The notes under the pieces: generated by a model
What the model was told of the DNA's origin: nothing
Database searches by the model: none
The model's input: the letters and a program-made list of their open reading frames with translations, nothing else
NCBI GenBank assembly: GCA_030697795.1
Contig: JAUYOV010000004.1
Coordinates: 144,403-208,402 of the forward strand
Direction of reading: 5' to 3'
DNA from: a bacterium
GTDB taxonomy: Bacteria > Patescibacteriota > Minisyncoccia > JACQLN01
Length of the DNA: 64,000 nt
In this document: positions 1-64,000 of the stretch, piece by piece
How positions within the stretch are numbered: the first letter of the stretch is position 1
How the letters are laid out: every line of letters starts with the position of its first letter
Made by a program: the position numbers and the translations under genes

Positions 1-488
1 TTAATGTCGTTAACTCCACACAGAGTGGCTATCCTGCCTTTCTTTTTGTGATAACGTAAAGTATCAGCAATATTTATATCACCCACACCATCGCCGTAAG
101 TTAGAAAAAAATCTTCATTGTCTCCAATATAGTCTTTAATCAAAGCTACTCTCCCGCCTGTCTCGGTGTTTAAGCCAGTATCAACAAAAGTTATATTCCA
201 TTCGTCAATCAACCGTTTCTTATTGTGATGTATGACTTCTTTTACACCAGCTCCCAGTTTAAGTGTAAAGTTGTTAACCTTTTCATCAAAATTTAAAAAA
301 TAGTCCTTAATCATCTCGCCCTTATAGCCCAAGCACAATATAAAATCGCGGTAGCCATGACTAGCGTAAATTTTCATAATATGCCATAAAATAGGCATTT
401 CCCCTATGGTAATTAGGGGCTTAGGTTTATGTTCAGTTTCTTCACGCAGGCGCATACCTTTACCGCCGCATAAAATAACAACTTTCAT
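1..488 (-). CDS. rfbF: glucose-1-phosphate cytidylyltransferase (partial, C-terminus beyond window start)
   Basis: Minus-strand ATG at 488; N-terminus MKVVILCGGKGMRLREETEHKPKPLITIGEMPILWHIMKIYASHGYRDFILCLGYKGEMIKDYF matches the RfbF/DdhA nucleotidyltransferase pattern; no stop reached by position 1. Confidence 0.8.
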   Translation of the reverse strand, partial: MKVVILCGGKGMRLREETEHKPKPLITIGEMPILWHIMKIYASHGYRDFILCLGYKGEMIKDYFLNFDEKVNNFTLKLGAGVKEVIHHNKKRLIDEWNITFVDTGLNTETGGRVALIKDYIGDNEDFFLTYGDGVGDINIADTLRYHKKKGRIATLCGVNDI

Positions 489-533
489 ATTTTATTGATT
501 ATGACACATACCACTAAAGTATATTAATACAAC

Positions 534-2408
534 TCACTTAATCTTATAAAGTTCTACTAAGCTGTTTTTATAAACCAACTGCAGTTTTTGATCTTGATTT
601 AAATCCCTATCAATAAATTGCCTTTCCCAAGGACCATAGTAAACATAATTAGCATCCAGGTTTTCCCAGCTAACCTGCAATCCTCCGTATCGTTTAACCA
701 GTTCCTGTATCTTATATTCCGGTATTTGGTGTGGCCGCGACTTGACGCCATCAACAAAATAAAGACCGTAGAGAAAGGCAGGCGCACTTTTTATATTATT
801 GCCAATATAAGAGCGATCGCAGAACCCGCGGCACTCCAAACCTTGGCCATCTCGCAATCTTTTTTCCAAGGTAGCCGAATCAACGCCTAAAACCTTGTTT
901 GATTTCAAAAATAATTCTTCTAAGTCAAAGTTGGACAAAGAAATCATTCCTCCCCACGGCAAGTACGGTCGCGCCGAAGTAAAAGCCGGCAAGTAAATTG
1001 AACTTATAAACGACGGCGAAATTATTTTAGATTCATCATAATTAATATCCAGCCAACGCCACGAACTCACAATGCTTCCAGGCAAGGTGTAATCTTTAAA
1101 AATATTTTGCGGAGGCACAACAAACCCAAGGGCGTTCACAACCTTCTTTACTACCAAAAGAGCTGACATCAAAACAAGAACCATAGTAATCAGGATAGGC
1201 ATTGATTTACTTAAACCCGGTTGGAACCTTTTAATTCCAGTGTAAACAAGATCAAAAAACATTAAGAATGTTAAAGGACTTATGGCTCTGGGCCAATGAT
1301 CCGGATGAGGCACAAAACCAGTGACAATTTGAACATTCCAAACTAAAAAAGCGGACACCAAAAATACCCAATATAATATCGCCCGATCTCTAAGTTCACG
1401 TTTTCTCCAAAAAACCAGATAAACCAAAACTCCCAACAATAAATAGGCCACATAATTCGGCCAAACCGACCAATTGAAACTATGCCCCATCTCTAATTGC
1501 AGTCGCAGTATATGATCTGGCGCGCCCGGCCAACTACTATATTCAAAATAATTTACAAAATAGGGAATGCTTATTAAAATCATTGTGCCGATTAAAATAA
1601 CTAACCCCGTCAGGCGACGTTTATTTTGGCGTTCCCAAATAAGCGTATATAAAAAAACAAGGCCGATGACCACCACCCAATAAACCCACTTGTGAAAATA
1701 AGTGTAAAACAATAATCCGGAAAAAAGACCCGCTAATATAGCCGTGATAAACTTGGGTTTTTGCCAAAAAACAAAAAAGGTAATTATGGCCGGCAAATAA
1801 ATAAGATAGGTCATCAGCGGATATTCAATTCGGGCTAAAAATAAAGTCGGTAAAAAAGTTTTTATTCCCGGGTAAAAATTTTTAAGAACAATATTGGTAA
1901 AGTTATCAATACTAAAAAAAGCATAGGGCAAGTGGATGGCCATCGGCGTCAGCGTTCCCACTAACCCCATAAAAATAGACCACGCTTTATTTTTGTTAAA
2001 CACAACCCAACCTAAAAACAGGAACAACAAAAATAAAATAGAGCTGAATAAAAAATTGGCGACTATGTAGGCAATGTTAATATCCCTAAATAAGAAAATG
2101 ATGCTCGCCAAAAACAGCGATGACAAATAAGGAAAAATATTGGGCGTCCGATAGTCAAAAAATATATTTGATGGAGGAAAATGTCCGTCTACCACCTCTC
2201 GGGCAAACTGAAAATAGGCATCACCTCCATCGTGAAGATTAATAAACTGCGACAAAATAAAAGGCAGTTCCTGTTCTACTACTGCCTGCCTAATAAACAA
2301 TTGTGGCGTAGCATAAAGCCCGCCGACCGTAATTGCCAGAATAACGACCAAAATACTATATCTCATAAGCTTGATGGAACACCTATATATAACAACAAGG
2401 AAAAGCAC
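534..2408 (-). CDS. polytopic membrane protein, putative GT-C-fold glycosyltransferase/polymerase (YfhO/ArnT-like)
   Basis: 624 aa, more than 10 predicted hydrophobic helices then a soluble C-terminal domain; sits in the glycan locus. Confidence 0.4.
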   Translation of the reverse strand: MLFLVVIYRCSIKLMRYSILVVILAITVGGLYATPQLFIRQAVVEQELPFILSQFINLHDGGDAYFQFAREVVDGHFPPSNIFFDYRTPNIFPYLSSLFLASIIFLFRDINIAYIVANFLFSSILFLLFLFLGWVVFNKNKAWSIFMGLVGTLTPMAIHLPYAFFSIDNFTNIVLKNFYPGIKTFLPTLFLARIEYPLMTYLIYLPAIITFFVFWQKPKFITAILAGLFSGLLFYTYFHKWVYWVVVIGLVFLYTLIWERQNKRRLTGLVILIGTMILISIPYFVNYFEYSSWPGAPDHILRLQLEMGHSFNWSVWPNYVAYLLLGVLVYLVFWRKRELRDRAILYWVFLVSAFLVWNVQIVTGFVPHPDHWPRAISPLTFLMFFDLVYTGIKRFQPGLSKSMPILITMVLVLMSALLVVKKVVNALGFVVPPQNIFKDYTLPGSIVSSWRWLDINYDESKIISPSFISSIYLPAFTSARPYLPWGGMISLSNFDLEELFLKSNKVLGVDSATLEKRLRDGQGLECRGFCDRSYIGNNIKSAPAFLYGLYFVDGVKSRPHQIPEYKIQELVKRYGGLQVSWENLDANYVYYGPWERQFIDRDLNQDQKLQLVYKNSLVELYKIK

Positions 2409-2449
2409 CAGCGAGTTACTGGCGGAGCGTCATTGTATGTTTTTACAAG

Positions 2450-3817
2450 TTAAACCGCAACTATCTTTTCCAAAAAATCCACATTGCGCTTATAAGCCGA
2501 GCCATCTTGAGAAGCAAAAAAACTATTGGCGATTTTTTGACGACTAGCACTACCAATTTTTGGGTTAGCTAGGTAAGTATTTATAATTTTAATAAGTTCA
2601 TTATTATCTACCGCCACTGTTACCGCACCCTCTTTAACCAGCGGATAATAATAAGACCCTTCTTGGTAGTAATAATTATTTTGAAAAGGCGCTGTCGGAT
2701 CAATAAAATTAACCACAGGTTTATCAAAAATAAACGACTCCAAAGAAATAGTGGATTTATAATTAATGTTAATATCAGTGTGGGCCAATGTTGACTTTAA
2801 ATTAATGAAATCGGCTTGATCCATTTCAATTCTACTCTCTCCAGACTGAATTTTAACCTCTCGACCAGCTTTTTCAAGATAAAAATCAGGTTCATCTTGT
2901 ATGTCCCGATAACTTTCTCCACCGTTAAAGGGATGTAAACGGACTAGTACATTCACTGGTGGCAACTCACCAATCTGGCGTGCTTTCAAAATTGCCTGGA
3001 GTACTGTTAACTGATATGGGCAATTCCCCGAAGCAACTGTGGCAAATAAAATAGTTTTCTTATTGGGATCTAAATTTTTAGACAGTAAAAACTTATTGCG
3101 GTCAATAATGGGATGAGAATCGTCAAAATATTTATCAAACCGAGTGCTTCCGGTTATATAAACCCGTTGTGGAGAAAAGTAATGAACAGCCAGTGCTGCC
3201 TCTTGGATAATTTTATTCCAGACAAAAAGATAATCCGGTTTACGCACTCGTACCGCTTTAAAAGCTGTTAGATTATCCCAACTAAAATTAGTTGCTAAGG
3301 TAAGTATCTTGAATTTTTTTGCCAGAATGATTGCTTCGGCGTCAAAAACTTGAATCCCTGGGGTAGCGGTTATAACTAAAACTGGTTGATATTTTTTAAC
3401 ATAATCTTGAAAAAGACTAACATGGCAAGTAAAAATGGTTTCCAGTTTGGTAAAAAAATCTATGGTCAGTAATGGTGCCAACGGCCAGGACAGAAAACGA
3501 AGCAACCGAGCCCGCTTGTCTCTTCTAAATGGCCGGCTATTATAATATATCTTCATGCTCGGCAAACGATCCAGTTCATGCATGCAAGCCATCCTTAAAA
3601 ACTTAAAAATGGCAAACAACTTTGGGTTTTGAACCCGCCAGTTAACATATTCCACATTGGGCGAAGAAAAATATTCTCCCGCTTGCACACTTTCCAAACT
3701 GATAGTATTGCTAAAAATAACCACTCGGTATTTCTCCGAGAGGTATTTGATATAATTAGTTTTTAATAAATCCGAAATAAACAGACTATTTTTTAAAAAT
3801 AAAAAAACAGTTTTCAT
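2450..3817 (-). CDS. TagB/TagF-like CDP-alcohol phosphotransferase family protein (Glyphos_transf-like)
   Basis: 455 aa; VLVRLHP ... LAHTDININYKSTISLESFIFDKPVVNF resembles the K-HP / TDYSS / kP motif layout of teichoic-acid glycerophosphotransferases; paralogous to 13632-14963. Confidence 0.35.
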   Translation of the reverse strand: MKTVFLFLKNSLFISDLLKTNYIKYLSEKYRVVIFSNTISLESVQAGEYFSSPNVEYVNWRVQNPKLFAIFKFLRMACMHELDRLPSMKIYYNSRPFRRDKRARLLRFLSWPLAPLLTIDFFTKLETIFTCHVSLFQDYVKKYQPVLVITATPGIQVFDAEAIILAKKFKILTLATNFSWDNLTAFKAVRVRKPDYLFVWNKIIQEAALAVHYFSPQRVYITGSTRFDKYFDDSHPIIDRNKFLLSKNLDPNKKTILFATVASGNCPYQLTVLQAILKARQIGELPPVNVLVRLHPFNGGESYRDIQDEPDFYLEKAGREVKIQSGESRIEMDQADFINLKSTLAHTDININYKSTISLESFIFDKPVVNFIDPTAPFQNNYYYQEGSYYYPLVKEGAVTVAVDNNELIKIINTYLANPKIGSASRQKIANSFFASQDGSAYKRNVDFLEKIVAV

Positions 3818-3826
3818 TTTAATAAT

Positions 3827-4717
3827 TTATTTAACCACGCGGGCAACCAAAATACCAGTACCAAAAGTTACTTTTTGAGGGTAGTCCTTATAGAAAAAAA
3901 TAGGCTCAAGCCCAAATTTTTGGAATTCTTTATAGCTGGATCGGAAATAATCCACCCTGTTTAAATGTAGTCTACCCTTAAAACCATTGGCCTCCCGAAA
4001 AGGTTCAAGAAAAATACAATATTTTTTTGTTACTCTACATATTTCTTCTAAAGCCTTTGGGTAACTATGCGGCATTTGTTCCAACACCATAATCGTAAAA
4101 GTGGCATCAAAAGAGTTATCGGGAAAATCCATTTGTGTCGCATCACCATTAAAAAACTTTATCTGCTTCAAATTTTCCAGACTTTCCTTGCTAATTAAAT
4201 ACTTCTCTCCAAAAAAATCAGAAATCAGCTGTTTGGGAAAATTGGTAATAAGTTCCTGGCTTCTTTGGGTGCCCATACGCGACAGCTCCAACCCTGTTAA
4301 TTTCAGTTTTGGATTCTGAAAAGATAATAGAGTAATATTATCACCTCGCCCAGATCCGACCTCTAAAACTGATCTGCAATCCAATTGATCAAAAAGTTGT
4401 GAAACGATTTGCAAATAAATATTCTTACCAAACCACTTATTTGTTATCAATTCTTGATTCGCAAAGACACTTTTATAAGTGGCTGTGGTCATTTGCCTAA
4501 CCCACGCTTCGTTACCCAGACCCCAAATCTTTTCATACGTTTTTTTAACTAAATGCTGATTTCTGACTCCTCGACCGACGTTACCATAACGAACCAAGTT
4601 GGTGATTTCGCGAGCGCAATCTAAAAAGTATTGAGCCCAATAAGAAATTCCCCCCACAGGAATTGGGCTTTTTACTTGGCAGTGGCGCGGCAAAGAAAAA
4701 GAAATTTTTAAATTCAT
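3827..4717 (-). CDS. class I SAM-dependent methyltransferase
   Basis: LEVGSGRGDNITLL motif I; FDATFTIMVLEQMP post-I motif. Confidence 0.7.
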   Translation of the reverse strand: MNLKISFSLPRHCQVKSPIPVGGISYWAQYFLDCAREITNLVRYGNVGRGVRNQHLVKKTYEKIWGLGNEAWVRQMTTATYKSVFANQELITNKWFGKNIYLQIVSQLFDQLDCRSVLEVGSGRGDNITLLSFQNPKLKLTGLELSRMGTQRSQELITNFPKQLISDFFGEKYLISKESLENLKQIKFFNGDATQMDFPDNSFDATFTIMVLEQMPHSYPKALEEICRVTKKYCIFLEPFREANGFKGRLHLNRVDYFRSSYKEFQKFGLEPIFFYKDYPQKVTFGTGILVARVVK

Positions 4718-4724
4718 TTTAAAA

Positions 4725-5705
4725 TTAGTAATCAGAAACTGCTTTTTTAGATGGTTGATTTTTCAGTGCGTAGCGCGCCAACTCATGCTGAGTAACCAGC
4801 TGTCTGTCAAAATTCTCCGGATAACGATACATAACTGGCCAAAGAGATGCTTGAGAACTATAACAAGCCGTGAACATTACCCTTTCCTTTGTTGTCGCTA
4901 AGCCACCCTTATGTAAGCCGCTGGTGTCGCAAAAAACTAAAGTCCCAGCTTTGCCGGTAATTGTTTTGACGTTCTCTTTCGGTATTTTTCTCTCAACTGA
5001 TCCGGCCGGCGGATAAAAACCTTTGGGTGGACGCTGTGGAAAAATATTCCGCCAAGGACCTCCGTGTTGAGAACCAATTACATATGTAAATGGACCGGCT
5101 TGTTCGTCTACATCATTTAAATAAAGAAAAACCTTGCACATCTTTTTGTCTTCGGGATCCCGATGCCAACGTTGTGATTTAATAGCTTCAATACCTACTC
5201 CAACTGGAACAGTAACATTTAAAGTAAAAATACGGAATTTGGAAAAAAGCCCCAAATAACTGTTAACGATTTCTAAAATTCGCGAATCCAACGCCAGCGC
5301 CACAAATGGATTATCAAGATTAATTAATGGGAACATCTCCCATAGCTCCTTTAAAAAGGGCTTGCCCCTTCTTGATTGGGCTGTGGGCAATAGTTGCTTA
5401 AAATATTTTTCCAGTTGAAATAGAATTTCTTCTGGGAAAAGTTCGTTAATATGGACTATGGCCAGACCCTTATCTTTCAGGTCTTGAATAATTTTTTTTT
5501 GAACATTGGACAAAACTACAGTGGCATTATATTTTCTATACAAACGAACACTTTCGCGATTTAAAATAAAGTACCAAACCGGCCAAGATGTCCGGATAGC
5601 GTAATAGGGCCTAGTCACCAAAAAAACCAACAACTTTTTAAAACGTCCTAGAACTAATAAAGCACGATTAACTATTTTTAAAATATATCTTTTGTAAATA
5701 AACAT
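4725..5705 (-). CDS. Fe(II)/2-oxoglutarate dioxygenase, PhyH-like
   Basis: WHRDPED ... DEQAGPFTYVIGSQHGG (H-x-D ... H facial-triad layout typical of the phytanoyl-CoA dioxygenase family). Confidence 0.5.
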   Translation of the reverse strand: MFIYKRYILKIVNRALLVLGRFKKLLVFLVTRPYYAIRTSWPVWYFILNRESVRLYRKYNATVVLSNVQKKIIQDLKDKGLAIVHINELFPEEILFQLEKYFKQLLPTAQSRRGKPFLKELWEMFPLINLDNPFVALALDSRILEIVNSYLGLFSKFRIFTLNVTVPVGVGIEAIKSQRWHRDPEDKKMCKVFLYLNDVDEQAGPFTYVIGSQHGGPWRNIFPQRPPKGFYPPAGSVERKIPKENVKTITGKAGTLVFCDTSGLHKGGLATTKERVMFTACYSSQASLWPVMYRYPENFDRQLVTQHELARYALKNQPSKKAVSDY

Positions 5706-5711
5706 TGGCGT

Positions 5712-6890
5712 TTAGGCAACCCAAAGTTTTATATTATCCTCAAATTGCACTTCTATCGGTATTTTTGGTGAAGAAACAAACGGAATAGCTAACGGTTCAA
5801 CAAGAACACATCTTAATTTGGTAGATCTCCATTGGGACGAGAATGTGGACCATAACCATTTTTTAAATGACCCTCCTCGTACCATTTTTTCACACCTGTT
5901 TTGATAATCAGGCCAACTCCAATAATAACTAAGATTTTTGAGTCGTTTCTTTAACAATAAACCGCTTTTTAATTTCATAATAGCCTTATCGAAATAATTT
6001 CCGGTTTTTGTCTCGCTCTGAGGAAATTGACCTGTCTTTTTGGCAACTACATTAATATACTGATCCGTGGTTAAAGAATCATCAATAATTTGATACCCCG
6101 CATTATTAAGCAACATATTTAATGATTTTATCGTGAAAGAGTGAAGATGGGGCAAGTATAGTAAGGTGCCCATGGCTGCTTCCTGTGCAAAATTCGGCAC
6201 ACTTAAAATAATCAAATCTCCATTTTCCTGTAAACAGGAAATTTTTTCGAAAAAACTATCTGGTTGAGTGACATGCTCAAGTACATGCTGAGCAAGAAAC
6301 ATCCGCACTGGGGCAATATTCTTTAACTGATCTTGAACCAAACTACTTTCAAAATCCCCGAAGAGCACATTCATACCATAACCCTGTGAAGCAACCACAA
6401 CTTGAGCTCTTGAACTCTCTACACCTACTAAATTCCTAAAGCCCAATTCAGAAAGTTGTCTTAATGATTGGCCAACACCGCTACCAATTTCACACACCAC
6501 AACTTCTTTATATTCAGAAAATTTGTTAGCTAGCCTGATGGTTACATTCATCTTTAACATTAGTTGGCTCATTTCGACTTTTCTTTTAGCTTTATCTATT
6601 CTTTTCTCTAAATTTTTAAATGACTGATCGCCCCATTCTTCCGAATAAAAATTACTAATCCATGATTGAGTCGGCCTATCCATGTAAGCTACATGCCCAC
6701 AAAAATCACAACATCCGATTCTTAAAAAATTTTTATACTTGATACTGGTCAAAGCACAAACCGCTTTAAAGGCCAAACCACACGCGGGACAGTTTTGATA
6801 AAACTCCAACGGAATACTGGGGTTTATTTCCATAGGCCTAAATTTATTTAATTTTACAAACTCCTTTATTTTGAATCCCAATTTTTCCAT
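5712..6890 (-). CDS. SAM-dependent methyltransferase with N-terminal Cys4 zinc ribbon (sugar C-methyltransferase-like)
   Basis: CPACG...CCDFCGH zinc ribbon followed by VVCEIGSGVGQSL motif I; this architecture resembles TylC3/TcaB9-type sugar C-methyltransferases. Confidence 0.5.
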   Translation of the reverse strand: MEKLGFKIKEFVKLNKFRPMEINPSIPLEFYQNCPACGLAFKAVCALTSIKYKNFLRIGCCDFCGHVAYMDRPTQSWISNFYSEEWGDQSFKNLEKRIDKAKRKVEMSQLMLKMNVTIRLANKFSEYKEVVVCEIGSGVGQSLRQLSELGFRNLVGVESSRAQVVVASQGYGMNVLFGDFESSLVQDQLKNIAPVRMFLAQHVLEHVTQPDSFFEKISCLQENGDLIILSVPNFAQEAAMGTLLYLPHLHSFTIKSLNMLLNNAGYQIIDDSLTTDQYINVVAKKTGQFPQSETKTGNYFDKAIMKLKSGLLLKKRLKNLSYYWSWPDYQNRCEKMVRGGSFKKWLWSTFSSQWRSTKLRCVLVEPLAIPFVSSPKIPIEVQFEDNIKLWVA

Positions 6891-6908
6891 GGCAAAATTA
6901 TTAAAATT

Positions 6909-8129
6909 TTAAAAGAGTGAGGATACGCCCAAAAGTTCCGAAACCTTTTTATTAAACCTCCTAAATTCATCTCTCTGTTCTTCGAAAACATTTCTAAACC
7001 TATCTTTTAATTCTTTTTTGTTGGCCAAAGCATGCCGGGCTTTAATATAAACTTTATCTGCTAAATCAAGATCAAAAATATCGACTCCAATATCCTGCAA
7101 ACCGACATTATCTAGAAAATCCGACATACGTGTTTGAGAAATTAAAGGAATCATCGGCGTACCTAAACCAATAGACGGTGACATTGAATGAATTCTCATA
7201 CTAAGCGCCAGATCAGCTTTGGCATAGCGGCCATAGAAATACTCTGTCTGGGAAACACGCTGTAAACCAGTGGAGATGGTAACCTGATGGAGAATCCTGG
7301 GTTTCAAAAAGCCAATCAATTCGGTCATGGTTTTGTAGTCGTCAAAATAATGTGGTACAAGAATAAGATTTAGTTCTTGTTCAGCAACTAGTCTTTCAAT
7401 GGCTCGGGCTAATCGTTTCAAAAAAATCGTCTTTCGTCCTTGCCAATCTGGGACATTACGCCAGAACTTTAAAAGTCTATTTTCGGAAACATGGGAACCT
7501 AAAACCGACCAGAACAACTCTCGAGTTCTACCACCATAGCGATAAACTTCATCTTCATTATTGAGAGATAATAACACATTGGGCTTGTCCCGGACCAATT
7601 CAGGATATTCGTGATCGGTGGCTGTAACAAAAAGAGCTGGATCTGGAACCTCAATAATTCTATCTGATTGGTAACCAATCAGGGATTCCAGCCAGGGTTT
7701 ACAACCGTCATTGCGAACCGCGAATAAAACTTTAGGATTAGAGAGTAACCAAGCCATAGCCTTAATCAATTTGTCACGATGATGATAATATTGCTTGGGC
7801 CAAAATTTATAGGAAATACCGTAAAAAATTATGGGTTTTTTAATCTGTGTCAAAAGATTATAGGGCAGATCTAAACGAAAACCGGTATTAGGCAAATAAT
7901 GTCTGCCGTTAAAAGCCACGGCTCCACCCACCAATAATCCGTCAGCATTATTAACTTTATCAACAAAACTTTGGTCAAATTTTTTTATTTCAAAAGTATA
8001 ATCATCCCACGGTTCAGCTAAAAACTCTACGGGACCGAGGTCTTCAGTCAAAACTCGTTCGGTACCATAAATTAAAGCTCCATTACCAATATTGGTACTT
8101 TTGAAATTAGCGAGGTGAATTAGTTTCAT
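6909..8129 (-). CDS. polysaccharide pyruvyl transferase family protein
   Basis: N-terminal NIGNGALIYG and C-terminal SMRIHSMSPSIGLGTPMIPL match the CsaB/WcaK-type conserved blocks. Confidence 0.55.
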   Translation of the reverse strand: MKLIHLANFKSTNIGNGALIYGTERVLTEDLGPVEFLAEPWDDYTFEIKKFDQSFVDKVNNADGLLVGGAVAFNGRHYLPNTGFRLDLPYNLLTQIKKPIIFYGISYKFWPKQYYHHRDKLIKAMAWLLSNPKVLFAVRNDGCKPWLESLIGYQSDRIIEVPDPALFVTATDHEYPELVRDKPNVLLSLNNEDEVYRYGGRTRELFWSVLGSHVSENRLLKFWRNVPDWQGRKTIFLKRLARAIERLVAEQELNLILVPHYFDDYKTMTELIGFLKPRILHQVTISTGLQRVSQTEYFYGRYAKADLALSMRIHSMSPSIGLGTPMIPLISQTRMSDFLDNVGLQDIGVDIFDLDLADKVYIKARHALANKKELKDRFRNVFEEQRDEFRRFNKKVSELLGVSSLF

Positions 8130-8134
8130 CCTAT

Positions 8135-8884
8135 TTAATTAAGCTGGGGCAGATAACCCCTTTTTATCAAAAACTCAGCTAATTCCAAATCCATAGGCGT
8201 ATCAATGTCAATTGTTTTATTAGAGTCAACAACAATTCCTCGCAAATCTTTCCCCCAAACTCTTCCTTTTTTTATAAATTTGGTCCGGGTAATATCCACA
8301 TTACTATCCTGCAAGTAGGCCGGATCAAGCCATTGCCTCGGAACATCGGTAGTGTGTTTAGCAAAATATTTTGTTAATAAAATTGGCATTAGCTTGTTAG
8401 TGTTCTTTTTGAATTTCCACATTTTGTAGGGACTGTGCGATGGAATATGCACTGTCCGTACTGAATCACATTTTGTTTTTTCTATATATTCTATAGCTTG
8501 ATCAATATCTTTACTGGTTCTAAAAGGACTAGTGGGTTTTAACAAAACAATAAACTCCGGCTGCCAACCGCGATGTTTTTCTGCCCACTCCACAGCATGC
8601 TTTAAAAATTCAATATCGGTTGAATCAGCGCGAGCATACTTTTTGGGTCGTAAAAATGGGACATCGGCCCCAAATGATTTAGCTACTTCGGCAATTTTTA
8701 AATCATCTGTAGAAACTAAAAAAGCGTCTAACTTAGTAGCGTTTTGAGCTGCTTTAATGGTGTAATAAATCAAAGGCCGGCCGGCCAAAGGCGCGATGTT
8801 TTTATAAGGAATACCTTTAGAACCTCCGCGAGCCGGAATAATTCCTAATGTCCTTACATCTTTAATATTTTTACTCATTATCAT
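8135..8884 (-). CDS. neuA: acylneuraminate/ulosonate cytidylyltransferase (CMP-sugar synthetase, NeuA/KdsB family)
   Basis: GIIPARGGSKGIPYKN signature of the CTP_transf_3 family. Confidence 0.8.
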   Translation of the reverse strand: MIMSKNIKDVRTLGIIPARGGSKGIPYKNIAPLAGRPLIYYTIKAAQNATKLDAFLVSTDDLKIAEVAKSFGADVPFLRPKKYARADSTDIEFLKHAVEWAEKHRGWQPEFIVLLKPTSPFRTSKDIDQAIEYIEKTKCDSVRTVHIPSHSPYKMWKFKKNTNKLMPILLTKYFAKHTTDVPRQWLDPAYLQDSNVDITRTKFIKKGRVWGKDLRGIVVDSNKTIDIDTPMDLELAEFLIKRGYLPQLN

Positions 8885-8904
8885 TATATACTAATATTTA
8901 AATT

Positions 8905-8978
8905 TTGGGGTTTATTTGTCAATCAAGCTGAGCTTGGTCAACCGAGCTTAGCTCGGTCAATAAAAACTATCTTTATTT
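8905..8978. repeat. two tandem short palindromic hairpins (caagctGagcttg; ccgagcTTAgctcgg), each preceded by (t/g)gtcaa
   Basis: Perfect palindromes read directly, between the SDR stop and the neuA start. Confidence 0.4.
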
Positions 8979-8979
8979 T

Positions 8980-9735
8980 TTACCAAGCTGTTCGTCCACC
9001 ATCCACAATCAAACAAGCACCTGTCATATATGAAGATGCATCCGATGCCAAAAAAACAATCGGACCGTTATATTCTCCTACCTTAGACATTCTGTTTAAC
9101 ATATTAAGTTCAGAATTTCGACGAACAAAATCCTCTGGCTGGTTTCTATACATGCCACCTGGCACAAAAGCGTTAACTCTTATATTATACGAACCTAAAT
9201 AAGCCGCCCAAGACCGCATCAGGCCTAATACGCCCGCCTTGGAAGTAATGTAGGCAATATCTTTAAACTTCCCAGCATCATAGATACGATTTTGGGGGCC
9301 AATAATGGCCAAGTCCGAAGCTATAAAAATAATTGAGCCAAACTTCTGTTGGATCATATGGCACACCACCGCTTGAGTAGGTAACATTTGACCCTTCAGA
9401 TTTATATCAATTTCCCGGCTCCACAATTTAGATGAGAACACTTCATAAGGAGCCCAACTATTTTCATTTTTACCACTGCCAACCTGCGTGTTAAAAGCAG
9501 CATTATTTATTAACACATCAATACGCCCAAATTTTTTTACAACCGCCTTGGTTGCTTTATTAACACTGGTAAAATCCATAACATCAACCTTTGTTCCCAG
9601 ATCCCAATTAACAACTGTGGCACCACGTCCCCTTAGAAACTCGCAATACTGCTTCCCCAAAAAACCACTGCCTCCAGTTATTATAATGACCTTACCTTCT
9701 ACCGAAAAAATATCTTTCATAAAAATATAACCCAA
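8980..9735 (-). CDS. SDR-family NAD(P)-dependent oxidoreductase
   Basis: ITGGSGFLGKQ Rossmann motif; NNAA; 251 aa. Confidence 0.7.
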   Translation of the reverse strand: MGYIFMKDIFSVEGKVIIITGGSGFLGKQYCEFLRGRGATVVNWDLGTKVDVMDFTSVNKATKAVVKKFGRIDVLINNAAFNTQVGSGKNENSWAPYEVFSSKLWSREIDINLKGQMLPTQAVVCHMIQQKFGSIIFIASDLAIIGPQNRIYDAGKFKDIAYITSKAGVLGLMRSWAAYLGSYNIRVNAFVPGGMYRNQPEDFVRRNSELNMLNRMSKVGEYNGPIVFLASDASSYMTGACLIVDGGRTAW

Positions 9736-9788
9736 TAAAAAGCCAAGAGGTTTTTGCTCTTGGCTATTAATCTACGTCTAATAGCTTT

Positions 9789-10283
9789 TTACTTTTCCAT
9801 CGCTTCTAAAATCAAGTCACAAACTTCTCTGACGGCATGATCCCCACCCTTGCGGCTGGTTACATAATCGGCAATCGCCATACATTCGACATGACCATCA
9901 GCCACAGTAAAAGCTAAACCCGCAAATTTGAGACATTCCATGTCATTGATATCATCACCCATAAAAGCTATTTCTACTATAGACAGATTTCGAGCCTGTA
10001 GTAATTGCTTAAATGCGATCAACTTTTCATCCACACCCTGCAAGCAATCAACCTTCATTTTTTCACAACGTTTAGTCACCACAGGATTTTTTTCTTTGGA
10101 TATGACCACGAGATCAACCCCGTGCTTTCTCAACTCTGGAAACCGCAACGTATCTTTGCGGCTACAAATCACGCTTTCATTACCGTGTTGATCTACAATA
10201 ACCTTGCCATCGGTAAAAATACCATCAAAATCAAAAGCAATCAATTTCAACTGCCTCAATCGTTTTGACAGATCTGAACCCAT
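9789..10283 (-). CDS. kdsC: HAD-IIIA phosphatase, KdsC family (ulosonate-phosphate phosphatase)
   Basis: LIAFDFDGIFTDGKVIV ... GDDINDMECL; 164 aa, typical KdsC size. Confidence 0.75.
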   Translation of the reverse strand: MGSDLSKRLRQLKLIAFDFDGIFTDGKVIVDQHGNESVICSRKDTLRFPELRKHGVDLVVISKEKNPVVTKRCEKMKVDCLQGVDEKLIAFKQLLQARNLSIVEIAFMGDDINDMECLKFAGLAFTVADGHVECMAIADYVTSRKGGDHAVREVCDLILEAMEK

Positions 10284-10289
10284 AATATT

Positions 10290-10882
10290 TTACCTCCGAT
10301 AGTTAGGGTTAAAAACTAACTCAACCATTTCACAAAAATAATGAATCAGAAAAGTATGAACCTCCTGTATCCGAGCAGTGCTGTCGGATTTTACTACCAC
10401 ACTATAATTCACCATTCCTCTAACCTGACCACCCCCACGACCCAAAAGACCTATAGTGGCTAAACCCTTATTTCTCCCAACCTCAACAACTCTGACGATA
10501 TTAGATGAATCGCCGCTAGTGGAAAAAACCAACAAAATATCGCCACTCTGTGCCAAAGCCTGAACCTGCCTTGAAAAAATCGCATCAAAAGAATAATCAT
10601 TGGCAATGCAAGTGATCAAGCAGAACTTGAGGTTAAAGAGATAGCTGGCAAGGGCGCCCTATCTGTTTTAAAGCGGCCCATCAATTCCTCGGTAAAATGT
10701 TCGGCAATACAAGCACTGCCGCCGTTGCCACAAGATAATATTTTGTAACCAGACCTTAACGCGCTAACAATCAAAGTGCCAATAGCATCAATAGTTTTTT
10801 CTTCACTTACTAAGGTAGCGAAAGTATCAGCAAGTGTTTTTAGCTCTGGCCCCAACTTTATACCTGATGATTGCCCGATCAT
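10290..10882 (-). pseudogene. gmhA: SIS-domain sugar-phosphate isomerase (GmhA-like) split by a -1 frameshift near 10617-10621
   Basis: ORF 10616-10882 (…LSCGNGGSACIAEHFTEEL…PAISLTSSSA*) and ORF 10290-10619 (ITCIANDYSFDAIFSRQV…LVFSTSGDSSNIV…RIQEVH) together align colinearly with GmhA; the first ORF's TGA overlaps a TTG that opens the second frame. Confidence 0.6.
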
Positions 10883-10994
10883 GACTATCTCCTCTTCAAA
10901 AAGTTAAAGAACTAACTGACTTGTAATATAACCCATTAAAAAGCCGGCGAGTTTTGACACTCGCCGGTTGCGTTTTTTCGCCTATTAGAATGAA

Positions 10995-11864
10995 CTATCC
11001 CTTGCGTCGGAGCTTCTTCATAACCGGTATTTCCGATTCCAAGAGTTTTTTGACACCATCGCCCTGTGACTGTTCAAAAATCCTGATTTCCTCTGCTAAT
11101 TTCTTGCAACCCTCATGCTCAATACTGGCCGATTGATCCGTACCCCACATAGCCCTGTTAAGCGTGATGTGGCGTTCCACCATACAGGCACCCAGAGCTA
11201 CCGCCGTCAAAGAGGGGTATAAACCGACCTCGTGACCACTGTAACCCACCGGCACTCTATAGCGTTCTCGCAGAGTTTGTATGACTCGGAGATTCAGCTC
11301 ATGCCAATCAGCAGGATAGGTAGCTACACAATGCATCAGAACCAGGTTTTCTACCCCCAGAACAGAAACAGCGTGATCCACCTGCTCTAATGTACTCATA
11401 CCAGTAGAGATGATAACGGGCTTACCCTTGCCTTTGGTATAACGGAGAAGATTATCATCAGTCAGAGAAGCCGAAGCGATCTTGTAGCACGGCGGGCTGA
11501 ATTGATCTATAAAATCAACACTCTGTTCATCCCAACAAGAAGCAAACCAGATGATACCCTTTTCCTTACAATGACGATCAATCTCCCTATACTCATCTTG
11601 ACCAAACTCCAAACCTCGCTTGAGATCACCGTTAGTAGAACCGAAAGGATTTTCCCGGGGACGCGCTAATTCTTCGGGTGTATACACTACATCAACAGTT
11701 CTTTTCTGAAACTTAACCGCATTCCACCCCGCCTCTACAGCAACATCTACCAGCTTCTTGGCAATTCCAACATCACCATTATGGTTTATGCCTATTTCTG
11801 CCACTAGAAAAATCCTGTGGTCGCCTACCAGTATTCCGCCACTATTTACAACATTGGAATTCAT
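10995..11864 (-). CDS. neuB: NeuB-family PEP-dependent ulosonate (sialic-acid-type) synthase, short form without C-terminal SAF domain
   Basis: FLVAEIGINHNGDVGIAKKLVDVA signature; 289 aa. Confidence 0.8.
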   Translation of the reverse strand: MNSNVVNSGGILVGDHRIFLVAEIGINHNGDVGIAKKLVDVAVEAGWNAVKFQKRTVDVVYTPEELARPRENPFGSTNGDLKRGLEFGQDEYREIDRHCKEKGIIWFASCWDEQSVDFIDQFSPPCYKIASASLTDDNLLRYTKGKGKPVIISTGMSTLEQVDHAVSVLGVENLVLMHCVATYPADWHELNLRVIQTLRERYRVPVGYSGHEVGLYPSLTAVALGACMVERHITLNRAMWGTDQSASIEHEGCKKLAEEIRIFEQSQGDGVKKLLESEIPVMKKLRRKG

Positions 11865-11958
11865 ACTTTCCCCTTTCTCTGGTTTTTTGGTTGAATTTTA
11901 TAAGAACCATCCTTGGCTTATCTTAAATCTAATAACTTCTAAACTACCCCCATGGTTT

Positions 11959-12900
11959 CTAATCTGTTTTATTTAGATTTAAGAAGTCTTGAACATCGTT
12001 GGTATCGTAGCGCGGTATTAACATAGCTTGATCATTTTTTGAAACGGCCATTGGCTCAATAGTAACAGCGTATTTAAAACCCTCTTCAGCTAAAACTTTA
12101 ATGGTACTAACTCCAGCCCGCCCGTGTGGATAAGAAAATATAACTGGAGTTTTAGCTAGTAAATCTTTTAAAACTGTATTAGCCAATCTAATATCTCGCT
12201 TTAAAACATCGCCACCCAGAGTATCTAGCGCGTAATGACCATGAGAGTGGTTGCCAATTTCCATATCCTGATCACGTAATTCTAAAATTTGCGTTTGACT
12301 CATAAAAATTTGTCGGCTCAATTTTTTTTCATCAAGCCGCGTTGTTTTAAAACAGTATCTTAAAAATCTGCCCTTAACATCCTCGGGTAGGCCAATCATA
12401 GTTTCCTTGAAATTGGCGGTGGGTATATCCTCATGTTGCCTGCGCTCAAACAATCGCTTGTCTGTGGGAATAAAATAAACAACTTTAAGATCAGAATAAA
12501 ACTCACCCAGAAACCTGTGGAAGACATCAATAAGTTCGGAGGAAGATAGCTTAGAAAGTAAAACATGTATCTTATGGGTAGCCGGCAAACTGCCTTCAAA
12601 AGTAGAGGTTATGGGGAAAAAAGTCCCTCTGACTTTATACTTGTTCAATATTGGCACCGCATTATCATATTGTCCCTTCAAACCATCATCAAAAGTGATA
12701 GCGCAAAACTTTCCCTTTGACTCTTTTCGGGCAAAATCAAAAACTTGGCCTACGGAAACAATCTCATAATTTTTAGACAAAAAACTTATCTGCTTTTCAA
12801 ACTCCTTGACTGGACAGGGATGTATGCCGCCCCAAGCCGCACGAGGATCTTCAACATAATGATAATTGATTATAATATAGTTGTCTTGGGAAGAAATCAT
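11959..12900 (-). CDS. polysaccharide deacetylase (NodB-homology) family protein
   Basis: FCAITFDDGLKGQYDNAVPILNKYKVRGTFF; HGRAG His motif. Confidence 0.7.
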   Translation of the reverse strand: MISSQDNYIIINYHYVEDPRAAWGGIHPCPVKEFEKQISFLSKNYEIVSVGQVFDFARKESKGKFCAITFDDGLKGQYDNAVPILNKYKVRGTFFPITSTFEGSLPATHKIHVLLSKLSSSELIDVFHRFLGEFYSDLKVVYFIPTDKRLFERRQHEDIPTANFKETMIGLPEDVKGRFLRYCFKTTRLDEKKLSRQIFMSQTQILELRDQDMEIGNHSHGHYALDTLGGDVLKRDIRLANTVLKDLLAKTPVIFSYPHGRAGVSTIKVLAEEGFKYAVTIEPMAVSKNDQAMLIPRYDTNDVQDFLNLNKTD

Positions 12901-12924
12901 ATAAAATATCGGCGCCGACCGATT

Positions 12925-13614
12925 TCATTTTTTCCTTAAGATGTAATAAACCCAATTGCCAAACCATTTATTCTCTGGTAGAAACTTCAATCTTTTCAGC
13001 ACCGGCAAACTAATTTTGGAATGGATATAACCTTCTTCAATCAACTCAAAATATTTTAGAAAAGTTTTTTCGAATATGCCGTGCGGAAAAACACTTATAT
13101 GATTGTTTGTTTCATTCCATCTAGGAAACAAACCCTTTTTTAAAAAAATAAGACGGGATACAATGTGAAATATATTTGGCACAGAAAAAATAAACAAACC
13201 TTCTGGCTTTAAAATCCTGTGGATTTCTCTAATGGCATGATGCGGATTTTCTAAATGCTCAAAAACTTCCCAAGCACTTACAACATCAAAAAAACAATTA
13301 TCCCACTTAAGATTCTCAAGACTTATATCCAAGTCATTAAACTCCTTTATTAATGGTTTAAAATCCGTGGCTATATAATTATCGATATCACAGGCATAAA
13401 TATTTTTATAGCCACGGTCATGCACTGCCTTGAGAAAAGCTCCGGAACCTGTTCCTATATCCAACACTTTAGCCTCTTTGTTCAAAACAGTTCTTTCAAA
13501 AATACCGATATTTCTGCCTTTCAGAGCTAACAACCTTCTGTCGGGATGAATTTCAAATCTTTTTTGGATCGTTTCTTTGTCATTTTTTATTTCACTGGGA
13601 TTAAAATATTTCAT
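12925..13614 (-). CDS. class I SAM-dependent methyltransferase
   Basis: VLDIGTGSGAFL motif I; ACDID motif II. Confidence 0.7.
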   Translation of the reverse strand: MKYFNPSEIKNDKETIQKRFEIHPDRRLLALKGRNIGIFERTVLNKEAKVLDIGTGSGAFLKAVHDRGYKNIYACDIDNYIATDFKPLIKEFNDLDISLENLKWDNCFFDVVSAWEVFEHLENPHHAIREIHRILKPEGLFIFSVPNIFHIVSRLIFLKKGLFPRWNETNNHISVFPHGIFEKTFLKYFELIEEGYIHSKISLPVLKRLKFLPENKWFGNWVYYILRKK

Positions 13615-13631
13615 ATATATTACAATTTATT

Positions 13632-14963
13632 TTAGACTAACTTTTTAAGTATAACATCGGCTAACCTTTTACCAGATTGGCCGTCCAATTTCCAGCATCT
13701 CTCTTCAATAATCTTTTTTCTCCCCGCTAAGTCTAAATTAGGGTTGGCCAAATAACGCTCCAAATATACGATCAGGCCTGCCGGTGTCTTGGCCAACTTA
13801 ACCCCTTGAGTGCTTAAAATGGAACGTTGGTGATCGTAGTCGTAAAATCGACGCAAGCTTTTCCAATATGGTCTCTTCGCCTCGCCATCAAAACCTACAA
13901 AAATCACCGGTTTATTAAATACCGTAGCATCTATAGCTAAGGTTGAAGCAAAAGCCACCACTACATCGCTATGATACAGCAAATCAGCCAAATAGGCATC
14001 CTTGCCGGTAAGATCAGCTGACATAAAATCATCCCCTTTGCCAGGATTATTTATAACCAATCTTCCCGGAATTTCTTTGATGCCATCTAAATTCACACTG
14101 CCAACTATATATAATCTAAGAATGATTTGAATATCTATTGTTTCCAATGCATCAACCACTTTCTTGGTTATAGAATCTCCTTGCGTATAAATATCGCTAG
14201 GGGCGGCAAAAAAAATAGTCTTTTTGTTAGGATCCAGCGCCAGCTTTTCAAATAATAATTTTTTAGAAATTCTTTTTTCAGCAACATAGGCATCATAATG
14301 GGGTATACCCACTATAGAGACGTTATCTGGCTTGAAATCACAATATCTTACAGCTTCTTCTTTTATTTTAGGTGTATTAACCACAAGTTCATTTGTCATA
14401 ACCTTATTCAAACCCTTGGTGGTTATGTTATCCCAAGAACGAACCATACCTATAACATGAACCCCTCTTCTTTGGGCTGATTGGATCATACAAACATCGC
14501 TCGGTTCAAAGATGTCGGTGGCAAAAACAAGATCCGGTTGGTATTTTTCGAAATAACGGGCAAAGGTCTCATCCCTTAAAAAAAGACGGCCCAACCAGCG
14601 TAAAAACGACCTAAAGATTTTAAATTTAGAACTTTTCGCCGCAATAAAATGCCAGCCCGAACTCAAATACTTCCCATATTTTTTGCGCTCAATAAGTCGG
14701 TGTATTCTGCGGGCGGCGGTATCCGAAGCATTCAAGAATAGTGCCGAAATAATTCGCTCCCAAAAAAAACTTGGCATCTTATCCACCCCCTCTATCTCAA
14801 TGTTCCCCGCAGAAAACATTTTTTGGTAAGACGCTTTTTTTTCTTGGGGCGCAAAAATAATTATTCTTATATCCGGCTGACTGCCTAAAATTCTTAAAAA
14901 ATCAGTAGCCAGAATATTTCTAGCAATCAATCCAAAAAAACTGGATACGAAAATAGTTTTCAT
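13632..14963 (-). CDS. TagB/TagF-like glycosyl/glycerophosphotransferase family protein (paralog of 2450-3817)
   Basis: Similar length and N-terminus (MKTIFVSSFF vs MKTVFLFLKN) and a similar C-terminal FNKPVIFVGFDG block. Confidence 0.3.
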   Translation of the reverse strand: MKTIFVSSFFGLIARNILATDFLRILGSQPDIRIIIFAPQEKKASYQKMFSAGNIEIEGVDKMPSFFWERIISALFLNASDTAARRIHRLIERKKYGKYLSSGWHFIAAKSSKFKIFRSFLRWLGRLFLRDETFARYFEKYQPDLVFATDIFEPSDVCMIQSAQRRGVHVIGMVRSWDNITTKGLNKVMTNELVVNTPKIKEEAVRYCDFKPDNVSIVGIPHYDAYVAEKRISKKLLFEKLALDPNKKTIFFAAPSDIYTQGDSITKKVVDALETIDIQIILRLYIVGSVNLDGIKEIPGRLVINNPGKGDDFMSADLTGKDAYLADLLYHSDVVVAFASTLAIDATVFNKPVIFVGFDGEAKRPYWKSLRRFYDYDHQRSILSTQGVKLAKTPAGLIVYLERYLANPNLDLAGRKKIIEERCWKLDGQSGKRLADVILKKLV

Positions 14964-14972
14964 AGGTATTAT

Positions 14973-16391
14973 TTATGTTTTAACAAAAAAAGATCTCGCC
15001 GCCATTATAAACTGACGTCCTACTTTAGATATTATTTCCTTATCTAAACTGTCAAATTTCATTAACCCGCCCCATTTTAATTTAAATTCTGGATACTTTT
15101 TTACTAACTGGCTATAGAAAAGAACCACACGTTCAATATAAACAATCCCATAAACAACGCCCGCGCCTAAAATCCCTAAAGTGGGCAGAAAAATAAGCGA
15201 ACCTAATGGTAAAATAATGACCTCGTTAAACAAACGGAGAGTTAAAATTTTGTATTCCCGTAAAATAGTTAGAGTGGTCTTAAGCAATTTATATGTACCA
15301 TAGATGGGCAATACCATCAACATAATTATAACTAGGGGTAAAGCCGGGACGTAATTGGGGAAAAGCAGTGGTATCACATTGGGAATAACCACCAGGCCTA
15401 ACACAAAAAGAATCGAGCCCAACCATACAGTATACTTAACCGCTTTTGTAAAAATAAAACTGGCCTGGTTTTTGTTATCTATCCTTAGCAATAAAACCTC
15501 GCCTATGCCTTGTGTGGGCATTAACTTTTCGACAAAAGCCACCAAGTTTAGAGATAATGAATAGAAAGCTACCGCCTCTACATTTATAAAAAACTTAATC
15601 AACCAGGGCATACTGTTTTTGGTCAATTGGGCCAAACCATACCTTAAGAAAATAAATCCGCCATATTTTTTTAAAATTTCAGCAAACATAGTCAATCTAC
15701 GTTCAGATTTCAAACCACCGAAAAAATGTCCGTATGCCTTAATGAAAGACCATAAAGTAATCACTACCAACGCCACGGCTTCTCCTATAATATGAACAGT
15801 GACTACATTTAAGATACTTAGTGTAGAATAAAAAAACAACACAGCCAGCAACAAAAACTTAGTCACTTCTCTAATGGCTGGCGAAGCCCAATAAGAAAAT
15901 ATCAGCGCTGGTTTAAGCAGGGCGGTTTGGACCGACTGAAGAGTATGAATAATAATCAAAATCGCGCCTATCTTAATGATTGAGGAAATATCTTGATCAT
16001 AGAATCTGGCAATAACCTCAGCACCTAAAAAGGCTACCAAAAACAAAACCAGTGCCAGAGAAATTCTAACAAAAGCGCTTTCCAGAAAAAGTTGCTTGGC
16101 TTCTTTAAGCTTGTGCGTGTTGAAATATCTGCGGATTTCAACAACAACCACATTGGCCACAATACCGGCATTGAATCCTTGTAAAATGGCTATAAACGAT
16201 AGCAATAGTTGGTAAAGACCAAACTGAAAAACACTCAAACTGGATATGATAAAAAAGGAACTAGCTAAACTAAAAAAGGTGGCTAGGGCTCCATAAAAAC
16301 GCCTAGTGGTTTCTACGCTCACAAAATAGCTGGACAATCTTTTGGGCTTATTATTAGGTTCCATATTTTTAGACATAGAATTAATTTTCAA
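14973..16391 (-). CDS. wzx: oligosaccharide flippase, MOP/Wzx-like
   Basis: 472 aa, about 12-14 hydrophobic helices; sits in the glycan locus. Confidence 0.55.
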   Translation of the reverse strand: MKINSMSKNMEPNNKPKRLSSYFVSVETTRRFYGALATFFSLASSFFIISSLSVFQFGLYQLLLSFIAILQGFNAGIVANVVVVEIRRYFNTHKLKEAKQLFLESAFVRISLALVLFLVAFLGAEVIARFYDQDISSIIKIGAILIIIHTLQSVQTALLKPALIFSYWASPAIREVTKFLLLAVLFFYSTLSILNVVTVHIIGEAVALVVITLWSFIKAYGHFFGGLKSERRLTMFAEILKKYGGFIFLRYGLAQLTKNSMPWLIKFFINVEAVAFYSLSLNLVAFVEKLMPTQGIGEVLLLRIDNKNQASFIFTKAVKYTVWLGSILFVLGLVVIPNVIPLLFPNYVPALPLVIIMLMVLPIYGTYKLLKTTLTILREYKILTLRLFNEVIILPLGSLIFLPTLGILGAGVVYGIVYIERVVLFYSQLVKKYPEFKLKWGGLMKFDSLDKEIISKVGRQFIMAARSFFVKT

Positions 16392-17472
16392 TAAAAACGG
16401 CTAGCTTGTTTATCAACTGTACCAAACTATGCTTTTCCACAACTAATCGGCGCATAAAAACAGTTATATTTTCTTGCTCGTTGTTTGTAATCTTAGTATA
16501 GGCAATTATTTTTTCGGCAAGGTCACCAACATTTTCTTCCTTAAAAATAACTCGATTTTTATACGCTATTGGAATTATAGCCTCCACTGTTTTATTAGAA
16601 ACCAAAACCAACAAGCCACAAGCCATAGCTTCTAGTATAGTTTTATCAAAACTGCCGGTAGGGGTAAGATTAACAAAAACTCCGCTACTATTATAAACTT
16701 CTGGAGTTTTTTGATTAGATATCGCTGGCCTAAACTCAATCTTGCCCCTAGACAACAAATCCGCCGACATTTTTTTTAACTTTAATTCATATTCTTTATC
16801 AACTATAGAAGAACTGGGAGAACCGACTATCAAAACCTTAAAATCAAAACTGCGATTATCCAATATTTTGGCGGCTTCGATAAGATATTCTATTTTTTTA
16901 ATGGGCGAAATCCGCCCTAAATATAATACCTGCCTGTTATTTTTTGAGATTTCCGGCATTGGCCTAAAAAAATTTGTATCTACACCCACTGGCATTAGTG
17001 AAGTTTTTTTATACTTAGCCGAAAAAGAGTAAGGCGATGTGCAAAAAACTTTATTAGAAAAAAATATGCCGACCATGGCTAACATATTACCCATGGGGTG
17101 GTTATACCATAGAAAAATTTTCTTATTCATCAGTTTCCAAAAAACACCACCTAGAACTAGATAGATTGGGTTCATATGAACTAGAACAGTATCGTATTCC
17201 TTTCTTATTGAAAAAATATATTTATAAAACCTATAAACATACTTTAACTTCCAAATAATTTCTAATTTCCAATTTCTAATTTCTAAATTTCTTTCGTCTT
17301 TACCTAAGGAAAAAACATTAATACTTTTATCCAAAGTGCTTTCGCCTTTATATAAGCAAATGATGTTGAGTTTATTTGTTTTTTTGGCCAATTCTTCCGC
17401 CCAGCGGTGATAAACACCCAAAACATCGTCGTTTTTATCTATTTTTTGAGTTATAAAAAGCAATTTTGCCAT
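16381..17472 (-). CDS. glycosyltransferase family 4 (GT-B)
   Basis: LGRISPIKKIEYLIEAAKIL; EAMACGLLVLVSN (E-x7-E-like motif). Confidence 0.75.
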   Translation of the reverse strand: MAKLLFITQKIDKNDDVLGVYHRWAEELAKKTNKLNIICLYKGESTLDKSINVFSLGKDERNLEIRNWKLEIIWKLKYVYRFYKYIFSIRKEYDTVLVHMNPIYLVLGGVFWKLMNKKIFLWYNHPMGNMLAMVGIFFSNKVFCTSPYSFSAKYKKTSLMPVGVDTNFFRPMPEISKNNRQVLYLGRISPIKKIEYLIEAAKILDNRSFDFKVLIVGSPSSSIVDKEYELKLKKMSADLLSRGKIEFRPAISNQKTPEVYNSSGVFVNLTPTGSFDKTILEAMACGLLVLVSNKTVEAIIPIAYKNRVIFKEENVGDLAEKIIAYTKITNNEQENITVFMRRLVVEKHSLVQLINKLAVFIEN

Positions 17473-18542
17473 GATTGTTTAATCTTATTAAGATAATCTT
17501 CCTTCGAATTATAAAAACTTAAAAACTTTTCTTGACTCTTAAAAATTTCTAATCTTTTTTCCTTGCTTTCAACTAAAATACCTAACTGTTTTATTAACTC
17601 TCTCTTACTACCAACAGGGTATACAGACCCTATGGCAATACCCACATCTGTCATTACAACTGGCAAACCAGCACCTGTAGCTTCTATAACTGTCCTGCCA
17701 TAACCTTCGTAGTTAGACGTTAATAGAAATAAGTCCGCAGTTTTATAGTATGAAGACAAATTGTTAGACCAATTTTCAAAAATCACATTAGCCCTTAGCT
17801 TATAGCTTATAGCTTTTAGCTTTTCTAATTCGGGACCATTGCCGACTACCAAAAGAAGTGCTTGTGGATATTTTTTAGCGATTTCAACCATAGCTTCTAT
17901 TGCTAAACCAATATTTTTTTCTTTGGTTAACCTTGAAGCCATAAGAACTATAAACTTATTTGGATATTTTTTATGCAAATCTATATTAACTGGAGCATCT
18001 TTTATTTTTTGTGTATCTATAAAAATTGGCAAAACATCTATCCTAGCTTTTAGCTTATAGCTTTTAGCTTTTAGGGAATTTTTAATCCGTTCAGAAACAA
18101 CGCGTATATTGTCAGCTCTTTTGATAATCCGCCTAGCTAAAATAACCCTGATTTTATTTTTAAAAGACCCTTTTTTAAAATATGGGCTTAAAAAATCAGT
18201 ATGAACCTGCATCTGCAGGGGAACTGATTTAAAAAATTTTAAAAAACAACCAACTAAACCCAACTCAAAAGGATCCTGACAAGTGATTACACAATTTTTA
18301 ATTTCTAATTTCCAATTTCTAATTATCGAGGAAGAAATTCTATAAGCATTCCAGAAATAAAAGACACCAAAACTATTTGTGGAATACAAAAAAATATTCC
18401 CAATAACTTTATTTATTTTTTGGGAGCTTTTTATTACTACGTGTAATTCTTCTACTAACTTTCCATAATCTACAATCCGAGCCAAAACTTCCGAACCTTC
18501 TTTAAAAATATTCTCGTCCGTAGACAGCATTAAAACTTTCAT
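17451..18542 (-). CDS. glycosyltransferase family 4 (GT-B)
   Basis: TSNYEGYGRTVIEATGAGLPVVMTDVG. Confidence 0.75.
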   Translation of the reverse strand: MKVLMLSTDENIFKEGSEVLARIVDYGKLVEELHVVIKSSQKINKVIGNIFLYSTNSFGVFYFWNAYRISSSIIRNWKLEIKNCVITCQDPFELGLVGCFLKFFKSVPLQMQVHTDFLSPYFKKGSFKNKIRVILARRIIKRADNIRVVSERIKNSLKAKSYKLKARIDVLPIFIDTQKIKDAPVNIDLHKKYPNKFIVLMASRLTKEKNIGLAIEAMVEIAKKYPQALLLVVGNGPELEKLKAISYKLRANVIFENWSNNLSSYYKTADLFLLTSNYEGYGRTVIEATGAGLPVVMTDVGIAIGSVYPVGSKRELIKQLGILVESKEKRLEIFKSQEKFLSFYNSKEDYLNKIKQSWQNCFL

Positions 18543-18693
18543 ATTTTGTTCGTGAGCGTTAGCGAGCGACTACAAAATATAGAACCCCGCACCAAACCTG
18601 CAGAGAGAGTTTTTTGGTGCAAAGTGAAAGCCGCAGGCGTTTCGCTGTAGTATTTTTTTGATGTAAATATTCGATTGGGTTTTGGTGCTGGGG

Positions 18694-19344
18694 TCATTTT
18701 TCTAAAATAAAAAACAATCTAAAGTTATCCAAAACCGGCCGTACTTTTTTAACCGATTTAAAATTATTTTTTAAGATTTTCATTACTTTGCCCAACCGAT
18801 AGTTATAACCGTCTATCTCCCAGTAATGTTGGCCGGAGGTTTTGAATCCGCCGAATTTTAATGGAATTCTAAAAAGAAAACCTAGAAAATTTCTTTTAAA
18901 TAAGGTCCTAATGCCTGGAAATTTAAAAACAAATTCAAACCCAGTTGAACGATATGGCAAAGAAATAACAACATACTTAGAACTTACCCTGTTAATTTCC
19001 GTTAAGACCCTGTCCAATTCTTCAAAGGGGATATGCTCCAGAACCTCAAAAGCTGTAACCACGCTAAAAGACCCATCCCCAAATGGCAATTGCCGTATAT
19101 CGGCCACATAGTCGGGATTAAGGCTTTTATCCAAATCGCAGGTAACCACGCTAAAACCAGCCGTTTTGAGGTAATTAGAGGCCATACCAGAGCCTACACC
19201 CACCTCTAAAATCTTGCTTTTAGCCTTATCTTCCACTAGCGAAGACACCAGATCTATTTGATAAAAATACGATATAAAACGCTCCAAACTATTATACTTG
19301 GATTTAAAATAGTGAGCTTTATTTTTTTGAGTTTTAAATTCCAT
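18694..19344 (-). CDS. class I SAM-dependent methyltransferase
   Basis: ILEVGVGSGMASNYL; FSVVTAFEVLEHIP. Confidence 0.7.
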   Translation of the reverse strand: MEFKTQKNKAHYFKSKYNSLERFISYFYQIDLVSSLVEDKAKSKILEVGVGSGMASNYLKTAGFSVVTCDLDKSLNPDYVADIRQLPFGDGSFSVVTAFEVLEHIPFEELDRVLTEINRVSSKYVVISLPYRSTGFEFVFKFPGIRTLFKRNFLGFLFRIPLKFGGFKTSGQHYWEIDGYNYRLGKVMKILKNNFKSVKKVRPVLDNFRLFFILEK

Positions 19345-19346
19345 TT

Positions 19347-21611
19347 TTAAAATAATTTTATAAGTTCATTTATTGTATTTTCTATAGAAAATTTTTGGGC
19401 TTTTATTTTGGCTTTTTCAGCAATATTTTTTCTAAAATCTTTATTATTATCCAACTTATTTATGGCGTTTAAAAATTGTGCCTTATTGTTCGGTTCCACC
19501 AATAGCCCCTCAACACCATTTTCCACAATCTCCGCCAGATTGCCGATGTTAGTGGCAATAACAGGCACGCCCAAACTCATAGCTTCCACAATTTGAAAAG
19601 AAAAACTTTCAAAAGAGGTGTTAAGCATAAATATATCGGCTTCACTAATTTTTTGCATCAATTCATCTCTTGGAATTTGGCCCAAAAGTCCCACTCGATC
19701 TTGTAATCCAAGATTTGAGACTTGAGATTTGAGATTTGCATGTTCCGGACCGTCCCCGGCAATTATAAGTTTCCATTCCGGCAAATCTTTCATCAATTCA
19801 ATCAAAAAACTAAACCCCTTCCACGGCACCAACCTTCCTGCAGAGATAATAGTTTTTGGAGTTTGAAATTTAGAGTTTGAGGTTTGTTTCGGATTTCGGA
19901 TTTCGGATTTCGGATTTTCTAATTTAATGCCATTATATATCGTAACCACCCTATCTTTATTCTGGACCCATCCTCTCACCAAATCGCGAAAATAATTGCT
20001 AGGGGTAATAACAATATCAGCACTGCCAACCACAAACTTTTGAATACTTCTTAAAAATTCTATTTTCCACCCATATTTTTTATTTTGAAAAATGTCTATT
20101 CCCTCTTTTACTCCAAAACGCTGTACAGATTGTTCCCAAACATAATCCCCTGGCACTCTGATTATAAATTTCCTGCCAGACAATTTGGTAGCGAGCATTG
20201 ACGGCAAGCCAACACTGATAGTATCTTGAGCCAAAACAAAATCATGTTGCCAACACAAACGTAAAACTTTAAAAAAATAAAATAAATGACGAACCCCTTT
20301 GGGCCAATTTCTTACGACCCTAAAGGGTAACACGGATACACTAATACCTCGCTTAGGTAACTCTTTTTCAAGTAAAACAGCATACGTGGCCGGCCCGCCG
20401 ATTTCGGGCGGATAAATACCTGTCGCTAATAGTAACTTTTTTTTAGGCATTTTCTCCATAATTTGCTTCATTCTTACCGATATATTTTCCCACGAATAAT
20501 TTTCTTCAACAGTTTTTCTACCATTCTCCGACAACTCGTGAGATAATTCCGCATCGTTTAGTATTGTGGTTATTTTTTTAGATAAATCATCTGGATCGTC
20601 AACTTGGCAAAATAATCCGTTAACATTATTGATCAAAAAATCAGGTATGCCTCCAACTTCAGTGCCAATAACCGGCAAACCGGCCGCCATAGCTTCTAAA
20701 AAAGAATTGCCTAGTCCCTCTGATCTGGAGGGGCGTACAAAAAGATCTGCTTGGTAAAGATACTTCGGAATCAGATCAGGATCAACATGCCCGACGAATT
20801 TTACTTGATCAACAATACCTAAATCCTTAGTTAACTTCTCTAAATTTGACCTATCTGGACCATCGCCGACAATTAGTAATTGATAATTAGTAATTGGTAA
20901 TTGGGCGCAAGCCCTAATAAGAATATCTACCCCATTTTTATAAACCAATCGCGAAGTGGTAATAATTATTTTGACATTTGGATTTTTAGTTTTATTTAGA
21001 AATTGGGAATTAGAAATTAGAAATTTGGAAAGATCTACTCCATTCGGCACTACTTCCACCGGACAAATCGCACCGTACCGATGCGCAAAATCAGCCAAAT
21101 ATTTGCTTATGGTTTGAATATAATCCGCTTTTTTAAATATTTGCTTCCATAATGGATAAAATATTCCCACCCTTTTTAATATATGTTTTTCTGAATCGCC
21201 TTCTTGCAAAGTTAGCAAGAACGGAACTCTGGGGTTAAATAATTTAAAAAACAAAGCGCCAAAACCAGCATAAGCCGCCATAATAGACCAGATCAGTTTA
21301 TATTTTTTCTCGCGATGCAATCTGCGGGCCAAAAAAAATGCTTTAGCCGGAAAAAGTGATTTACCGCCCTTAACTCTATAAACACTAACATTACCTATGA
21401 CTTCATGATCCGCATGACTTCTATCAAACCGCAAAGTTATTAAGTCAAAATCAAAAGAATCACCCAAACGATCGGTGATTTCTTTTATGGCAATTTCAGC
21501 TCCGCCTACTAAGGGAAAGTAAGCTAGAGAAAAGATTAAAATACGAGGTTTTTTGGCATTATCCATACTAATAATGTAACCCATTACAGCAAGATAATAT
21601 AACACTAACAA
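19347..21611 (-). CDS. tandem double-domain GT4 glycosyltransferase (two GT-B modules fused)
   Basis: 754 aa. First module GGAEIAIKEI…SRSEGLGNSFLEAMAAGLPVIGTEVGG; second module GGPATYAVLLEKEL…SFESFSFQIVEAMSLGVPVIATNIG. The true start is possibly MDNAKK, about 45 nt inside. Confidence 0.7.
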   Translation of the reverse strand: MLVLYYLAVMGYIISMDNAKKPRILIFSLAYFPLVGGAEIAIKEITDRLGDSFDFDLITLRFDRSHADHEVIGNVSVYRVKGGKSLFPAKAFFLARRLHREKKYKLIWSIMAAYAGFGALFFKLFNPRVPFLLTLQEGDSEKHILKRVGIFYPLWKQIFKKADYIQTISKYLADFAHRYGAICPVEVVPNGVDLSKFLISNSQFLNKTKNPNVKIIITTSRLVYKNGVDILIRACAQLPITNYQLLIVGDGPDRSNLEKLTKDLGIVDQVKFVGHVDPDLIPKYLYQADLFVRPSRSEGLGNSFLEAMAAGLPVIGTEVGGIPDFLINNVNGLFCQVDDPDDLSKKITTILNDAELSHELSENGRKTVEENYSWENISVRMKQIMEKMPKKKLLLATGIYPPEIGGPATYAVLLEKELPKRGISVSVLPFRVVRNWPKGVRHLFYFFKVLRLCWQHDFVLAQDTISVGLPSMLATKLSGRKFIIRVPGDYVWEQSVQRFGVKEGIDIFQNKKYGWKIEFLRSIQKFVVGSADIVITPSNYFRDLVRGWVQNKDRVVTIYNGIKLENPKSEIRNPKQTSNSKFQTPKTIISAGRLVPWKGFSFLIELMKDLPEWKLIIAGDGPEHANLKSQVSNLGLQDRVGLLGQIPRDELMQKISEADIFMLNTSFESFSFQIVEAMSLGVPVIATNIGNLAEIVENGVEGLLVEPNNKAQFLNAINKLDNNKDFRKNIAEKAKIKAQKFSIENTINELIKLF

Positions 21612-21745
21612 ATTCTAAGCACTAAACTATAAATCCTAAACAAATTACAATACCCAAAACCCCAAACTGTTTTAAATTTGGTAAATTGGAATTTAGAATT
21701 TGTTTAGAAATTAGTAATTAGAAATTAGAAATTTAAGTTAAAGTA

Positions 21746-22540
21746 TTACTTTAACTTATCTATTTCATCCTGTATACCTGTTTGATCGGGCGATATTTTA
21801 AGCACTTCTTGGTAATATTTTAAAGCATTGGTTTTATCACCAGTATCTCTATAATAAGTAGCCAAACTTAATACCAAATTAATATCTTTGATTATACTTA
21901 TACCTTCCAGTAAAACTTTGGGCGCTTCTGACTTTTTAGCTGTATAAACATTTTTATAAAAATCAGCTAAACCCAAATAATAACCTACTTGGTAAGGATC
22001 ATTGGTAATGGCTTTTTTAAAGTTTAGTTCGGCCTTGGCATTATCATGCAAATAAAATCCATAGAGGTTGCCCAAATTGGCAAAAGAAAGCGCATTGGCC
22101 GGATATAAAACCCCAGCATATTCCCAAGCATCGCGCGTGCCTTCAAAATCGTTAAAAAACTTTTTTATAACCCCGACCGCAATCCAATCATCCACACCGG
22201 CATTTCCCATGGGCTTCGCAGTTAAGACCGCGGCCAGAACTTTCAAATCGCCACGTTTCTTTTCTATGGCGCCACCGCCTGGATCGCTAAAACCTTGACC
22301 AAAAATAACTTCGTTTAGCGGACGGCCGGTATATTTTGGAATTTCATTTATAGGTTTACCCAAAAAAGGGCTGGGTTCGTTGATTGGAGTTTCTTTTATA
22401 ATAGCATCGAAATTGTTGGAGTCTTGAGATGGTTGAAACGGTATTTCATCGCTTTTAAAAATATAATTGGCCACAATAATACCGACTAGGGCCAAAACAA
22501 CAGCCAAAATTATTAACAATTTTTTATTCAGCATAAACAT
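21746..22540 (-). CDS. membrane-anchored TPR-repeat protein
   Basis: N-terminal hydrophobic anchor LLIILAVVLALVGIIV; C-terminal TPR-like repeats (…ALKYYQEVLKISPDQ…). Confidence 0.5.
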   Translation of the reverse strand: MFMLNKKLLIILAVVLALVGIIVANYIFKSDEIPFQPSQDSNNFDAIIKETPINEPSPFLGKPINEIPKYTGRPLNEVIFGQGFSDPGGGAIEKKRGDLKVLAAVLTAKPMGNAGVDDWIAVGVIKKFFNDFEGTRDAWEYAGVLYPANALSFANLGNLYGFYLHDNAKAELNFKKAITNDPYQVGYYLGLADFYKNVYTAKKSEAPKVLLEGISIIKDINLVLSLATYYRDTGDKTNALKYYQEVLKISPDQTGIQDEIDKLK

Positions 22541-22578
22541 AACAAGATAGAATAATAACCGAACTTTTAATAAAAAAC

Positions 22579-22650
22579 AACCCCCTCACTCAATTTGAGT
22601 GAGGGGGTTACTAGTTTCTCTTCCGATCCGCCAGCTGGCGGATCGGAAGG
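22579..22650 (-). terminator. tandem intrinsic terminators after the giant surface-protein gene
   Basis: CTTCCGATCCGCCagcTGGCGGATCGGAAG (13-bp stem) and CCCCCTCACTCaatttGAGTGAGGGGG (11-bp stem), followed on the minus strand by TTGTTTTTTATT. Confidence 0.75.
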
Positions 22651-22671
22651 CACAAGTAAACTAGATTTAAC

Positions 22672-25600
22672 TTACTGCGTCAAGGTTAGAGTCTCGGTCA
22701 CACCGCCGTCAGTGTTGGAGAGACCGGACACCAAGAAACCGTTGAACCAATCGTAGGAGCTAACTGATTGGGCAGTGTTAGTGGAATTACCAGACCAAAT
22801 GAAATCATTGTCCGGCCAAGCATCCACATTAGCCGCCGTGGTAGCAAAGACATAACGACCAGTCGTGTAATTATCACCACTGCAGGTTATATCACCACCG
22901 CATACTTCAATATCAACACTATCATCAGCATATTCGCCATTATTCAGTGAAGCAAACTGGGCATCGCTCTGCATCTTAGCCACAATTGAAGGTGTGGAAC
23001 TCGCACCAGTAACATCGGCTTTCAACACAAAGTATCTGGTTTCTCCCGCCGGAATCGCAACCGCTTCAGCGGTAGCACTGGTTGGGTTGGCGGGGTTAAA
23101 GGTTATGCTGACAATCTGCTCGTTAGATCCACCCGCCGTGGTGCTGGCTATAGTAGAGAAGTCGGAAATACCAGTACCGTTAAGTAAACCACTGTTGTTG
23201 GTGTTGCCACAGGCAGGCACACTGAAACTGGCATCGCTATAACAGAACACTTGGTAGTTGGTCACCCGATAGTCAGACACAGGCGGATCTTCTGTATTAG
23301 GACCTTCGGGGAACTCCTGCAGATAACCGCTGACCGAAGTGGACACCGAGAAGGTAAACTTGTACAAGCTAATGCCGTTAGTGCTAGCCGGAGACAAAAT
23401 CTTAAACCGGTACAAGCTTTGCTCCGATAGGTTGGAAAACTTAGTGTTGGTTAAAGCCACTCTTTCCACTGTGGGAACAGCTTTGGCAATTCTAGCGCCG
23501 TTAGAAGCCGTGTCAGATCCGCCAGAATAAAGAGCAGTACCGGAAGATGCGCCTGTACCCTTCAATCCAAGATTAGTTTCATCATCCGATGACGCAGCAT
23601 CATGTTGCACCATAATCAAGTGCCCCGGGAAAGCACTGGTAACTGTACCAACAGTGCCAATATCACCTTTAACGGTTATAAGCATCTGGGTGTCTTTAGT
23701 AATGGTTAAATCAGCATCAGTAGCACCAAAACTAGTGCTAAAGGTGGTAGTAGCATAATCACTGCTAGTAAATGTGGCCTCACCGATTTTCTTAGCGCCA
23801 CTCCACAAAGTAACCTTGCTGATATCCGAAGGCGTATTGGAAGCCATAGTATCATTTGCATCCGTTGAAGAAGCAATCTGAAGACCCATTCTTTCTAGTT
23901 TTATATCCTCGTAAGTAGCATTGACTCTTAATACAGCCAGAGTTTGATCAGTCGCGCCAGCTTGCACCCATTTTAGAGCTGGGCTGGAAGAATCCAAAAC
24001 TACCGATACCGAACCGCCACTACGCAAGGTCATAGCCTGTCCGTTAGCCGTGGAAAGGGTTTCTGTAACTGCTTGACCCGATGTTTGGCCGGTAGAAGTT
24101 ATACTGCCTGCCGCACTGGTTACACCCAAACTAAATGTGGTTGTGCCCGCTGTAGCTTCCGCATCCACATTGCCTTTAACATCGCACTTTAAGGCAATCG
24201 TCTTGACCGAACCTTTGGGCGTAATTAAACCGCTGTCCAAGTTGAAGGTAAGATCATCACCCGTGGTTACGCTGTTAGCCGGGCTATTGGTATTACCACC
24301 TGTGGTCAGTGAGGTGTCACCGTCAAACAAGGCGCAACTCTGTAACTGGTCAAATGTATTGGCCGTACCGGTAACTCTCGTCTTAAACAAGGTGGTGCGA
24401 ATATCTTCGCCCGAAGCCGAAGCGTCAAAAACATAGTTGGCAAAAACGAAAGATTTGGAACCGGTAACTATATTTTGAGCTGATGGGGTCGGGGATACAG
24501 TTACTGTAAGCGCCGCCGCTTTCACTGTCATGGTATTTAAGGTAACAGCGCTAGCCGGACCGGGCGTAATGGAATTACCTGTAGTCTTGCCTCTGACAGT
24601 GCTCCAGTCGGAACTGGGTGTGGTGGAAGCCGACACTGTGTCGTTGCTCAAGAAATCCGTACCCATCTTACCCTTAATGGTGTAAGTGTTGGTGCCGATA
24701 GGGAAAGTAACCGTGTCGGTAAACTGAATACCGTTATTACCGCCAGCTACACCGTCTACCGGACCCGCCACTGTATTGCCGTTGCCATCCACCAAAGTAA
24801 TACTGGTAATGTCAACAGAATCAATAGCGCCTCCCACGCCAGCCGATTCAACCGTGGAAACATCAAAGTTCATGGATGCTACAGAAATTTCTTCGCCTTT
24901 TATTTCTACATCAAACCCGCCCAAAATCTGGTTGGAAAGATTAACCGCAACATTTTGCGCGGCTACCTTGCTAGATTTGGTTACGTTAATAGTGCCGTTG
25001 GAAATCGTAACTTCATAGCCATCATAGTTAGGATTAGCATCTTGGAAAGTGCCGTCATCATCCGTAGCTGAATCAGCAGAGTTACTGGCTGTTGGCAAAA
25101 TGTCATAACCGTAAACATTGCCAGCAACTTTAATATCAGCATATCTGTAAAGATCAAAGTCTACACCGCGACCGGAACCGCTAATAATATCGCCCTTAAT
25201 GTAGATGTCTTTGAACTCACCCTTAGCTAATTTCAAACCGGCATCGCCGAATTTAGCTGTAAAATACTTACCATCGCTGGAAACAGTATGGTCGTAGCAA
25301 TCACCGCCATCAATACAGGTTTTAACATTGGTTAAGTCGCCTGTAGCGGCTGAACCGGATTGATTCCATCTTATGGATTTAACTGTCATATCTTCCGATG
25401 AACCTGCCGAGAGTTTAATGGAAGCAAAAGTATAATTGGTCAAACCAACTTCTTTAGTGGGACTGGAACCGGGTTCTCGTGCACCTGTGGTCAAAGTCAA
25501 AGTGCCCACTGCTAGGGTAGAGTTAATCGTCATACCGTTACCAACGATTGGTAAAGTGCCATTAACCGTGGCCGAACCGGCATCCACCGCGATCAAACTT

Positions 25601-26451
25601 AAAGTGGCAATTTGGCCAGCATAAGCGTCTTGGTTGTTGTCGGAATCGCCGGCAAGGCTCATACCTCGCGTGGTGCCAGCTTTAACCACAAAGGGTTCGT
25701 TCAAAACAGCTTGGTGGTTGGAATTTAGTGTTTTGGAAGTACCGATTCTGGTGCCTGTTTCATCCAAAAGGATCAAACCGCTAAAGACTGCGTCTTGGGC
25801 TTGTCCAGTTCTTTCAATCGTTACCGATTTAACCGTAACATCGCCATCCGAAGAAGCTGTAAAGTTAATCTTGGTGAAGGGTCGGGAAGCAAAGCTTTCA
25901 CCGAAAAGACCCGCCGCCGCCGTATCACTTGCCAAAGCTACTGTTAAACCGCTACCCGCCGCGACTGGTGCGGTTGGCGTGGTTGCAGAAGGCGTGGTTG
26001 GCGTAACAGCAACAGAACCAGCCATAGAAGAATATTTAGCCCTTGAAATCGTACCAAAATAACCTGCGGCTGGGCTAACACCATTGGCAGATTGCCAAGA
26101 TGCCACTGCGGCTTTGGTTACATTGCCAAAGTAACCCGTAGCAGTAGCACTAAAATTCCCCATGGATTTTAAATAGTTTTGTAAGCACGTAACATCATCT
26201 CCGCGCGCGCCTACAGTTAATGCTCTAGTAAACGTACAGGCAGTTGCGCCAGCCGAACTAGAACCGCCCTGCAAAGCGATCAACTGTGCCTGAAGAGCTT
26301 GGATTTGCGACAGTAAAAGCGCAATCGTCTCCGCAGTTGTAGCTGCGCCAGCAGTAGGAACGCCTACGAGCCAAGCAAAAGTTGTTACCATCAAACCGAA
26401 AGAAACAACTTTGCTAGCGAGCTCACGGCGCTTGCTAGTAAAATAACTCAT
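22672..26451 (-). CDS. giant secreted/cell-surface protein with N-terminal peptidoglycan-binding-like domain and Thr/Ser/Gly/Ala-rich beta-repeat body (S-layer/adhesin-like)
   Basis: 1259 aa. N-terminus has a hydrophobic signal, then CTFTRALTVGARGDDVTCLQNYLKSMG…GYFGNVTKAAVASWQ (PG_binding_1-like). Strong SD AAGGAG 9 nt upstream. The gene looks more GC-rich than its surroundings, driven by T/S/G/A codons. Confidence 0.7.
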   Translation of the reverse strand: MSYFTSKRRELASKVVSFGLMVTTFAWLVGVPTAGAATTAETIALLLSQIQALQAQLIALQGGSSSAGATACTFTRALTVGARGDDVTCLQNYLKSMGNFSATATGYFGNVTKAAVASWQSANGVSPAAGYFGTISRAKYSSMAGSVAVTPTTPSATTPTAPVAAGSGLTVALASDTAAAGLFGESFASRPFTKINFTASSDGDVTVKSVTIERTGQAQDAVFSGLILLDETGTRIGTSKTLNSNHQAVLNEPFVVKAGTTRGMSLAGDSDNNQDAYAGQIATLSLIAVDAGSATVNGTLPIVGNGMTINSTLAVGTLTLTTGAREPGSSPTKEVGLTNYTFASIKLSAGSSEDMTVKSIRWNQSGSAATGDLTNVKTCIDGGDCYDHTVSSDGKYFTAKFGDAGLKLAKGEFKDIYIKGDIISGSGRGVDFDLYRYADIKVAGNVYGYDILPTASNSADSATDDDGTFQDANPNYDGYEVTISNGTINVTKSSKVAAQNVAVNLSNQILGGFDVEIKGEEISVASMNFDVSTVESAGVGGAIDSVDITSITLVDGNGNTVAGPVDGVAGGNNGIQFTDTVTFPIGTNTYTIKGKMGTDFLSNDTVSASTTPSSDWSTVRGKTTGNSITPGPASAVTLNTMTVKAAALTVTVSPTPSAQNIVTGSKSFVFANYVFDASASGEDIRTTLFKTRVTGTANTFDQLQSCALFDGDTSLTTGGNTNSPANSVTTGDDLTFNLDSGLITPKGSVKTIALKCDVKGNVDAEATAGTTTFSLGVTSAAGSITSTGQTSGQAVTETLSTANGQAMTLRSGGSVSVVLDSSSPALKWVQAGATDQTLAVLRVNATYEDIKLERMGLQIASSTDANDTMASNTPSDISKVTLWSGAKKIGEATFTSSDYATTTFSTSFGATDADLTITKDTQMLITVKGDIGTVGTVTSAFPGHLIMVQHDAASSDDETNLGLKGTGASSGTALYSGGSDTASNGARIAKAVPTVERVALTNTKFSNLSEQSLYRFKILSPASTNGISLYKFTFSVSTSVSGYLQEFPEGPNTEDPPVSDYRVTNYQVFCYSDASFSVPACGNTNNSGLLNGTGISDFSTIASTTAGGSNEQIVSITFNPANPTSATAEAVAIPAGETRYFVLKADVTGASSTPSIVAKMQSDAQFASLNNGEYADDSVDIEVCGGDITCSGDNYTTGRYVFATTAANVDAWPDNDFIWSGNSTNTAQSVSSYDWFNGFLVSGLSNTDGGVTETLTLTQ

Positions 26452-26546
26452 TTGTTTTTCTCCTTTTTTGATCTAAATGCGCCCAGACACCCCTGTAAAG
26501 AAGTCTCTAAACATATTTAAATCTCTTAATTAATTTCTAAAACTAC

Positions 26547-26750
26547 TTATAAATCAAATTTAATAACTAATAATCGGAGCCAAGTCATTTTCCCAAAAGG
26601 GAACCGACCTAACTTTCGAAACTCCATAAAACCAAAACTTAATTGGGATATAGAGCGATCTTTCAAAACTGAATAATAAATCTTTAAGAATTTCTGTATA
26701 TCAGATAGATATTCAATTGTTAAAGGGCTTGGCCTTTCAACGTTGCTCAT
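26547..26750 (-). CDS. hypothetical small protein (67 aa)
   Basis: ORF preceded by AAGGA about 9 nt upstream; no recognisable domain. Confidence 0.25.
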   Translation of the reverse strand: MSNVERPSPLTIEYLSDIQKFLKIYYSVLKDRSISQLSFGFMEFRKLGRFPFGKMTWLRLLVIKFDL

Positions 26751-27397
26751 TCATCACAATCCTTAATCCGCAACCATTTATTACTTCCGTTACATCTTTT
26801 TTCTTGGTTGAGAATTAAGAACCACGATATTTTTTAAAACTGCTTTCTAAAAACAACAAAACAGCCTTTTTAATTGGCCCTGAAATATTTATTTGGAAAA
26901 TTCATAGGTTACGCTCATTTAGCTTACCTGAAAGTATTTTACGCATCTAGCCCCTCTGTGTCAATAATTTATTTTAATTGAAGACAGTTTGATTTTTGTG
27001 TCAAAATGCGTTGCTTTACTAACAGGGTAAACCCCGTAAGACAACTTTGACCATTAAACCTAGTCGCCGACTAATCTAGTTAAGTGCCTTAACAATCAAA
27101 TTGCTTTTGGAACAAATACCCTATTTAACCATCGGTTTAATGAAAGGCGACTGTCAAAGTTGCTCTACGGGGTAAACAAAACGACATCAAGTCTCCGAAC
27201 CGCTGGCTAAACAGGAAACCCTGAACTTGTGTTAAAGACATTATACCATAAAGAAAATCGTGTCCAGCTTATGCCAACTGTGGAAAAAATAAGCTCCAGT
27301 GGAAAAAACCAAATGGCGTAAAACCTATATAATTTCAGAGTACTATGTCTAAACAATACTAACATACAAAGCAAAACCTTAAAACAACCTTGTTGTG

Positions 27398-27428
27398 GAA
27401 ATCCCCCGACGCAAGGTCGGGGGATTAT
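27398..27428. terminator. intrinsic terminator hairpin at the clpB 3' end (T-run is on the plus strand, so possibly bidirectional or terminating a plus-strand sRNA)
   Basis: TCCCCCGACgcaaGGTCGGGGGA followed by TTATTTTAT. Confidence 0.6.
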
Positions 27429-27429
27429 T

Positions 27430-30048
27430 TTATCTGATTGATATTTCTTCTTTGTTGTTTATATCGGCTTTAAAACTTTTATCCACTTTAGCCATGTCCT
27501 TAAATTCTAAAAGTTTTTGGGCTAGGGGATTAAGAATTAAAGTTTGGATCAACCTTTTTAATGGCCTCGCGCCATATATAGGATCAAATCCTCTTTTAGC
27601 TATATGTTCCCTAAGTTCAGCCGAAACTTTTAGCTTGATACCTTTATGGACTAGTCTCTTTTTAACTTCCTCAAGTCTTAAATCTATAATCTTCTCTATT
27701 TCTTCCTGGCCTAGGGCTTTAAATATTATTATCTCGTCTAGCCTATTTAAAAACTCTGGCCTAAAATGTTTTTTTAGAGTTTCCATTATTTTAGCCTCTA
27801 CTTCTTTAACTTCGTTTTCTTCGGCCTTACCATCGTTATGAGAAAAACCAAGCCCGTGATATTCGTTAACAATTTCCGTACCCAAATTAGACGTCATTAT
27901 AATAACAGTGTTTTTAAAGTTAACTTTTCTGCCTTTAGCATCGGTTAAATGGCCATCATCCAAAACTTGAAGCAAAGTATTAAACACTTCCGGATGAGCT
28001 TTTTCTATTTCATCAAAAAGAATAACGCTATATGGCTTTTTGCGAACTTTTTCGGTTAATTGCCCGCCTTCTTCATAGCCCACGTAGCCTGGCGGTGAGC
28101 CGACAAGCCTGCTCACGGCGTGTCGTTCCATATATTCCGACATATCCACTCTAATTAAAGAATTGGCATCATTAAACATAAATTCAGCGAGGGCCTTCGC
28201 TAATTCTGTTTTACCCACACCCGTTGGACCTAAAAATATAAACGAACCGATCGGTTTTGTGCTTTCGTTTAAACCGGTTCTGGCTCTTCTAATGGCATTA
28301 GCTATGGCTTCTACGGCTTTTCTTTGGCCAACAACTCGTTTAGCCAATTCTTCTTCCATACGGGTGAGTTTTTTAGATTCTTCTTCTAAAAGACGGCTCG
28401 TGGGAATACCGGTCCAACGGCTCACCACTTCGGCAATATCGTCTTCGCCTACTTCTTCTTTTAACAACCTATTTGTTTTTTCTAGTTCGCCAAATTTTTG
28501 AGAAGAATCTTTAACAGTTTTTTCTAGAGCCGGAATTTCCGAATATCTAATTTCGGCCACGCGCTCTAATTTGCCTTCGCGCTCCGCGATTTCAGCCTCC
28601 CCTTTTAAGCGTTCAATTTCTTTTTGAGATTGGCGCATCTTGGTGATAAGTTCTTTTTCGCGCAACCACTGTGCTTCCAAAACTTGGAATTTTTCTTTTA
28701 GGTTAGCTAATTCGTGTTTTATTTTCTTTTGCTTGTCGTTTGTACCCTTTTCTTTTTTTAGCGCCTCTTTTTCTATCTCCAATCTACGCAATTCGCGCGT
28801 TAACATATCCAATTCATCTGGCATAGAATCTATTTCCATACGCAAAGCCGAGGTAGCTTCGTCTATTAAATCCACCGCTTTATCTGGTAAAAAACGGTCC
28901 GAGATGTAGCGTTGCGATAATTCTACCGCCGCCACAATAGCCACATCGGTTATACGCACACCGTGATGCACTTCGTATTTTTCTTTAATACCGCGCAAAA
29001 TTGCTATAGCGTCTTCTTCGGAAGGCTCGCTAACTATTATAGGTTGGAATCTTCTTTCAAAGGCGGGATCTTTTTCTATATACTTTTGATATTCCTTTAA
29101 AGTGGTAGCTCCAATGGCGTGAAGTTCTCCGCGGGCCAAGGGCGGTTTTAATAAATTAGAAGCATCTACGGCGCCTTCGGCGCCGCCCGCGCCCACAAGG
29201 GTATGCAATTCGTCTATAAATAAAACTATCTTGCCTTCAGCCCGATTTACTTCTTTTAATATGGCTTTTAATCTTTCTTCAAATTCACCGCGAAACTTTG
29301 TGCCAGCCACAAGAGAACCAATATCTAAAGCCACAACTTCTCTGTCTTTTAAACTTTCGGGCACATCGCCCGAAACAATTCTTTGAGCCAAACCCTCTAC
29401 TATGGCAGTTTTACCCACACCAGCTTCACCAATTAAAACTGGATTATTTTTAGTTCGGCGCGATAAAACTTGCATCACGCGCCTAATTTCGGCATCTCGG
29501 CCAATAACTGGATCCAATTTTTCGCGCCGAGCCAAATCGGTTAAATTGCGCGTATATTTTTCTAAAGCTTGGTAAGTTTGCTCGGGTTCGGGTGAGGTCA
29601 CTTTTTCTTCGCCCCTTATTTCTTTTAAGGCGCGCAATATATGATCGCTCTTGACGCCGCCGTCTTCTAAAATTTGCTTGCCGCGCGAAGGCACGCTTAG
29701 CAAAGCTAAAAGCAAATGTTCGGTGGAAACATATTCATCTTTAAACTTAGCCGCTTCTTTTTGCGCTTGTTCAATTATTAAAGCCAGATCCTGGCTTAAA
29801 AAAAGTTGTGAAATTCCCCCGCCAATAACTTTGGGCAGCTTATTTAATTCTTGTTCAAGAACTTTTTCTATAGCCGAAACATCTACCTCTATTTTTCTTA
29901 AAATGGTAGAAACCAAACCTTCTTCCTGCCTTAACAGCGCCAAAAGCAAATGCAGAGAATTAATTTGTTCTCCGCCTTTTTCTTGAGCTAAAAAATGGGC
30001 TTTTTGAAAGGCTTCTTGGGCTTTAGTGGTAAAATTACCAAAGTTCAT
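27430..30048 (-). CDS. clpB: ATP-dependent chaperone ClpB
   Basis: 872 aa; Clp N-domain, two AAA+ modules (GEAGVGKT; [15 protein letters not shown]), long coiled-coil M-domain. Confidence 0.95.
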
Positions 30049-30160
30049 ATGGGCTAGCTTGTTAGATTTTAGGATGTTAGGATATTAGTAATGCAAACTG
30101 GGGATTTAATACTCATTTTTTTCCTAATGCCTAGTATCTAACTCCTAACTCCCTAGTTAA

Positions 30161-30187
30161 TTATCACTCTAACTATCTAAGTGATAA
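30161..30187. promoter_or_regulatory. inverted repeat TTATCAC-N13-GTGATAA upstream of clpB (candidate operator; not CIRCE)
   Basis: ttatcactctaactatctaagtgataa read directly; about 113 nt upstream of the clpB start. Confidence 0.3.
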
Positions 30188-30220
30188 TAGCATAACAATC
30201 CTAGAAATTGTAGTCAACCA

Positions 30221-30292
30221 GCCCTTGTAGTTCAATGGATAGAACAGGACTCTTCTAAGGTCTTGATGGGGGTTCGATTCCCTCCAGGGGCA
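30221..30292 (+). tRNA. tRNA-Arg (anticodon TCT)
   Basis: Cloverleaf folded by hand: acceptor GCCCTTG/CAGGGGC, D-arm GTTC/GAAC, anticodon loop CTTCTAA, T-loop TTCGATT, discriminator A; CCA not encoded. Confidence 0.85.
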
Positions 30293-30391
30293 CATATCAA
30301 TTTTAACATTTTTTAAAGGTCGATTTATAATAATTAATTCGTGTTTCATTCGTATCATTCGAATGAATTCGTATATTAGTATTACATAAAC

Positions 30392-30640
30392 ATGAAACCT
30401 ATCGGAAAAATAACCCACTACTACAACAAAGCCGGTGTCGCCATAGTTGAGCTTTCGGACACCCTAAAAGTTGGCGATAAAATTAAATTGGCAGGCGGTA
30501 AAACCGAATTTGATCAAACCGTAGAAGAAATGCAAGTGGATCATCAGTCAGTTTCTGTGGCCAAAGCCGGAGACATTGTTGGCATTAAGGTAAGCCAAAA
30601 AGTTCGTGAAGGCGCTTTAGTTTCTAAACTGGAAGAATAG
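30392..30640 (+). CDS. small beta-barrel protein, EF-Tu domain-2-like (hypothetical)
   Basis: 82 aa, GKITHYYNKAGVAIVELSDTLKVGDKI…DIVGIKV, reminiscent of translation-factor domain II. Confidence 0.4.
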   Translation: MKPIGKITHYYNKAGVAIVELSDTLKVGDKIKLAGGKTEFDQTVEEMQVDHQSVSVAKAGDIVGIKVSQKVREGALVSKLEE

Positions 30641-30732
30641 TTTATTCGTCTTATGTGTCCTATTTGACCTATTAAAATCAGGTTGAGTTTTTGTCTATAA
30701 AGCTATAAGCTATAGGCTGTAAGCTATTTTAT

Positions 30733-30804
30733 GGAGGCATTGGTGTAGTGGTAACACGGCAGGTTGTGGACCTGTTGTCATGGGTTCGAATCCCATATGC
30801 CTCC
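30733..30804 (+). tRNA. tRNA-His (anticodon GTG) with G-1
   Basis: Extra 5' G pairs with discriminator C; acceptor GAGGCAT/ATGCCTC; anticodon loop TTGTGGA; T-loop TTCGAAT. Confidence 0.85.
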
Positions 30805-30884
30805 CATTCCCTTTTTCCCCTTTCTTTCCTCTTTTCACCCATTTCATCCCATTATTGGACTTATTAGTCCTATTCGACTTACTT

Positions 30885-31361
30885 ATGGAACTCACTATCC
30901 GCAAAGCCACACTCGACGACCTCGCCGAAATTTCCAAACTAAATTTGGAACTTTTTAATGTTCAACATAAATTTGACCCGACCGCCAACTTAAACTGGAC
31001 CATGAGCCCAGACGGCCAAGAATATTTTAAAACAAGAATATCCGCAGAAGATAGCTTTACAGAAGTAGCCGAAGACAAATCTGGCCAACTTGTAGGCTAT
31101 ATTTTTGGAGCAATTTTTAAACGCCAACCGTGGAGGGTGGAAGGAAAATATGCGGAACTGGAAAGTATTTATATAAAACCAGAACACCAAGTCGCTGGAC
31201 TAGGCGCAAAATTAACGTCTGATTTTATAAACTGGTGCCGCCAAAATAAAGTTAACTATATTTCTGTTATACCAACATCAAAAAATGAAAAAGCTATTAA
31301 ATTTTACAGAAAACTAGGCTTTTCCGATTACGATCTAGTAATGCAATTAAAATTGGATTAA
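30885..31361 (+). CDS. GNAT-family N-acetyltransferase
   Basis: …QLVGYIFGAI…YIKPEHQVAGLGAKL…KAIKFYRKLGF; the ORF-track N-terminal extension overlaps tRNA-His and is rejected, so the start is set at MELTIRK. Confidence 0.7.
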   Translation: MELTIRKATLDDLAEISKLNLELFNVQHKFDPTANLNWTMSPDGQEYFKTRISAEDSFTEVAEDKSGQLVGYIFGAIFKRQPWRVEGKYAELESIYIKPEHQVAGLGAKLTSDFINWCRQNKVNYISVIPTSKNEKAIKFYRKLGFSDYDLVMQLKLD

Positions 31362-31365
31362 AAAA

Positions 31366-31393
31366 CTCCCGACTTTTCGTCGGGAGTTTTACT
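31366..31393. terminator. bidirectional intrinsic terminator between convergent genes
   Basis: AAAAAACTCCCGACttttcGTCGGGAGTTTT. Confidence 0.7.
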
Positions 31394-31405
31394 ACTCACT
31401 CATTT

Positions 31406-31861
31406 TTATTGACTTAACCTATCCACACATTTGGCGAAACCTCGTCTGATTTTGATATCAACAAAACCAACCATAGAAACTACGCAAAGTAACGGGAAGG
31501 TATCCATCTTAAGTTCCAATACTCTAATCAAGTACTGAATATTTTTATATCTCAAATTCCTATTTTTAGAACCCTTTCTAATACCCTTCAAAATTGCAAA
31601 TTTAATGGCTTCGACTAAATTGATTAAAGAGTTTTCGTTTATTCTCCTAAAGAAGCTCACTATTTCAACCAAAGTACCAAATCCACTCTTTTGAGAAAAG
31701 CCTAACAAAGAATCAGCTCTTATAGACTCCATCGCCAAGTCATCTATCAAGACTATCCATTCCTTTTTGTCTAGGGATTCTAGAAAAGAAATGAAACTTT
31801 CAGAAGAATGAACATGGCTAGAATCTTTCGGCAACTTCCTTTGATAAAGAGGCTTATTCAT
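31406..31861 (-). CDS. hypothetical protein (151 aa)
   Basis: ORF only; no recognisable motif. Confidence 0.4.
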   Translation of the reverse strand: MNKPLYQRKLPKDSSHVHSSESFISFLESLDKKEWIVLIDDLAMESIRADSLLGFSQKSGFGTLVEIVSFFRRINENSLINLVEAIKFAILKGIRKGSKNRNLRYKNIQYLIRVLELKMDTFPLLCVVSMVGFVDIKIRRGFAKCVDRLSQ

Positions 31862-31985
31862 TTCAAAATTCTCCTTTTTTAGATTGGAACATTATTTAAA
31901 GGATCTTGTGAGACTATATAATATTATAAAAAATAAGTAAATAGTAAAATTTGCCCACAAAATCTATGTCATTTATAGTGTATCA

Positions 31986-33386
31986 ATGCCTCCTTCCGAA
32001 TATATCAAAAACAAAAAAGTGCTGATTATGGGTTTAGGTCTTTTGGGTGGTGGAATTGCCACAACTAAGTGGCTAGTTAAACATGGCGCCAAAGTTACGG
32101 TAACCGATTTAAAATCGCGCGCTGATTTAGCTGGTTCCATTAAAGCGCTTGGTCCAGCGATAAAAAAAGTAAAACTGGTTTTAGGCAAACACAACGAATC
32201 CGATTTTAAAAATAACCAAATTATAGTTGTTAATCCCGCAGTGCCTAAAGAAAGCCCCTTTTTAAAAATCGCGCGCGAAGCGGGTGTCACTTTAGAAAAC
32301 GAAGCCACGCTTTTTTTTAATCTTTGTTCTAGCCCAATTATTGCCGTAACAGGTACGCGGGGAAAAACCACCACAGTTAATTGGATTCTTCACTTTTTAA
32401 ATCAAAAATATCCAAATTCTGTTTTAACCGGAAACTCTTCCGATAGTCCAATGCTTGGTGTTTTAGATGGTTTAGATGGCCAAAGCCCAGTGGTGGTTGA
32501 GTTATCCTCGTGGCACTTGGAACTTTTGCCTGTCTCTAAAAAATCTCCTCACATTTCCGTTATTACCAACATCTACCCCGATCACCTGAATCGTTATAAG
32601 AATTTGACGGCATACGCCCAAGCCAAAGCCAATATTTTTAAACATCAAACTAAAAATGATTTTTTGATCTTGAATAAAAAAAATCCTTGGACCAAATTCT
32701 TCTTAAAACAATCCGCCAGTTGGCGGACCAAAAGCAAAATCATTTACTCCAGCATTGTTAAACCTCCAGGGTTTAACAAATCTTTTGTTCAACACTTAGT
32801 GTTGAACATGGGAGAACATAATTTGCAAAATCTTGTGATCGCAGCTCTGGCCGCTAACTTAGCTGGCGTGGATTGGAACTTGATAAAAAAAGCCGTAAAA
32901 ACCCTGCCTCAAATAAAATTTAGGCAAGAAATTATCTATCAAAAAGATGGCTTGACGATTGTAAACGACACCACCGCCACCTCGCCCGATGCCACCATCG
33001 CCGCTTTAAACAGATTCGCCTATCGAGGTTCAACCTCGATAGTATTGATAACCGGCGGCACTAGTAAAAATTTAGAATTTAATCCGCCAGTTGGCGGATG
33101 GGCTCGCGCTGTTAAAAAACACATAAAACCAGCCAATCTTTTCCTTTTAGATGGTTCGGCTACTAAAAAAATGTTGGACTCGCTTGGCGAAAAATATTTT
33201 AAAAAATCTAGACCCCAGCTCTATCTAGATTTTAATATTCTTTTGACTTCGGCCTTAAAACATGCGAAATTAATAAAAGGTAAAAAGGTATTACTGTTTT
33301 CACCCTCGGCCGCTTCGTTTGAAAAATTCAAAAACGAATTCGACCGTGGAGAGCGGTTCAACCAGTTCTTTAAAGAAAGGAGTTAA
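31986..33386 (+). CDS. murD: UDP-N-acetylmuramoylalanine--D-glutamate ligase
   Basis: N-terminal VLIMGLGLLGGGIATTKWL; Mur ligase P-loop AVTGTRGKTTT; 466 aa. Confidence 0.75.
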   Translation: MPPSEYIKNKKVLIMGLGLLGGGIATTKWLVKHGAKVTVTDLKSRADLAGSIKALGPAIKKVKLVLGKHNESDFKNNQIIVVNPAVPKESPFLKIAREAGVTLENEATLFFNLCSSPIIAVTGTRGKTTTVNWILHFLNQKYPNSVLTGNSSDSPMLGVLDGLDGQSPVVVELSSWHLELLPVSKKSPHISVITNIYPDHLNRYKNLTAYAQAKANIFKHQTKNDFLILNKKNPWTKFFLKQSASWRTKSKIIYSSIVKPPGFNKSFVQHLVLNMGEHNLQNLVIAALAANLAGVDWNLIKKAVKTLPQIKFRQEIIYQKDGLTIVNDTTATSPDATIAALNRFAYRGSTSIVLITGGTSKNLEFNPPVGGWARAVKKHIKPANLFLLDGSATKKMLDSLGEKYFKKSRPQLYLDFNILLTSALKHAKLIKGKKVLLFSPSAASFEKFKNEFDRGERFNQFFKERS

Positions 33387-33388
33387 AT

Positions 33389-33607
33389 GTGGATATTCTG
33401 GAACAAGCCTATTTTATTGCCGTACCAAATTCAAAACCTCTGCCTCCTGATACATCGCCAACAAAACTTGCCGAGCTGGCTATCGAAAGTCTAGCGGGTT
33501 CAAGAGTACATCCCATCGGTATGATCGCAGAGTGTCGACAAAGAATTCTGGATGACCCTAAAGTCAACCCAGAAATACGGGATCTTGCAGATGAAATGCT
33601 CCGATAA
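33389..33607 (+). CDS. hypothetical small protein (72 aa), GTG start coupled to the murD stop
   Basis: AGGAG 6 nt upstream of GTG; followed immediately by a strong terminator. Confidence 0.5.
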   Translation: MDILEQAYFIAVPNSKPLPPDTSPTKLAELAIESLAGSRVHPIGMIAECRQRILDDPKVNPEIRDLADEMLR

Positions 33608-33640
33608 ACCGGAACCACCGCCGAAGGCGGTGGTTTTTTA
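33608..33640 (+). terminator. intrinsic terminator
   Basis: AACCACCGCCgaagGCGGTGGTTTTTT. Confidence 0.8.
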
Positions 33641-34747
33641 ATACGAAAACGAATCTACCAATAACCCGTTAGAATCATACAAATATAAAGTATCGTCTAA
33701 ATCGTCTAAAATTTCGTGATTACGGCCCAAATAAACTTTCCATTTGCCCAAATAAAAACTAGCTCGATTTTTAGACCTATCTACGCAGGCTTGATAGTTA
33801 TAATTCTTAGTAATAAATTCCCGGCACGAAGGTTCGTTAATAAAACTAAAATATTCTAACTTTGGCTCCCTACAAGAATTTAGGCCTTCCAGATATCTTC
33901 GGCAAGAAATACTGTAACTATTGTAATCCGACGGGCTGGGCAAATTACACCTGCCCCCGCCAGATAAAGAATCATAACTTTCAAAGGCGCTCGCCATATA
34001 GCCATCGCAAGAATTCTCCTGAAAATTTACGCCCAACGGGCTTCTCTTGCCCACATAAATATCGGCAATGTTTCCCTTATTTAAAACAATGTTATCTGTG
34101 GCGTTTAGATCTCGGGCGTTAAACACCCTTGAAGCTTTCGGAATTTCAAACGAATTGTTAAAACGTTTTGTTTTTAAAAACCACCCCGTAATATTAACCC
34201 CTAAATCGCTAGCCCGATTAACTATAGATATTTTTTCGTAGTGAGGCTTGCCGGCAGAGCCTCTATAATTAACGTTGTTAATTTTAATTTTTCCAAAATA
34301 GTTAGAAACATTCACCAAAAAAGTCCTAGCGGCGGCGGTATTATCAAATTCACCTTTAGAGTTTTTAGCCCGCGCCAAAAGCGTATAGGTTTTTTTACCG
34401 GAGGGCAGATTATAAGAAACTTTGCCGTTAACCGCCCGCCAACCCGTATCGTAGCCAATAAGCCACACCTCAAAACGAGTGGTTTTTTCAAATGGCAAAA
34501 CCTGCCAGCCATCTAAAACAAAATCAACTTTAGTATTTTGGATAACGCCATTTTGTTCTGGTCCGCCTAAAATAACGGTTTCCATCGGGCTAAAAAATAT
34601 GCCCGTTTTTACAGATTGCAATTGATTTTGCCGAGTTTGCGGTAAAAATACCGAAACCTTGCTTCTTACTCTTTTTTTAATATCGCTGACCTTGCCGGCT
34701 TCGGCTGGTATGCCCACAGCCAAAACCAAAAGACAAACCACGAGCAA
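33638..34747 (-). CDS. secreted Cys-rich hypothetical protein (start uncertain; ORF-track start 34897 overlaps nth)
   Basis: Signal-like LLVVCLLVLAVGIPAEA. The ORF track extends it to 34897, overlapping the nth 3' end and the GC-rich element; possible TTG start near 34747. Confidence 0.45.
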   Translation of the reverse strand: MLVVCLLVLAVGIPAEAGKVSDIKKRVRSKVSVFLPQTRQNQLQSVKTGIFFSPMETVILGGPEQNGVIQNTKVDFVLDGWQVLPFEKTTRFEVWLIGYDTGWRAVNGKVSYNLPSGKKTYTLLARAKNSKGEFDNTAAARTFLVNVSNYFGKIKINNVNYRGSAGKPHYEKISIVNRASDLGVNITGWFLKTKRFNNSFEIPKASRVFNARDLNATDNIVLNKGNIADIYVGKRSPLGVNFQENSCDGYMASAFESYDSLSGGGRCNLPSPSDYNSYSISCRRYLEGLNSCREPKLEYFSFINEPSCREFITKNYNYQACVDRSKNRASFYLGKWKVYLGRNHEILDDLDDTLYLYDSNGLLVDSFSY

Positions 34748-34769
34748 AATAACTCGCTTGTTAAAAATT

Positions 34770-35495
34770 TTACTTGCCCTTCGTAGCCTTGCCGCGCCCT
34801 TGCGAAGCCTTGTGCGAAGGAGGGGCGTAGGAGGGTTTGATTTTATAAAGTTCGCATTCACACTTTTTATGCCGTGCTGGGCAAACAGCGCGACCATAGT
34901 TTATTATTCTATAAGTATAACTAAACCATTCGTTTTTAGGAATTATTTGCATTAAGTCTTTTTCTATTTTGACTGGATTGGATTCCTTTGTGAATCCAAG
35001 TTTTTGATTTATACGTATCATATGCGTATCCACAGCTATACCATCAACAACATTGTAGGCATTCCCCAAAACCACGTTAGCGGTTTTTCGGGCTACCCCG
35101 GGCAAGGTGAGAATTTCTAGCATTGTATTTGGAACTTTGCCACCAAATTTAGATTCAACAAGCTTAACCGCGCCAAGTATATTTTTAGTTTTGGCGCGAT
35201 AAAAACCGCACGAATGAATTAGTTTTTCTAGTTGCGTTTGAGTTAGTTTGGAAAAATCCTTAGTGGTTTTATATTTCTTAAATATATTTTCTGTAACTTG
35301 GTTTACTTTTTTATCTGTGCATTGCGCCGAAAGAATAACTGCCACCAAAAGTTGAACAGGATTTTCAAAATTTAAGGCAATTTTAGCTTCGGGAAATTTA
35401 TTCTTTAAAAATTTTATAACCTTAAGCGCCCGTTTTTTCTTTTCTAAAAGCGATTCGGTTTTTGTAAAATCTTGTGCAAATTGTCTAAAACTCAT
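34770..35495 (-). CDS. nth: endonuclease III (HhH-GPD DNA glycosylase) with atypical GC-rich C-terminal tail
   Basis: LLVAVILSAQCTDKKVN…LPGVARKTANVVL…VDTHMIRI HhH-GPD; Fe-S region CPARHKKCEC then a tail PSYAPPSHKASQGRGKATKGK encoded by the dispersed GC-rich element. Confidence 0.75.
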   Translation of the reverse strand: MSFRQFAQDFTKTESLLEKKKRALKVIKFLKNKFPEAKIALNFENPVQLLVAVILSAQCTDKKVNQVTENIFKKYKTTKDFSKLTQTQLEKLIHSCGFYRAKTKNILGAVKLVESKFGGKVPNTMLEILTLPGVARKTANVVLGNAYNVVDGIAVDTHMIRINQKLGFTKESNPVKIEKDLMQIIPKNEWFSYTYRIINYGRAVCPARHKKCECELYKIKPSYAPPSHKASQGRGKATKGK

Positions 35496-35754
35496 ATAGA
35501 TACTATAGCAAAATTTAAAGTGGATAACCCGTCTTGCTTTGGTATATTACAGGACTATAATAAAAGTGAACTTGGTGGTTGGTTCCGATGAAAAGTCGGA
35601 ATACAGGATTTTAAAAGTTTTAGCTCAAAATTATTTGTTCAAGGGATTCCTAAATTGCGACTGCGTGCTGATTCGTTCGGGCGTTGATCGTTGCGGAAAC
35701 CCACCTATTAATTAGGCTGAACACACTTTTAAAATCCCGACCAAGTTCATTAAA

Positions 35755-35790
35755 AAACCCGAGATTTTATTCTCGGATTTTTTAATTTAT
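35755..35790. terminator. bidirectional intrinsic terminator after the adk-like gene
   Basis: AAAAAACCCGAGAttttattCTCGGATTTTTT. Confidence 0.6.
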
Positions 35791-35797
35791 CCCAACT

Positions 35798-36871
35798 TTA
35801 TAAACCTAAAACTTTTGACACCTGTTTTATAAGCCCCACCGCCACAGTTGCTGGCAATAAACTGTAAGATTTTTCTCCAGCATCATCTTTAATTGTCCAC
35901 GTTTCTTGGATTGTCTTTACTTTATTTGAAGATTTATCCAGTTCGTAACGATAACATGGTGTAATTTCATAATCATCTACAAACTTTTTAGCTGAATCAA
36001 CTGGCACAGAATTTCGTAAATAAATTTTAGTAATGCCATTTAATCCCACCAGAGTTTTCATAACTTTATCGTCAACTTCTATTCGGTCTCTAATTGCTTC
36101 AATGCCTAAACTATCACCCTCCTTAGGCACCATTCTGCCTCCATTACAACCGACGTCATCACAAATTAAATAAAATTGTTTTGTTTTTTCGTCATAACCA
36201 ACTTCTTTTGTAGCAAGAACCCTAATATTGCGGGGCGTCTGGCACTTAGAGCAAATTACTCTAAATTTTATGCGCTCGTCCATCACAGACTCTGGAACGT
36301 TTATAAACACAAAAAAATCGGGGTCGTCGCGATAGCCCATCAAGGCTCTAAAATAAAGAGAATAGGAAATTTGATCTAAATCGCGAGGGAAACCATCTAT
36401 AAAGATGGCTTTGCCTTTTAGCATACTAATTTGACGCTCTACTAAAGCCAGAATAACTTCTGTAGGCAAAAGCGATTTAGTATCGCGGCCTAAAATAATT
36501 TCCAATGCCTTTTCCACTGTAATCGGCCCTCTATAACGTCTCTTTAAAAATTCAATAAGTTCTTTCTTTTTAGTTTTATCGCCCAATTCTTTGTGAACAC
36601 TGCGCACAATATCGCCTATAGAAATATGGGCAACTTTGTCGCTGCCAACCGCTTCCATAAAAAGTTTAGTATAAGTGCCTTTACCAGAATTCTTTTTGCC
36701 TAGTAAAAAACCTACGAAGGTATTCTTCTTTAAATATTTTTGTATTTTTTTAATATCTTCGCCAGCTTTTAACTTAAAATATTTTTGGCGATCGGCTGGG
36801 TCCTCTAGCTTAAAAACTTGCTTAACACCACTGACTTTTGTTTTAAAAATCGGGAAAGAAGAATTATTCAT
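35798..36871 (-). CDS. adk: adenylate kinase family protein with N- and C-terminal extensions
   Basis: GFLLGKKNSGKGTYTKLF P-loop; IFIDGFPRDLDQ; Cys4 lid CSKC…CDDVGC; 357 aa. Confidence 0.6.
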   Translation of the reverse strand: MNNSSFPIFKTKVSGVKQVFKLEDPADRQKYFKLKAGEDIKKIQKYLKKNTFVGFLLGKKNSGKGTYTKLFMEAVGSDKVAHISIGDIVRSVHKELGDKTKKKELIEFLKRRYRGPITVEKALEIILGRDTKSLLPTEVILALVERQISMLKGKAIFIDGFPRDLDQISYSLYFRALMGYRDDPDFFVFINVPESVMDERIKFRVICSKCQTPRNIRVLATKEVGYDEKTKQFYLICDDVGCNGGRMVPKEGDSLGIEAIRDRIEVDDKVMKTLVGLNGITKIYLRNSVPVDSAKKFVDDYEITPCYRYELDKSSNKVKTIQETWTIKDDAGEKSYSLLPATVAVGLIKQVSKVLGL

Positions 36872-37052
36872 TGTTTGTTTTTATATTAACGATTTCGTAG
36901 TATATCAGATTTTAAGAAAAAACAAAGTCCCGCTAGTGAATTTCCGATATGCATTTGTTAAAATAAACCACTTGTCCACTTTTCAGGCGATCACATTAAA
37001 AGTGGATTTATTAAACTTTATTAAACACCAAGTGTTCAATAAAAAATAAAAA

Positions 37053-37088
37053 CCCGTAGTGACCGCCTTGGGCGAGTCTACTACGGGG
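37053..37088 (-). terminator. hairpin plus U-run terminating the GC-rich island operon (left flank repeat)
   Basis: CCCGTAGTGACcgccttgggcgaGTCTACTACGGG preceded on the plus strand by AAAAAATAAAAA (a T-run on the minus strand). Confidence 0.55.
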
Positions 37089-37207
37089 TGAAACCCTGCT
37101 AGCGAATTCCCGATTTTTCCGGCTTTCGTTAAAAAGCCTTTCGGAAATTCTGCTACGGGGAGCCCCCGACTTTCGCCGGGAGCTACATCAAGGTCAAACC
37201 TTGATAA

Positions 37208-37645
37208 CTATATCTTTTTTTGACCAATCATTTCCGCAACTTCCTCAATCGGATTCTTGTGCTGGTGAACTTCCTGCGGAATCTGCTGAACCTTGTATTT
37301 CTCCTTGAGATTGCAGGCTCCTTGTTCAGTCATCCACTTCAGCCACATAGCAACGCCGTTCTCCGTCGGTTCGTTCCGATACTTCGCGTTGGAGATCAAC
37401 TCGTCCAGCCGAGCGAGATTATTCGGTGTACCGGCCTCTGCGAGTTCGGGGAACCACCTCAAAAGCCAAGGTTTGCATTCGTCGTTTGCTCTTGGAAACT
37501 GGTGAGCGAACAGGTTGTCGCCGGTCATGAAGTTCAGAATGTCGTACACGCCATCGGTGTGCCGAGTGGAAACGACACGTCCCGTGATAATGCTCAATAC
37601 ATCACTAACATGAAACTCTCTCTCTCTTTCCTTTTTTGCCATCAT
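37208..37645 (-). CDS. hypothetical protein (145 aa) in GC-rich island
   Basis: Strong SD AAAGGAGGAAA 6 nt upstream of the ATG; visibly higher GC than the flanks; no recognisable domain. Confidence 0.55.
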   Translation of the reverse strand: MMAKKEREREFHVSDVLSIITGRVVSTRHTDGVYDILNFMTGDNLFAHQFPRANDECKPWLLRWFPELAEAGTPNNLARLDELISNAKYRNEPTENGVAMWLKWMTEQGACNLKEKYKVQQIPQEVHQHKNPIEEVAEMIGQKKI

Positions 37646-37690
37646 GATATTTCCTCCTTTGATTGGGATTGCGGACGATTTGTCCGAGGG

Positions 37691-38059
37691 TTAGATCTTC
37701 CTGAAAAAAGCTCCGGAAAAAGTTGCGCCGGGAGTGCCTACTTCTGCACTATAGAGAGAACTTTCACCAACAGAACTCCCTTCAGAATCCACAACCTTGA
37801 CCCACTGGTGGTGGCCTACGGAATTCCCGATATTCTTCGGGCATGGATCGTCGTGCTCTATCATTTCATCGGGCCACGGATCTTGGCCAGACTTGTAAAA
37901 TTCATCTGCTCCGCATTCGCAGTGTAACGGAGGAACTGGTATGACCTCCGAAACCCGAAAAGGTCCTTCGCTATACTCTTCAATCCGCTTGCCTTCCCTC
38001 CACGCAACTGAATTCCCGACAGAAAAACTTTCCTTTTTTTCTTTTTTTGCGGTTTTCAT
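37691..38059 (-). CDS. hypothetical Cys/His-containing protein (122 aa) in GC-rich island
   Basis: AGGAGGGG SD; ATG 1 nt after the upstream peptide stop; HCECGADEF…DPCPKN…GHHQW possible metal site. Confidence 0.5.
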   Translation of the reverse strand: MKTAKKEKKESFSVGNSVAWREGKRIEEYSEGPFRVSEVIPVPPLHCECGADEFYKSGQDPWPDEMIEHDDPCPKNIGNSVGHHQWVKVVDSEGSSVGESSLYSAEVGTPGATFSGAFFRKI

Positions 38060-38060
38060 T

Positions 38061-38189
38061 TTACCCCTCCTGTTTAATGAATCTTACAAGGTTGAACCCA
38101 ACCAGCAGGGAAATCCAGACACTGATCACCACGCTCCAACCATACTGCCTGACCCACCACTCCCACACTGGCATAGTCATCCTTTTCAC
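38061..38189 (-). CDS. small hydrophobic peptide (about 42 aa) leading the island operon
   Basis: GGAGGGGG SD 5 nt upstream of the GTG; VKRMTMPVWEWWVRQYGWSVVISVWISLLVGFNLVRFIKQEG; TTGACT-type promoter candidate about 60 nt upstream. Confidence 0.35.
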   Translation of the reverse strand: MKRMTMPVWEWWVRQYGWSVVISVWISLLVGFNLVRFIKQEG

Positions 38190-38358
38190 TTTAACCCCCT
38201 CCATTAGTGAGTTTAAAAACAAGTTTTTGAAGAACAAATTATGCCGAAATGATACCATATCACAATGATAAAAGTCAATAGCGAGTAAATAACCCAAATA
38301 AACCCATATTTTAAGCCATATTTTCCTATGAGTTTTTAACGAGTAGCTGAAAATATGT

Positions 38359-38409
38359 GCCCCGTAGTGATGCAAAGCCGAGCTCGGCGAAGCATCTACT
38401 ACTGGGGCC
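38359..38409. repeat. right flank hairpin of GC-rich island (related to left flank)
   Basis: GCCCCGTAGTGATGCaaagCCGAGCTCGGcgaaGCATCTACTACTGGGGC shares the CCGTAGTGA…TC(T)ACTACGGG arms with 37053-37088. Confidence 0.5.
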
Positions 38410-38437
38410 ATTTTTTCACATTTTCATACGCCGTACT

Positions 38438-38461
38438 CCGAGCATACGATCGTATGCTCGG
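38438..38461. repeat. perfect 24-nt palindrome CCGAGCATACGATCGTATGCTCGG
   Basis: Read directly; centre ATACGATCGTAT shared with the palindrome at 50821-50850. Confidence 0.6.
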
Positions 38462-38506
38462 TGTACGTTATTTAAATTTAAAATGCTAACTAAAATGAGA
38501 TCAAAA

Positions 38507-39355
38507 TTAACGATACACCACATCACCCAATTGGTCGTTCCTAAAAACTTTAACTCCAAACTTATTTAACCTATCCAACACTAACGGCGTGGGGTGACCA
38601 TACGAATTTTTACCAACTTGTATAATAGCTTCTTCGGGTTTGGTAATTTTTAATAAAGCTTCCGATGTAGAAGTTTTAGAACCATGATGCCCTATCTTTA
38701 GGACGTCTACATCTGAAACTATATTTGACTTGATTAATTCTTTTTCTAAAACTTCATCCATATCGCCTGTTAACAAAAACTTTTTGTGGCCCAAGTTTAA
38801 TTCACTAACAATCATAGATTCATGTATGCCTTTAAAATTTACACCGAGAGTCTCTTTGACCGGCGCCAAAATGTGCAAAATCAGATTTTGCACATTTTTG
38901 TCCAACACCTGGTGTTGGACAAAGCTTACTGTATCGCCAGCTTGGGCTAAATATATTTTAGAACCTTCCAGTTTTAAGACTGCCAAAAAATCAGCGTAAA
39001 CCTTACTTTCATAATTAGCGCCCGCCAACATAAAATTTTTAACATTATAATCTTTTAAAATAGATACTAAACCACGCAAGTGATCGGCGTGGGGGTGGGA
39101 CAAAATAACAAGTTCTATGTCTTTGTCGTAAAAAGGCATATAGCGCGAAATCTTGGCCGAAACACCGGCCGACGGCCCGCCATCTATTAAAATTTGAATA
39201 TCACTTGGTAAAACTATTAACTGGCTATCGCCCTGGCCCACATCTAAAAAAATAACTTGAGCTTTTTGATTTTCTTTTTCCAAAACAAACCAAAAAATTA
39301 AAACTGTAAGAAAAATTAATATGCCTAAAACAAAACTTTTAGTTAAGTGGATCAT
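38507..39355 (-). CDS. comEC: ComEC/Rec2 C-terminal metallo-beta-lactamase domain protein
   Basis: ILSHPHADHLRGL MBL motif; N-terminal TM helix; 282 aa. Confidence 0.7.
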   Translation of the reverse strand: MIHLTKSFVLGILIFLTVLIFWFVLEKENQKAQVIFLDVGQGDSQLIVLPSDIQILIDGGPSAGVSAKISRYMPFYDKDIELVILSHPHADHLRGLVSILKDYNVKNFMLAGANYESKVYADFLAVLKLEGSKIYLAQAGDTVSFVQHQVLDKNVQNLILHILAPVKETLGVNFKGIHESMIVSELNLGHKKFLLTGDMDEVLEKELIKSNIVSDVDVLKIGHHGSKTSTSEALLKITKPEEAIIQVGKNSYGHPTPLVLDRLNKFGVKVFRNDQLGDVVYR

Positions 39356-40511
39356 TATAGCCGTGATTTTCTAAATACTTCCAAAACAAATAAAGAAAGG
39401 GATAAAAAATTAAAATGGCTAAGCCCGATTTTCCCATATTAACACTCGCCCAAGAAAACGAAGCAAAAAATTCTACAATCTTTATATTTACTTTTAAAAT
39501 AAGCCAAACCGGCCATAAAAATATTTGCGCTAAATAGCTAGACCAAAAAACTGTTACAAATCCTAAACCTAAAAACATTATAGGGTTAAGCAGGGGCACC
39601 ACAAAAATATTGGCTATGGGGCTTATAACCGAAAGTGTACCAAAGTTATATAAAATAATAGGCCAAGTGGTTGTTTGCGCTGCCATAGAAAGCACAACAA
39701 GTTCGCGCGCTGGTTTTGTGGGGACCCAAAATAAAACCCTTGCCCAAAAATTTTTAAAATAAATTATGCCAATAACCGCCAAAAAAGAAAGCTGAAACCC
39801 AATACTAAAAACTAAAAGCTTGGGGTTTAACGCCACCATAAAAAATGCGGCCAACATTATGGGCCGCCAAGCCTGCACCAACCTGCCCTTATTTTTGGCC
39901 CAAAGTAAAAGTATACCCATAATACCCGCCCGCACTGCCGAAGCTGGCGCACCCACTAAAAATATAAACATAATTACGGCAATAACTGCCACATAAAAAG
40001 CTTGCTTGCGCCACAAACCTAACCAAAGCCCAAAACTCATTAGCATTAAGGCAATTATAGAAATATTCATTCCGGAAATCGCTAAAACATGCCGCGTACC
40101 GGTTATGTTAAAGTCTTCTTTAATTTTTTGAGCCACATCTTTTTCGTAGCCAAAAACCATAGCGTTAAAAAGTGAGGCTTCGTTTTGGGGCAAAATAGAT
40201 TTGGTGCGTTTGACTAAATATTCACGCGAGGTGTGCCAAAAAGTTTTTTCTTCTTTGGAAAAATCCTCATGGTAAGTCCCTGCCCGAAAAAAACCCAGAG
40301 CGCAAGAAAGTAAAAGAATGAAAAATAAAAACGATCTACCGGACCCGCCCCAAATTTCAAAAATAGAAAAAATTACAGCTATTAAAATTAAAATAAAAAA
40401 GAGCCAAAAAGAAAAACCGACAATTGATTGAAATAGCACGCCCATTAAAAACCCAAAACACATTCCAATTAATGCCCTTGATGATTTCATTACTTTAAAG
40501 TATACTCGCAA
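39339..40511 (-). CDS. comEC: ComEC/Rec2 N-terminal membrane (competence channel) domain protein
   Basis: 390 aa polytopic; HVLAISGMNISIIALMLMS…SAVRAGIMGILLL competence-domain blocks; overlaps the downstream ORF by 17 nt. Confidence 0.7.
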   Translation of the reverse strand: MRVYFKVMKSSRALIGMCFGFLMGVLFQSIVGFSFWLFFILILIAVIFSIFEIWGGSGRSFLFFILLLSCALGFFRAGTYHEDFSKEEKTFWHTSREYLVKRTKSILPQNEASLFNAMVFGYEKDVAQKIKEDFNITGTRHVLAISGMNISIIALMLMSFGLWLGLWRKQAFYVAVIAVIMFIFLVGAPASAVRAGIMGILLLWAKNKGRLVQAWRPIMLAAFFMVALNPKLLVFSIGFQLSFLAVIGIIYFKNFWARVLFWVPTKPARELVVLSMAAQTTTWPIILYNFGTLSVISPIANIFVVPLLNPIMFLGLGFVTVFWSSYLAQIFLWPVWLILKVNIKIVEFFASFSWASVNMGKSGLAILIFYPFLYLFWKYLENHGYNDPLN

Positions 40512-40683
40512 AAGCTATATCAAGTTAAATTTCTAAATCCCAATTTCTAATTTCTAAACAAATCTCAATGTCTAAATTCCAAACTGTTTAATTGTTGCTT
40601 ATAATTTAGAATTTGTTTAGGATTTAGTGCTTAGGATTTGATTGGTTATTAGTAATTAGAAATTAGTCATTTTTTACCAAAAT

Positions 40684-41247
40684 ATGCTATCAATGAATGA
40701 TCTAAGGCCCGGTGTTTTGATAGATTTGGAGGGCGAACCCTACCAAGTTTTGGAGTCTAACTTTAATAAAGTAGCTCAACGTAGGCCAGTTATGCAAACC
40801 AAAATCCGTAATGTAATTACGGGCAAGGTTCGCGCCGAAACTTTCCAACAGTCCGACAGTATCAAAGAAGCCGAAATTGAGCGCTTAAAATCTAAATTTA
40901 CTTACCGCACCAAAAATGAATTCTTTTTTCAAACCGAGGACGCAGGAAAAATGGGATTCACCGAAGAAATTTTAGGCGACAAAATAAATTACTTAAAAAA
41001 AGATACGCCGGTGGATATTTTTGTATTTAAAGGTAAGCCAATTTCTTTGGAACTACCCATTAAAGTTATTTTAGAAGTTAAAGATGCTCCGCCAGCCACC
41101 CGAGGCGACACGGTGCAAGGCGCGCTAAAAGACGCCGTTTTAGAAACCGGCGCCGAAATAAAAGTTCCGTTGTTTATTGAAGCTGGAGAAAAAATAGAGG
41201 TAGATACTAGAACCGGCACTTACGTTCGTCGAGCCCAAGAAGCGTAG
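40684..41247 (+). CDS. efp: elongation factor P
   Basis: 187 aa; LRPGVLIDLEGEPYQVLE…KPISLELPIKVILEVKDAPPATRGDT. Confidence 0.85.
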   Translation: MLSMNDLRPGVLIDLEGEPYQVLESNFNKVAQRRPVMQTKIRNVITGKVRAETFQQSDSIKEAEIERLKSKFTYRTKNEFFFQTEDAGKMGFTEEILGDKINYLKKDTPVDIFVFKGKPISLELPIKVILEVKDAPPATRGDTVQGALKDAVLETGAEIKVPLFIEAGEKIEVDTRTGTYVRRAQEA

Positions 41248-41272
41248 CACAAAAATTTATATAAAATATGCG

Positions 41273-41310
41273 AAGTCCGCCGTAGCATTGCTAAGGGCGG
41301 ACTTTTGAAT
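41273..41310 (+). terminator. intrinsic terminator after efp
   Basis: AAGTCCGCCgtagcattgctaagGGCGGACTTTT. Confidence 0.7.
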
Positions 41311-41374
41311 ATCGATCAAGAGTTAAAACTTTATATTGTATATAAGTTTATAAAGAGATGCGGAGGCGGAAAAA

Positions 41375-41464
41375 CTAAAAACCATTTTTTGAAGCCATAG
41401 CCAAAGCAATTAAAAGAGAAAGCACTAACCCCACCATAAAGCCAATTAATAAGCCAGTAAGCAT
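41375..41464 (-). CDS. small hydrophobic peptide (29 aa), 1 nt after the previous stop
   Basis: MLTGLLIGFMVGLVLSLLIALAMASKNGF; paralogous to the preceding peptide. Confidence 0.25.
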   Translation of the reverse strand: MLTGLLIGFMVGLVLSLLIALAMASKNGF

Positions 41465-41465
41465 T

Positions 41466-41582
41466 TTATTGTTTTCCAGAAAAAAACTTTGTAATTTCCT
41501 CCCAATTTGCAGACGAAATTACGGCGATTGTTCCGCCTAGAAAAAGACCTGCCAAAAAACCAATTATTAGACCTATAACCAT
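41466..41582 (-). CDS. small hydrophobic peptide (38 aa)
   Basis: MVIGLIIGFLAGLFLGGTIAVISSANWEEITKFFSGKQ; no strong SD. Confidence 0.3.
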   Translation of the reverse strand: MVIGLIIGFLAGLFLGGTIAVISSANWEEITKFFSGKQ

Positions 41583-41713
41583 AACATCTTAAATAAATAC
41601 TAAACCCTAAGCACTAAATCCTAAACAAATTCTAAATCACAAGTGAAAATTATAAAATTTGGGATTTAGACGTTGGGATTTGTTTAGAAATTAGAATTTA
41701 GAGCTTATAATTT

Positions 41714-42241
41714 TTAGTATTCCATACCTTTTCGAGCTGAAACCCCCTTATTAAAAGGATGTTTTATTTCTTTAACTTCCGAAACCAAGTCTGCTAAATC
41801 TATAAGCTTAGCGTGAGCATCGCGCCCTGTAACCATAATATTAACAATTCCACGGTATTTTTTCAAAAAAGAAAACACCGGGCTTATTTTTAGCAAGCTT
41901 AATTTTATAGCTACGTTAATTTCGTCTAAAACCACCAACTGATATTTTTTAGATTCTATAGCTTTTTTGGCTATAGCCCAAGTTTCTTCGGCAGCCTTAA
42001 TGTGTACCGAGCGCGGATAAGGGTCGCCTAAAATTCCAACAAAACCTTTTCCGCCTTTTATAATCTGGAAAGTAGAAGGTGGAATATTGAAGGTGGTTGA
42101 TAATTTATCTTCTCCAGAAACCCAAGGTCCTTTTATAAACTGATACATTATGGCTCGGCCACCCTCGCCCACCACACGCAAAGCCTGTCCGAGAGCGCTA
42201 GTAGTCTTACCCTTACCGTTTCCTGTTACAACAATTAGCAT
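41714..42241 (-). CDS. cobO: cob(I)alamin adenosyltransferase (CobO/BtuR type)
   Basis: MLIVVTGNGKGKTTSALGQALR P-loop; 175 aa. Confidence 0.75.
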   Translation of the reverse strand: MLIVVTGNGKGKTTSALGQALRVVGEGGRAIMYQFIKGPWVSGEDKLSTTFNIPPSTFQIIKGGKGFVGILGDPYPRSVHIKAAEETWAIAKKAIESKKYQLVVLDEINVAIKLSLLKISPVFSFLKKYRGIVNIMVTGRDAHAKLIDLADLVSEVKEIKHPFNKGVSARKGMEY

Positions 42242-42465
42242 GCCAAATTTATCTAAGAGCGAAGCGATTAGTTATTAAATTTGAGCACCCAGCTACCTTT
42301 TTACCTTAAAAAGGTAGCTGGGTAAGGTTTTGTTACCACTCGGTAACCCGAGCGGTGTTTTTATTCGCTAGTTTTGATTTTTGCTTGCCCCTCGTAGCTT
42401 TACCTTGTCCTTCCGAAGCCTTGCGCGAAGGAGGAGCGAAGTGGGGAGATTTTATTTTTGATTTT

Positions 42466-45318
42466 CTAAGAGCACCCCCCATTGGCCTCCCCGCACTGCC
42501 GGCAGGTTAAACAAGTGCCCGTGCGAATCATCATGCCGCCACAAAGCTTGCAAACTGTACCGGCATAAATTACACCAACCGATTTTTTTACGGCTATAGG
42601 TTCGCTTGCTAGTTTTGCTTGCCCCGAGCCATGTCGAGGGACCTCCACCACCACCGTTTCTTTACTAGCTAAACTTTCCATAATTAAACTGTTCCCTTCT
42701 GTGGGTGTTCCGATTTTCGGTAAATGAGTTTCTATTCTATTGGTCGAATCCAAACCAAATTCAGCTAAATCATCGGCCGGTAAAAATCTCAAAGCCAAAT
42801 ATTTAAAAATATAATCGGTGATGGAACTAGCTACTGGAATATTTTGGTTTTCGGTAAAACCCATCGGTTCGTAACGCCCGTGTATAAACTGATGACACAA
42901 TTTTTTTAAGGGCACGCCGTGTTGCAAGGCCATAGAAACAGAAATGGCAAATGTATCTAATAAACCGGCCAAGGTTGAACCTTGCTTGGCAATACGAATA
43001 AATATTTCGGCTAAAGTACTGTCATCGTAAATACTGTGCGTTAAAAAACCTTGATGCCCCGCGATAGTAAATTTATGCGTTTCCGAACTGCGAATGGATG
43101 GCAGCTTCCGCTGTTGGGGCGCAATATTTAAAGTTAATTGGGCTTTGGTTTCTCCGCCAGCTGGCAGACTTTTTGTTTTTTTGGTAGATAAAGGTTGCGC
43201 GGCTTTGCAACCATCGCGATACACTGCAAAAGCTTTTAAGCCCAGTTTCCAACCCATCATATAGGCGTCTTGAATTTCTTCTACGGTAGTTTCTTCAGAC
43301 ATATTGAAAGTTTTAGAAATTGCGCCAGAAATAAATGGCTGAACCGCCGCTACCATTTTAACGTGACCCTGCCAATGGATGGATCTGGTACCGGCTTGTG
43401 GCCTAACCGCGCAATCAAAAATAGCTAAATGTTCTTCTTTAAAACTTGGCGCGCCTTCCACCACGCCCCTATCTTCTATATATTTCATTATTTCTTTACT
43501 TTGATTTAAAGAATAGCCAAGTTTTTTTAAGGCGAAAGGAATGGTATCGGCCACAAATTTCATATAACCGCCGCCCACCAGCTGTTTATAAACCAAAGGC
43601 GCAAACAGAGGCTCCACACCCGTGCAAGCGCAATCCATCATTAAAGCAATCGTGCCGGTGGGCGCAATAACTGTAACTTGAGAATTTCTAACGCCGTATT
43701 TTTTGGCTAAATTGTAGGCCTCAACCCAAGTCTCGCCCGCAGATTTTAAAAGTTTTTTATCATCAAGCGCTTTTACACTTATTTCTTTTACTTTATCGCG
43801 ATGCATACCGATAACTTTTAACTGCGGTTCTTTGTTTACCTCATAGCCATTATGCGCGCCTATTTTTGAAGCTATAACCGCAGATAGCTTGTAAGCTTCA
43901 CCGCTCATAAGCGCGGTGATGGCACCCGCCCAAGCGCGAGCCGCATCGGAATCGTAAGCCAAAGCTTTAGCCATTAAGAGTCCGCCCAAGTTTGTAAAAC
44001 CTAAACCCAACTCTCTAAAATCGTGGGCGACTTGTTCAATTTTAGGTGTGGGATACGAAGAATGCCCCACAATAATTTCTTGAGCCAAAATCATAATATC
44101 CACCGCCTGAACAAAATCCTTCACTTTAAACATTCCATCTTTATCCAAAAAATGAATTAAATTTATAGACGACAAATTACAGGCCGAATTATCTAGGTGC
44201 ATATACTCACTGCAAGGATTGCAGCCATTGATCGGCCCCGTGTTAGAAGATGTATGCCACCTGTCTATGGTGGTTTTGTAATGCACACCGGGATCGGCAC
44301 ATTCCCAAGCGGCTTGCGATATTTCATGCATAAGTTCGCGGGCTTGGTAGGTATCGGCCACTTTTCCTGTTTTAATAAATTTAGTCTGCCATTCTTTATC
44401 TTCCTCTACTGCTTTTAAAAATTCGTCAGAAAGCCGAACAGAGTTGTTAGCATTTTGATATTGAATAGACGCCCAAGCTGGCTCGTTTAAGTTCTGCATA
44501 TTATAACCGGTAGTAATAAACGCCCGAACTTTTTTTTCTTCCTCGGCTTTACAACGGATAAATTCCATTACATCGGGGTGATCTATATTTAACAAAACCA
44601 TTTTGGCGGCGCGCCTGGTAGCTCCGCCCGATTTAATCATACCAGCCACCGAATCTGCTCCGCGCATAAACGAAACCGGTCCCGAAGAAAAACCGCCATG
44701 AGACAATGGTTCTCGGGAAGATCTTAATGCTGATAAATTTATGCCCGCCCCCGATCCGCCTTTAAAAATTCTGGCTTCGGTGGAAATCCAATCCATAATG
44801 GATTCCATATTGTCATCTACGCTTAAAATAAAGCAGGCCGAACATTGCGGTTTTTCTTTTATGCCGACGTTAAACCAAACTGGGCTATTAAAAGCCGCTT
44901 TTTGGTAAACCAATAAATGAGTTAATTCATTTTCAAAAGTTTTAGCTTCGTTTTTGGTATTAAAATAGCCGGACTTTTCTCCCCATGCGGTAATATTTTT
45001 TACCACGCGGTTTATCATTTGCTTAACCGAAGTTTCACGTTTGTCGCCCGAACCGCGAAAATATTTAGAACCAGCAATGCTAGCCGCGTTATGCGACCAA
45101 AATTTGGGAAACTCTAAATTTTTGGCATCCACCAATGTGCCCTGCGGGCCAGATATTTTTATATCCCGCTTCTCCCACTTAAATTCATCGTAGGGATGAA
45201 CACTGGGTTTAGTAAAATATCGTTTAACCAAAGATATTTTGGAATCACCCTTAATACGATTAACTAGTGAATCACGTTTGACGTGATTGACGCGATTGGC
45301 CACAGCAGAATTTCTCAT
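42466..45318 (-). CDS. nrdJ: adenosylcobalamin-dependent (class II) ribonucleotide reductase
   Basis: 950 aa; RNR catalytic core blocks; C-terminal zinc ribbon CKLCGGMMIRTGTCLTCRQCG. Confidence 0.85.
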   Translation of the reverse strand: MRNSAVANRVNHVKRDSLVNRIKGDSKISLVKRYFTKPSVHPYDEFKWEKRDIKISGPQGTLVDAKNLEFPKFWSHNAASIAGSKYFRGSGDKRETSVKQMINRVVKNITAWGEKSGYFNTKNEAKTFENELTHLLVYQKAAFNSPVWFNVGIKEKPQCSACFILSVDDNMESIMDWISTEARIFKGGSGAGINLSALRSSREPLSHGGFSSGPVSFMRGADSVAGMIKSGGATRRAAKMVLLNIDHPDVMEFIRCKAEEEKKVRAFITTGYNMQNLNEPAWASIQYQNANNSVRLSDEFLKAVEEDKEWQTKFIKTGKVADTYQARELMHEISQAAWECADPGVHYKTTIDRWHTSSNTGPINGCNPCSEYMHLDNSACNLSSINLIHFLDKDGMFKVKDFVQAVDIMILAQEIIVGHSSYPTPKIEQVAHDFRELGLGFTNLGGLLMAKALAYDSDAARAWAGAITALMSGEAYKLSAVIASKIGAHNGYEVNKEPQLKVIGMHRDKVKEISVKALDDKKLLKSAGETWVEAYNLAKKYGVRNSQVTVIAPTGTIALMMDCACTGVEPLFAPLVYKQLVGGGYMKFVADTIPFALKKLGYSLNQSKEIMKYIEDRGVVEGAPSFKEEHLAIFDCAVRPQAGTRSIHWQGHVKMVAAVQPFISGAISKTFNMSEETTVEEIQDAYMMGWKLGLKAFAVYRDGCKAAQPLSTKKTKSLPAGGETKAQLTLNIAPQQRKLPSIRSSETHKFTIAGHQGFLTHSIYDDSTLAEIFIRIAKQGSTLAGLLDTFAISVSMALQHGVPLKKLCHQFIHGRYEPMGFTENQNIPVASSITDYIFKYLALRFLPADDLAEFGLDSTNRIETHLPKIGTPTEGNSLIMESLASKETVVVEVPRHGSGQAKLASEPIAVKKSVGVIYAGTVCKLCGGMMIRTGTCLTCRQCGEANGGCS

Positions 45319-45644
45319 ATTTTTTATGAGATTCGTTAGTCTGCAACCAGAAACACCTTATTAAGGATTGAACCTTGAATCAAAAAATCTCCAGACGACC
45401 AAAACAACCAGAGATTTTTAAACTCAAAGACCAATTGCAAAAAATCCGAACCGCATTTAATTACTTAATTACTAAATTACTAAATTACTTTCTTATTTTA
45501 CACCTATAACTTTTAAAAGAGAAAAAACGATCTTATCCACAACGTCTAACGTTGTTTCACAGATAAAAGACCTGTTTGACAATAGATAACCATAGTTGCT
45601 TTAATTTATAGAGTTCCTTTATAAATCCTAAAAGGAGAAGGCGT

Positions 45645-45875
45645 ATGCAAAAAAGAGATTATGTAACAAGGATTACTCTGATTCCCATTTTTGCCATAGG
45701 ATTTTTTGCAGGCCTTGAAGCCTATGCCCTATGCTTTGCGCTTTGGATTATCATCAACGGCACACTAAGAACTCCCAACACTTATTTAGAGGAGGATGAT
45801 TCATACCGAGAAATAAACTTTGTAGGGATGCAAACGAAAGAATCGAGTGAAGAGCTCATCACTTTATCGGTTTAA
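45645..45875 (+). CDS. small membrane protein (76 aa)
   Basis: AAAGGAGAAGG SD; TM segment ITLIPIFAIGFFAGLEAYALCFALWIII. Confidence 0.45.
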   Translation: MQKRDYVTRITLIPIFAIGFFAGLEAYALCFALWIIINGTLRTPNTYLEEDDSYREINFVGMQTKESSEELITLSV

Positions 45876-45945
45876 CCATTTCTATCGAAATGAGACTTCA
45901 ATAGATTAGTGATCTACAAAACAAACCTCTAAAAAGGAGTCTAAA

Positions 45946-46161
45946 ATGAACAATGGCAGGAAGGACGAATGGTACTTTCTTTTCCTACTAATAGCCGCCT
46001 TTTTTGTTGGTCCGATAATATGTCCCATCGGATCATACAAGTATTACCTAGCAGTACTTATGGGAATTGCCATAGGTAGAGTAATTGAAATACTAAGTGA
46101 AGTTATAAAAGAGTTTAGAAAAAGTAGTTCCATACTCGACTTCATAAAAACTGTCTTCTAA
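45946..46161 (+). CDS. small membrane protein (71 aa)
   Basis: AAAAGGAG SD; two TM segments; followed by a terminator. Confidence 0.45.
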   Translation: MNNGRKDEWYFLFLLIAAFFVGPIICPIGSYKYYLAVLMGIAIGRVIEILSEVIKEFRKSSSILDFIKTVF

Positions 46162-46169
46162 AAAACAAA

Positions 46170-46200
46170 CCCGCCCCGATAATATCGGGGCGGTATTTTA
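46170..46200 (+). terminator. intrinsic terminator
   Basis: AACCCGCCCCGATaatATCGGGGCGGTATTTTATTT. Confidence 0.7.
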
Positions 46201-46210
46201 TTTATACAAT

Positions 46211-46242
46211 AGCACGAGAACTGCGATCGCAGTTCTCGTGCT
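46211..46242. repeat. perfect 32-nt palindrome AGCACGAGAACTGCGATCGCAGTTCTCGTGCT (REP-like family)
   Basis: Read directly; arms shared with 50821-50850. Confidence 0.65.
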
Positions 46243-46345
46243 AAATTACTTAATTACTAATTACTTCACCCCCACAAACTCGCCCCGAGATAATTGAATA
46301 GCAAGACGATGTGGGGTTCATTCGCCCACGACGCAACGTCGGGAC

Positions 46346-47524
46346 TCACTTCATCTTCCTCCTAATAAACGCTGGCACCACAAACTCGTCGTCGTTTTCG
46401 TCTTCTTCATTCACCGAAGAAACTTGGGCCTCAAAAGCTTTGCCTGGTGGCTTGGCGGTTTTTAAAACAATATTTTCTTCGCTACTATCGTCTCTTCTGG
46501 GTACGTAAGATTCTCTAGCTTTAAGAAAAGATGAGGCATCGTTTAATAGGGATTTAGCTTCGGAAACTTCTGTATTAAAACCTGTAGCCACTACCGTAAC
46601 TTTAATTTCACCTTTCTTTAGTTTATCGTCTAGCACCGCGCCAAAAATTACTTTAGCGTCGCGGTCTATGGATTCAGTAATAATTTGAGCGGCTTCGTTG
46701 ACTTCGCTCATACTTAAATCAGCCCCACCAGAAATATTAAACAACACACCCTTAGCCCCATTTATAGAAACCTCTAACAAGGGCGAGTTAATAGCCGCCC
46801 TCGCCGCTTCTTGAGCCCTGTCATCACCCGTAGCGCGACCTATGCCCATTAAAGCCGAGCCCGCATCTTTCATAATAGCTTTAACATCCGCAAAGTCCAC
46901 GTTAACAATACCAGGCATGGTAATTAAATCGGAGATGCCCTGGACCGCTTGGCGCAAAACATCATCTACAATTTCGAACGAACTTACCAGCGAAGTTTTT
47001 CTATCGATAATCGTAAGCAACCTATCGTTAGGAATAACAATTATCGTATCCACTCTTTCTTTTAATTCTTCTATGCCAGTTTCGGCGATGCGATTTCTTT
47101 GCAAACCCTCAAAAGAAAATGGTCTGGTAATAACAGCCACAGTTAAAGCGCCCGATTCCTTGGCGGCTTCCGCCACTATGGGCGCCGCACCTGTGCCGGT
47201 ACCGCCACCCATACCGCAAGTTATAAAAACCATATCGGAACCGCGAATGGCCTCTTCTATATCTTCTCGGCTTTCTTCGGCAGCTTGCCGGCCAATATCA
47301 GGGTTCATACCCGCGCCCAAACCGCGCGTGGTATTTTTGCCAATATGAATTTTGCGAGGCGCCAAACAATGATGCAAAGCTTGAGCATCGGTATTAACCG
47401 CCACAAAATCCACGCCTTGAATACGGCTCGCCATCATGCGGTGTATAGCCGAACCGCCCGAACCGCCCACGCCCACCACTCTTATTCGGGCAAATGTTTC
47501 TACATCGGGTTTAACTTGAGGCAT
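46346..47524 (-). CDS. ftsZ: cell division protein FtsZ
   Basis: [13 protein letters not shown]; [14 protein letters not shown] tubulin signature. Confidence 0.95.
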
Positions 47525-47675
47525 ACCTTGAAAATTTCTAAATTCTAAGCTCTAATTTCTAAAAACCAACAACTAATAACTAAAAACTGTTTTATGGATT
47601 ATAGCGCCCTTTCATAAAAGAGCAATAGCCAAAATAAAAAGAGGGTTACCATTTGGCAACCCTCAAAAATTCTTT

Positions 47676-47906
47676 TCACGAAGTCGGACATCGTGGATGT
47701 TGTAGTCGAAAATGGCAGTATAACAGTACCCTAATGGTAAAACCTATAAACAACAACACTCCACAACCAATCAAGGAGATATTTATCCATCTCACATCAT
47801 CAAACCCTAGACCCAATATCACAAAAGAAAACCCGAAAGCGAGATTACAAAGTGGCGTAGCTACTCCTCCGCCGTCCGTGATAGACCACCACAGAAATTT
47901 TTTCAC
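47676..47906 (-). CDS. small membrane protein between ftsA and ftsZ (GTG start)
   Basis: AAGGAAGG SD 6 nt upstream of the GTG; two hydrophobic helices; locally higher GC. Confidence 0.45.
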   Translation of the reverse strand: MKKFLWWSITDGGGVATPLCNLAFGFSFVILGLGFDDVRWINISLIGCGVLLFIGFTIRVLLYCHFRLQHPRCPTS

Positions 47907-48013
47907 GATACACCTTCCTTTTTTAAGTTAAAGAACTGAAACTTTTAATGGCGCTGGCAAATTTGGGATACACACGACATCAACAAGCTTGCTGTGACGA
48001 TAACACGAACATC

Positions 48014-49243
48014 TTACGGAATCAACTCCGAAAACCAGTCTTTTATTTTTGGCCATAAACCGCTACCCGGCAAAGATTCCATTGTTCTTGGTTTATCTTT
48101 TTTAACCAGCTCATTATCATTCTCGTAAAGAAGAATTCCCACCAGCGTAGCAGTCTCCGGGCTAAAAAGTTCGCTGAAATCAGTTTTAATTTCGCGAGCG
48201 CGTCCAATTTCAATATTTAATTTTAATTTTTTGCGGGCAAGCTCCATCAAGCCATCCATTTTTACGCCACCGCCCGTCAGCACCACGCCCGCCGGCAAAT
48301 TGGGTTTACCCGATTTTTTAATTTCATCGTTAACCATTTCAAAAATTTCGCTGGTACGTGCTTCAACTATTCTAGCCAACTCCCATTTTGGTATAACCGC
48401 ATCGTTGTTCGTCCAATCAGCTAATATAATTTGTTCCCTTCTAGAAACATTGCTAGAAATACAGCAAGCATGTTCCAATTTTATTCTTTCGGAAACTTCG
48501 TACGCCACCTTAAGCCCTACCGCTACATCGTTAGTTATATTACCCGAGCCCACCGGCACCACACCGGCATGTTTTAATTCCGATTCCTCCCAAATAGAAA
48601 CCCCGGTTGTGCCAACGCCAACATCAACTACCGCCACGCCTAGTTCGCGTTGTTTTTTAGTAAGTACCGCCCGGCTAACAGCCAAAGGAGCATAAATAAG
48701 ATTTTCTAATTCTAACCCTGCATCGTGTATAGCTTTTCTGACCAATCTTAAAACAGGCGTAGAACCTAAAACCAAAATAGAATCAACTTCCAGCCTAATG
48801 CCTTTCATGCCCGTAGGATCCTTGGCCTTATCTAGGCCATCTACAGTGTACGAAATAGGAATAGTGTGAACTATTTCCCTATTAGGTGGCAAGGGTACGG
48901 CTCTGGCTGAATCTAAAACCCTGTTAATATCGTCTAGAGAAATTTCACCATCGGCCCTAGAAACAGCAACCGAACCATGAGAACTAATTAACTTAAAATG
49001 AGGACCGCTTAGACCCACCGACAAGCGAGTTATTTTTACATTACCGCTTTTAGAGGCCACTGCTACAGCTTCTTTAATTGATTCTACCGCTTCTTTTATA
49101 TCTATTATCTGCCCCCGCCTTATGCCCCTCGCTAAACTTTCTCCACAACCAATAACTTTTAAATCTTCACCAACTAAAAGAATGCCCACCCTAATTTTGT
49201 GTGAACCCAAATCCAAAGCGGTGATGATGTGTTCTCGTGCCAA
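48014..49243 (-). CDS. ftsA: cell division protein FtsA (TTG start)
   Basis: Actin-fold blocks ALDLGSHKIRVGIL…VVDVGVGTTGVSIWEE; 409 aa. Confidence 0.85.
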   Translation of the reverse strand: MAREHIITALDLGSHKIRVGILLVGEDLKVIGCGESLARGIRRGQIIDIKEAVESIKEAVAVASKSGNVKITRLSVGLSGPHFKLISSHGSVAVSRADGEISLDDINRVLDSARAVPLPPNREIVHTIPISYTVDGLDKAKDPTGMKGIRLEVDSILVLGSTPVLRLVRKAIHDAGLELENLIYAPLAVSRAVLTKKQRELGVAVVDVGVGTTGVSIWEESELKHAGVVPVGSGNITNDVAVGLKVAYEVSERIKLEHACCISSNVSRREQIILADWTNNDAVIPKWELARIVEARTSEIFEMVNDEIKKSGKPNLPAGVVLTGGGVKMDGLMELARKKLKLNIEIGRAREIKTDFSELFSPETATLVGILLYENDNELVKKDKPRTMESLPGSGLWPKIKDWFSELIP

Positions 49244-49306
49244 AGTAGTTTAAAAAATTATCGATTATCAATTTACAACTATCAAATACTAAGCCTAAGA
49301 AAACAT

Positions 49307-49383
49307 CGTCCCGAACAGCATTATGGAGAAGACTATTTATATAATAAAGAGGCTCCATATCGTCTGTGAGGGATGATGTTTTC
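49307..49383 (-). promoter_or_regulatory. 78-nt promoter-like element upstream of ftsA (copy 1 of 2)
   Basis: About 90% identical to 54117-54193; minus-strand reading contains TATATAAAT (-10-like). Confidence 0.4.
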
Positions 49384-49402
49384 TTGAGAAATAGTTTGAA
49401 AA

Positions 49403-49798
49403 CTAGATAAGCTTAACTCCTAACTTTTTCAAAACTGCTTTTTCTAATTCTTCCATTTCCAACTCATCTTTTCGAGCTTCATGATTGTATCCAGCTAAAT
49501 GCAATATACCATGAACGATAAGTCGCGTCATCCATTTTTTTTGTGTAAAACCATACCTTTTTGCCTCCTCCGACACCACAGCTGGGCAAATAACAACATC
49601 ACCAGTTTCGAAACTTAAAACATTGGTCGGTTTATTTTTACCGCGATATTTTTTATTAAGTTCTGCCATTTTCTTTTTAGAAACAAAAACAAGGCCGTAA
49701 TCTGCTACGGTCTTATTTTTTGGTAAACAGGAATTTACCGATTTCAATATTTTATTTTTCTCTATACCAGCATAAGAAAATTTAACATTGCGCTCCAT
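49403..49798 (-). CDS. ybeY: rRNA maturation RNase YbeY
   Basis: HGILHLAGYNHE zinc motif; 131 aa. Confidence 0.8.
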   Translation of the reverse strand: MERNVKFSYAGIEKNKILKSVNSCLPKNKTVADYGLVFVSKKKMAELNKKYRGKNKPTNVLSFETGDVVICPAVVSEEAKRYGFTQKKWMTRLIVHGILHLAGYNHEARKDELEMEELEKAVLKKLGVKLI

Positions 49799-49806
49799 TT
49801 TTGTTT

Positions 49807-50259
49807 CTATTCCAACATTGGTTCAAGTATATTTTTGACTCTATTACCATCAGCCCGGCCAGCGAGTTCTTTAACGGCTAAACCCATTATTCTGCCAAAA
49901 TCTTTTTTAGATTTTGAACCGGCTTCGACCATAGCTTTTTCAATGGCTTTTTTAACATCTTCGTCGCTAGCTTCTGGCGGTAAGAATTTTTTTAAAATTT
50001 CGGCTTCAGCTTCTTCGCTAGCCGCCCTCTCTTTTTCGCCAGCCGATTTAAAAACTGCAGTAGCCTCTAGCCTCTTTTTAAGTTCTGATCTAATAACTTC
50101 TTGAGTTTCCGTTTCGGTTAAACCCTCTTCTTTCTTTTTCTTTTCTATTTCTTTGTTTTGAATAGCCGATTTAAGCATACCCAAAACCGAGCGCTTAAAA
50201 CTATCGCCCGCCTTTAAAGCTTCTTTGAGATCAAAATTTATTTGTTCTTTTAAATTCAT
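49807..50259 (-). CDS. yqeY: GatB/YqeY domain protein
   Basis: KEALKAGDSFKRSVLGMLKSAIQNKEIE typical YqeY N-terminus. Confidence 0.7.
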   Translation of the reverse strand: MNLKEQINFDLKEALKAGDSFKRSVLGMLKSAIQNKEIEKKKKEEGLTETETQEVIRSELKKRLEATAVFKSAGEKERAASEEAEAEILKKFLPPEASDEDVKKAIEKAMVEAGSKSKKDFGRIMGLAVKELAGRADGNRVKNILEPMLE

Positions 50260-50528
50260 TGATAAATATCGTGCGTGCCAACTTCTAAAAACAAAACAGT
50301 GCTGTCGTTAAGAAAAATAAATTTGATTCTGTATTTATGCGTAATGGAAAAAGACCAGCTGTTTTTATCTTTACCGTGAAGCTTATGAGTATTCAACCGC
50401 GAATCAAAAGGGTTTGCCTTAAATATATTTTCCTTTTCTTGAGCTTGATCAACTAAATGTTTGGGCAAACGGCCTAGCTGTCTTAAAAAACGCTTGGAAT
50501 AATTAACGCTTACCTCTTTTCCGAGCAT
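50256..50528 (-). CDS. relE: RelE/ParE-family toxin
   Basis: …HKLHGKDKNSWSFSITHKYRIKFIFLNDSTVLFLEVGTHDIY characteristic C-terminus. Confidence 0.65.
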   Translation of the reverse strand: MLGKEVSVNYSKRFLRQLGRLPKHLVDQAQEKENIFKANPFDSRLNTHKLHGKDKNSWSFSITHKYRIKFIFLNDSTVLFLEVGTHDIYQ

Positions 50529-50760
50529 GAATTTTAAGAGCTTCCTTTAAAGAAGGCGCTGTTATTGTTTTACCCTCGTGATACTCTTTCAATCCATCTT
50601 CCACTAATTTATCCAGCCTTAGCGCTTGTTTGCCTTTCAAATAATAAACCGTCGCTGATTTTTCTAGCAGTTTATGATATTCCTTAAGAGTCATCACTAC
50701 CTTATCACCTTCTATTTTTATTTTATTTTTACTAATGGTAACGCTAGACATATCTGACAT
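50503..50760 (-). CDS. yefM: Phd/YefM-family antitoxin (start set at MSDMSSV; ORF-track extension runs into the palindrome)
   Basis: SVTISKNKIKIEGDKVVMTLKEYHKLLEK…YYLKGKQALRLDKLVEDGLKEY; overlaps the toxin start. Confidence 0.6.
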   Translation of the reverse strand: MSDMSSVTISKNKIKIEGDKVVMTLKEYHKLLEKSATVYYLKGKQALRLDKLVEDGLKEYHEGKTITAPSLKEALKIHARKRGKR

Positions 50761-50820
50761 TATAAACATAAACACCAAAAACTCAAGCGTGACAATAAGA
50801 TGGCCATCCTGAATAAAAAT

Positions 50821-50850
50821 AGCACGAGAATACGATCGTATTCTCGTGCT
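50821..50850. repeat. perfect 30-nt palindrome AGCACGAGAATACGATCGTATTCTCGTGCT upstream of the TA operon
   Basis: Read directly. Confidence 0.65.
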
Positions 50851-50888
50851 AAACAAAATCCTCCAAGCGACAAACTCGCGGAGGATTT

Positions 50889-51146
50889 TTATCTTTTCTG
50901 CTTTATTTTTGACAAATCCATCTTCTCTCCTGGTTCAATTTCGCCCAGCTTACTAAGTTCAGCTCGCAGGCCACGCAGTCTTTCACGGCGCAAAGCGCTA
51001 TTTTTCTTTTTTAGTTTGCTTTTTTGGCGAATGCGAAACCTATTCTGGCGCGCCTTAAGCAAAACGCCACTTTGCCTCACTTTTTTGGTGAAGCGTCGCA
51101 ATAAATTTGGAGTTGATTCTTTATCTTTTTTTCTTAGTTCAATCAT
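50889..51146 (-). CDS. rpsU: 30S ribosomal protein S21
   Basis: LLRRFTKKVRQSGVLLKARQNRF resembles [23 protein letters not shown]. Confidence 0.65.
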   Translation of the reverse strand: MIELRKKDKESTPNLLRRFTKKVRQSGVLLKARQNRFRIRQKSKLKKKNSALRRERLRGLRAELSKLGEIEPGEKMDLSKIKQKR

Positions 51147-51245
51147 AAATATACTAATTTACAAATGTATACGAATTATACTAATGACTTCACGAATATT
51201 TGTAACCTATTCGTATCATTCGCATAGATTCGTATATTGGTATAA

Positions 51246-51578
51246 TTAAGGTAGTTCTACCTTTCCACCTGCCAACAAATGCAAGTGCAAGTGATCTATA
51301 ACCTGCCCGCCATCTCGACCTACATTAAAAACCAATTTATAGCCTAAAATATTCTTATCTTTAGCCACTTCGGCCGCCTTTTTAACTAAACCCATCACCA
51401 CAGGCCACTCTTCCCGACCAACCGCCGAAACCGAATGGATATGCTTTTTAGGCACAATCAGCCAATGTGTCTCGGCTTTGGGCTGAATATCTTCAAAAAC
51501 GACAATCTCATCATCTTCAGCTACGATGTCCGATGATACCTCATGTCGGCAAATTTTGCAAAAGATGCAGTCATTCAT
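51246..51578 (-). CDS. HIT-family (histidine triad) hydrolase
   Basis: HLHLHLL triad; DCIFCKI N-terminus. Confidence 0.85.
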   Translation of the reverse strand: MNDCIFCKICRHEVSSDIVAEDDEIVVFEDIQPKAETHWLIVPKKHIHSVSAVGREEWPVVMGLVKKAAEVAKDKNILGYKLVFNVGRDGGQVIDHLHLHLLAGGKVELP

Positions 51579-52134
51579 GGTTTATGGTCGATAGTTATCA
51601 GTTTTAGTTATTTAGTTTCTGGTTTTAGTTCTGTAAAACTTTAACTAAGAACTAATAAACTGCAACCAGTAACTAATAACTATAAACTAGCTTGTTTGCT
51701 ACCATTAGATAGTAGAATAAAAAATGGTAACGGTCAAAAAAGAATGATGCCTAAACGGAGCTATTGGTAACCCTTCAACTCGCAGACTTGTTCAGGGTAT
51801 TTGTTCAACACTAAGTGTTGAACAAATAAAAAGATCGGAGTTTTATGGCGCCGACCGGCTAAGATACTTCACGGCAATATATGGATCCGAAGCATGGAAG
51901 GAAGCTACGAGCATTTGATGAGGAGAGTGATAAGCCCCGCAAAAACTACCACCACTATCAGAAGGTAATATGCACCATATAATCAGCTTTTAAGCCGTTT
52001 TTTGGCCCCGGCGAGGAGTTTAGTAAACAAGGTCTTGTATAAAATAAGGATATTGCTAACATAAAGCTACTAGGCCTTAGGGCTCCGAGATCCCGCTCTA
52101 TTTATGGAGTGGGATTGAGTTTTATGCGAGAAGA

Positions 52135-53412
52135 TTAACCCTTCAATCTCCTTTTAACTTCCCCCATCAACTTAGCCAAGGGCACGGTTTCTTGAACGCC
52201 CGAAGTCATATCGCGGATAATAATTTCGTTGTCTAACGCTTCTTTCTGGCCCAAAATTAAAGTTAGTTTAACGCCCAGCTTATCGGCATTTTTCATTTGC
52301 GATTTTATAGAATGCTTGCTTATAGACTCCGCCATTAAAACACCCTCTTTTCTAAATTCTTCTAAAATCTTAAGGCTTTTCTTTTTAGCTAGATCCCCCA
52401 GTTGAACCAAAAACAATCTATACTGTGGCCAAGAAGGAATTCTGGCTTTAGCTTCTTTCATTTCCAAAATTATTCTTTCCATACCCGCCGCAAAGCCGAT
52501 AGCTGGAACATTTTTTCCACCCAGCATTTCGGCCAGTCCATCGTATCGGCCACCCGAAGCTAAAGCCGATTGCGAACCTCTTTTTTCTTCTATATAAATT
52601 TCGAAAACAGTTTTATTGTAATAATCCAAACCCCTAACTAAATGTGGATTTAAGTTATAAGGAATATCAAGTTCGTCTAAAAATTCTAACAGCTTTTTAA
52701 AGTGATTGCGGCAATCATCGCAAATAAAATCTAAAATCTGCGGGGCTTTGGCGATGATTTCTTGACAGCCCTCTTCTTTGCAATCTAAAACTCTTAAAGG
52801 ATTAACCTTAGATCTTCTCTGGCAATTAGCACACATTTTTTTAAGATTATTGCGTAAAAAATCTTTAAGCGCTTGGCGATATTTAATTCGGCAGATTTTG
52901 TCGCCTAGACTATTTACTTCGCACACCATATTCTTAAGTCCAAAATCGGCGAGCAAACTCATAGCTATTTGAATCATTTGCGCGTCTATCACAGCATCTT
53001 CCGAACCAATAACTTCAAAACCTAATTGATGAAATTGTCTAAACCGGCCGGCTTGCGGGCTTTCGTGCCTAAACATCGGGCCCATATAAAAAACCTTCAC
53101 CGGTTGGGGCGAAGATTCCCAGCCGTGTTCTAAATAGGCTCGCATTATTGGTGCGGTGTTTTCGGGGCGCAAAGCTAATTCGTCGCCACCCTTGGTTTTA
53201 AGCGTAAACATTTCTTTTTCCACTACATCGCTCGATACCCCTAAACTTTTTTCAAAAACGGCTTGATTTTCTAAAATTGGAGTTTCCACAAAACCAAAAT
53301 CATAAAATTCGGCCATATCAAAAGTCTCACGTCTTATCTTTTCCCAATAAAGCAAATCATCGGGCAGAATATCGTGCATACCGGTTGGGGTTGAGAGTAA
53401 TTGTTTCGCCAT
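52135..53412 (-). CDS. hisS: histidine--tRNA ligase
   Basis: Class II aaRS motifs; N-terminal GMHDILPDD…FVETPILE; 425 aa. Confidence 0.85.
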   Translation of the reverse strand: MAKQLLSTPTGMHDILPDDLLYWEKIRRETFDMAEFYDFGFVETPILENQAVFEKSLGVSSDVVEKEMFTLKTKGGDELALRPENTAPIMRAYLEHGWESSPQPVKVFYMGPMFRHESPQAGRFRQFHQLGFEVIGSEDAVIDAQMIQIAMSLLADFGLKNMVCEVNSLGDKICRIKYRQALKDFLRNNLKKMCANCQRRSKVNPLRVLDCKEEGCQEIIAKAPQILDFICDDCRNHFKKLLEFLDELDIPYNLNPHLVRGLDYYNKTVFEIYIEEKRGSQSALASGGRYDGLAEMLGGKNVPAIGFAAGMERIILEMKEAKARIPSWPQYRLFLVQLGDLAKKKSLKILEEFRKEGVLMAESISKHSIKSQMKNADKLGVKLTLILGQKEALDNEIIIRDMTSGVQETVPLAKLMGEVKRRLKG

Positions 53413-53507
53413 TTTTAGCTTTCTAGCTTGTTAGCTTTCTAGGATATTAGCCTTGAATTTCTTGCTCTTAACTTTCCTAATTCCTAACATCCTAAGAAGC
53501 TAATCTC

Positions 53508-54146
53508 CTAATATATCGGACTCTGTATCGTTCCCGCATTACTAACCGGCCAAACTCTAAACCAAGCCTTGCCTACTATCAAGTGTTTGTAAAGGGGCCC
53601 CCACCGGCGCGAATCCGAAGAAGCATCGCGGTTATCGCCCAAAACAAAATACTCGTTATCGTCCATTTTAATTTTCATATCACCCGGGGTATTTTCTTCT
53701 AAATATTTTTCGCGTAATTCCAGACCCAAAGGATTATCTCGGTTATAAATAACCACTTTGCCATCTTTAACCTCTACCGTTTCTTCCGGCATACCGACTA
53801 TGCGTTTTATATAATACTGACTGGGATCTTGTGGAAATCTAAACACTATAACCTCTCCACGCTTAGGCTTATCAAAACGATAAGATAGTTCGTCTATTAT
53901 TAAATAATCCTTATCGCCAAAAGAAGGATACATAGATTCGCCGCGCACAAAAAACGGCTGAATTATGAAAAAACGAATCGGCAAAATAATAAGCAAAGAA
54001 ACAACCACTATTTTGATTGTCTCCCACAAAAAATCCCCTGTTTCTTTAAAAAAATTGCCCATTTGTACCAAGATAATAGCATTTTTTGTGCTAATAAGCA
54101 AAACTATCAAAAATATCGTTCCGAGCAGCATTATGGAGAAGACCAT
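53508..54146 (-). CDS. lepB: signal peptidase I
   Basis: GESMYPSF (catalytic Ser) … YFVLGDNRDASSDSRRWGP; the predicted N-terminus lies inside the 78-nt repeat, so the real start may be the internal ATG (MLLGT…). Confidence 0.85.
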   Translation of the reverse strand: MVFSIMLLGTIFLIVLLISTKNAIILVQMGNFFKETGDFLWETIKIVVVSLLIILPIRFFIIQPFFVRGESMYPSFGDKDYLIIDELSYRFDKPKRGEVIVFRFPQDPSQYYIKRIVGMPEETVEVKDGKVVIYNRDNPLGLELREKYLEENTPGDMKIKMDDNEYFVLGDNRDASSDSRRWGPLYKHLIVGKAWFRVWPVSNAGTIQSPIY

Positions 54147-54193
54147 TTATACAAATAAAGAGGCTCCATATCGTCTGCGAGGAATGATGTTTT
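54117..54193 (-). promoter_or_regulatory. 78-nt promoter-like element (copy 2 of 2) at the lepB 5' end
   Basis: About 90% identical to 49307-49383; contains TTGTATAAAT (extended -10-like). Confidence 0.4.
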
Positions 54194-54225
54194 GACCACC
54201 AAGCCAATGGTATTTATGTTAAAAT

Positions 54226-55245
54226 TTGAACATGGAAAAAGGTTTTAAAAACTACTGGTATCTAGCAGTGCTTGTTGTTTTTTTGGCTACTGCCAATATT
54301 TGGGTTTTTAATAAAATTTTTTTAGTGGCCGATGCCAGCAAATTACCCCAATTAAAATTTAATGCTTTTTCGGCAGGTTCTTTTGTTTTACAAAAAGATT
54401 CTAAAAGCCCTAGCAATTTTAGTGAAATAAGAAATATTTTGGTTCTGGGCAGATCCGGCGGTAACCATATTGCCCCCGAACTTACCGATACTATATTAAT
54501 TGCGCATATAAACGGCCCGCTTAAAAAAGTAAAAATAATATCAATCCCTAGAGATCTAGCTGTAAAAAATGGTAAAGATGTTTTAAAAATTAATGGGCTC
54601 TATAAAATTGGAAGTGAAAAATCTCCTAGTTATGGACTAGATTTGATCAAAAATAAAGTTGAAGTAATAACGGGTTTAAAAATAAATTCATTTGTTTTGT
54701 TCGATCTAGATACAGTAGAAAAAGTAATAGACGAAGTTGGCGGTTTAAATGTATATGTTAAAGAAGATATTAAAGATACGCACTTTCCAAAAGATAATGG
54801 TGGCTATGAAACATTCAGTTTAAAAAAGGGCTCGCGTTATTTAGATGGCAAAACCGCACTTAAATTTGTAAGAACCCGAAACAGCGCTGGGGGCGATTTC
54901 GACCGTATGGAACATCAGCAAGCAGTTTTAAAAGCCATTAAGGGTAAAGTTCTTTCTTTAAACCCAATATGGGATTTTGCAAAATTGTGGAAAATTTTTA
55001 AAATGGTCCAAGAAAATGTAAAAACCGACCTGACTCTGGGAGATTTAAAAAATATTTGGGCCTTTAGCAAAAATTTAGATTTGGATAAAGTAGAAACTTT
55101 CAGCCTTAACCCAGAAAACGGCTTGGTGGATTCAAAAAAAATGAAATTCGGCAAACAAACAGCCTACGCGCTTACAGCTACACCTAAGCAATTCGATTAT
55201 GCTAATATACAGAAAGCAATAACTAGCTTTATAAATTCTCAATGA
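54226..55245 (+). CDS. LytR-CpsA-Psr (LCP) family cell-envelope phosphotransferase
   Basis: N-terminal TM; RSGGNHIAPELTDTILIAHINGPLKKVKIISIPRDL. Confidence 0.8.
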   Translation: MNMEKGFKNYWYLAVLVVFLATANIWVFNKIFLVADASKLPQLKFNAFSAGSFVLQKDSKSPSNFSEIRNILVLGRSGGNHIAPELTDTILIAHINGPLKKVKIISIPRDLAVKNGKDVLKINGLYKIGSEKSPSYGLDLIKNKVEVITGLKINSFVLFDLDTVEKVIDEVGGLNVYVKEDIKDTHFPKDNGGYETFSLKKGSRYLDGKTALKFVRTRNSAGGDFDRMEHQQAVLKAIKGKVLSLNPIWDFAKLWKIFKMVQENVKTDLTLGDLKNIWAFSKNLDLDKVETFSLNPENGLVDSKKMKFGKQTAYALTATPKQFDYANIQKAITSFINSQ

Positions 55246-55353
55246 CCAATTTACAATTTACAATGAATTTTCAATGATTCAATTATCAAACCCGTTTGAA
55301 AATTGGTTAATTGGAGTTTGATTGAAAATTGGAATTTGAAAATTGAAAATTAT

Positions 55354-55929
55354 ATGAAAATAATTGTAGGCCTAGGCAATCCCGAAGAAAAACAATTAAA
55401 AACCCGTCATAATGCGGGTGAGTTTTACTTGTCTAAATTACGTAACGCTTGGAGCGAAAAAGATTTTAGCGAAGGCAAAAATGCTTTGTGGTTGGAAACA
55501 AAGGCCAATGGTAAAAAAGTATATTTGATTTTCCCCAACGAGATGATGAATAATTCGGGTATTAGTTTAAAAAAAACGCTGGCTCAATTAAAACTAAAAC
55601 CCAAACCTACCGATATTTTAGTTATACACGACGATTTAGATATAGAACTCGGCCGAATAAAAATGAGTTTTGCTCGTTCCAGCGCCGGCCACAATGGAGT
55701 AAACTCTATAATTAAAAACTTAAAAACAGACAAATTCTGGCGTTTAAGAATCGGCATTGGTTTAAAAAAGAAGCCAGATGGAAAAAAGTTAATAGATTTT
55801 ATTCTAAAAAAATTCTCCCCGAACGAGGAGAGAGTGCTTAATAAAAACTTTAAAGATATTTTGCCCGCTCTAGAAATATGGCTCACCAATCCTGCGCGAG
55901 CTATGAGCGAGATAAACAGCCAAAAATAA
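55354..55929 (+). CDS. pth: peptidyl-tRNA hydrolase
   Basis: MKIIVGLGNPEEKQLKTRHNAGE…; HNGVNS. Confidence 0.85.
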   Translation: MKIIVGLGNPEEKQLKTRHNAGEFYLSKLRNAWSEKDFSEGKNALWLETKANGKKVYLIFPNEMMNNSGISLKKTLAQLKLKPKPTDILVIHDDLDIELGRIKMSFARSSAGHNGVNSIIKNLKTDKFWRLRIGIGLKKKPDGKKLIDFILKKFSPNEERVLNKNFKDILPALEIWLTNPARAMSEINSQK

Positions 55930-56156
55930 AAGCCATCGCACCGCGATGGCTTTTTGATATTCGGCAGGCGCCTAAAGGATAACTGTGAGTTTCTCATACT
56001 CCTCAAAACCCATCACACGCTCACAATCCTTGGCGATTTTTTTTAATTCATAGGCTTTTCAAACGGGTGTTTTTTGGTACTCAATTTTTTAACCCGCCTG
56101 TTTTGCCGCCTGCCTTGATTTTCTAGCATAAAAACGAACTATGTGTAGTATATCAC

Positions 56157-56185
56157 CTTGACATTCTGTTGTCAAGAGGCTATAT
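56157..56185 (+). promoter_or_regulatory. sigma70-like promoter for the efflux operon
   Basis: TTGACA-17 nt-TATATT read directly. Confidence 0.5.
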
Positions 56186-56210
56186 TGGCTTGGCAATAAA
56201 TCCAGCAAGT

Positions 56211-57794
56211 ATGAACATATATAACCGTGTAATCTCCAAAATAGGGGCACATCCTCGTCTATTCATAATATTGGGTATGGTAGCTGTATTAGTAATATTA
56301 ATAGTGATATTTACTAGTGGCGGAGATAAAAATATAAGCTTTGTAGAAGTAAAAAGAGGTACAATCTCGCAAGAAGTTAATGTCACCGGAAAAACTGTGC
56401 CAAATTCCGATGTTAAGTTGGGCTTTGAAAGAAGCGGAAAAATAGCAAAGGTTAATGTTTCTGTAGGCGACAAGGTCGCGGCTAATCAAACTTTAGCCAC
56501 AATAGATTCCAGCGAACTCTATGCCCAACTATTACAAGCCCAAGCCGAACTTGAATCTGAAGAAGCTAGGTACAATGAACTTAAAAAAGGCACGCGCTCC
56601 GAAGAGTTGGCTATTTATGAAACCGAACTTAATAACGCCCAAACATCTTTAAACGATGCCAAAACAAACTTGGTAGAAAAAATTAACGATACCTACACCA
56701 AAGCCGACAATGCCATCCATAACGATATAGATATTATTTTTTCTAACCCCAGAACAGCTAATCCAAAAATAAACTTTATCGTGGCCGATCCCCAGCTAAG
56801 AACCGACGTAGAAAATATGCGCCTCGCCACAGAATCTAATTTAATCGACTGGAAAAATTATAATTCTAAATTAAAAATTTCGGCCAATCTTTCCCAAGCC
56901 GTAATCAATTCGTCTTCTTATTTAAACCAAGTAAAAAACTTTTTAGATAAATTAGCTAGCGCGGTAAACAGTTCGTCTAACGAAACTTATAAAACCAATG
57001 TTTCTTTGGCGAGGTCCGAAATAAGTTCGGCCTTATCTATTTTAAACTCGGCCAATCAAAGCCTTAATTCTACCGAGTCAGCCTTCGCTTTAGCCGCAAA
57101 AAATTTAAATCTTAAAAAATCAGGCTCCACCAGCGAAGGGTTGTCCTCGGCCGAGGCTCAAGTTAAACGCGCCAATGCCAGTGTTAAATTAATACAATCT
57201 CAACTTAATAAGGCTGTTTTACGTTCCCCAATTGCCGGAACAGTAACCAAAATTGATGCCAAAAAAGGAGAAATCGCTCAAGCCGGTACGCCTTTAATAA
57301 ATATAATTTCGGATTCATCGCTCGAAATAGAATCTTTTATACCAGAAGTTGATGTGGCTAAAATTTCTTTAGCTAATACAGTAAAAATAACTTTTGACGC
57401 TTTGGGCGAAGAAGGTTTCTTAGGCAAAGTAATTTATATTGACCCCGCTGAAACTGTGGTAGATGGCGTGGCTAACTTTAAAGTAAAAATTGCCTTAGAA
57501 AAAGCCGAACCTAGGTTAAAAAGTGGTCTTACGGTAAACCTAACTATACAAACGCTAACAAAAGAAAATGTTTTAATCTTGCCTCAATTTGCAGTCCTAG
57601 AAAACGATAAAGGCACTTTTGTAAAAAAATATAAAAAGGTCTTGCCCTTAAACGCTAAAGTCTCGGCCGACGATAAAAACTTAGAAGAAGTAGAAATTAA
57701 AACCGGTATTTATTCGGGCGATGGTAATGTAGAAATTATTTCCGGTTTAAACGCAGGCGATGCCGTAGCCACCATTGGACTTAAAACAAACTAG
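56211..57794 (+). CDS. macA: efflux transporter periplasmic adaptor (HlyD/MacA-like) with long coiled coil
   Basis: N-terminal TM; long coiled coil; biotinyl/lipoyl-like hairpin IAGTVTKIDAKKGE; beta-barrel C-terminus. Confidence 0.7.
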   Translation: MNIYNRVISKIGAHPRLFIILGMVAVLVILIVIFTSGGDKNISFVEVKRGTISQEVNVTGKTVPNSDVKLGFERSGKIAKVNVSVGDKVAANQTLATIDSSELYAQLLQAQAELESEEARYNELKKGTRSEELAIYETELNNAQTSLNDAKTNLVEKINDTYTKADNAIHNDIDIIFSNPRTANPKINFIVADPQLRTDVENMRLATESNLIDWKNYNSKLKISANLSQAVINSSSYLNQVKNFLDKLASAVNSSSNETYKTNVSLARSEISSALSILNSANQSLNSTESAFALAAKNLNLKKSGSTSEGLSSAEAQVKRANASVKLIQSQLNKAVLRSPIAGTVTKIDAKKGEIAQAGTPLINIISDSSLEIESFIPEVDVAKISLANTVKITFDALGEEGFLGKVIYIDPAETVVDGVANFKVKIALEKAEPRLKSGLTVNLTIQTLTKENVLILPQFAVLENDKGTFVKKYKKVLPLNAKVSADDKNLEEVEIKTGIYSGDGNVEIISGLNAGDAVATIGLKTN

Positions 57795-58502
57795 ATGATT
57801 CTGGTAGAAAAAATTTGTAGAAACTATAAAGACGACGGCAGTGAAACCCAAGCCTTAAAGAATGTTTCGTTTAAAATAGATTCGGGCGAGTTTGTGGCCG
57901 TAATGGGCCCATCGGGCTCGGGCAAATCTACCCTGCTCCATATTTTAAGCTTTCTGGACCGAGCCAGCGCTGGCTCGTATTCTTTTTTTGGAAAAAAAAT
58001 GGAAGATCTAAACGACACTGAACTGGCCCATATTCGCAATAAAGAAATGGGTTTTGTTTTTCAAGCTTTTAATTTACTAGGCCGAGCCTCGGTTTATCAA
58101 AATGTAGAATTGCCTTTGCTATATTCAAACGTTTTACCGAGCGAAAGAAAAAAACTTGTAGAAAAAGCAATTTACGATGTGGGCTTATCGGAAAAAATTT
58201 ATGTAGAAACTGGAAAATTATCTGGCGGCCAAAAACAACGCGTGGCCATTGCTCGAGCCTTAGTTAATAACCCTAATGTTATTTTTGCCGATGAACCTAC
58301 CGGCAATTTAGATTCTCATTCGGGCGAAAACATAATGCAGATTTTAAAAAAATTAAACGAAAACGGCAAAACCATAATCTTAGTTACGCATGAAACCTAC
58401 ACCGCCCAGTTTGCCGAAAGATTGATTCGCCTAAAAGATGGCGAAATTGAACTTGATGGTACAGTTAAAGACATTCTTTCTAAAACCTATGAAAATAAAT
58501 GA
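57795..58502 (+). CDS. macB: ABC transporter ATP-binding protein (MacB/LolD type)
   Basis: [11 protein letters not shown] Walker A; [15 protein letters not shown] signature; [11 protein letters not shown] Walker B. Confidence 0.9.
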
Positions 58503-59733
58503 TTCATTAAAAACTGCCCTCGCCGGTTTAAAACACGCCAAAACTCGCGCCGTGTTAACTATGCTGGGCATTGTTATCGGCATTGCTTCTGTTATTTTAT
58601 TAATGTCTATTGGCACTTCGGCCCAAAATTTAATTATTTCCCAAGTTCAAAACATAGGTTCGAATTTGCTTTTTGTTATTCCCGGCGCCACCCAAGGCTC
58701 TAAATTTTCCCCGCCGGCTTCGGCTTTTGGCATAATTATTAAAACCTTAAAAGAACGCGATTTAACATCTTTTAGGAAAGACCCTGCCATAGAAAAAGCG
58801 GCGGGCGAAGTCCACGGCCAAGCTCGGGCCATTTATAGCAACAACGATATCTCCGTAACTTATACCGGAGCCACCGGAGAATATTTTGAAATAATAAATC
58901 TTGAAGCCGAAACAGGTAGATTATTAAATTCCAGAGACGACGAAGCTATGGAAAAAAATGCGGTGGTGGGTTCTGAAGCTACCAAAAATTTATTCGGCCA
59001 AAAGGAAGCTGTAGGGAAAAGCATCAGATTAAAAAACCACTCTTTTAAAGTGGTGGGCGTTCTTAAAAAAGAAGGTGCGGGTATGTTTGGCGCCGATTTA
59101 GATAACACAATTTTTATTCCGATGTCGGTGGCTCAAAAACAGCTTCTGGGTATAGATTATTACGGTGCCGCATTTATTCAAGGCAGCGATAGCTACAGCA
59201 CAGAATTTATAAAATCTCGTATAACTTCTATTTTGCGTCAAAACCACAACATAACTAATCCCGACAAAGATGATTTTGAAATCCGCACTCAAGAAGATGC
59301 TCTCGCTATTTTAGGCAATATAACTTCTATCTTAAAAATATTTTTAGCTTCCATCGCCGCTATATCTTTAATAGTAGGCGGAATTGGCATTATGAATATA
59401 ATGCTGGTTTCGGTTATTGAACGCACACGTGAAATTGGTTTAAGAAAAGCGGTGGGCGCAACTAATGGCGACATAATGCAGCAATTTTTAACCGAGGCTA
59501 TAATTTTAACGTCTATTGGCGGGCTCGTGGGAATTATCGGCGGCGCTGGTTTTAGTTTTTTAATTTATTTAGGAATTTCTAAATTTGCAGTTGCCGATTG
59601 GACATTCGCCTTGCCGATGTCGTCTATACTTTTAGCTCTAGGAGTTTCCACCAGTATTGGTTTAATTTTTGGCATCTACCCCGCCCGCCAGGCGTCCAAA
59701 AAGAATCCTGTCGAGGCCCTTCGGTACGAGTAA
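58489..59733 (+). CDS. ABC transporter permease (FtsX/MacB-like)
   Basis: MacB_PCD-like periplasmic domain, then the C-terminal FtsX 4-TM bundle; overlaps the ATPase stop. Confidence 0.85.
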   Translation: MKINDSLKTALAGLKHAKTRAVLTMLGIVIGIASVILLMSIGTSAQNLIISQVQNIGSNLLFVIPGATQGSKFSPPASAFGIIIKTLKERDLTSFRKDPAIEKAAGEVHGQARAIYSNNDISVTYTGATGEYFEIINLEAETGRLLNSRDDEAMEKNAVVGSEATKNLFGQKEAVGKSIRLKNHSFKVVGVLKKEGAGMFGADLDNTIFIPMSVAQKQLLGIDYYGAAFIQGSDSYSTEFIKSRITSILRQNHNITNPDKDDFEIRTQEDALAILGNITSILKIFLASIAAISLIVGGIGIMNIMLVSVIERTREIGLRKAVGATNGDIMQQFLTEAIILTSIGGLVGIIGGAGFSFLIYLGISKFAVADWTFALPMSSILLALGVSTSIGLIFGIYPARQASKKNPVEALRYE

Positions 59734-59823
59734 AAACTATGCCAAAAGGAAGGGCGGTCCTTCCGATGGATTTCCTAAGGTTTTTCGCGTTTTTGACTCT
59801 TAAAAGCAAAGAACATACAATAC

Positions 59824-61755
59824 TTGCAGGCGATGCAAAAAAACGCATTAGATTCAATACTTATCGCCGCGAATATCCCTGAATTTAGAAATCAGGGCGT
59901 TTTGTGGTTCAAAGAAAATGAAAACAAAATTAAAATTTTAAGCCAAAAAAATATTTGGTGGCGCAACCACATTCGCCTTTTGGAAAAAGATTTAAAAATT
60001 AATCCCCTTGCCTTAATTCGTGAACTCGCCGACTTTGGCTATACCAAAGCGAATCCCGTTTTAAACCCAGGCGAAGTTTCTTTTTTGGGTTCTGTTTTAA
60101 CCATCTGGCCTGTAAATTTAGATACTCCACTAGCATTCGATTTTAATGGCAACAGTATCGAGGCTATTTCCGAACTCGAAAAACCAAAAACAAAATCTTC
60201 CGAAACCGAATTAAACGAACTAGAAAAAATTTATACCCGTTTTAAAGCTGGCGATTATGTTGTTCATATCGACCACGGCATTGGCCGTTTAAAAGGTGCT
60301 ACCGCCGATTTAGAAAACTATTTCGAAATTGAATATGCCAAAGGAGACAGGCTTTTTTTACCTTTTGAACAAGTTAAAAAAATATCTTTATATGTTGGTT
60401 TCACTCGCCCCAAGGTTCATGGTTTGGGCGGAAACTTGTGGCACAAAATAAAAACCAAAGCTAAAGAAGATGTTGTTAAATTAGCTAAAGATTTATTACA
60501 ACTCTACGCCAACCGCGAAGCTTCTCGTGGTTTTAGTTTTGTTAAAAATGCACCAGAGATGGAAAATATTATTGCCGATTTTGAATACCCCGAAACTCCG
60601 GATCAATCTAGAAGCTGGAAAGAAATAGAAGCCGATATGGAAAACGAAAAACCGATGGACCGCGTTTTAGTGGGTGATGTTGGTTTTGGTAAAACAGAAC
60701 TTGCTATTCGCTCTGCTTTTAAAGCTGTAATTTCTGGTGCGCAAGTAGCTTTAATTGCGCCAACTACAATTTTAGCTCGCCAACATTTTGGTGTTTTTAG
60801 TAACCGTTTAGAAAAACACGGTGTGAGTGTGGCCATGCTTAGTCGTTTGAATCCGGAAGATGTAAACAAAGATTCGGTGGGCAAAATAAAATCTGGATTG
60901 ATAGATGTGGTTATTGGCACACATCGCCTGCTTTCTAAAGATATAGAATTTAAAAATTTAGGACTGTTGATTATAGACGAAGAACAAAGATTCGGCGTCT
61001 TGCAAAAAGAGAAACTTAAAAAATTGAAAGCTAACATAGACGTTTTAATGCTCTCGGCCACCCCTATACCCCGCACGCTTTATTTAGCTATGTCTAATTT
61101 AAAACCAATTTCTAAAATACAAACCCCACCACTTGGACGCGAAGCAGTGGAGACAAAAATAGAAAACTTTTCTTGGGATACAATCAAAAAAGCTATTGAA
61201 TACGAATTGGCACGTCAAGGCCAAGTTTTCTTTTTAGAAAATAGAATTCATAAAATAAATTCCGTTATGGAGAAATTAAAAGAACTCGTGCCTATTGCCC
61301 GTTTGACGAGCTTGCATGGGCGTATGGGCGAAAAACAAATAATAGAAGCTATTGAAAGTTTTAAAAGTGGCCAAAGCAATGTTTTAGTTTCTACAACTAT
61401 TATAGAAAATGGTATTGACCTCCCCAATGCTAATACTTTGATTGTATCTGATGCTACAAAACTGGGACTATCCCAAGCCCACCAATTACGTGGCCGTGTA
61501 GGCCGGCGCGACATTAAAGCAGTTGTATATTTCCTTCATGATAAGAAAACAATTTCTAGTTTAGCCGAGAGCCGTTTGACGGCTCTGCAAGAATTTTCCA
61601 ACTTAGGCGATGGTTTTAAAATTGCCTTACGCGATTTGGAACTTCGCGGTGCCGGCAATATTTTAGGCCGTAATCAATCAGGCCACATCAACCAAATCGG
61701 CCTTAATCTTTATTGTGAAATGCTCTCCCAAGCCGTGGAAAAATTAAAAAATTGA
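59824..61755 (+). CDS. mfd: Mfd-like transcription-repair coupling factor lacking the N-terminal UvrB-homology domains
   Basis: CarD/TRCF RNAP-interaction block GDYVVHIDHGIGRLKG; SF2 helicase GDVGFGKTE…DEEQRFGV; 643 aa versus about 1150 typical. Confidence 0.7.
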   Translation: MQAMQKNALDSILIAANIPEFRNQGVLWFKENENKIKILSQKNIWWRNHIRLLEKDLKINPLALIRELADFGYTKANPVLNPGEVSFLGSVLTIWPVNLDTPLAFDFNGNSIEAISELEKPKTKSSETELNELEKIYTRFKAGDYVVHIDHGIGRLKGATADLENYFEIEYAKGDRLFLPFEQVKKISLYVGFTRPKVHGLGGNLWHKIKTKAKEDVVKLAKDLLQLYANREASRGFSFVKNAPEMENIIADFEYPETPDQSRSWKEIEADMENEKPMDRVLVGDVGFGKTELAIRSAFKAVISGAQVALIAPTTILARQHFGVFSNRLEKHGVSVAMLSRLNPEDVNKDSVGKIKSGLIDVVIGTHRLLSKDIEFKNLGLLIIDEEQRFGVLQKEKLKKLKANIDVLMLSATPIPRTLYLAMSNLKPISKIQTPPLGREAVETKIENFSWDTIKKAIEYELARQGQVFFLENRIHKINSVMEKLKELVPIARLTSLHGRMGEKQIIEAIESFKSGQSNVLVSTTIIENGIDLPNANTLIVSDATKLGLSQAHQLRGRVGRRDIKAVVYFLHDKKTISSLAESRLTALQEFSNLGDGFKIALRDLELRGAGNILGRNQSGHINQIGLNLYCEMLSQAVEKLKN

Positions 61756-61759
61756 CCAA

Positions 61760-62119
61760 CTACTTACCGTTTTGAGATTTACCAAAACCATATCCACCAA
61801 ATGCACCTATAATTAAAGATAGCACTTGTGTTAAGAATTCTTTAGCAAAGAATAAAACCAAAACAATTATAGCTATACAGGCAAGCAGAGCACAGAAAAA
61901 ATAAAACTTATTATCAGACGAATCTCTTTTCCTATCCTTATGTATATATCCTGATATTTCTCTACGTTGAGACAATATTTCATCTACCTGCTTTTCATTA
62001 GGAGAAAAAGAACCATCACCTAAAACTTTTTGTAAAAGTATCTGCATTGAACTTTCCTTTTCTGATACTAAAGTACCCTGAGGTCTTTCGTTTACTATTT
62101 TTTTATTTTCTTCAGACAT
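61760..62119 (-). CDS. hypothetical protein with C-terminal TM helix
   Basis: 119 aa; very AT-rich; no motif. Confidence 0.35.
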   Translation of the reverse strand: MSEENKKIVNERPQGTLVSEKESSMQILLQKVLGDGSFSPNEKQVDEILSQRREISGYIHKDRKRDSSDNKFYFFCALLACIAIIVLVLFFAKEFLTQVLSLIIGAFGGYGFGKSQNGK

Positions 62120-62387
62120 ATTTTTTTTCTCGAGAAGATAAGTTCAAAAAAACAGAATGTTTACCTTCTTTACTATTAGAACTAAAAACTCTAATATGTC
62201 TTTCTAGTTCTAAGATTTCATTATTAACTTCTTTAGATAGAATTAGTTGTACAAGTAAACTAACCTCTGAATCGCTAAGTCTACCTCTTTCTTTTTCTGA
62301 CATAACAAGATCAATGGCTGTTGACAAATTATCACTATAAACTGTCTCATTCTTGTCTATAAAATTATAAAATTTATCCAGTAGCAT
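62112..62387 (-). CDS. hypothetical protein (91 aa)
   Basis: ORF only; very AT-rich. Confidence 0.3.
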   Translation of the reverse strand: MLLDKFYNFIDKNETVYSDNLSTAIDLVMSEKERGRLSDSEVSLLVQLILSKEVNNEILELERHIRVFSSNSKEGKHSVFLNLSSREKKYV

Positions 62388-62467
62388 ATATCTATATAAT
62401 CACATAAAACCTCTGATTTCAACTATTTGTTTTTATTTAAACAAATAATGCATGATATTATCAAGCA

Positions 62468-63544
62468 ATGGACAATTTATGGCTTAACGCACTCAACATT
62501 GTTTACGGCTTATCGCGTATAAAAAAATTACTCTCGGTTTTTAGAACTGCCGAAAAAGCGTGGCAGGCCTCGGCGGGCAGAATTTTGCGCTTAGATTTTA
62601 ACGGCGAAAGTATAAAAGAGGCTTTAGCCAAAAGAGAAACGGTAAATCCGAAATTGGAATGGGAAAAATTAGAAAAATTAAATATAAAAACAATTTCTTT
62701 TTTCGAAAAAAGTTATCCCAAACTGCTAAAAGAAATAGCTTCTTCACCAATTCTGTTATACTTGAAAGGCAACGCTGATCTTTTAAAAGAAAAAAGTATT
62801 GGCGTAGTTGGTACCAGAACGCCCTCGGGTTATGGTCGCGCGGCTATAGATATTCTTATTCCTCAACTCGTGGAATCAGGTTTAACTATTGTAAGTGGCC
62901 TGGCTCAAGGCATAGATGCCTTAGCGCATATGGCCACGCTAAAGCACGGTGGAAAAACAATTGGGGTTTTGGGTTGCGGGGTGGATCAAATTTACCCCAG
63001 AATGAACGAGCCCTTGGCCGCAGAAATGTTAAAGAAAAATAACTTAATACTTTCCGAATATCCCGCCGGCACCGAAGCTTTTAAACAAAATTTTCCGGCC
63101 AGAAACCGAATTATAGCCGGCCTTTCTTTAGGCACACTGGTTATAGAGTCTAAAATAGATGGTGGCGCTTTAATAACGGCCAAACAAGCGCTAGAAGCCA
63201 ACCGCGAAGTCTTTGCTGTACCTGGCCCTATTACCAACACCACCTCGGCCGGAACCAATAAGCTTTTGCAAGATGGTGCTAAAGTAGTGTTATGCGCCGA
63301 AGATGTTTTACAAGAATTAAATTTAAAAAAATTAAGCACCAAAGAAAAGATAGAAGTTAATTTAGATAAACTTACCGCCGAAGAAAAAACCATAGTAAAT
63401 TTAATTCAAATTGAACCCGCCCACATTGACAAAATTATTCAAATAACTAAACTTAAGCCTCATGTGGTCAGTTCCGTGTTAACTGGACTCGAACTTGGTG
63501 GATATATAAAAAATATGGGGGGGCAAATATACACTTTAAACTAA
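62468..63544 (+). CDS. dprA: DNA processing protein DprA (Smf)
   Basis: IGVVGTRTPSGYGRAAIDILIPQLVESGLTIVSGLAQGIDALAH Rossmann-like DprA core; C-terminal wHTH-like region. Confidence 0.85.
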   Translation: MDNLWLNALNIVYGLSRIKKLLSVFRTAEKAWQASAGRILRLDFNGESIKEALAKRETVNPKLEWEKLEKLNIKTISFFEKSYPKLLKEIASSPILLYLKGNADLLKEKSIGVVGTRTPSGYGRAAIDILIPQLVESGLTIVSGLAQGIDALAHMATLKHGGKTIGVLGCGVDQIYPRMNEPLAAEMLKKNNLILSEYPAGTEAFKQNFPARNRIIAGLSLGTLVIESKIDGGALITAKQALEANREVFAVPGPITNTTSAGTNKLLQDGAKVVLCAEDVLQELNLKKLSTKEKIEVNLDKLTAEEKTIVNLIQIEPAHIDKIIQITKLKPHVVSSVLTGLELGGYIKNMGGQIYTLN

Positions 63545-63662
63545 ATGACAAATTTCTAATTACCAATGCCTAATCAATACCTAATTATTAAATGTCTAAA
63601 TTTTAATCATTAGGATTTAGAAGTTGATTAGAAATTAGTTATTAGACATTAGAAATTTTTAC

Positions 63663-64000
63663 ATGAACCTAGTAATTGTTGAATCTCCTGCGAAAGCCAG
63701 AACAATAGAAAAGTTTTTAGGCAAGGACTTTAAAGTAGAGTCCTCTTTTGGTCATGTGCGCGATTTACCCAAAAGCAAACTGGGTATAGATACCGAACAC
63801 AACTTTGAACCTAAATATATAGTTCCTACCAAAGCCAAAAAACAGGTGGCTCTATTAAAAAAATTAGCCGAAAAAGCAGACAAGATTATTCTAGCTACCG
63901 ACGAAGACCGCGAAGGCGAAGCTATTTCTTGGCACCTCGTTCAAGCCTTGGGCTTGAACGAGATCAAAAATAAAAAAATAAAAATTATAGAGCGAATAGT
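63663..64000 (+). CDS. topA: DNA topoisomerase I (partial, continues beyond window end)
   Basis: MNLVIVESPAKARTIEKFLGKDFKVESSFGHVRDLP Toprim N-terminus. Confidence 0.9.
   Translation, partial: MNLVIVESPAKARTIEKFLGKDFKVESSFGHVRDLPKSKLGIDTEHNFEPKYIVPTKAKKQVALLKKLAEKADKIILATDEDREGEAISWHLVQALGLNEIKNKKIKIIERI

Follow-up and report, generated by a model that had tools for sequence, protein, structure and literature searches.

Which sugar acid would a CPR bacterium make with a set of ulosonic acid genes placed inside a surface-glycan locus? The genes lie in a 64,000-nucleotide stretch of contig JAUYOV010000004.1, referred to here as the window, and an original prediction had described them as a complete PEP-condensation route in a CPR-like organism. 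The host assignment holds, as the nearest named relative of the window's FtsZ is a Patescibacteria protein with 96% identity, and by this marker the host is a CPR (Patescibacteria) bacterium. As for the product, we consider it moderately probable that the genes specify a CMP-activated 3-deoxy-nonulosonic acid, in all likelihood Kdn or something closely derived from it, made by a phosphorylated, NANS-type route.

The cassette and its glycan locus

The interval 8135 to 11864 runs exactly from the CMP-transferase ORF through the NeuB ORF, and every gene in it is on the minus strand, in agreement with the original coordinates. The motifs first read from the sequence were recovered in the expected ORFs (VAEIGINHNGD in NeuB, FDFDGIFTDG in the HAD protein and IPARGGSKGIPYKN in the cytidylyltransferase), and the domain calls agree as well (PF03102 without SAF, TIGR01670, PF02348 and SIS_2/GmhA-like). 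The count of four adjacent genes was wrong, since a short-chain dehydrogenase/reductase (SDR) at 8980 to 9735, between the phosphatase and the CMP-transferase, had been overlooked. The cassette thus has five genes: NeuB, SIS (as two ORFs), HAD phosphatase, SDR and CMP-transferase. A hairpin resembling an intrinsic terminator, CCGGCGAG..CTCGCCGG followed by a T run, is found directly 3′ of the synthase gene (10944 to 10967, minus strand), and another terminator-like hairpin is found between the phosphatase and SDR genes (9741 to 9765, minus strand). As these hairpins would divide the cassette into separate transcription units, co-expression of its genes is only putative.

The surface-glycan setting is real. 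The surrounding locus (534 to 21611) encodes GT4 glycosyltransferases, a Wzx-like flippase, two TagF-like proteins, methyltransferases, a deacetylase and a polysaccharide pyruvyl transferase. The last of these (6909 to 8129, minus strand; PF04230) begins 5 bp downstream of the CMP-transferase and possibly modifies the same sugar or glycan. The same gene order, with overlapping genes, occurs in the relative L097, and 7,9-pyruvylated Kdn is known from a Promicromonospora wall polymer (PMC6801904). A TagF-like GT-B protein of the Glyphos_transf type (13632 to 14963, minus strand; weak PF04464 match) is a candidate glycopolymer transferase or polymerase, and a second TagF-like protein is encoded at 2450 to 3817 on the minus strand (PF04464, E 7.8e-9). 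Sequence searches of the PDB returned no match for either one. A total of 8-11 loci and the relatives L007 and L095 also have TagF-like genes close to the synthase. An LCP ligase is present elsewhere in the window, outside the cassette, and a PhyH-like dioxygenase is among the genes that may decorate the sugar. No gene for mannose-6-phosphate supply was found in the window.

Predicted condensation, dephosphorylation and CMP activation

The synthase (10995 to 11864, minus strand; 289 aa), which we call NeuB-short, matches PF03102 with 257 bits, and the domain search found no SAF domain. Its scores fall under the NeuB and PseI equivalog cutoffs, and its best-scoring characterized relative is human NANS (39% identity, 203 bits, E 5e-68). 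The Prymnesium Kdn-9-P synthase, with its sequence taken from the supplement of PMC6200933, is 35% identical (E 4e-42), and a B. thetaiotaomicron BT1714-like protein is 32% identical (E 4e-44). These nearest characterized relatives all use 6-phospho-sugars, while Neisseria NeuB reaches only 99 bits. In neighbor-joining trees, NeuB, PseI, SpsE and 6ncs are set apart from a group holding the window's family, NANS and the Kdn-9-P synthase, with 98% bootstrap support for the split and 74% in a tree with more taxa. A loop motif, N-[SP]-[FWY]-G-x-T-x-G-x-x-[KR]-x-x-L-E-[FL], together with KFQK[RS], is common only to the synthase and the phospho-sugar enzymes.

In the alignment, the metal and catalytic residues E23, K51, Q53, K128, S131, Y183, S209, H211, E230, H232 and D243 are all kept. 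The position of E134 in the Neisseria (NmNeuB) enzyme is a Ser, as it is in the Prymnesium enzyme, and a structure model predicts a NeuB-type TIM-barrel fold. By closeness, the protein would be a phospho-sugar (NANS-type) enzyme and not a NeuB, PseI or SpsE. We predict that it condenses PEP with an aldose 6-phosphate to give a 3-deoxy-nonulosonate 9-phosphate, in the manner of NANS and Kdn-9-P synthase; at less than 40% identity to every characterized enzyme, the acceptor sugar is putative. This placement supports the earlier view that the architecture is that of the Kdn-9-P/Neu5Ac-9-P pathways and not the KdsA route.

The phosphatase (9789 to 10283, minus strand; 164 aa) is a KdsC/YrbI-type C0 HAD sugar-acid phosphate phosphatase, scoring 122 bits on the family model TIGR01670 (cutoff 107), and its predicted role is to take the terminal phosphate off the product of the synthase. 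It falls under the curated cutoffs of the KdsC equivalog and B. thetaiotaomicron Kdn-9-P phosphatase models (94 bits against a cutoff of 180 on the BT1713 model) and shares 32% identity with the B. thetaiotaomicron enzyme. In the PDB it matches KdsC, BT1713 and a putative HAD hydrolase. The CMP-transferase (8135 to 8884, minus strand; PF02348) is, by its scores, clearly a NeuA-type CMP-nonulosonate synthetase and not KdsB-type. With the PseF model it reaches 145 bits (under cutoff), with KdsB models no more than 58 bits, and against the PDB it scores 112 bits with the CMP-Neu5Ac synthetase 6ifd and 33 bits with KdsB. It is 36% identical to the Prymnesium CMP-Kdn synthetase over the N-terminal 163 residues.

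Linkage was counted in 80 species loci as a homologue within 6 kb of the synthase. The KdsC-like phosphatase is linked in 68 of the 80, mostly within about 100 bp, and the NeuA-type transferase in 36; the two are fused in 19 loci, which we take to be the domain order of vertebrate CMAS. The synthase family itself occurs in at least 594 species of many phyla, CPR included, a very wide distribution for a family whose chemistry is so far a prediction from sequence. Family and cassette are both found in Doudnabacteria, Peregrinibacteria, Peribacteria and Saccharibacteria; a sialic-acid-like sugar cassette is not unusual for CPR, contrary to what was first supposed. The nearest relatives for which flanking DNA was recovered (L007, L095 and L097) have synthases 78-81% identical to the window's and carry NeuB–HAD–SDR, with the CMP-transferase adjacent in L097 but oppositely oriented and separated by a few genes in L007 and L095.

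The isomerase, the oxidoreductase and the identity of the acid

The isomerase gene is broken. Its N-terminal half (10616 to 10882, minus strand; 88 aa) ends at a TGA reached through a -1 frameshift, and its C-terminal half (10290 to 10619, minus strand; 109 aa) continues in the -1 frame, with the ORFs overlapping at 10616-10619 (TCT GCT TGA / TTG ATC). Residues 24-87 of the N-terminal half are covered by matches to the SIS_2 and GmhA models. After a -1 repair the protein has 197 aa, and its alignment to P. aeruginosa GmhA (E 5.6e-43) runs through the junction ungapped. The repaired protein closely resembles genuine GmhA structures (about 150 bits) and retains H62, E66, Q173 and H181. The same frameshift is present in an independent Logan assembly, 100% identical over 10,870 bp, and the two halves together are probably a pseudogene. 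Of the complete route originally described, the PEP-condensation cassette stands, but completeness including the isomerase does not. The repaired protein falls under every GmhA equivalog cutoff, as do all 8 cassette SIS proteins tested, and the substrate may therefore not be sedoheptulose 7-phosphate. We hypothesize that in other lineages the isomerase is part of the pathway as an accessory feeder, turning a ketose phosphate into a manno-configured aldose phosphate, and that it has been inactivated here.

The SDR (8980 to 9735, minus strand; PF13561/PF00106) is a classical oxidoreductase with TGxxxGxG and YxxxK motifs, which an external gene call starts at an ATG at 9720 to give 246 aa. Its homologue is linked to the synthase in 28 of the 80 loci and comes straight after the phosphatase in all three nearest relatives. 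It is 37% identical to the SDR adjoining the cytidylyltransferase in an Azospirillum Leg-type locus. The SDR is a conserved cassette member with a predicted role in tailoring or in precursor oxidoreduction. As the canonical Kdn pathway has no role for an SDR, the end product may differ from plain Kdn.

One form of such a difference would be a new Kdn-derived acid, oxidized, epimerized or otherwise changed by the SDR after condensation, by analogy with the conversion of Kdo to Kdo8N, and assisted in other lineages by AP_endonuc_2, GFO or aminotransferase partners. We hold this possible, if doubtful. It is consistent with the conservation of the SDR and with its best NCBIfam matches, which are all under cutoff and belong to dehydrogenases of sugar acids, gluconate 5-dehydrogenase and KduD (2-keto-3-deoxy-gluconate) among them. 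Genes that repeatedly lie near family synthases include class III or DegT aminotransferases, further SDRs and xylose-isomerase-like TIM barrels, and AP_endonuc_2, GFO/IDH/MocA, aminotransferase and TPP-enzyme neighbors in other family members hint at more elaborate chemistry there. The window, however, has no aminotransferase or AP_endonuc_2 gene, and the function of an SDR cannot be read from its sequence, so that a precursor or another sugar of the glycan could equally be its substrate. In another reading the product would be larger: the GmhA-like isomerase would turn sedoheptulose 7-phosphate into D-glycero-D-manno-heptose 7-phosphate, and PEP condensation, dephosphorylation and CMP activation would yield a C10 3-deoxy-ulosonic acid. 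The GmhA likeness and retained residues of the repaired protein speak for this, as do SIS linkage in 22 of the 80 loci, the phosphatase–SIS fusion in 5 (plus L008), and a mass-spectrometry report of CMP-linked ulosonic acids with a C10 backbone from Magnetospirillum (bioRxiv 10.64898/2026.04.20.719630). Those acids, however, carry two N-acetyl groups and are described beside Pse/Leg-type derivatives (bioRxiv 10.64898/2026.04.20.719630), chemistry not expected of this cassette. Given the frameshift in two assemblies and the absence of SIS from the nearest relatives with flanking DNA (L007, L095 and L097) and from 58 of the 80 loci, the larger heptose-derived acid, which the original prediction had raised as a speculative option, is unlikely in this genome. 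The GmhA cutoffs and the hexose 6-phosphates taken by the nearest characterized synthases also argue against it, and we give the C10 acid a low probability.

We consider it improbable that the product is true sialic acid, made in the animal style from ManNAc 6-phosphate via Neu5Ac 9-phosphate. Human NANS, the top-scoring relative, does make Neu5Ac 9-phosphate, with mannose 6-phosphate as a poorer substrate, and the phosphatase and cytidylyltransferase, fused form included, mirror the vertebrate enzymes. Yet the locus at 534 to 21611 and the annotated recurrent neighbor families showed neither a gene for ManNAc or ManNAc-6-phosphate supply (NeuC/GNE, NanE or NanK) nor an N-acetyltransferase, and the recurrent accessory enzyme, a ketose/aldose phosphate isomerase, fits a non-aminated sugar. 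A Kdo-like route seems very improbable; here a KdsD-like SIS would convert ribulose 5-phosphate to arabinose 5-phosphate and the NeuB-like enzyme would replace KdsA to form Kdo 8-phosphate, followed by the KdsC-like phosphatase and the CMP-transferase. The phosphatase passes the KdsC/YrbI family model with KdsC among its best PDB matches, Gastranaerophilales keep the synthase–phosphatase pair in a non-glycan, housekeeping-like context, and 8 loci have KpsC/KpsS-like Capsule_synth proteins, presumably beta-Kdo transferases, near the cassette. Against this, the cytidylyltransferase is NeuA-type, and when MsbA and WaaA were sought as LPS-core neighbors at pair-only loci, TPR, aspartokinase, TPP-enzyme and FkbM genes were found instead. 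CPR bacteria are also not known to have LPS. The Prymnesium enzyme, in turn, does not use arabinose 5-phosphate (PMC6200933 Table 1).

Under the Kdn-type reading that we favor, the SAF-less synthase would join PEP and an aldose 6-phosphate, for which mannose 6-phosphate is the most plausible candidate, into a nonulosonate 9-phosphate, which the KdsC-type HAD phosphatase would dephosphorylate and the NeuA-type cytidylyltransferase would convert to the CMP-sugar. The SDR may tailor the 2-keto-3-deoxy acid or prepare the acceptor. The sugar may also be decorated by the neighboring pyruvyl transferase, by methyltransferases and by the PhyH-like dioxygenase, and the TagF-like and GT4 transferases, flippase and LCP ligase could then build and attach a wall glycopolymer resembling the Kdn "teichulosonic acids" of actinobacteria.

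Comparison with known systems

The three-step logic of the window is that of B. thetaiotaomicron BT1714, BT1713 and BT1715 (Kdn-9-P synthase, Kdn-9-P phosphatase and CMP-Kdn synthetase), in which a NeuB-family synthase works on a 6-phospho-sugar and is followed by a C0 HAD phosphatase of the KdsC fold and by a CMP-transferase. The BT1714-like synthase shares the phospho-sugar loop motif but has 346 aa and a SAF domain, and the window cassette has in addition the conserved SDR and the GmhA-like isomerase gene, which is broken. Vertebrate NANS–NANP–CMAS proceeds through a 9-phosphate intermediate, as proposed here. NANS, however, has a C-terminal antifreeze-like domain that the window synthase lacks, no ManNAc-6-phosphate supply gene was found in the glycan locus, and the window encodes phosphatase and transferase as separate genes. 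The Prymnesium parvum synthase is SAF-less like ours (312 aa) and specific for mannose 6-phosphate (PMC6200933), with an identity too low for transferring that specificity; P. parvum is a eukaryote in which a dedicated phosphatase was not found (PMC6200933).

The Kdo pathway (KdsD, KdsA, KdsC, KdsB) has the same order of SIS, PEP condensation, KdsC-fold phosphatase and CMP activation, but in the window the synthase is NeuB-family instead of KdsA/DAHPS-family, the isomerase is GmhA-like without CBS domains, and the transferase is NeuA-type. In the Leg loci of Campylobacter and Plesiomonas (PtmA SDR with PtmB/LegF), an SDR of about 250 aa adjoins the CMP-nonulosonate synthetase, while the window cassette has no LegB, LegC, LegG or LegH; PtmF is listed as an oxidoreductase. 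In monoderm actinobacteria, Kdn is a component of wall polymers, and TagF homologues are present in the same bacteria (PMC7831098, PMC11481543). In Streptomyces and Promicromonospora, the Kdn of these "teichulosonic acids" can be methylated or 7,9-pyruvylated, and the genomes encode TagF homologues and LCP ligases (PMC7831098, PMC11481543, PMC6801904). The one Streptomyces homologue examined is SAF-containing and NANS-like, 38.5% identical to the window synthase. The window locus itself encodes TagF-like proteins together with methyltransferases and a pyruvyl transferase, with an LCP ligase elsewhere in the window, and we infer that its TagF-like proteins may be connected with a CMP-ulosonate.

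Gene content of the cassette and its surroundings

All ORFs between 534 and 22540 lie on the minus strand, and a surface-glycan locus running from ~2450 to 21611 encloses the cassette. Read along the minus strand, the cassette consists of a NeuB-family synthase of 289 aa (10995-11864; PF03102, 257 bits, no SAF domain), a GmhA-like SIS gene split by a frameshift into two ORFs (10616-10882 and 10290-10619), a KdsC/YrbI-type HAD phosphatase of 164 aa (9789-10283; TIGR01670, 122 bits with a cutoff of 107), a classical SDR of 251 aa (8980-9735; PF13561/PF00106) and a CTP_transf_3 cytidylyltransferase of 249 aa (8135-8884; PF02348). The motifs quoted in the original prediction were all found in these ORFs, however, its count of four genes has to be raised to five, as the SDR had been overlooked, and the SIS gene that it took as whole is broken. 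Strong terminator-like hairpins are located 3′ of the synthase (10967-10944) and 3′ of the phosphatase (9765-9741).

The glycan locus further encodes two TagF-like proteins, which had no matches in a PDB sequence search, five methyltransferase-domain proteins, a polysaccharide deacetylase, a Wzx-like flippase and three GT4 glycosyltransferases, one of which has two GT4 modules, while a pyruvyl transferase directly follows the cytidylyltransferase. A PhyH-like dioxygenase is also present (4725-5705, minus strand). PhyH-like dioxygenases and O-methyltransferases occur near the synthase/phosphatase pair both here and on an Azospirillum thermophilum plasmid (locus L091, 10842-11591); they may be recurrent ulosonic-acid tailoring enzymes. 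The synthase/SIS segment (10001-12000) has a GC content of 42.6%, versus 37-39% in neighboring locus genes, a difference that could reflect either strong constraint on the proteins or a lateral origin of the cassette. Directly adjoining the glycan locus is the gene for a 1259-aa protein (22672-26451, minus strand), a GC-rich stretch of 45-48% compared with ~37% in its flanks; the sole recognizable domain is an N-terminal peptidoglycan-binding one, and the product could be a large protein of the surface or wall, or the gene could have been acquired horizontally.

Elsewhere, the window encodes ClpB, NrdJ, HisS, FtsA, FtsZ, MurD, a LytR-CpsA-Psr family ligase (54226-55245, plus strand), ComEC and DprA. 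LytR-CpsA-Psr ligases are the enzyme class that joins wall glycopolymers to peptidoglycan in monoderm bacteria, and the presence of one would suit a glycan-locus product that is linked to the wall. ComEC is carried by two ORFs with a 17-bp overlap (38507-40511, minus strand; Competence at 39339-40511 and metallo-beta-lactamase at 38507-39355) and DprA lies at 62468-63544 on the plus strand; natural-competence genes of this type have been reported for CPR bacteria. A 643-aa Mfd-like protein (59824-61755, plus strand) covers positions 292-820 of 907 in TIGR00580, below cutoff, and is either a RecG-like helicase or a transcription-repair coupling factor in truncated form. Among named proteins, the window FtsZ is closest to one from the Patescibacteria group, with 96% identity, and Moranbacteria and Portnoybacteria supply further named relatives. 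Because of these FtsZ relatives we assign the organism to the CPR, in agreement with what had been guessed.

Affinities of the synthase, phosphatase, transferase and SDR

The synthase matches PF03102 over residues 38-272 (257.5 bits), and its predicted structure is a NeuB-type TIM barrel. The AlphaFold model (pLDDT 78.8) gave TM-scores of 0.75-0.83 to 6ncs, PseI, SpsE and NeuB, and a PDB fold search with this model returned nothing beyond the relatives recovered by sequence search. The match to KdsA/DAHPS structures is at fold level only, with 10-17% identity. We compared the binders of metal, PEP and sugar using NmNeuB E25, K53, Q55, K129, S132, E134, Y186, S213, H215, E234, H236 and D247 as reference, a set comprising the metal-binding His pair and the catalytic/PEP-binding residues. 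The catalytic residues are present in the window ORF: E23, K51, Q53, K128, S131, Y183, S209, H211, E230, H232 and D243 are identical to NmNeuB in the alignment. The exceptions are E134, which is S133 in the window protein, and F112, which is Trp; a Ser at the E134 position is also found in the Prymnesium Kdn-9-P synthase. The C-terminal SAF/antifreeze-like domain occurs in NeuB, PseI, LegI and NANS and is not universal. The window protein ends at residue 289 with no PF08666 match to indicate such a domain. About 30% of the NeuB superfamily is without it, and the SAF-less homologues have been described before as a large "environmental" group whose function is unknown (PMC8208679).

Neither of two equivalog models claims the synthase, which scores 250 bits on NeuB (TIGR03569, cutoff 399.65) and 200 bits on PseI (TIGR03586, cutoff 340.25). 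Its best solved relatives are the SAF-less Leptospira protein 6ncs (143 bits, phmmer), C. jejuni PseI and B. subtilis SpsE; for N. meningitidis NeuB the score is only 99 bits (phmmer). Characterized enzymes that act on phosphorylated sugars, of the NANS (EC 2.5.1.57) and Kdn-9-P synthase (EC 2.5.1.132) classes, match as well as or better than 6ncs, PseI and SpsE. Human NANS, for which the query was an exact match to NP_061819.2, is 39% identical (203 bits, E 5e-68, BLASTP). The Prymnesium parvum Kdn-9-P synthase, whose sequence was taken from the PMC6200933 supplement, is 35% identical (E 4e-42), and this enzyme is SAF-less and specific for mannose 6-phosphate (PMC6200933). A B. thetaiotaomicron BT1714-like synthase, found beside a 99%-identical copy of the Kdn-9-P phosphatase BT1713, is 32% identical and has 346 aa with a SAF domain. 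NJ trees set NeuB, PseI, SpsE and 6ncs apart from the window family, NANS and the Prymnesium enzyme, with bootstrap support of 98% for this split, or 74% with more taxa.

The same division is visible in a signature that we derived here from four phospho-sugar enzymes and that has no published definition: KFQK[RS] plus, in the loop that connects strand 2 with helix 2, N-[SP]-[FWY]-G-x-T-x-G-x-x-[KR]-x-x-L-E-[FL]. In the window synthase it reads KFQKR ... ENPFGSTNGDLKRGLEF. The alignment has it in the window family, human NANS, the Prymnesium enzyme, the BT1714-like enzyme and a Streptomyces NANS-like protein, and lacks it in NmNeuB, PseI and 6ncs. The region, modeled at low confidence in our predicted structure, is the loop described as favoring phosphorylated substrates in NANS (PMC8208679). 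By phylogeny, the synthase falls on the NANS/Kdn-9-P side, and with its catalytic residues in place the outcomes that would have overturned the original prediction did not arise.

The next intact gene after the synthase encodes the phosphatase, which carries the HAD motifs FDFDG (the DxD motif) and GDDIND and exceeds the KdsC/YrbI family model (TIGR01670, 122.2 bits with a cutoff of 106.95). It scores below both the Kdo-8-P phosphatase equivalog NF007019 (122.7 versus 208) and the Kdn-9-P phosphatase equivalog NF058599 (93.7 versus 180). The CMP-transferase (PF02348, 85.6 bits) reaches 145 bits on the PseF model versus at most 58 bits on KdsB models and passes no equivalog cutoff. In the PDB, its match to a CMP-Neu5Ac synthetase reaches 112 bits and that to KdsB 33 bits, and it is 36% identical to the Prymnesium CMP-Kdn synthetase. 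On sequence grounds the transferase is NeuA-type and not KdsB-type. The NCBIfam models that the SDR matches best are those of sugar-acid dehydrogenases, for example KduD and gluconate 5-dehydrogenase, none with a score that reaches its cutoff; the protein is 37% identical to an SDR beside the cytidylyltransferase in an Azospirillum Leg-type locus.

The interrupted isomerase and the conserved neighborhood

The SIS gene is split by a −1 frameshift into ORFs of 88 and 109 aa. The junction reads TCT GCT TGA, with the downstream frame starting from the last T of GCT (TTG ATC ACT), and at 10616-10619 there is TT where TTT is expected. A one-base repair yields a 197-aa protein that aligns to GmhA of both P. 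aeruginosa and C. jejuni, with the junction spanned gap-free (E ~1e-42). Recoding of TGA was discarded, as in-frame read-through showed no GmhA similarity by eye while the −1 repair aligned without gaps, and programmed frameshifting is unlikely because no slippery heptamer is found at the site. In the repaired protein, H62, E66, Q173 and H181 are invariant in alignment with cassette orthologues; we take H62/E66 (HxxxE) and the Gln and His near the C-terminus to be the GmhA catalytic and metal-site residues. Scores fall below the GmhA equivalogs (185.9 versus 209.45 for TIGR00441, 186.5 versus 276 for NF010546), and all eight cassette SIS proteins, this one and seven others, are below every NCBIfam GmhA equivalog cutoff, therefore the substrate need not be sedoheptulose 7-phosphate.

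An identical split is present in the Logan assembly L009 (run SRR13727529, 100% identical over 10.9 kb), and is therefore not an artefact of one assembler. The second assembly probably derives from the same reads, and a sequencing or consensus error is possible. The nearest synthase relatives recovered with flanking DNA are 78-81% identical. One of these loci (L097) has the order NeuB–HAD–SDR–cytidylyltransferase–pyruvyl transferase, and others (L007 and L095/L096) have NeuB–HAD–SDR–AP_endonuc_2–GFO with the cytidylyltransferase further on. In none of these loci is there an SIS gene between synthase and phosphatase, where DNA alignment gives the window ~600 extra bases. Synthase, phosphatase, SDR and cytidylyltransferase thus form the conserved core of this sub-lineage, and the SIS is an accessory gene, inactivated in the window. 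The frameshift, along with the absence of the gene in the nearest relatives, points to ongoing decay of the gene or to an error in the shared reads. This weakens the idea that a heptose isomerase feeds the pathway.

More than 8000 database proteins match the synthase clade, with ~55-70% identity across phyla, and scanning one genome per species placed it in at least 594 species. Carriers include Chloroflexota, Acidobacteriota, Myxococcota, Nitrospirota, Verrucomicrobiota, Planctomycetota, Actinomycetota, Melainabacteria, Pseudomonadota and one archaeon, as well as the CPR groups Peregrinibacteria, Peribacteria, Saccharibacteria and Doudnabacteria. Cultured carriers from a plasmid collection, at 50-53% identity, are Methylomagnum ishizawai RS11D-Pr, Azospirillum thermophilum CFH 70021, Hymenobacter psoromatis and Nonomuraea gerenzanensis. 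We counted homologues of window genes within 6 kb of the synthase in 80 retrieved species loci. A KdsC-like phosphatase is near it in 68 of these, usually within 100 bp, followed by the cytidylyltransferase (36 loci), the SDR (28), the GmhA-like SIS (22) and an AP_endonuc_2 TIM barrel (15). The cytidylyltransferase is fused to the phosphatase in 19 loci, and the phosphatase to the SIS in five loci plus L008; such fusions make it clear that, in some lineages, the SIS belongs to the pathway. A single stop-free frame of 742 codons in Nonomuraea gerenzanensis (L093, 7636-9861) spans cytidylyltransferase, KdsC-like phosphatase and synthase and may be a three-domain fusion protein, with caution due to the high-GC genome and unannotated record.

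Other recurrent neighbors are GFO/IDH/MocA oxidoreductases, extended-SDR epimerases/dehydratases, TPP enzymes, DegT aminotransferases, FkbM methyltransferases, TagF-like proteins and KpsC/S-like proteins. An acetolactate-synthase-like TPP enzyme (~610 aa) and an FkbM methyltransferase directly follow the phosphatase in L035, L053 and 17 other loci, among them the Acidobacteriota loci examined. In Methylomagnum, a split transketolase, a class III aminotransferase, a GNAT and lipid acyltransferases are found in their place. The TPP-enzyme, transketolase and aminotransferase neighbors hint at two-carbon extension or amination chemistry. In Gastranaerophilales (Melainabacteria; L029, L047, L060 and others, ~7200-9400) the synthase–phosphatase pair sits between FliO-like and TPR/aspartokinase genes, with chemotaxis genes upstream of the FliO-like gene and no cytidylyltransferase or glycan genes near the pair. 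This setting is housekeeping-like and is left unexplained by the glycan model. We also considered pair-only loci as a replacement of KdsA in LPS-core operons (MsbA/WaaA), and rejected this as Pfam gave TPR, aspartokinase, TPP-enzyme and FkbM neighbors.

Proposed product and comparison with known pathways

We propose that the synthase would condense PEP with an aldose 6-phosphate, most plausibly mannose 6-phosphate, to a nonulosonate 9-phosphate, from which the KdsC-type HAD would remove the phosphate before CMP activation by the NeuA-type transferase. The SDR would provide a conserved oxidoreductive step alongside this CMP-sugar route. GmhA chemistry yields a manno-configured aldose phosphate, and from this we infer that, acting on fructose 6-phosphate, it would give mannose 6-phosphate, the Kdn-9-P synthase substrate. 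The pyruvyl transferase, whose gene is tightly linked to the cytidylyltransferase gene here as well as in L097, and the methyltransferases could add Kdn decorations like those of actinobacterial wall polymers, and the TagF-like proteins, flippase and LCP ligase could lead to a wall-linked glycopolymer on a monoderm-like cell.

A Kdn-type nonulosonate made via its 9-phosphate is, in our estimate, modestly probable as the cassette product. That the SDR instead gives rise to a new nonulosonate derivative is rather unlikely. A C10 acid derived from heptose, in line with the larger or unusual acid that the original prediction raised as an option, is quite improbable for this cassette, since its SIS gene is frameshifted. 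Neu5Ac is equally improbable. A Kdo analogue would be very unlikely: the Kdo pathway (KdsD–KdsA–KdsC–KdsB) uses a KdsA-family synthase and a KdsB-type transferase, whereas the window has a NeuB-family synthase and a non-KdsB transferase. For the SAF-less clade as a whole, it is conceivable, if doubtful, that the product is an undescribed ulosonic acid and not plain Kdn, either an SDR-tailored or epimeric nonulosonate or a C10 acid. The C10 option may apply to loci with an intact isomerase, with heptose 7-phosphate as the building block, and the KdsC-like phosphatase, SDR, GmhA-like isomerase and xylose-isomerase-like TIM-barrel partners could all be read this way. If so, the product would be a surface sugar widely distributed among uncultured bacteria, with CPR episymbionts among its bearers; the clade extends to archaea.

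If the preferred Kdn-type assignment holds, an animal- or Bacteroides-style phosphate-dependent route to a sialic-acid-like sugar exists in many uncultured lineages, among them several CPR groups, Chloroflexota, Acidobacteriota, Myxococcota and Melainabacteria. The clade would then be a genetic handle on the Kdn-like acids of environmental biomass, and CPR cells would show an acidic, possibly pyruvylated or methylated wall glycopolymer, with bearing on host attachment. The SDR, GmhA-like and AP_endonuc_2 partners offer a testable lead to new sugar chemistry, and cultured carriers exist. The phosphate-dependent Kdn route itself is already known from Bacteroides and algae. What is new is that a conserved SAF-less clade carries sequence signatures of phospho-sugar synthases, that it has a fixed KdsC-like partner, and that its recurrent links to an SDR, a GmhA-like isomerase and a TIM barrel go beyond what the canonical pathway explains. 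Among the papers listed by literature searches on this gene combination and on nonulosonic acids in CPR bacteria, none paired "nonulosonic" with a CPR term. The window cassette is real, yet more ordinary than proposed: such cassettes are common in CPR and elsewhere, and the sugar is not unusual for this group.

Among known systems, we considered the SIS and SDR as an equivalent of Campylobacter PtmF and PtmA. A Plesiomonas table gives PtmF as a 326-aa oxidoreductase, and we dropped the PtmF–SIS analogy while keeping the positional analogy of PtmA to the window SDR. The putative decorating genes have a parallel in actinobacterial walls, where the teichulosonic acid of Streptomyces contains methylated Kdn and the Promicromonospora polymer contains 7,9-pyruvyl-Kdn, in keeping with the methyltransferases and the pyruvyl transferase of the window locus, respectively.

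Follow-up and report, generated by a model that had tools for sequence, protein, structure and literature searches.

All 21 genes found between positions 534 and 26451 of the window (the whole 64,000-nt stretch of DNA that was analysed) lie on the minus strand. At their head is a giant gene, a single ORF encoding a 1259-aa protein identical to NCBI MDP3764366.1, which is named there "peptidoglycan-binding domain-containing protein". The ORF of the original prediction is real, but placing it directly downstream of a glycosylation locus is wrong in transcriptional terms: because all 21 genes share the minus strand, the giant gene leads in the direction of transcription, and on its 3' side terminators and a gene for a TPR protein come before the glycan locus. 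The features are as follows.

26936..26964, minus strand: putative sigma-70-type promoter, TTGACA (26964-26959), 17-nt spacer, TAAAAT (26941-26936)
26452..26929, minus strand: structured untranslated 5' leader of ~478 nt (MFE, covariation), with conserved helices H3 (26828-26753), H4-6 (26625-26576) and H7 (26523-26470)
26460..26464, minus strand: Shine-Dalgarno sequence AGGAG, 8 nt 5' of the ATG
22672..26451, minus strand: surface-protein CDS
26344..26451, minus strand: predicted signal peptide, residues 1-36, with basic n-region (KRR), hydrophobic core and end at AGA/ATT
26272..26337, minus strand: conserved amphipathic heptad helix, residues 39-60 (I43, L46, I50, L53, L57, L60)
26020..26244, minus strand: PG_binding_1 domain, residues ~70-144 (Pfam, model and PDB profile matches)
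25969..26016, minus strand: disordered Pro/Thr-rich linker, residues 146-161
23482..25965, minus strand: five homologous Ig-like beta-sandwich modules, residues 163-990 (approximate boundaries 163-305, 306-470, 471-640, 641-800, 801-990)
22675..23481, minus strand: beta-rich C-terminal region, residues 991-1259
22620..22649, minus strand: first post-stop hairpin, a 30-nt perfect palindrome without a T-run
22566..22612, minus strand: intrinsic terminator, 17-bp stem (8 G-C pairs), 3-nt loop and T-run
21746..22540, minus strand: membrane-anchored TPR protein, 264 aa, with TPR Pfam matches and a single N-terminal TM segment (residues ~9-27)
534..21611, minus strand: 19-gene cell-surface glycan cluster, downstream of the TPR gene
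534-2408, minus strand: 624-aa polytopic membrane protein of no recognised family, within the cluster

Judged by its sequence signals, the giant gene is a separate transcription unit. Its promoter matches the consensus at 11 of 12 positions, is the best promoter-like site within 21500-27600, predicts a transcription start near 26929 and keeps its hexamers in six of the seven close relatives with sequence reaching that far (alignment A6). The leader contains no ORF of at least 100 aa, its indels relative to the related locus L001 are not multiples of three, and it has no match in Rfam. It is nevertheless predicted to be highly structured (MFE -121 kcal/mol; z = -3.98 versus shuffles): pairing holds in 91% of cells over eight related loci and there are 17 double-sided pair changes, a count that none of 500 shuffles reached (9.0±2.0) and that compares with 4-12 for slid controls, with helix H7 showing double changes in 11 of its 21 pairs. 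A long-range pairing of 26860-26850 with the SD/start region (26462-26451) is possible. Only the closest sub-clade has this structured leader; farther relatives carry genes for a DeoR-like regulator and a membrane protein upstream in its place. The strong SD and the double terminator that had been predicted are both there, although only the second of the two hairpins is a canonical terminator. An equivalent hairpin plus T-run occurs within 150 nt past the stop in 69 of 73 related loci, compared with 15 of 240 control windows inside coding sequence. These signals are strong, as the original prediction of high expression presupposed, and would favour such expression.

The predicted hydrophobic signal and peptidoglycan-binding module were likewise recovered. 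The signal peptide is the only hydrophobic peak of the protein (residues ~11-34) and is disordered in the model; a Kyte-Doolittle scan of all 1259 aa gave no other TM segment, and neither an LPXTG motif nor a C-terminal TM segment was found in the protein. In the heptad segment, modelled as a helix at residues 39-60, L46, Q49, I50, L53, Q56 and L57 are each at least 90% conserved and a profile search matched coiled-coil proteins only, so this helix is probably a coiled-coil oligomerisation stalk. The PG_binding_1 match (residues 83-126; E 2.8e-10; 40.7 bits, cutoff 23) corresponds to three modelled helices (pLDDT 86-96), in the PDB its profile matches endolysins and carboxypeptidases at their PG-binding domains, and both members of its Cys72-Cys89 pair are present in 49 of 52 homologues.

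The ~1100 aa beyond this domain are rich in Thr, Ser, Ala and Gly, and the composition of the protein (T 13.3%, S 11.4%, A 11.0%, G 10.2%, V 7.6%) is as had been described, but "low-complexity" does not apply: entropy averaged over 40-aa windows comes to 3.52 bits compared with 3.61 for ClpB, and the tract is conserved and modelled as folded. The sole low-complexity segment, and the lowest-entropy window, is the Pro/Thr linker at residues ~146-161 (pLDDT <50). In keeping with the anticipated beta-sandwich fold, AlphaFold models the modules as all-beta and Ig-like with pLDDT mostly >90; the models of the two parts of the protein have pLDDT 84 and 83 and pTM 0.64 and 0.77, the latter for the C-terminal half. 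Nine of the ten module pairs align in hhalign with 62-99% probability over 76-148 columns, the exception being 306-470 with 471-640 (10% only), and the module region holds an invariant Cys706-Cys756 pair. By the same method the C-terminal region showed no homology to the five repeats; it is the most variable and indel-rich part, identity falling to 24-40% in blocks there, with its last ~50 residues conserved. The paired, co-conserved cysteines fit an extracytoplasmic protein. We found no Pfam or PDB relative for the region beyond PG_binding_1, no enzyme fold among the Foldseek matches to the models, and, in this protein and seven divergent homologues alike, no catalytic domain known to Pfam or NCBIfam. 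Sequence and models thus support a secreted, peptidoglycan-anchored, all-beta Ig-like protein that lacks a catalytic domain.

At E<=1e-30 the family spans 468 GTDB species and 493 clusters at 50% identity, all bearing Patescibacteria/Parcubacteria names. Its length is uniform (1150-1290 aa), and homologues are 40-84% identical along their full length, or 40-58% across candidate phylum-level groups. Identity is 50-62% in the wall-proximal N-terminal half and 24-49%, with indels, in the distal third, a gradient that fits inward anchoring and outward exposure.

What accompanies the giant gene in its relatives? It is the TPR protein that stays constant rather than the glycan genes: a TPR homologue lies directly downstream in 49 of 54 loci, and in all nine annotated contexts. 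The cluster here begins with a double GT4, a methyltransferase, two GT4s, a Wzx-like flippase, a TagF-like protein weakly similar to BFO_1060 and a methyltransferase; continues with a CE4 deacetylase, NeuB, a SIS fragment, a KdsC-like phosphatase, an SDR and a CMP-sugar synthetase; and ends with a pyruvyl transferase, a methyltransferase, PhyH, a methyltransferase, a second TagF-like protein and the 624-aa membrane protein. The transferases, flippase, four methyltransferases and ulosonic-acid-type pathway (NeuB, KdsC-like, CMP-sugar synthetase) of the original prediction are therefore present, but its "GT-C-like" label for the 624-aa protein was not confirmed: this protein has no Pfam, NCBIfam or PDB match, and one of its 26 homologues matches PMT_2 weakly. 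The expected synteny held in part. A GT4 gene lies within 6 kb downstream of the giant gene in 26 of 54 related loci compared with 0 of 60 upstream, and the rare double-GT4 fusion lies within 10 kb in 29 of 54, but the cluster is absent after the TPR gene in the Giovannonibacteria (L061) and Niyogibacteria (L079) loci. In Sungiibacteriota (L086) the linkage persists with other sugar genes.

The reading we favour, to which we give an even chance, is that this is the major wall-anchored surface-coat (S-layer-type) protein of the Paceibacteria/Parcubacteria (CPR) cell. The protein would be exported by Sec and lose its ~36-residue signal peptide, its N-terminus staying at the wall, where the heptad helix probably oligomerises and the disulfide-braced PG_binding_1 domain would bind the cell's own peptidoglycan. 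The linker, the Ig-like modules and the variable C-terminal part would then extend outward in that order, and lateral contacts between rigidly packed modules may create the proteinaceous outer layer seen by cryo-EM on such cells. The near-consensus promoter, leader, SD and terminator would make the gene a strongly expressed unit, the leader probably stabilising or regulating the mRNA and the terminator limiting read-through. Outside the cytoplasm the TPR protein may serve the giant protein alone, helping to assemble, chaperone or modify it. The GT4/flippase/nonulosonic-acid cluster would make a methylated, pyruvylated acidic glycan that is either attached to the giant protein or, within the same envelope module, a wall polymer in its own right.

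Counting for a coat are the order from signal peptide through helix, PG_binding_1 and linker to Ig-like modules, the high model confidence and lack of a catalytic fold, the large family of uniform length, the expression signals, and the TPR and GT4 neighbourhood; the mature protein (pI 4.4, 125 kDa, rich in Thr/Ser/Ala/Gly/Val) also matches the bulk properties of established S-layer proteins. Counting against it, established S-layer anchors are SLH and CWB2, not PG_binding_1; S-layer proteins normally diverge fast, so the identity across phylum-level groups is unusually high; ten cysteines are atypical; the leader is confined to one sub-clade; and, for the glycan as well, the cluster is missing in some lineages and no O-oligosaccharyltransferase or priming transferase was recognised. 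Foldseek matched only generic tandem Ig-like proteins, the best being adhesins and integrin legs, and the sole S-layer protein in the top 50 was SbsC at rank 44.

Could the protein instead be a host-attachment adhesin or fibril, its N-terminus on the parasite wall and its Ig-like stalk projecting the variable C-terminal region onto an archaeal or bacterial host? In its favour, PrgB, the AgI/II family, ClfA/B, FnBPA and SpaD, the top structural matches, are adhesins and pilins of tandem Ig-like build, and variability peaks in the distal third. However, repeat number usually differs among adhesins, whereas here length and domain number are near-invariant over hundreds of species whose hosts presumably differ, and the pTM of the C-terminal-half model indicates domains packed in a fixed way and not as a flexible stalk. 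Kuroda et al. read highly expressed secreted Paceibacteria proteins with PG-binding and Ig-like domains as host-attachment factors (PMC10936435), although the only one checked, PMX_810_sub_00350, is 693 aa long and so could not be placed in this family. PrgB, antigen I/II, MSCRAMMs and Spa pilins match over long tandem beta-sandwich stretches (E 1e-12 to 1e-6) but at about 10% identity and TM-scores of 0.1-0.28, and their anchor is C-terminal where that of the giant protein is N-terminal; no LPXTG/sortase signal, isopeptide or ligand-binding head domain was identified here. We consider this role unlikely, though coat and attachment are not mutually exclusive. A secreted wall enzyme, a hydrolase or SpoIID/LytB-like protein targeted via PG_binding_1, is highly improbable: PG_binding_1 usually accompanies wall hydrolases, the PDB profile matches are to endolysins and carboxypeptidases, two homologues are named "SpoIID/LytB protein" in databases and the literature has the label "extracellular enzymes", but beyond the binding module the models are wholly Ig-like and neither the fold nor the domain searches returned an enzyme.

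A further alternative opposes only the "glycoprotein" half of the original prediction, namely that the cluster's product is a capsule or a polymer of the wall (a secondary cell-wall or teichoic-acid-like one), that the protein is unglycosylated and that their adjacency reflects envelope-gene clustering. TagF-like enzymes, Wzx-like flippases and pyruvyl transferases are linked to wall polymers; no Wzy_C/PglL-type or STT3-type O-oligosaccharyltransferase and no WbaP/WecA-type priming phosphoglycosyltransferase was recognised among the 20 downstream ORFs; the strong, conserved terminator parts the giant gene from the cluster, which some lineages lack; and D(S/T)(A/I/L/V/M/T), the motif for O-glycosylation in Bacteroidetes, shows no enrichment (8 occurrences compared with 8.8±2.6 expected). 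On the other hand, the downstream linkage is strongly non-random and is kept in Sungiibacteriota although the sugar genes there are others, the L058 homologue has a PMT_2 (GT-C) gene nearby, and the 624-aa protein could be a novel transferase. The BFO_1060 family of Tannerella is implicated in nonulosonic-acid addition to the S-layer O-glycan, and one TagF-like enzyme here resembles it weakly (52 bits, where the family cutoff is 200). Geobacillus slg clusters, too, lie near a separately transcribed S-layer gene (PMC2943079). This alternative falls a little short of an even chance, and action of the cluster on the giant protein is putative.

The proposed S-layer-type coat finds its closest counterparts in the Gram-positive S-layer proteins Geobacillus SbsC/SgsE, Bacillus Sap/EA1 and SbsB, which share the Sec signal, about 6-9 beta-sandwich domains behind an N-terminal wall-binding module, a size >100 kDa, acidity and a gene expressed alone. 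They differ in their anchors (SLH or an SCWP-binding helical domain, rather than PG_binding_1 plus a coiled-coil helix), have no sequence similarity to the giant protein and a generic structural match (TM about 0.12), and are far less conserved than this family, whose members may form a lattice. SbsC has been likened to a string of nine beads, one per domain (PMC13635256). In Geobacillus the S-layer gene is monocistronic, with an slg cluster nearby that encodes, among others, the small TPR protein WsaA (PMC2943079), and the same layout, with the structural gene transcribed alone near a polycistronic one-orientation glycan cluster and a TPR gene, is seen here; both clusters also have a methyltransferase and multi-domain glycosyltransferases. 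The resemblance to slg clusters thus stands for layout, but not for the gene order originally given, nor for all the enzymes: WsaB (a Wzy_C O-oligosaccharyltransferase), the priming enzyme WsaP and the Wzm/Wzt ABC exporter were not found here, their place being taken by the Wzx-like flippase, TagF-like enzymes and nonulosonic-acid pathway. The Tannerella forsythia locus for a nonulosonic-acid-terminated, methylated S-layer O-glycan has a NeuB-type synthase, CMP-sugar synthetase and methyltransferases in common with the cluster, but the present organism is a monoderm-like CPR bacterium. The coats formed by Deinococcus radiodurans HPI and by archaeal S-layer proteins are described as built wholly from tandem Ig-like domains (PMC10120038), so such architectures can build lattices; their anchoring and envelope type are different and homology is not detectable, the likeness being one of architecture only.

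An apparent S-layer has been seen on a Parcubacteria cell, with PG-binding proteins suspected (bioRxiv 10.1101/2022.04.20.488981), and a 2026 review goes no further than "reported in some species" for S-layers, giving no protein (PMC13293708). We conclude that the giant protein belongs to a large uncharacterised family of secreted Ig-like proteins in ultra-small Parcubacteria, and that no stronger candidate for the surface coat (S-layer) of these cells has so far come to light.

The giant open reading frame of the original prediction is genuine, encoding 1259 aa on the minus strand, but its place in the region is the reverse of the one proposed. It had been described as lying directly downstream of a glycosylation locus; because all relevant ORFs between 534 and 30048 share the minus strand, the giant gene is transcribed first and heads the region, with the glycan locus 3′ of it. 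The order of transcription is clpB, a 978-nt non-coding stretch, the giant gene, its terminators, a TPR gene and the glycan cluster.

Features of the region in order of transcription
27430-30048, minus strand: clpB (ORF map)
26964-26936, minus strand: predicted promoter TTGACA-17-TAAAAT (11/12, the best promoter-like site in 6 kb)
26452-26929, minus strand: structured 5′ leader of the giant gene
22672-26451, minus strand: CDS of the giant protein (NCBI MDP3764366.1, on a 278-kb MAG contig)
21746-22540, minus strand: membrane-anchored TPR protein, 264 aa
534-21611, minus strand: glycan cluster, beginning 1.06 kb downstream of the giant gene
19347-21611, minus strand: fused double GT4 (~720-790 aa), recurring elsewhere even beside differing sugar genes
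534-2408, minus strand: polytopic membrane protein of 624 aa whose C-terminal part is soluble; distal end of the cluster

Much of what had been read from the protein itself was borne out. A hydrophobic N-terminal signal is present (basic n-region, hydrophobic core and AGA|ATT, in n-h-c order), the mature protein has no membrane-spanning segment (maximum KD 1.22 outside residues 1-60), and the suspected PG_binding_1-like module is PF01471 at residues 83-126 (40.7 bits against a cutoff of 23, E 2.8e-10), besides which Pfam and NCBIfam searches returned nothing. From this match we predict that PG_binding_1 binds the wall and acts as an anchoring module adjoining the N-terminus. The richness in T, S, A, G and V also held (13.3, 11.4, 11.0, 10.2 and 7.6 %, respectively), but the description as low-complexity was wrong: mean window entropy is 3.52 bits versus 3.61 for ClpB, and a Pro/Thr linker is the only simple-sequence part. 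The protein has 114 acidic versus 72 basic residues, and its mature form has a pI of 4.4 and a mass of 125 kDa. Cysteine pairs are co-conserved (72/89 in 49 of 52 sequences, 706/756 in all 52, and 1070/1081 together in 23 of 52), which matches the expectation for extracytoplasmic disulfides. The G+C content of the gene is raised (0.476 versus ~0.37), with the excess at codon position 2 (0.52 versus 0.32-0.42), so that it mirrors amino-acid composition and horizontal transfer is ruled out as its cause.

AlphaFold2 was run on two fragments with a 52-sequence alignment, and the protein beyond the linker is predicted to be all-beta and built of Ig-like modules, in line with the beta-sandwich array originally supposed. 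The model of residues 1-640 reached a pLDDT of 84.3 and a pTM of 0.64, and that of residues 601-1259 a pLDDT of 83.1 and a pTM of 0.77, a value that shows only fixed intramolecular packing.

Parts of the giant protein in the AlphaFold2 models
N-terminus: signal peptide, disordered
Residues 39-60: helix
Residues 85-144: three-helix PG-binding domain, pLDDT 86-96
Residues 146-161: disordered linker
After the linker up to the C-terminus: beta structure only, pLDDT mostly above 90

The helix at residues 39-60 is nearly invariant across the family, has a clean heptad a/d pattern (I43, L46, I50, L53, L57, L60) and matched only coiled-coil proteins in a profile search. Profile-profile comparison of segments showed residues 163-990 to be five diverged copies of one module, repeats that self-BLAST missed. 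Nine of the ten module pairs aligned by hhalign at 62-99 % probability over 76-148 columns, the weak pair being 306-470 versus 471-640 at only 10 %; residues 991-1259 form a separate C-terminal part distinct from the five modules.

How widespread is this protein? A word-index search gave 604 proteins at E <= 0.001, and more than 100 proteins match it at 93-100 % coverage. Among the 120 matches listed, identities are 40-84 %, most are full-length (1150-1290 aa), the named proteins all come from Patescibacteria/Parcubacteria MAGs, and the names are "peptidoglycan-binding domain-containing protein" or "hypothetical". That the best match is only 84 %, with no self-match, is because MDP3764366.1 sits in a 90 % cluster represented by a 73-aa fragment. 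With residues 137-1259 as the query, which leaves out the PG-binding domain, an exhaustive phmmer search recovered 1547 cluster representatives at E <= 1e-3, of which 493 remain at E <= 1e-30. When one genome was scanned for each GTDB species, the family turned up in 468 genomes, among whose names are Yanofsky-, Harrison-, Lipton-, Sung-, Giovannoni-, Niyogi- and Kaiserbacteria and Minisyncoccia. Homology is collinear over the full length (helix, PG_binding_1, five repeats and a conserved C-terminal ~50 residues), with 60 invariant columns across 52 sequences. Identity is 50-62 % over residues 51-650 and drops to 24-49 % over 750-1200, where indels are numerous, and conservation climbs again over the last ~50 residues. 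In seven divergent members PG_binding_1 is the sole Pfam domain; the family has no annotation beyond it, and for want of a Pfam model past this domain it is unannotated in thousands of MAGs. Many TPA_asm MAGs with a Parcubacteria-type giant gene (loci L016-L088) are titled "uncultured Candidatus Saccharibacteria bacterium"; what these loci encode, and their synteny, make it probable that such labels are generic or mistaken.

What, then, does the giant protein do? It is secreted, non-enzymatic and acidic, with a wall-binding module at its N-terminal end and a variable distal part. That it is an enzyme is very unlikely, as no enzyme fold was found among its Foldseek matches in the PDB. These were only generic tandem Ig-like proteins at ~10 % identity and TM-scores <=0.28 (integrin alpha legs, PrgB Ig-like domains, antigen I/II, MSCRAMMs and pilins, with SbsC at rank 44), and PDB sequence and profile searches matched only the PG-binding and coiled-coil parts. 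The presence of PrgB, antigen I/II, MSCRAMMs and pilins in that list favors the main rival to a coat function, namely that the protein is a host-attachment adhesin. The sortase-anchored Ig-like adhesins (MSCRAMM, AgI/II, Spa pilins) differ from it, however, in their C-terminal LPXTG signal: no LPXTG with a hydrophobic segment and basic tail was found in the giant protein, whose sole LPXTG-like string, VPTAG, lies within the signal peptide and whose C-terminus (...GGVTETLTLTQ) has no hydrophobic segment. It likewise differs from the SLH-anchored S-layer proteins Sap, EA1 and SbsB in having no SLH domain (PF00395; none at E<=1 in the giant protein and none at E<=0.1 in the seven divergent homologs). 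On balance we consider it an even question whether the giant protein forms a proteinaceous outer coat, of the S-layer type, on Parcubacteria cells. In such a coat the N-terminus would lie at the wall with the C-terminus directed outward.

The neighborhood of the gene contributes to this picture. In nine annotated contexts (41-84 % identity) the TPR membrane protein is always next after the giant gene, clpB is usually upstream, and wherever the contig reaches far enough GT4 genes follow the TPR gene. Counts over all GTDB loci with enough flank (n=54 downstream, n=60 upstream) were as follows.

Neighbors of the giant gene in GTDB loci
TPR homolog <=2 kb downstream: 49/54
GT4 <=6 kb downstream: 26/54
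GT4 <=6 kb upstream (control): 0/60
Double-GT4 fusion <=10 kb away: 29/54
ClpB <=6 kb upstream: 27/60

The glycan cluster is therefore a frequent and non-random, though not obligatory, neighbor of the giant gene. Four loci without a GT4 match were inspected, and they differ. That of a Sungiibacteriota member (L086) has the TPR gene, then FnlA-like and epimerase sugar genes and then a double GT4, a different glycan cluster; in L058 (Parcubacteria) a PMT_2 GT-C gene and a double GT4 are near the giant-protein homolog. In the other two, the order after the giant gene is TPR-SecF-RpoB-RpoC (L061, Giovannonibacteria) or TPR-transposase-LTD protein (L079, Niyogibacteria). Since the TPR gene is kept where glycan genes differ or drop out, the invariant pair is the giant protein and the TPR protein, and the latter may aid the assembly or modification of the former. 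Coordinates of the double GT4 in six relatives are as follows.

Double GT4 in related loci carrying giant-protein homologs
L003: 15749-17974
L006: 17098-19398
L011: 10694-13078
L012: 9842-12079
L058: 20462-22780
L086: 21494-23650

LTD (lamin-tail) proteins, with or without PKD, occur in the window at 33638-34897 (minus strand) and near the giant gene in several relatives (L058 18637-20448, L086 19891-21450, L079 15905-19123), and are, in these genomes, a second class of proteins that are probably at the surface.

Does the glycan made by the cluster decorate the giant protein? The content first ascribed to the cluster (GT4, flippase, TagF-like and pyruvyl transferases, methyltransferases and an ulosonic-acid pathway) agrees with domain searches, which found two single GT4 beside the fused double one, and four methyltransferases together with a Wzx-like flippase, a CE4 deacetylase, a pyruvyl transferase, a PhyH-like oxygenase and two TagF-like proteins, one of them weakly BFO_1060-like (52 bits against a cutoff of 200). 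The nonulosonic-acid genes encode NeuB, a KdsC/KDN-9-P-phosphatase-like HAD, an SDR and a CMP-sugar synthetase closest to PseF. A 109-aa ORF at 10290-10619 (minus strand) matched only the C-terminal third of SIS_2 (model 81-138 of 138), and the ~375 nt before it (gap 10620-10994) hold no listed ORF; it may represent a sugar isomerase gene of this pathway that has been truncated or frameshifted. The glycan would either decorate the giant protein or serve the same envelope module as a wall polymer, and the main rival to a glycosylation role is that the locus makes a wall polymer or capsule. The arrangement resembles the slg clusters of Bacillales (PMC2943079) in that a structural gene with its own predicted promoter and terminator lies near the cluster, as does the monocistronic structural gene of the Geobacillus sgsE/slg system, whose cluster carries the gene for the TPR protein WsaA immediately upstream of wsaB, the transferase gene (PMC2943079). 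It differs in that neither the Bacillales Wzy_C O-oligosaccharyltransferase (WsaB/WsfB) nor the WsaP/WbaP-type priming transferase was found: the 20 ORFs of 534-22540 gave no match to an oligosaccharyltransferase (Wzy_C/PglL-type or STT3; Wzy_C at E<=1e-3) and none to a priming enzyme (Bac_transf, WbaP/MraY/WecA-type), which could sit elsewhere in the genome. The 624-aa membrane protein is a candidate novel transferase or polymerase. Seventy Patescibacteria homologs of it were found, several on contigs equal in length to contigs with giant-protein homologs. Examined as a possible GT-C or oligosaccharyltransferase, the protein has no match at all in Pfam, NCBIfam or the PDB, and only one of 26 homologs gives a weak PMT_2 match; across 92 loci, no homolog of it occurs <=10 kb from the giant gene. 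That the giant protein is a glycoprotein is a weaker proposition than that it is an S-layer protein, and one we hold to be doubtful.

Judged from its predicted promoter and terminator, the giant gene appears to be its own, strongly signaled transcription unit. The Shine-Dalgarno sequence claimed for it is present (AGGAG, 8 nt ahead of the ATG), and of the double terminator the element at 22612-22576 is canonical (17-bp stem and T-run), whereas that at 22649-22620 is a 30-nt palindrome. A GC-rich hairpin with a T-run lies <=150 nt past the stop in 69 of 73 loci versus 15 of 240 control windows inside CDS; the terminator is a family-wide trait. The promoter position gives a leader of ~478 nt, outside the coordinates of the original prediction; it contains no ORF of at least 100 aa, has indels against a relative whose lengths are not divisible by three, and folds more stably than shuffles (z = -3.98). 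A 68-codon ORF was rejected because three indels in the related locus L001 (-1, -1, +1) disrupt its frame. On eight related loci 91 % of cells were paired, with 17 double-sided pair changes, where shuffles gave 9.0+-2.0 (0/500) and slid controls 4-12; in the helix immediately preceding the Shine-Dalgarno sequence (26523-26470), 11 of 21 pairs have double changes. An Rfam search of the leader gave no match. It is restricted to the closest sub-clade, and a family-wide RNA was rejected; not in every close relative is the leader better conserved than the CDS (76 % identity, in patches, versus 79 % for the CDS in L010). We regard it, with its covariation support, as a candidate new cis-acting mRNA leader of one sub-clade. 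S-layer genes are well known for long structured leaders and strong terminators. In more distant relatives the place of the leader is taken by two small, conserved genes, one for a polytopic membrane protein of ~236 aa, the other for a ~225-aa product that carries a DeoR-like winged helix at its C-terminal end and is possibly a dedicated regulator; tblastn found no remnants of either in the window.

Two genes between clpB and the giant gene in more distant relatives
L003: 8147-9672
L006: 8104-9558
L009: 8245-9708
L008: 6371-9531
L011: 854-3379

Between the clpB terminator and the giant-gene promoter, a 21-nt inverted repeat (27031-27051 / 27153-27173, 86 % complementary) flanks 101 nt, in a stretch partly missing from L001. 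The element may have come in as a small mobile insertion, or it may fold as a large hairpin.

A large part of bacterial diversity belongs to the CPR/Patescibacteria, which live attached to host cells and whose envelope carries a surface layer by cryo-EM. Cryo-EM of a Parcubacteria cell showed an apparent S-layer, for which its authors suspected PG-binding proteins (bioRxiv 10.1101/2022.04.20.488981). The S-layer candidates of Gracilibacteria are SLH proteins instead, a 2026 review (PMC13293708) does not name an S-layer protein for the class containing Parcubacteria, and in the literature searched no S-layer protein of Parcubacteria was identified. Kuroda et al. (2024; PMC10936435) described PG-binding proteins with high expression; the one gene that could be compared encodes 693 aa and gave no link to the family. 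The S-layer reading is plausible, and the family-wide evidence strengthens it beyond what the original prediction could know. Only tentatively do we go further and propose that Paceibacteria/Parcubacteria have in this family their long-unidentified S-layer protein, anchored by a coiled coil and PG_binding_1 rather than SLH, with a TPR factor, O-glycosylation and leader control. If this were true, it would be a new S-layer lineage co-inherited with a dedicated membrane TPR assembly factor, O-glycosylated in many lineages with a nonulosonic-acid glycan without a known oligosaccharyltransferase; the conserved 624-aa membrane protein would be a candidate for a novel transferase, and a previously undescribed leader RNA of ~480 nt would govern expression in the closest sub-clade. 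The family offers a concrete, near-universal coat candidate with a defined wall anchor, a conserved partner gene and an associated glycan locus and, because its distal third is variable, it could serve as a marker of host-interface evolution.

Follow-up and report, generated by a model that had tools for sequence, protein, structure and literature searches.

Palindromes in the 64-kb window

The 64-kb stretch of DNA that we analyzed (the window) contains three perfect palindromes with a common core, TGTYCAACAC-YNR-GTGTTGRACA, which starts at 32786, 38899, and 51802. Two of the three lie within genes, and the third lies between hisS and a HIT gene. Besides these, the window has at least three diverged copies (at 32755, 37019, and 38868). 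The genes and repeats are:

31986 to 33386, plus strand: murD (UDP-N-acetylmuramoylalanine--D-glutamate ligase), 466 aa, the host of copy 1
32755 to 32779, no strand assigned: diverged companion hairpin of copy 1, TTGTTAAACC-TCCAG-GGTTTAACAA, 10-5-10, in murD
32786 to 32808, no strand assigned: copy 1, perfect 11-1-11, TGTTCAACAC-TTA-GTGTTGAACA, in frame in murD
37019 to 37041, no strand assigned: imperfect copy, TATTAAACAC-CAA-GTGTTCAATA (whole copy TATTAAACACCAAGTGTTCAATA), intergenic
38507 to 39355, minus strand: MBL-fold domain protein of split ComEC, 282 aa, the host of copy 2
38868 to 38898, no strand assigned: companion hairpin of copy 2 (unit 2), AAAATGTGCAAAAT-C-A-G-ATTTTGCACATTTT, 15-1-15, encoding NVQNLILHIL
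38897 to 38923, no strand assigned: copy 2, perfect 13-1-13, TTTGTCCAACACC-T-GGTGTTGGACAAA, in the ComEC-type MBL gene
51798 to 51828, no strand assigned: copy 3, perfect 15-1-15, TATTTGTTCAACAC-TAA-GTGTTGAACAAATA, in the hisS/HIT intergenic region

The exact cores are TGTTCAACACTTAGTGTTGAACA (32786-32808), TGTCCAACACCTGGTGTTGGACA (38899-38921), and TGTTCAACACTAAGTGTTGAACA (51802-51824). When we searched the window for the core with up to 3 mismatches, we found 3 matches, as compared to 0.00 expected, and none of 100 dinucleotide-preserving shuffles of the window had any match. So, the original prediction that three palindromes recur in this region, far beyond chance, was correct. It had described them as perfect 12-1-12 palindromes; copy 1 falls short of this (its twelfth pair is T/T), and copies 2 and 3 exceed it. 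Its coordinates fit the core of copy 1, and both ends of copies 2 and 3 were misplaced by a single base. Also, what it took for a half-site at 37023-37040 is indeed related to the repeat, but it is a full imperfect copy (37019-37041).

This imperfect copy is of an asymmetric type, in which A faces C at position 5 of the stem. It adjoins a GC-rich hairpin that has a T-run on its 3' side on the minus strand, so this "GC-rich island" looks like an intrinsic terminator. The spacer that holds copy 3, between hisS and the HIT gene, is 557 bp long, and the ORFs that overlap this spacer are only 27-46 aa. No T-run follows the copy 3 hairpin on either strand, and copy 3 has no match in Rfam. (At the gathering threshold, the window's only Rfam matches are two tRNAs.) Searching the spacer by E-value gave just meaningless matches to miRNA hairpins, which we disregarded. 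We also considered a similar copy with a flipped center, at locus L084, as the counterpart of copy 3, and rejected it because the L084 locus is not orthologous to the window.

Copies within MurD and the MBL protein

Copies 1 and 2 encode FVQHxVL in frame and in the same phase, as had been predicted. In MurD, copy 1 encodes (F)VQHLVL(N), which is residues 267-274 (F267 to N274). In the MBL protein, F145 is followed by VQHQVLD: copy 2 is a 27-nt in-frame insertion that encodes VQHQVLDKN (residues 146-154; the coding strand is the minus strand).

The original prediction suggested aligning orthologs to see if these segments are insertions. For the MBL protein, the answer is clear: copy 2 corresponds to a clean 27-nt (9-aa) gap in two syntenic orthologs (L121 and L123; 77-81% identity), and the protein has 282 aa in the window versus 273-275 aa in most orthologs. 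L121, along with L122, originates from the Hainich groundwater series. In an AF2 model, the insertion forms the distal half and the tip of a long beta-hairpin (E142-150/E153-164), with pLDDT below 50 at residues 149-154. According to this model, copy 2 lengthens a surface beta-hairpin of the MBL protein. For MurD, the picture is less clean. The window's MurD is 13-18 aa longer than its closest orthologs, and its ORF is intact, but copy 1 lies in a hypervariable, length-variable, and indel-rich stretch of the alignment, just before the GxHN motif.

Most of the orthologs do not have the same residues at these positions. A degenerate form of the MBL insertion is common to a subset of related MBL orthologs, which do not form one clean clade, and a neighbor-joining tree of the MBL orthologs does not cleanly support a single gain of the insertion. 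In 21 kb of syntenic DNA from four relatives, we found no copies with 5 or fewer mismatches. As judged from these alignments, the copies appear to be insertion polymorphisms between close relatives.

Both of the intragenic copies have a second, diverged hairpin directly alongside. In murD, the companion is 6 nt upstream of copy 1 and encodes VKPPGFN; its arms are akin to the TGTTAAAC...GTTTAACA variant that is found inside the transposase genes described below. In the MBL gene, the companion differs from the G-type core by two compensated pair changes. At the orthologous position, L131 has the canonical core (18-1-18), while L130 and L132 have other compensated variants. The CAAAAT/ATTTTG variant of this companion also flanks and interrupts a transposase gene (L017). 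Separately, the window's murD gene holds five in-frame palindromes, which belong to three families.

Distribution of the repeat

To survey the repeat, we scanned one genome per species (185,579 species, in 8-kb tiles) for the exact 23-mer TGTNCAACACNNNGTGTTGNACA. At least 120 tiles contained it. These belong to about 80 assemblies, almost all of which carry the label of Patescibacteria or Parcubacteria, and several assemblies had at least 3-5 matching tiles. The 23-mer had no matches among the viral contigs of IMG/VR, so we discarded a viral origin for the repeat.

The repeat often lies within genes, but less often than random positions do: 42% of the sites are in ORFs of at least 150 aa, versus 79% of random positions. 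Conversely, 58% of the sites, versus 21% of random positions, are outside such ORFs (about two-fold enriched).

The stems covary

DNA folding predicts 10-15-bp stems with a 3-nt loop, with z-scores of -6.5 to -7.3; copy 1 folds with a 10-bp stem and a 3-nt loop. Stem positions 4 and 20 are complementary at 130 of the 145 sites, where three types of pair are common. Among 16 variants that we compared, both sides change in 7 of the 10 stem pairs, and 97.5% of the cells are paired. There is no pair in which just one side changes, and one-sided changes of the G·U type (G·T intermediates) are absent from all 160 stem cells. No shuffle (0/500) attained the covariation score. Furthermore, the palindromy runs outward beyond the core, with sequence that is specific to each locus.

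These compensated changes in the arms suggest base pairing, instead of two independent half-sites. Also, the absence of one-sided changes of the G·U type suggests that the constraint is at the DNA level, with Watson-Crick symmetry on both strands.

The flanks have little signal of their own. In a position matrix of 145 oriented sites, no flanking position had more than 0.23 bits; the flanks have just a weak excess of A on the 5' side and of T on the 3' side. (The invariant TGT/ACA is inside the stem and was fixed beforehand by the search pattern.) The matrix shows no GT[AG]G or CGTC tag adjoining the hairpin. Since the hairpin is perfectly symmetric, the strand-specific features that known Y1 transposases use are not evident.

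These results bear on the suggestion, in the original prediction, that a dimeric regulator uses the palindromes as operators. Such a regulator might be, for example, a LexA-, GntR-, or NrdR-like repressor, with some sites lying within genes by chance. The perfect dyad symmetry and the length of the palindromes are operator-like; the core is conserved over many species, as parS sites and LexA boxes are; and copy 3 is upstream of the HIT gene. But half-sites that are read independently are not expected to have compensated changes. The outward palindromy, with its locus-specific sequence, also speaks against operators, as do the copies' apparent status as insertions that are missing from syntenic relatives and the roughly 40% of sites that lie in ORFs, including two of the window's three sites, which are mid-gene. 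Together with the linked gene (see below), this leads us to reject the operator hypothesis as very unlikely.

Could the hairpins instead serve mainly in transcription or as RNA, by terminating transcripts intrinsically, by stabilizing mRNA, or as targets for RNases, and spread or persist for that reason, with the link to a transposase being secondary? The enrichment outside of long ORFs would fit, and many of the intergenic copies have a 5' A-run and a 3' T-run, as bidirectional terminators do. Also, classical REPs can be terminators or stabilizers (PMC3733652). However, all three window copies lack a T-run on either strand, and two of them are well inside intact genes, so that stopping transcription there would be detrimental. 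A role in RNA does not account for the absence of G·U-type one-sided changes. It also leaves unexplained why transposase genes have a copy at a fixed in-frame position and why the variants of the transposase and the hairpin match. We consider this explanation to be unlikely.

The repeat is linked to a RAYT-like transposase

Of the 120 palindrome-bearing 8-kb tiles that were listed, 26 encode a HUH/Y1 protein of about 220 aa. This protein matches Y1_Tnp (PF01797) with E-values on the order of 1e-8 to 1e-13 (down to 4e-13); it scores 44 bits against NCBIfam's REP_Tyr_transpos, which is below the cutoff of 80. Among its 120 closest homologs, NHFH is present in all 120, and GH[VLI]FQG and Y[IV]H[RK]NP are present in nearly all. 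An AF2 model of the protein (pLDDT 84.6) had 4ER8 as its best structural match (E = 1.5e-5), followed by the TnpA proteins of IS608 and ISDra2. 4ER8 is E. coli TnpAREP (YafM) bound to a REP hairpin. We will refer to the protein as the CPR RAYT, where CPR is the Candidate Phyla Radiation, the ultra-small Patescibacteria.

The palindromes lie at characteristic positions relative to the RAYT gene: 10-50 nt upstream, in frame inside the gene (at about amino acids 57-61), and 0-20 nt downstream. A perfect hairpin is within about 50 nt of an end of the gene at 26 of 29 RAYT loci, and 12 of the 29 have a perfect in-frame hairpin at amino acids 57-61. (The hairpins at L127 are imperfect.)

For three RAYT loci (L125, L129, and L127), which were fetched by protein identity and not by the DNA motif, we predicted the hairpin variant from the RAYT's own internal peptide. 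All three had the expected variant: CCAAAGC/GCTTTGG for L125, CAAAAGC/GCTTTTG for L129, and the asymmetric type for L127. In L127, the asymmetric type of the window's copy at 37019-37041 recurs in three hairpins, which flank the RAYT gene or lie within it. More distant paralogs (32-48% identity; L116, L011, L001, L031, L043, and L097) have unrelated palindromes in the same layout. By these comparisons, and with the variant at L017, the RAYT lineage and its cognate hairpin variant co-vary.

In several lineages, the RAYT gene is in a conserved slot, FtsA-YbeY-HisRS-SPase-Pth-RAYT, which we found at L020, L050, L125/126, and L129 and on the P0188 contig. That the slot is the same even though the RAYTs and their hairpins have diverged fits vertical inheritance. 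In the window, the slot after pth, which is occupied in several relatives, is empty. We did not find a RAYT-like gene anywhere in the window, as tblastn with 8 RAYT-like proteins gave a best E-value of 0.43, and matches at this level were to the palindrome-encoded peptide only.

The linked gene is further evidence against operators. The gene that is consistently near the palindromes encodes a Y1 transposase, with one hairpin in the coding sequence and a further one downstream of the stop codon, and we did not find a recurrently adjacent gene for a transcription factor.

Another possibility is that the palindromes are solo ends of an autonomous insertion sequence of the IS200/IS605 type, left behind when the transposase was deleted, rather than an independent population of REPs that is served by a domesticated RAYT. 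After all, the gene belongs to Pfam's Y1_Tnp family and is bounded by hairpins. The three hairpins of L127 share the same arm orientation, as the ends of IS200/IS605 elements do, and L111 has two identical copies of the gene plus hairpins in tandem. On the other hand, the tyrosine motif belongs to class 2, the RAYT type (Y..xNP), unlike the Y...Q of IS200 (PMC6006769), and neither an adjacent tnpB nor any neighbor of that size was found in the gene tables. RAYTs and hairpins that have diverged occupy the same syntenic slot in several lineages. The RAYT protein clusters are mostly found on just 1-3 contigs each, although one contig holds two RAYTs. Finally, the solo units are only about 27 nt, occur as tandem pairs, and are retained at orthologous sites while undergoing compensatory change. 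So, solo ends seem quite unlikely.

We also considered whether the palindromes could be parS-like centromeres at which a divergent ParB binds, or could serve ComEC as DNA-uptake sequences. parS sites, too, are conserved palindromes that can be intragenic, and both have TGTT...AACA ends; CPR bacteria rely on ComEC-mediated uptake, and copy 2 is in the comEC MBL gene. However, canonical parS (the 16-bp TGTTNCACGTGNAACA) is absent from the window, where the best match has 3 mismatches, which is the chance level, and there is no parB among the window's annotated genes. The apparent insertion polymorphism between close relatives is a further argument against such a role. The stem covariation, with its RAYT-matched families of variants, would not be expected if a single interface between protein and DNA were conserved. 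Also, uptake sequences usually lack palindromy, are short, and occur in very high numbers. A switch in GC skew and gene strand near 54 kb had also raised the idea of parS; there is no parS there and no dnaA or parB around the switch, and the window's GC skew simply tracks gene orientation, so we dropped this idea. We consider a parS or uptake role to be extremely unlikely.

A probable REP-like family and how it might spread

We think it is likely that the palindromes are a REP-like family of hairpins of the Patescibacteria/Parcubacteria, and that they are cognate to a clade-specific RAYT/TnpAREP-like HUH-Y1 transposase of single-stranded DNA. By analogy to characterized relatives, the RAYT would mobilize the hairpins and act on ssDNA. 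Similarly, the likeness of its modelled fold to 4ER8 and to the IS608 complexes suggests that it may bind and cut the hairpin in the form of ssDNA.

As a single strand, each unit would form a hairpin with a stem of 10-15 bp and a YNR loop of 3 nt. The transposase would recognize this hairpin and would cut and rejoin single strands, by analogy to IS608 TnpA and E. coli TnpAREP. Units of about 27 nt would thereby spread through the genome, and they might also be excised or homogenized. The length of the unit is a multiple of three, and the VQHxVL frame is open except when the loop triplet is a stop codon (TAA, TAG, or TGA); the CxTxxVx frame is open as well. Because of this length and these open frames, a unit that inserts into a tolerant surface loop would add about 9 residues and survive. 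The copies would then stay at orthologous sites while undergoing compensatory changes in the stem, and the protein's sequence would follow that of the DNA.

We also speculate, although we think it less likely than not, that the hairpin is not a passive relic but an obligatory and co-evolving part of the system, whose units were written into MurD, ComEC, and other proteins throughout the radiation of the Parcubacteria. If so, each RAYT subfamily, including those whose palindromes are unrelated, would keep its own hairpin in frame (at about amino acids 57-61) and at both ends of its gene. Since every subfamily's gene would keep its own hairpin, the enzyme would recognize its own gene, either for autoregulation or because the gene's hairpin is a master copy from which new units are seeded. 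Modules of about 9 amino acids that form beta-hairpins (VQHxVL and others) would be inserted into proteins. It would be the DNA hairpin that is conserved, and not the protein, with compensatory changes in the stem altering the amino acids. An obligatory hairpin would imply a source of many small insertions in CPR proteins that is driven by DNA structure.

REP/RAYT systems are known mostly from Proteobacteria, Cyanobacteria, and Bacteroidetes. Among the papers that we searched, we did not find any that connects them to the Candidate Phyla Radiation. If our REP-like interpretation is correct, then the Parcubacteria carry a widespread and long-lived system of hairpin repeats and RAYTs, with a symmetric repeat that lacks a tag. 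As the transposase gene itself harbors the target, in frame and at a constant position, this system would offer a very simple substrate for approaching the function and recognition of RAYTs. Short DNA hairpins would account for some of the lineage-specific insertions in conserved CPR proteins, and at these sites, selection or a repair process would retain the DNA palindrome while the protein drifts. There may be practical consequences as well. The repeats probably fragment CPR assemblies, as many of the RAYT-bearing contigs are merely 1-2 kb, and they may mislead the annotation and alignment of CPR proteins.

Comparison to known systems

The IS200/IS605 elements (IS608 and ISDra2) have the HUH-Y1 fold and recognize hairpins at their ends, and their seamless cut-and-paste of ssDNA is the template for the mechanism that we propose. 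Their other features were not seen here: the Y...Q motif, left and right ends that differ from each other and have guide tetranucleotides, a frequent tnpB, and multiple identical copies. Instead, the CPR RAYT gene has the same hairpin at both ends.

The original prediction compared the in-frame copies to the Rickettsia palindromic elements (RPEs). In substance this is apt: there is a 27-nt (9-aa) insertion in the MBL protein and a dispersed family that is tied to a REP-type Y1 transposase. As with RPEs, in-frame palindromes in intact genes add a peptide in tolerant regions, in a host-dependent bacterium with a reduced genome. But the CPR units are not RPEs. RPE-1 is about 100-150 bp, versus about 27 nt (9 aa) for the CPR unit, and is from a different phylum, with no similarity in sequence. 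RPE-4 and RPE-6 are REPs with a CGTC tag (PMC3733652), while the CPR unit has neither a CGTC nor a GTAG tag.

In-frame REPs are documented both in ORFs and inside tnpAREP genes (PMC3733652; PMC6006769). In TnpAY1 subclass 2.4, from Cyanobacteria and Bacteroidetes, REPs lie in frame inside tnpAREP without breaking the frame, as in the CPR, and symmetric "double-foot" REPs are known (PMC6006769). The CPR's internal hairpin differs in that it is N-terminal to the HuH motif, is fixed at amino acids 57-61 across divergent paralogs, and co-varies with the flanking copies.

The CPR protein also resembles TnpAY1 subclass 2.1, or TIRYTs (Quentin et al. 2018, PMC6006769; Di Nocera et al. 2013, PMC3733652), by motifs only (NHFH / FQG / YIHRNP, versus the second signature of subclass 2.1, NH[YF]H / FQ / Y[IV]HLNP), and the two are alike in length (about 220 aa) and in having a C-terminal extension. 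Self-complementarity is known for some of the terminal repeats of TIRYTs, and these make up small families of repeats (PMC3733652). Subclass 2.1 genes are described as lacking REP-like hairpins nearby, and their TIR consensus is GGGG[AT][CG]A[CG]. The CPR repeat is unrelated to this consensus, and an internal in-frame copy has not been described for subclass 2.1.

The CPR system also has much in common with the REP/RAYT "REPtrons," such as E. coli's YafM/TnpAREP or the REPIN-RAYT systems of Pseudomonas. In both, short dispersed hairpin repeats, which are palindromes of 20-40 nt, flank a HUH-Y1 gene with the Y..xNP motif, which may be low-copy in the CPR as it is in REPtrons; each subfamily of transposase has its own cognate repeat; and the gene is in conserved synteny. 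There are also differences. REPs are tagged and imperfect hairpins that form inverted doublets, while the CPR repeat is perfectly symmetric, lacks the GT[AG]G/CGTC tag, and occurs as single units or tandem pairs. About 40% of the CPR copies are intragenic, which is far above classical REPs, and the CPR protein scores below NCBIfam's cutoff for RAYTs. Also, classical REPs are species-specific (PMC6006769), while the CPR core spans many lineages at the level of candidate phyla. The hairpins are probably an untagged kind of REP-like repeat, rather than sites at which a regulator binds.

Hairpin repeats in the window

The original prediction was that a 12-1-12 palindrome is dispersed in three copies across the window, and all three are present. 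A search with TGTYCAACACYNRGTGTTGRACA, allowing up to 3 mismatches, gave exactly these three matches in the window, and matches in 0/100 dinucleotide-preserving shuffles. The perfect spans are 11-1-11 for copy 1 (shorter than predicted), 13-1-13 for copy 2, and 15-1-15 for copy 3. A supposed half-site is actually a full but imperfect copy.

Hairpin repeats in the window
32755-32779, plus-strand murD, diverged companion hairpin directly adjoining copy 1, TTGTTAAACC-TCCAG-GGTTTAACAA
32786-32808, plus-strand murD, core of copy 1, TGTTCAACACTTAGTGTTGAACA
37019-37041, imperfect copy, TATTAAACACCAAGTGTTCAATA
38868-38898, diverged companion hairpin directly adjoining copy 2 ("unit 2"), AAAATGTGCAAAAT-CAG-ATTTTGCACATTTT
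38899-38921, minus-strand gene for the MBL-fold half of split ComEC, core of copy 2, TGTCCAACACCTGGTGTTGGACA
51802-51824, 557-bp hisS-HIT spacer, core of copy 3, TGTTCAACACTAAGTGTTGAACA

The copies, the companions, and the imperfect copy all form hairpins as single-stranded DNA (folding z-scores -5.1 to -7.3). Copies 1 and 2 are read in the same phase, as F-VQHLVL-N in MurD (identified by its Mur ligase domains) and F-VQHQVL-D on the minus strand, so both host genes do encode the predicted FVQHxVL peptide. The spacer that holds copy 3 has ORFs of 27-46 aa only. The window resembles DNA of a Patescibacteria (CPR) genome: it has a GC content of 38% and carries the split comEC and a lamin-tail-domain protein, and the best matches to its MurD bear the names Patescibacteria, Parcubacteria or Minisyncoccia.

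More broadly, perfect odd-loop palindromes whose arms reach 9 nt or more number 16 in the window (block shuffles: mean 1.3, maximum 3). Several are GC-rich, terminator-like, and at gene ends (22579, 27400, 31362, 33613, 46171, 55928, and 63936). Also, what had been described as a GC-rich island (37053-37088) is a GC-rich hairpin followed by a T-run on the minus strand; the minus-strand gene at 37208-37645 (DUF7736) probably has its intrinsic terminator here.

Distribution of the palindrome

Our scan for TGTNCAACACNNNGTGTTGNACA covered one genome for each of 185,579 species. By chance, its 18 fixed bases should give about 9 matches, or <1 if the two N positions must also be complementary. We found matches in at least 120 8-kb tiles from about 80 assemblies. 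Among those listed, almost all are labelled as Patescibacteria, Parcubacteria, Paceibacterota, Minisyncoccia, or named candidate phyla (Nomura-, Zambryski-, Niyogi-, Vogel-, Kaiser-, Sung-, Taylor-, Nealson-, and Falkowbacteria), and some as "Saccharibacteria"; three odd labels may be binning or labelling errors. The palindrome had no match in the IMG/VR viral contigs. The 18 fixed positions are invariant among these matches by construction, so the real diversity is wider than the scan shows.

A linked transposase gene

In many tiles, 2-3 copies of the palindrome lie within about 700 bp and bracket a ~220-aa ORF, which itself holds one copy in-frame. These ORFs match Pfam Y1_Tnp (PF01797; E = 4e-8 to 4e-13), a family of IS200-like HUH transposases, and they match NCBIfam's "REP-associated tyrosine transposase" below its cutoff (34-45 bits vs. 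80). Among the matches listed, tblastn found such a RAYT-like gene in 26/120 tiles; with one ~660-bp gene per ~1-Mb genome, 1-2% of random tiles would be expected to hold it. The family has >2,000 clusters at 90% identity. Its 120 best-matching members are CPR-derived and have 215-234 aa; NHFH is present in 120/120, and GH[VLI]FQG and Y[IV]H[RK]NP in nearly all. The tyrosine motif is thus Y..xNP, as in class 2 (RAYT), and not the Y...Q of IS200 (PMC6006769, Table 1). The best structural match to an AlphaFold model of one member (P0121; pLDDT 84.6) is E. coli TnpAREP with a REP hairpin bound (4ER8_A; E = 1.5e-5, TM 0.64 on the target), followed by the TnpA proteins of IS608 and ISDra2.

The gene occupies the same slot in several lineages. 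The order FtsA-YbeY-...-HisRS-signal peptidase-Pth-RAYT is shared by L020, L050, L125/126, L129, and one further contig, and the RAYT gene directly follows pth in several relatives (we compared L125 1-6666, L050, and L129). This is consistent with the report that RAYTs are housekeeping-like and vertically inherited (PMC5581495). The cluster is also present in the window (48014-55929), where a LytR gene has come in ahead of pth and only a terminator-like hairpin follows pth; there is no RAYT in the 64-kb window.

In L111, two identical copies of RAYT plus hairpins are in tandem (184-921 and 1320-2057, period 1136 nt), which may be a real duplication or else an assembly artefact. A further palindrome-encoded insert lies close to the C-terminus of the L111 RAYT (TPSVQHSVLDRT).

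Hairpin layout and covariation at RAYT loci

We looked at 29 RAYT-like genes for perfect hairpins in and around them, without using any motif. In 26/29, a gene end has a hairpin no more than about 50 nt away, typically 10-50 nt before the start codon and 0-20 nt after the stop, and 12/29 have a perfect in-frame hairpin at aa 57-61. Three loci were fetched by protein identity and not by DNA motif. The RAYT of L125 (internal peptide FVQSRALD) has TGTCCAAAGC-CGA-GCTTTGGACA as its flanks. L129 (FVKSSAFD) has TGTCAAAAGC-TCG-GCTTTTGACA, and L127 (FVKHSVFN) has the asymmetric TGTTAAACAC-NNN-GTGTTCAACA, each at the 5', internal, and 3' positions. These loci confirm the link between hairpin and RAYT. 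Paralogues at 32-48% identity have the same layout with unrelated palindromes: L116 has AATCAAGGGCGTGCCTTGATT at its 5' end, aa 61, and 3' end, and other examples are in L001, L011, L031, L043, and L097.

Within the internal segment, residues covary as a DNA palindrome demands: the pairs are K/F (AAA/TTT), Q/L (CAA/TTG), H/V (CAC/GTG), and S/A (AGC/GCT), and the dominant combinations are VKHSVF, VQHxVL, VQSRAL, and VKSSAF.

Extra direct repeats of one half-site lie beside the RAYT-flanking hairpins (CCTGTCCAAAGCA ahead of the 5' hairpin, TTGGACAG three times past the 3' hairpin) in L125 (5940-5990 and 6667-6720) and L129 (930-985 and 1660-1710). They recall the guides or cleavage sites at IS200/IS605 ends, or could be a product of slippage.

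The stems covary at the DNA level as well. Positions 4 and 20 pair in 130/145 distinct sites (52 G-C, 43 T-A, 33 C-G), and complementarity reaches about 6 nt past the core at 31-48%, vs. a background of ~25%. The loop is YNR, with CGA or TCG in 61% of sites, and there is no GTAG- or CGTC-like tag beside the hairpin. Among 16 natural variants, which were hand-assembled from the loci and illustrate covariation without estimating its extent, both sides change in 7/10 stem pairs, pairing holds in 97.5% of cells, and 0/500 shuffles reach the covariation score. One-sided (G·T-type) changes are seen in no pair. Because wobble intermediates are absent, a constraint on both DNA strands is favoured over RNA structure from one strand.

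Copies within genes

For two sampled relatives (L121/L122 and L123/L124, two contigs each) with 75-85% nucleotide identity, synteny is complete over 21 kb, and neither has a family member there at up to 5 mismatches. In both protein and DNA alignments of the MBL gene, the relatives have a clean gap of 9 aa (27 nt) exactly at copy 2 (...GDTVSF[VQHQVLDKN]VQNLILHIL... in the window vs. ...GDLISY---------EKDPILKIL...). An AlphaFold model (pLDDT 89.7) has a long beta-hairpin (E142-150/E153-164), of which residues 146-154 make up the distal half and the low-confidence tip, so the insert lengthens a surface hairpin that was already there. About a dozen orthologue clusters at 66-74% identity have the insertion in degenerate form (FVKHxxSDK-NVQHPxLHIL); it is absent from the closest group (75-79% identity) and from all 273-aa orthologues, and in a quick tree the carriers are not one clade.

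The orthologous DNA site carries a tandem pair of hairpins, and between genomes their stems show compensated changes. For unit 2, the window and L132 have AAAATGTGCAAAATCTGATTTTGCACATTTT, L131 has GCCAAAATGTTCAACACTTAGTGTTGAACATTTTGGC (18-1-18, the canonical core), and L130 has TGTGCAACAT-CCG-ATGTTACACA; the peptide of unit 2 shifts accordingly (NVQNLILHIL, NVQHLVLNIL, NVQHPMLHIL).

Copy 1 sits just ahead of the conserved GxHN motif of MurD, in a stretch whose sequence and length differ in every orthologue; in the window it is 5-8 residues longer than in the closest relatives. Across all loci, 42% of sites are within ORFs of at least 150 aa, vs. 79% of random positions. The phases of intragenic sites are VQHxVL (39), CxTxxVx (16), and xNTxCxT (8), a bias partly accounted for by stop codons (in the T variant, TGA in the third phase) and by the Cys-rich peptide that this phase would give.

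Other palindromes

A second family, of GC-rich mini-palindromes with the sequence TCCGCCAG(Y)TGGCGGA, has four copies in the window, a count reached in 0/100 shuffles:

22627-22642, mini-palindrome
32712-32727, mini-palindrome
33083-33098, mini-palindrome
43153-43168, mini-palindrome

MurD holds two of them, each in a different frame (QSASWRTK and NPPVGGW), and both coincide with clean 4-aa (12-nt) insertions that are sporadic among orthologues (as SASWRT, SANWRT, or FAGWRT, and as PPVG or PPAG). In P0069, SASWRT is found at yet another position, and the mini-palindrome is also in L082 and the L130 MurD orthologue.

A further family is TATCGAGG-N5-CCTCGATA (window 33020-33042; L130 14841; L011 5376; L036 6857; L026 2535). 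Its window copy, CTATCGAGGTTCAACCTCGATAG, falls at an indel-rich spot of MurD, where it is read in-frame (YRGSTSI), and it is common to some orthologues. MurD thus has five in-frame palindromes from three families. In L011, a divergent RAYT paralogue has a close variant 1 nt upstream, and a related palindrome is at the 5', internal, and 3' positions in L116, so this family probably serves another RAYT subfamily as its REP.

Long even palindromes, TAGCACGAGAA..CGATCG..TTCTCGTGCTA, are perfect at 46210-46243 (34 nt) and 50820-50851 (32 nt), and a related 36-nt palindrome is just downstream of the MBL gene (38432-38467); the family was not found among the other loci examined. Directly upstream of the HIT gene start is a ~100-nt AT-rich imperfect inverted repeat (51593-51692; TAGTTATCAGTTTTAGTTATTTAG...CTAATAACTATAAACTA), which matches only miRNA-precursor models, as a generic hairpin. 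Between the ribonucleotide reductase gene and ftsZ, a 1-kb stretch (45318-46346) has no ORF of at least 80 aa; it has two apparent small hydrophobic ORFs (starting near 45646 and 45947) and a terminator-like hairpin at its end (46171-46193).

Comparison with known REP/RAYT systems

The analysis shows the repeat family, its range, layout, and covariation, and the insertion in the MBL gene; the simplest account is a REP/RAYT-type system. A domesticated HUH-Y1 enzyme would recognise a family of hairpin repeats, with each enzyme lineage having its own hairpin, and hairpin units would now and then lodge in-frame in tolerant loops. Movement or maintenance of the hairpins by the RAYT on single-stranded DNA is inferred, as is any host function. 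Readings as an operator, a parS or uptake signal, purely a terminator or RNA element, or an ordinary IS are each contradicted by specific results.

Our literature search found no description of REP/RAYT in CPR; such a paper may still exist. Precedents are nevertheless published: REPtrons have been described, REPs are known in-frame in many genes, Rickettsia RPE-4/6 are CGTC REPs, and "TIRYT" genes have self-complementary TIRs (PMC3733652). Genes of tnpAREP subclass 2.4 have REPs inserted in-frame inside them, and the NH[YF]H/FQ/Y[IV]HLNP motifs are those of subclass 2.1, which was reported without REPs (PMC6006769). The CPR element departs from canonical REPs in one defining test, the GT[AG]G/CGTC tag, and agrees with them in having a RAYT-type HUH-Y1 transposase (in related genomes), repeats flanking its gene, a hairpin-forming palindrome, and a repeat particular to each RAYT lineage. 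It would work like a REP/RAYT system, with five differences. The CPR hairpin is untagged and perfectly symmetric, and its intragenic fraction is high. The CPR transposase gene carries an in-frame copy at a fixed position, even across paralogues with unrelated hairpins; orthologous in-frame hairpins evolve via compensatory change; and one core is common to many candidate-phylum-level lineages.
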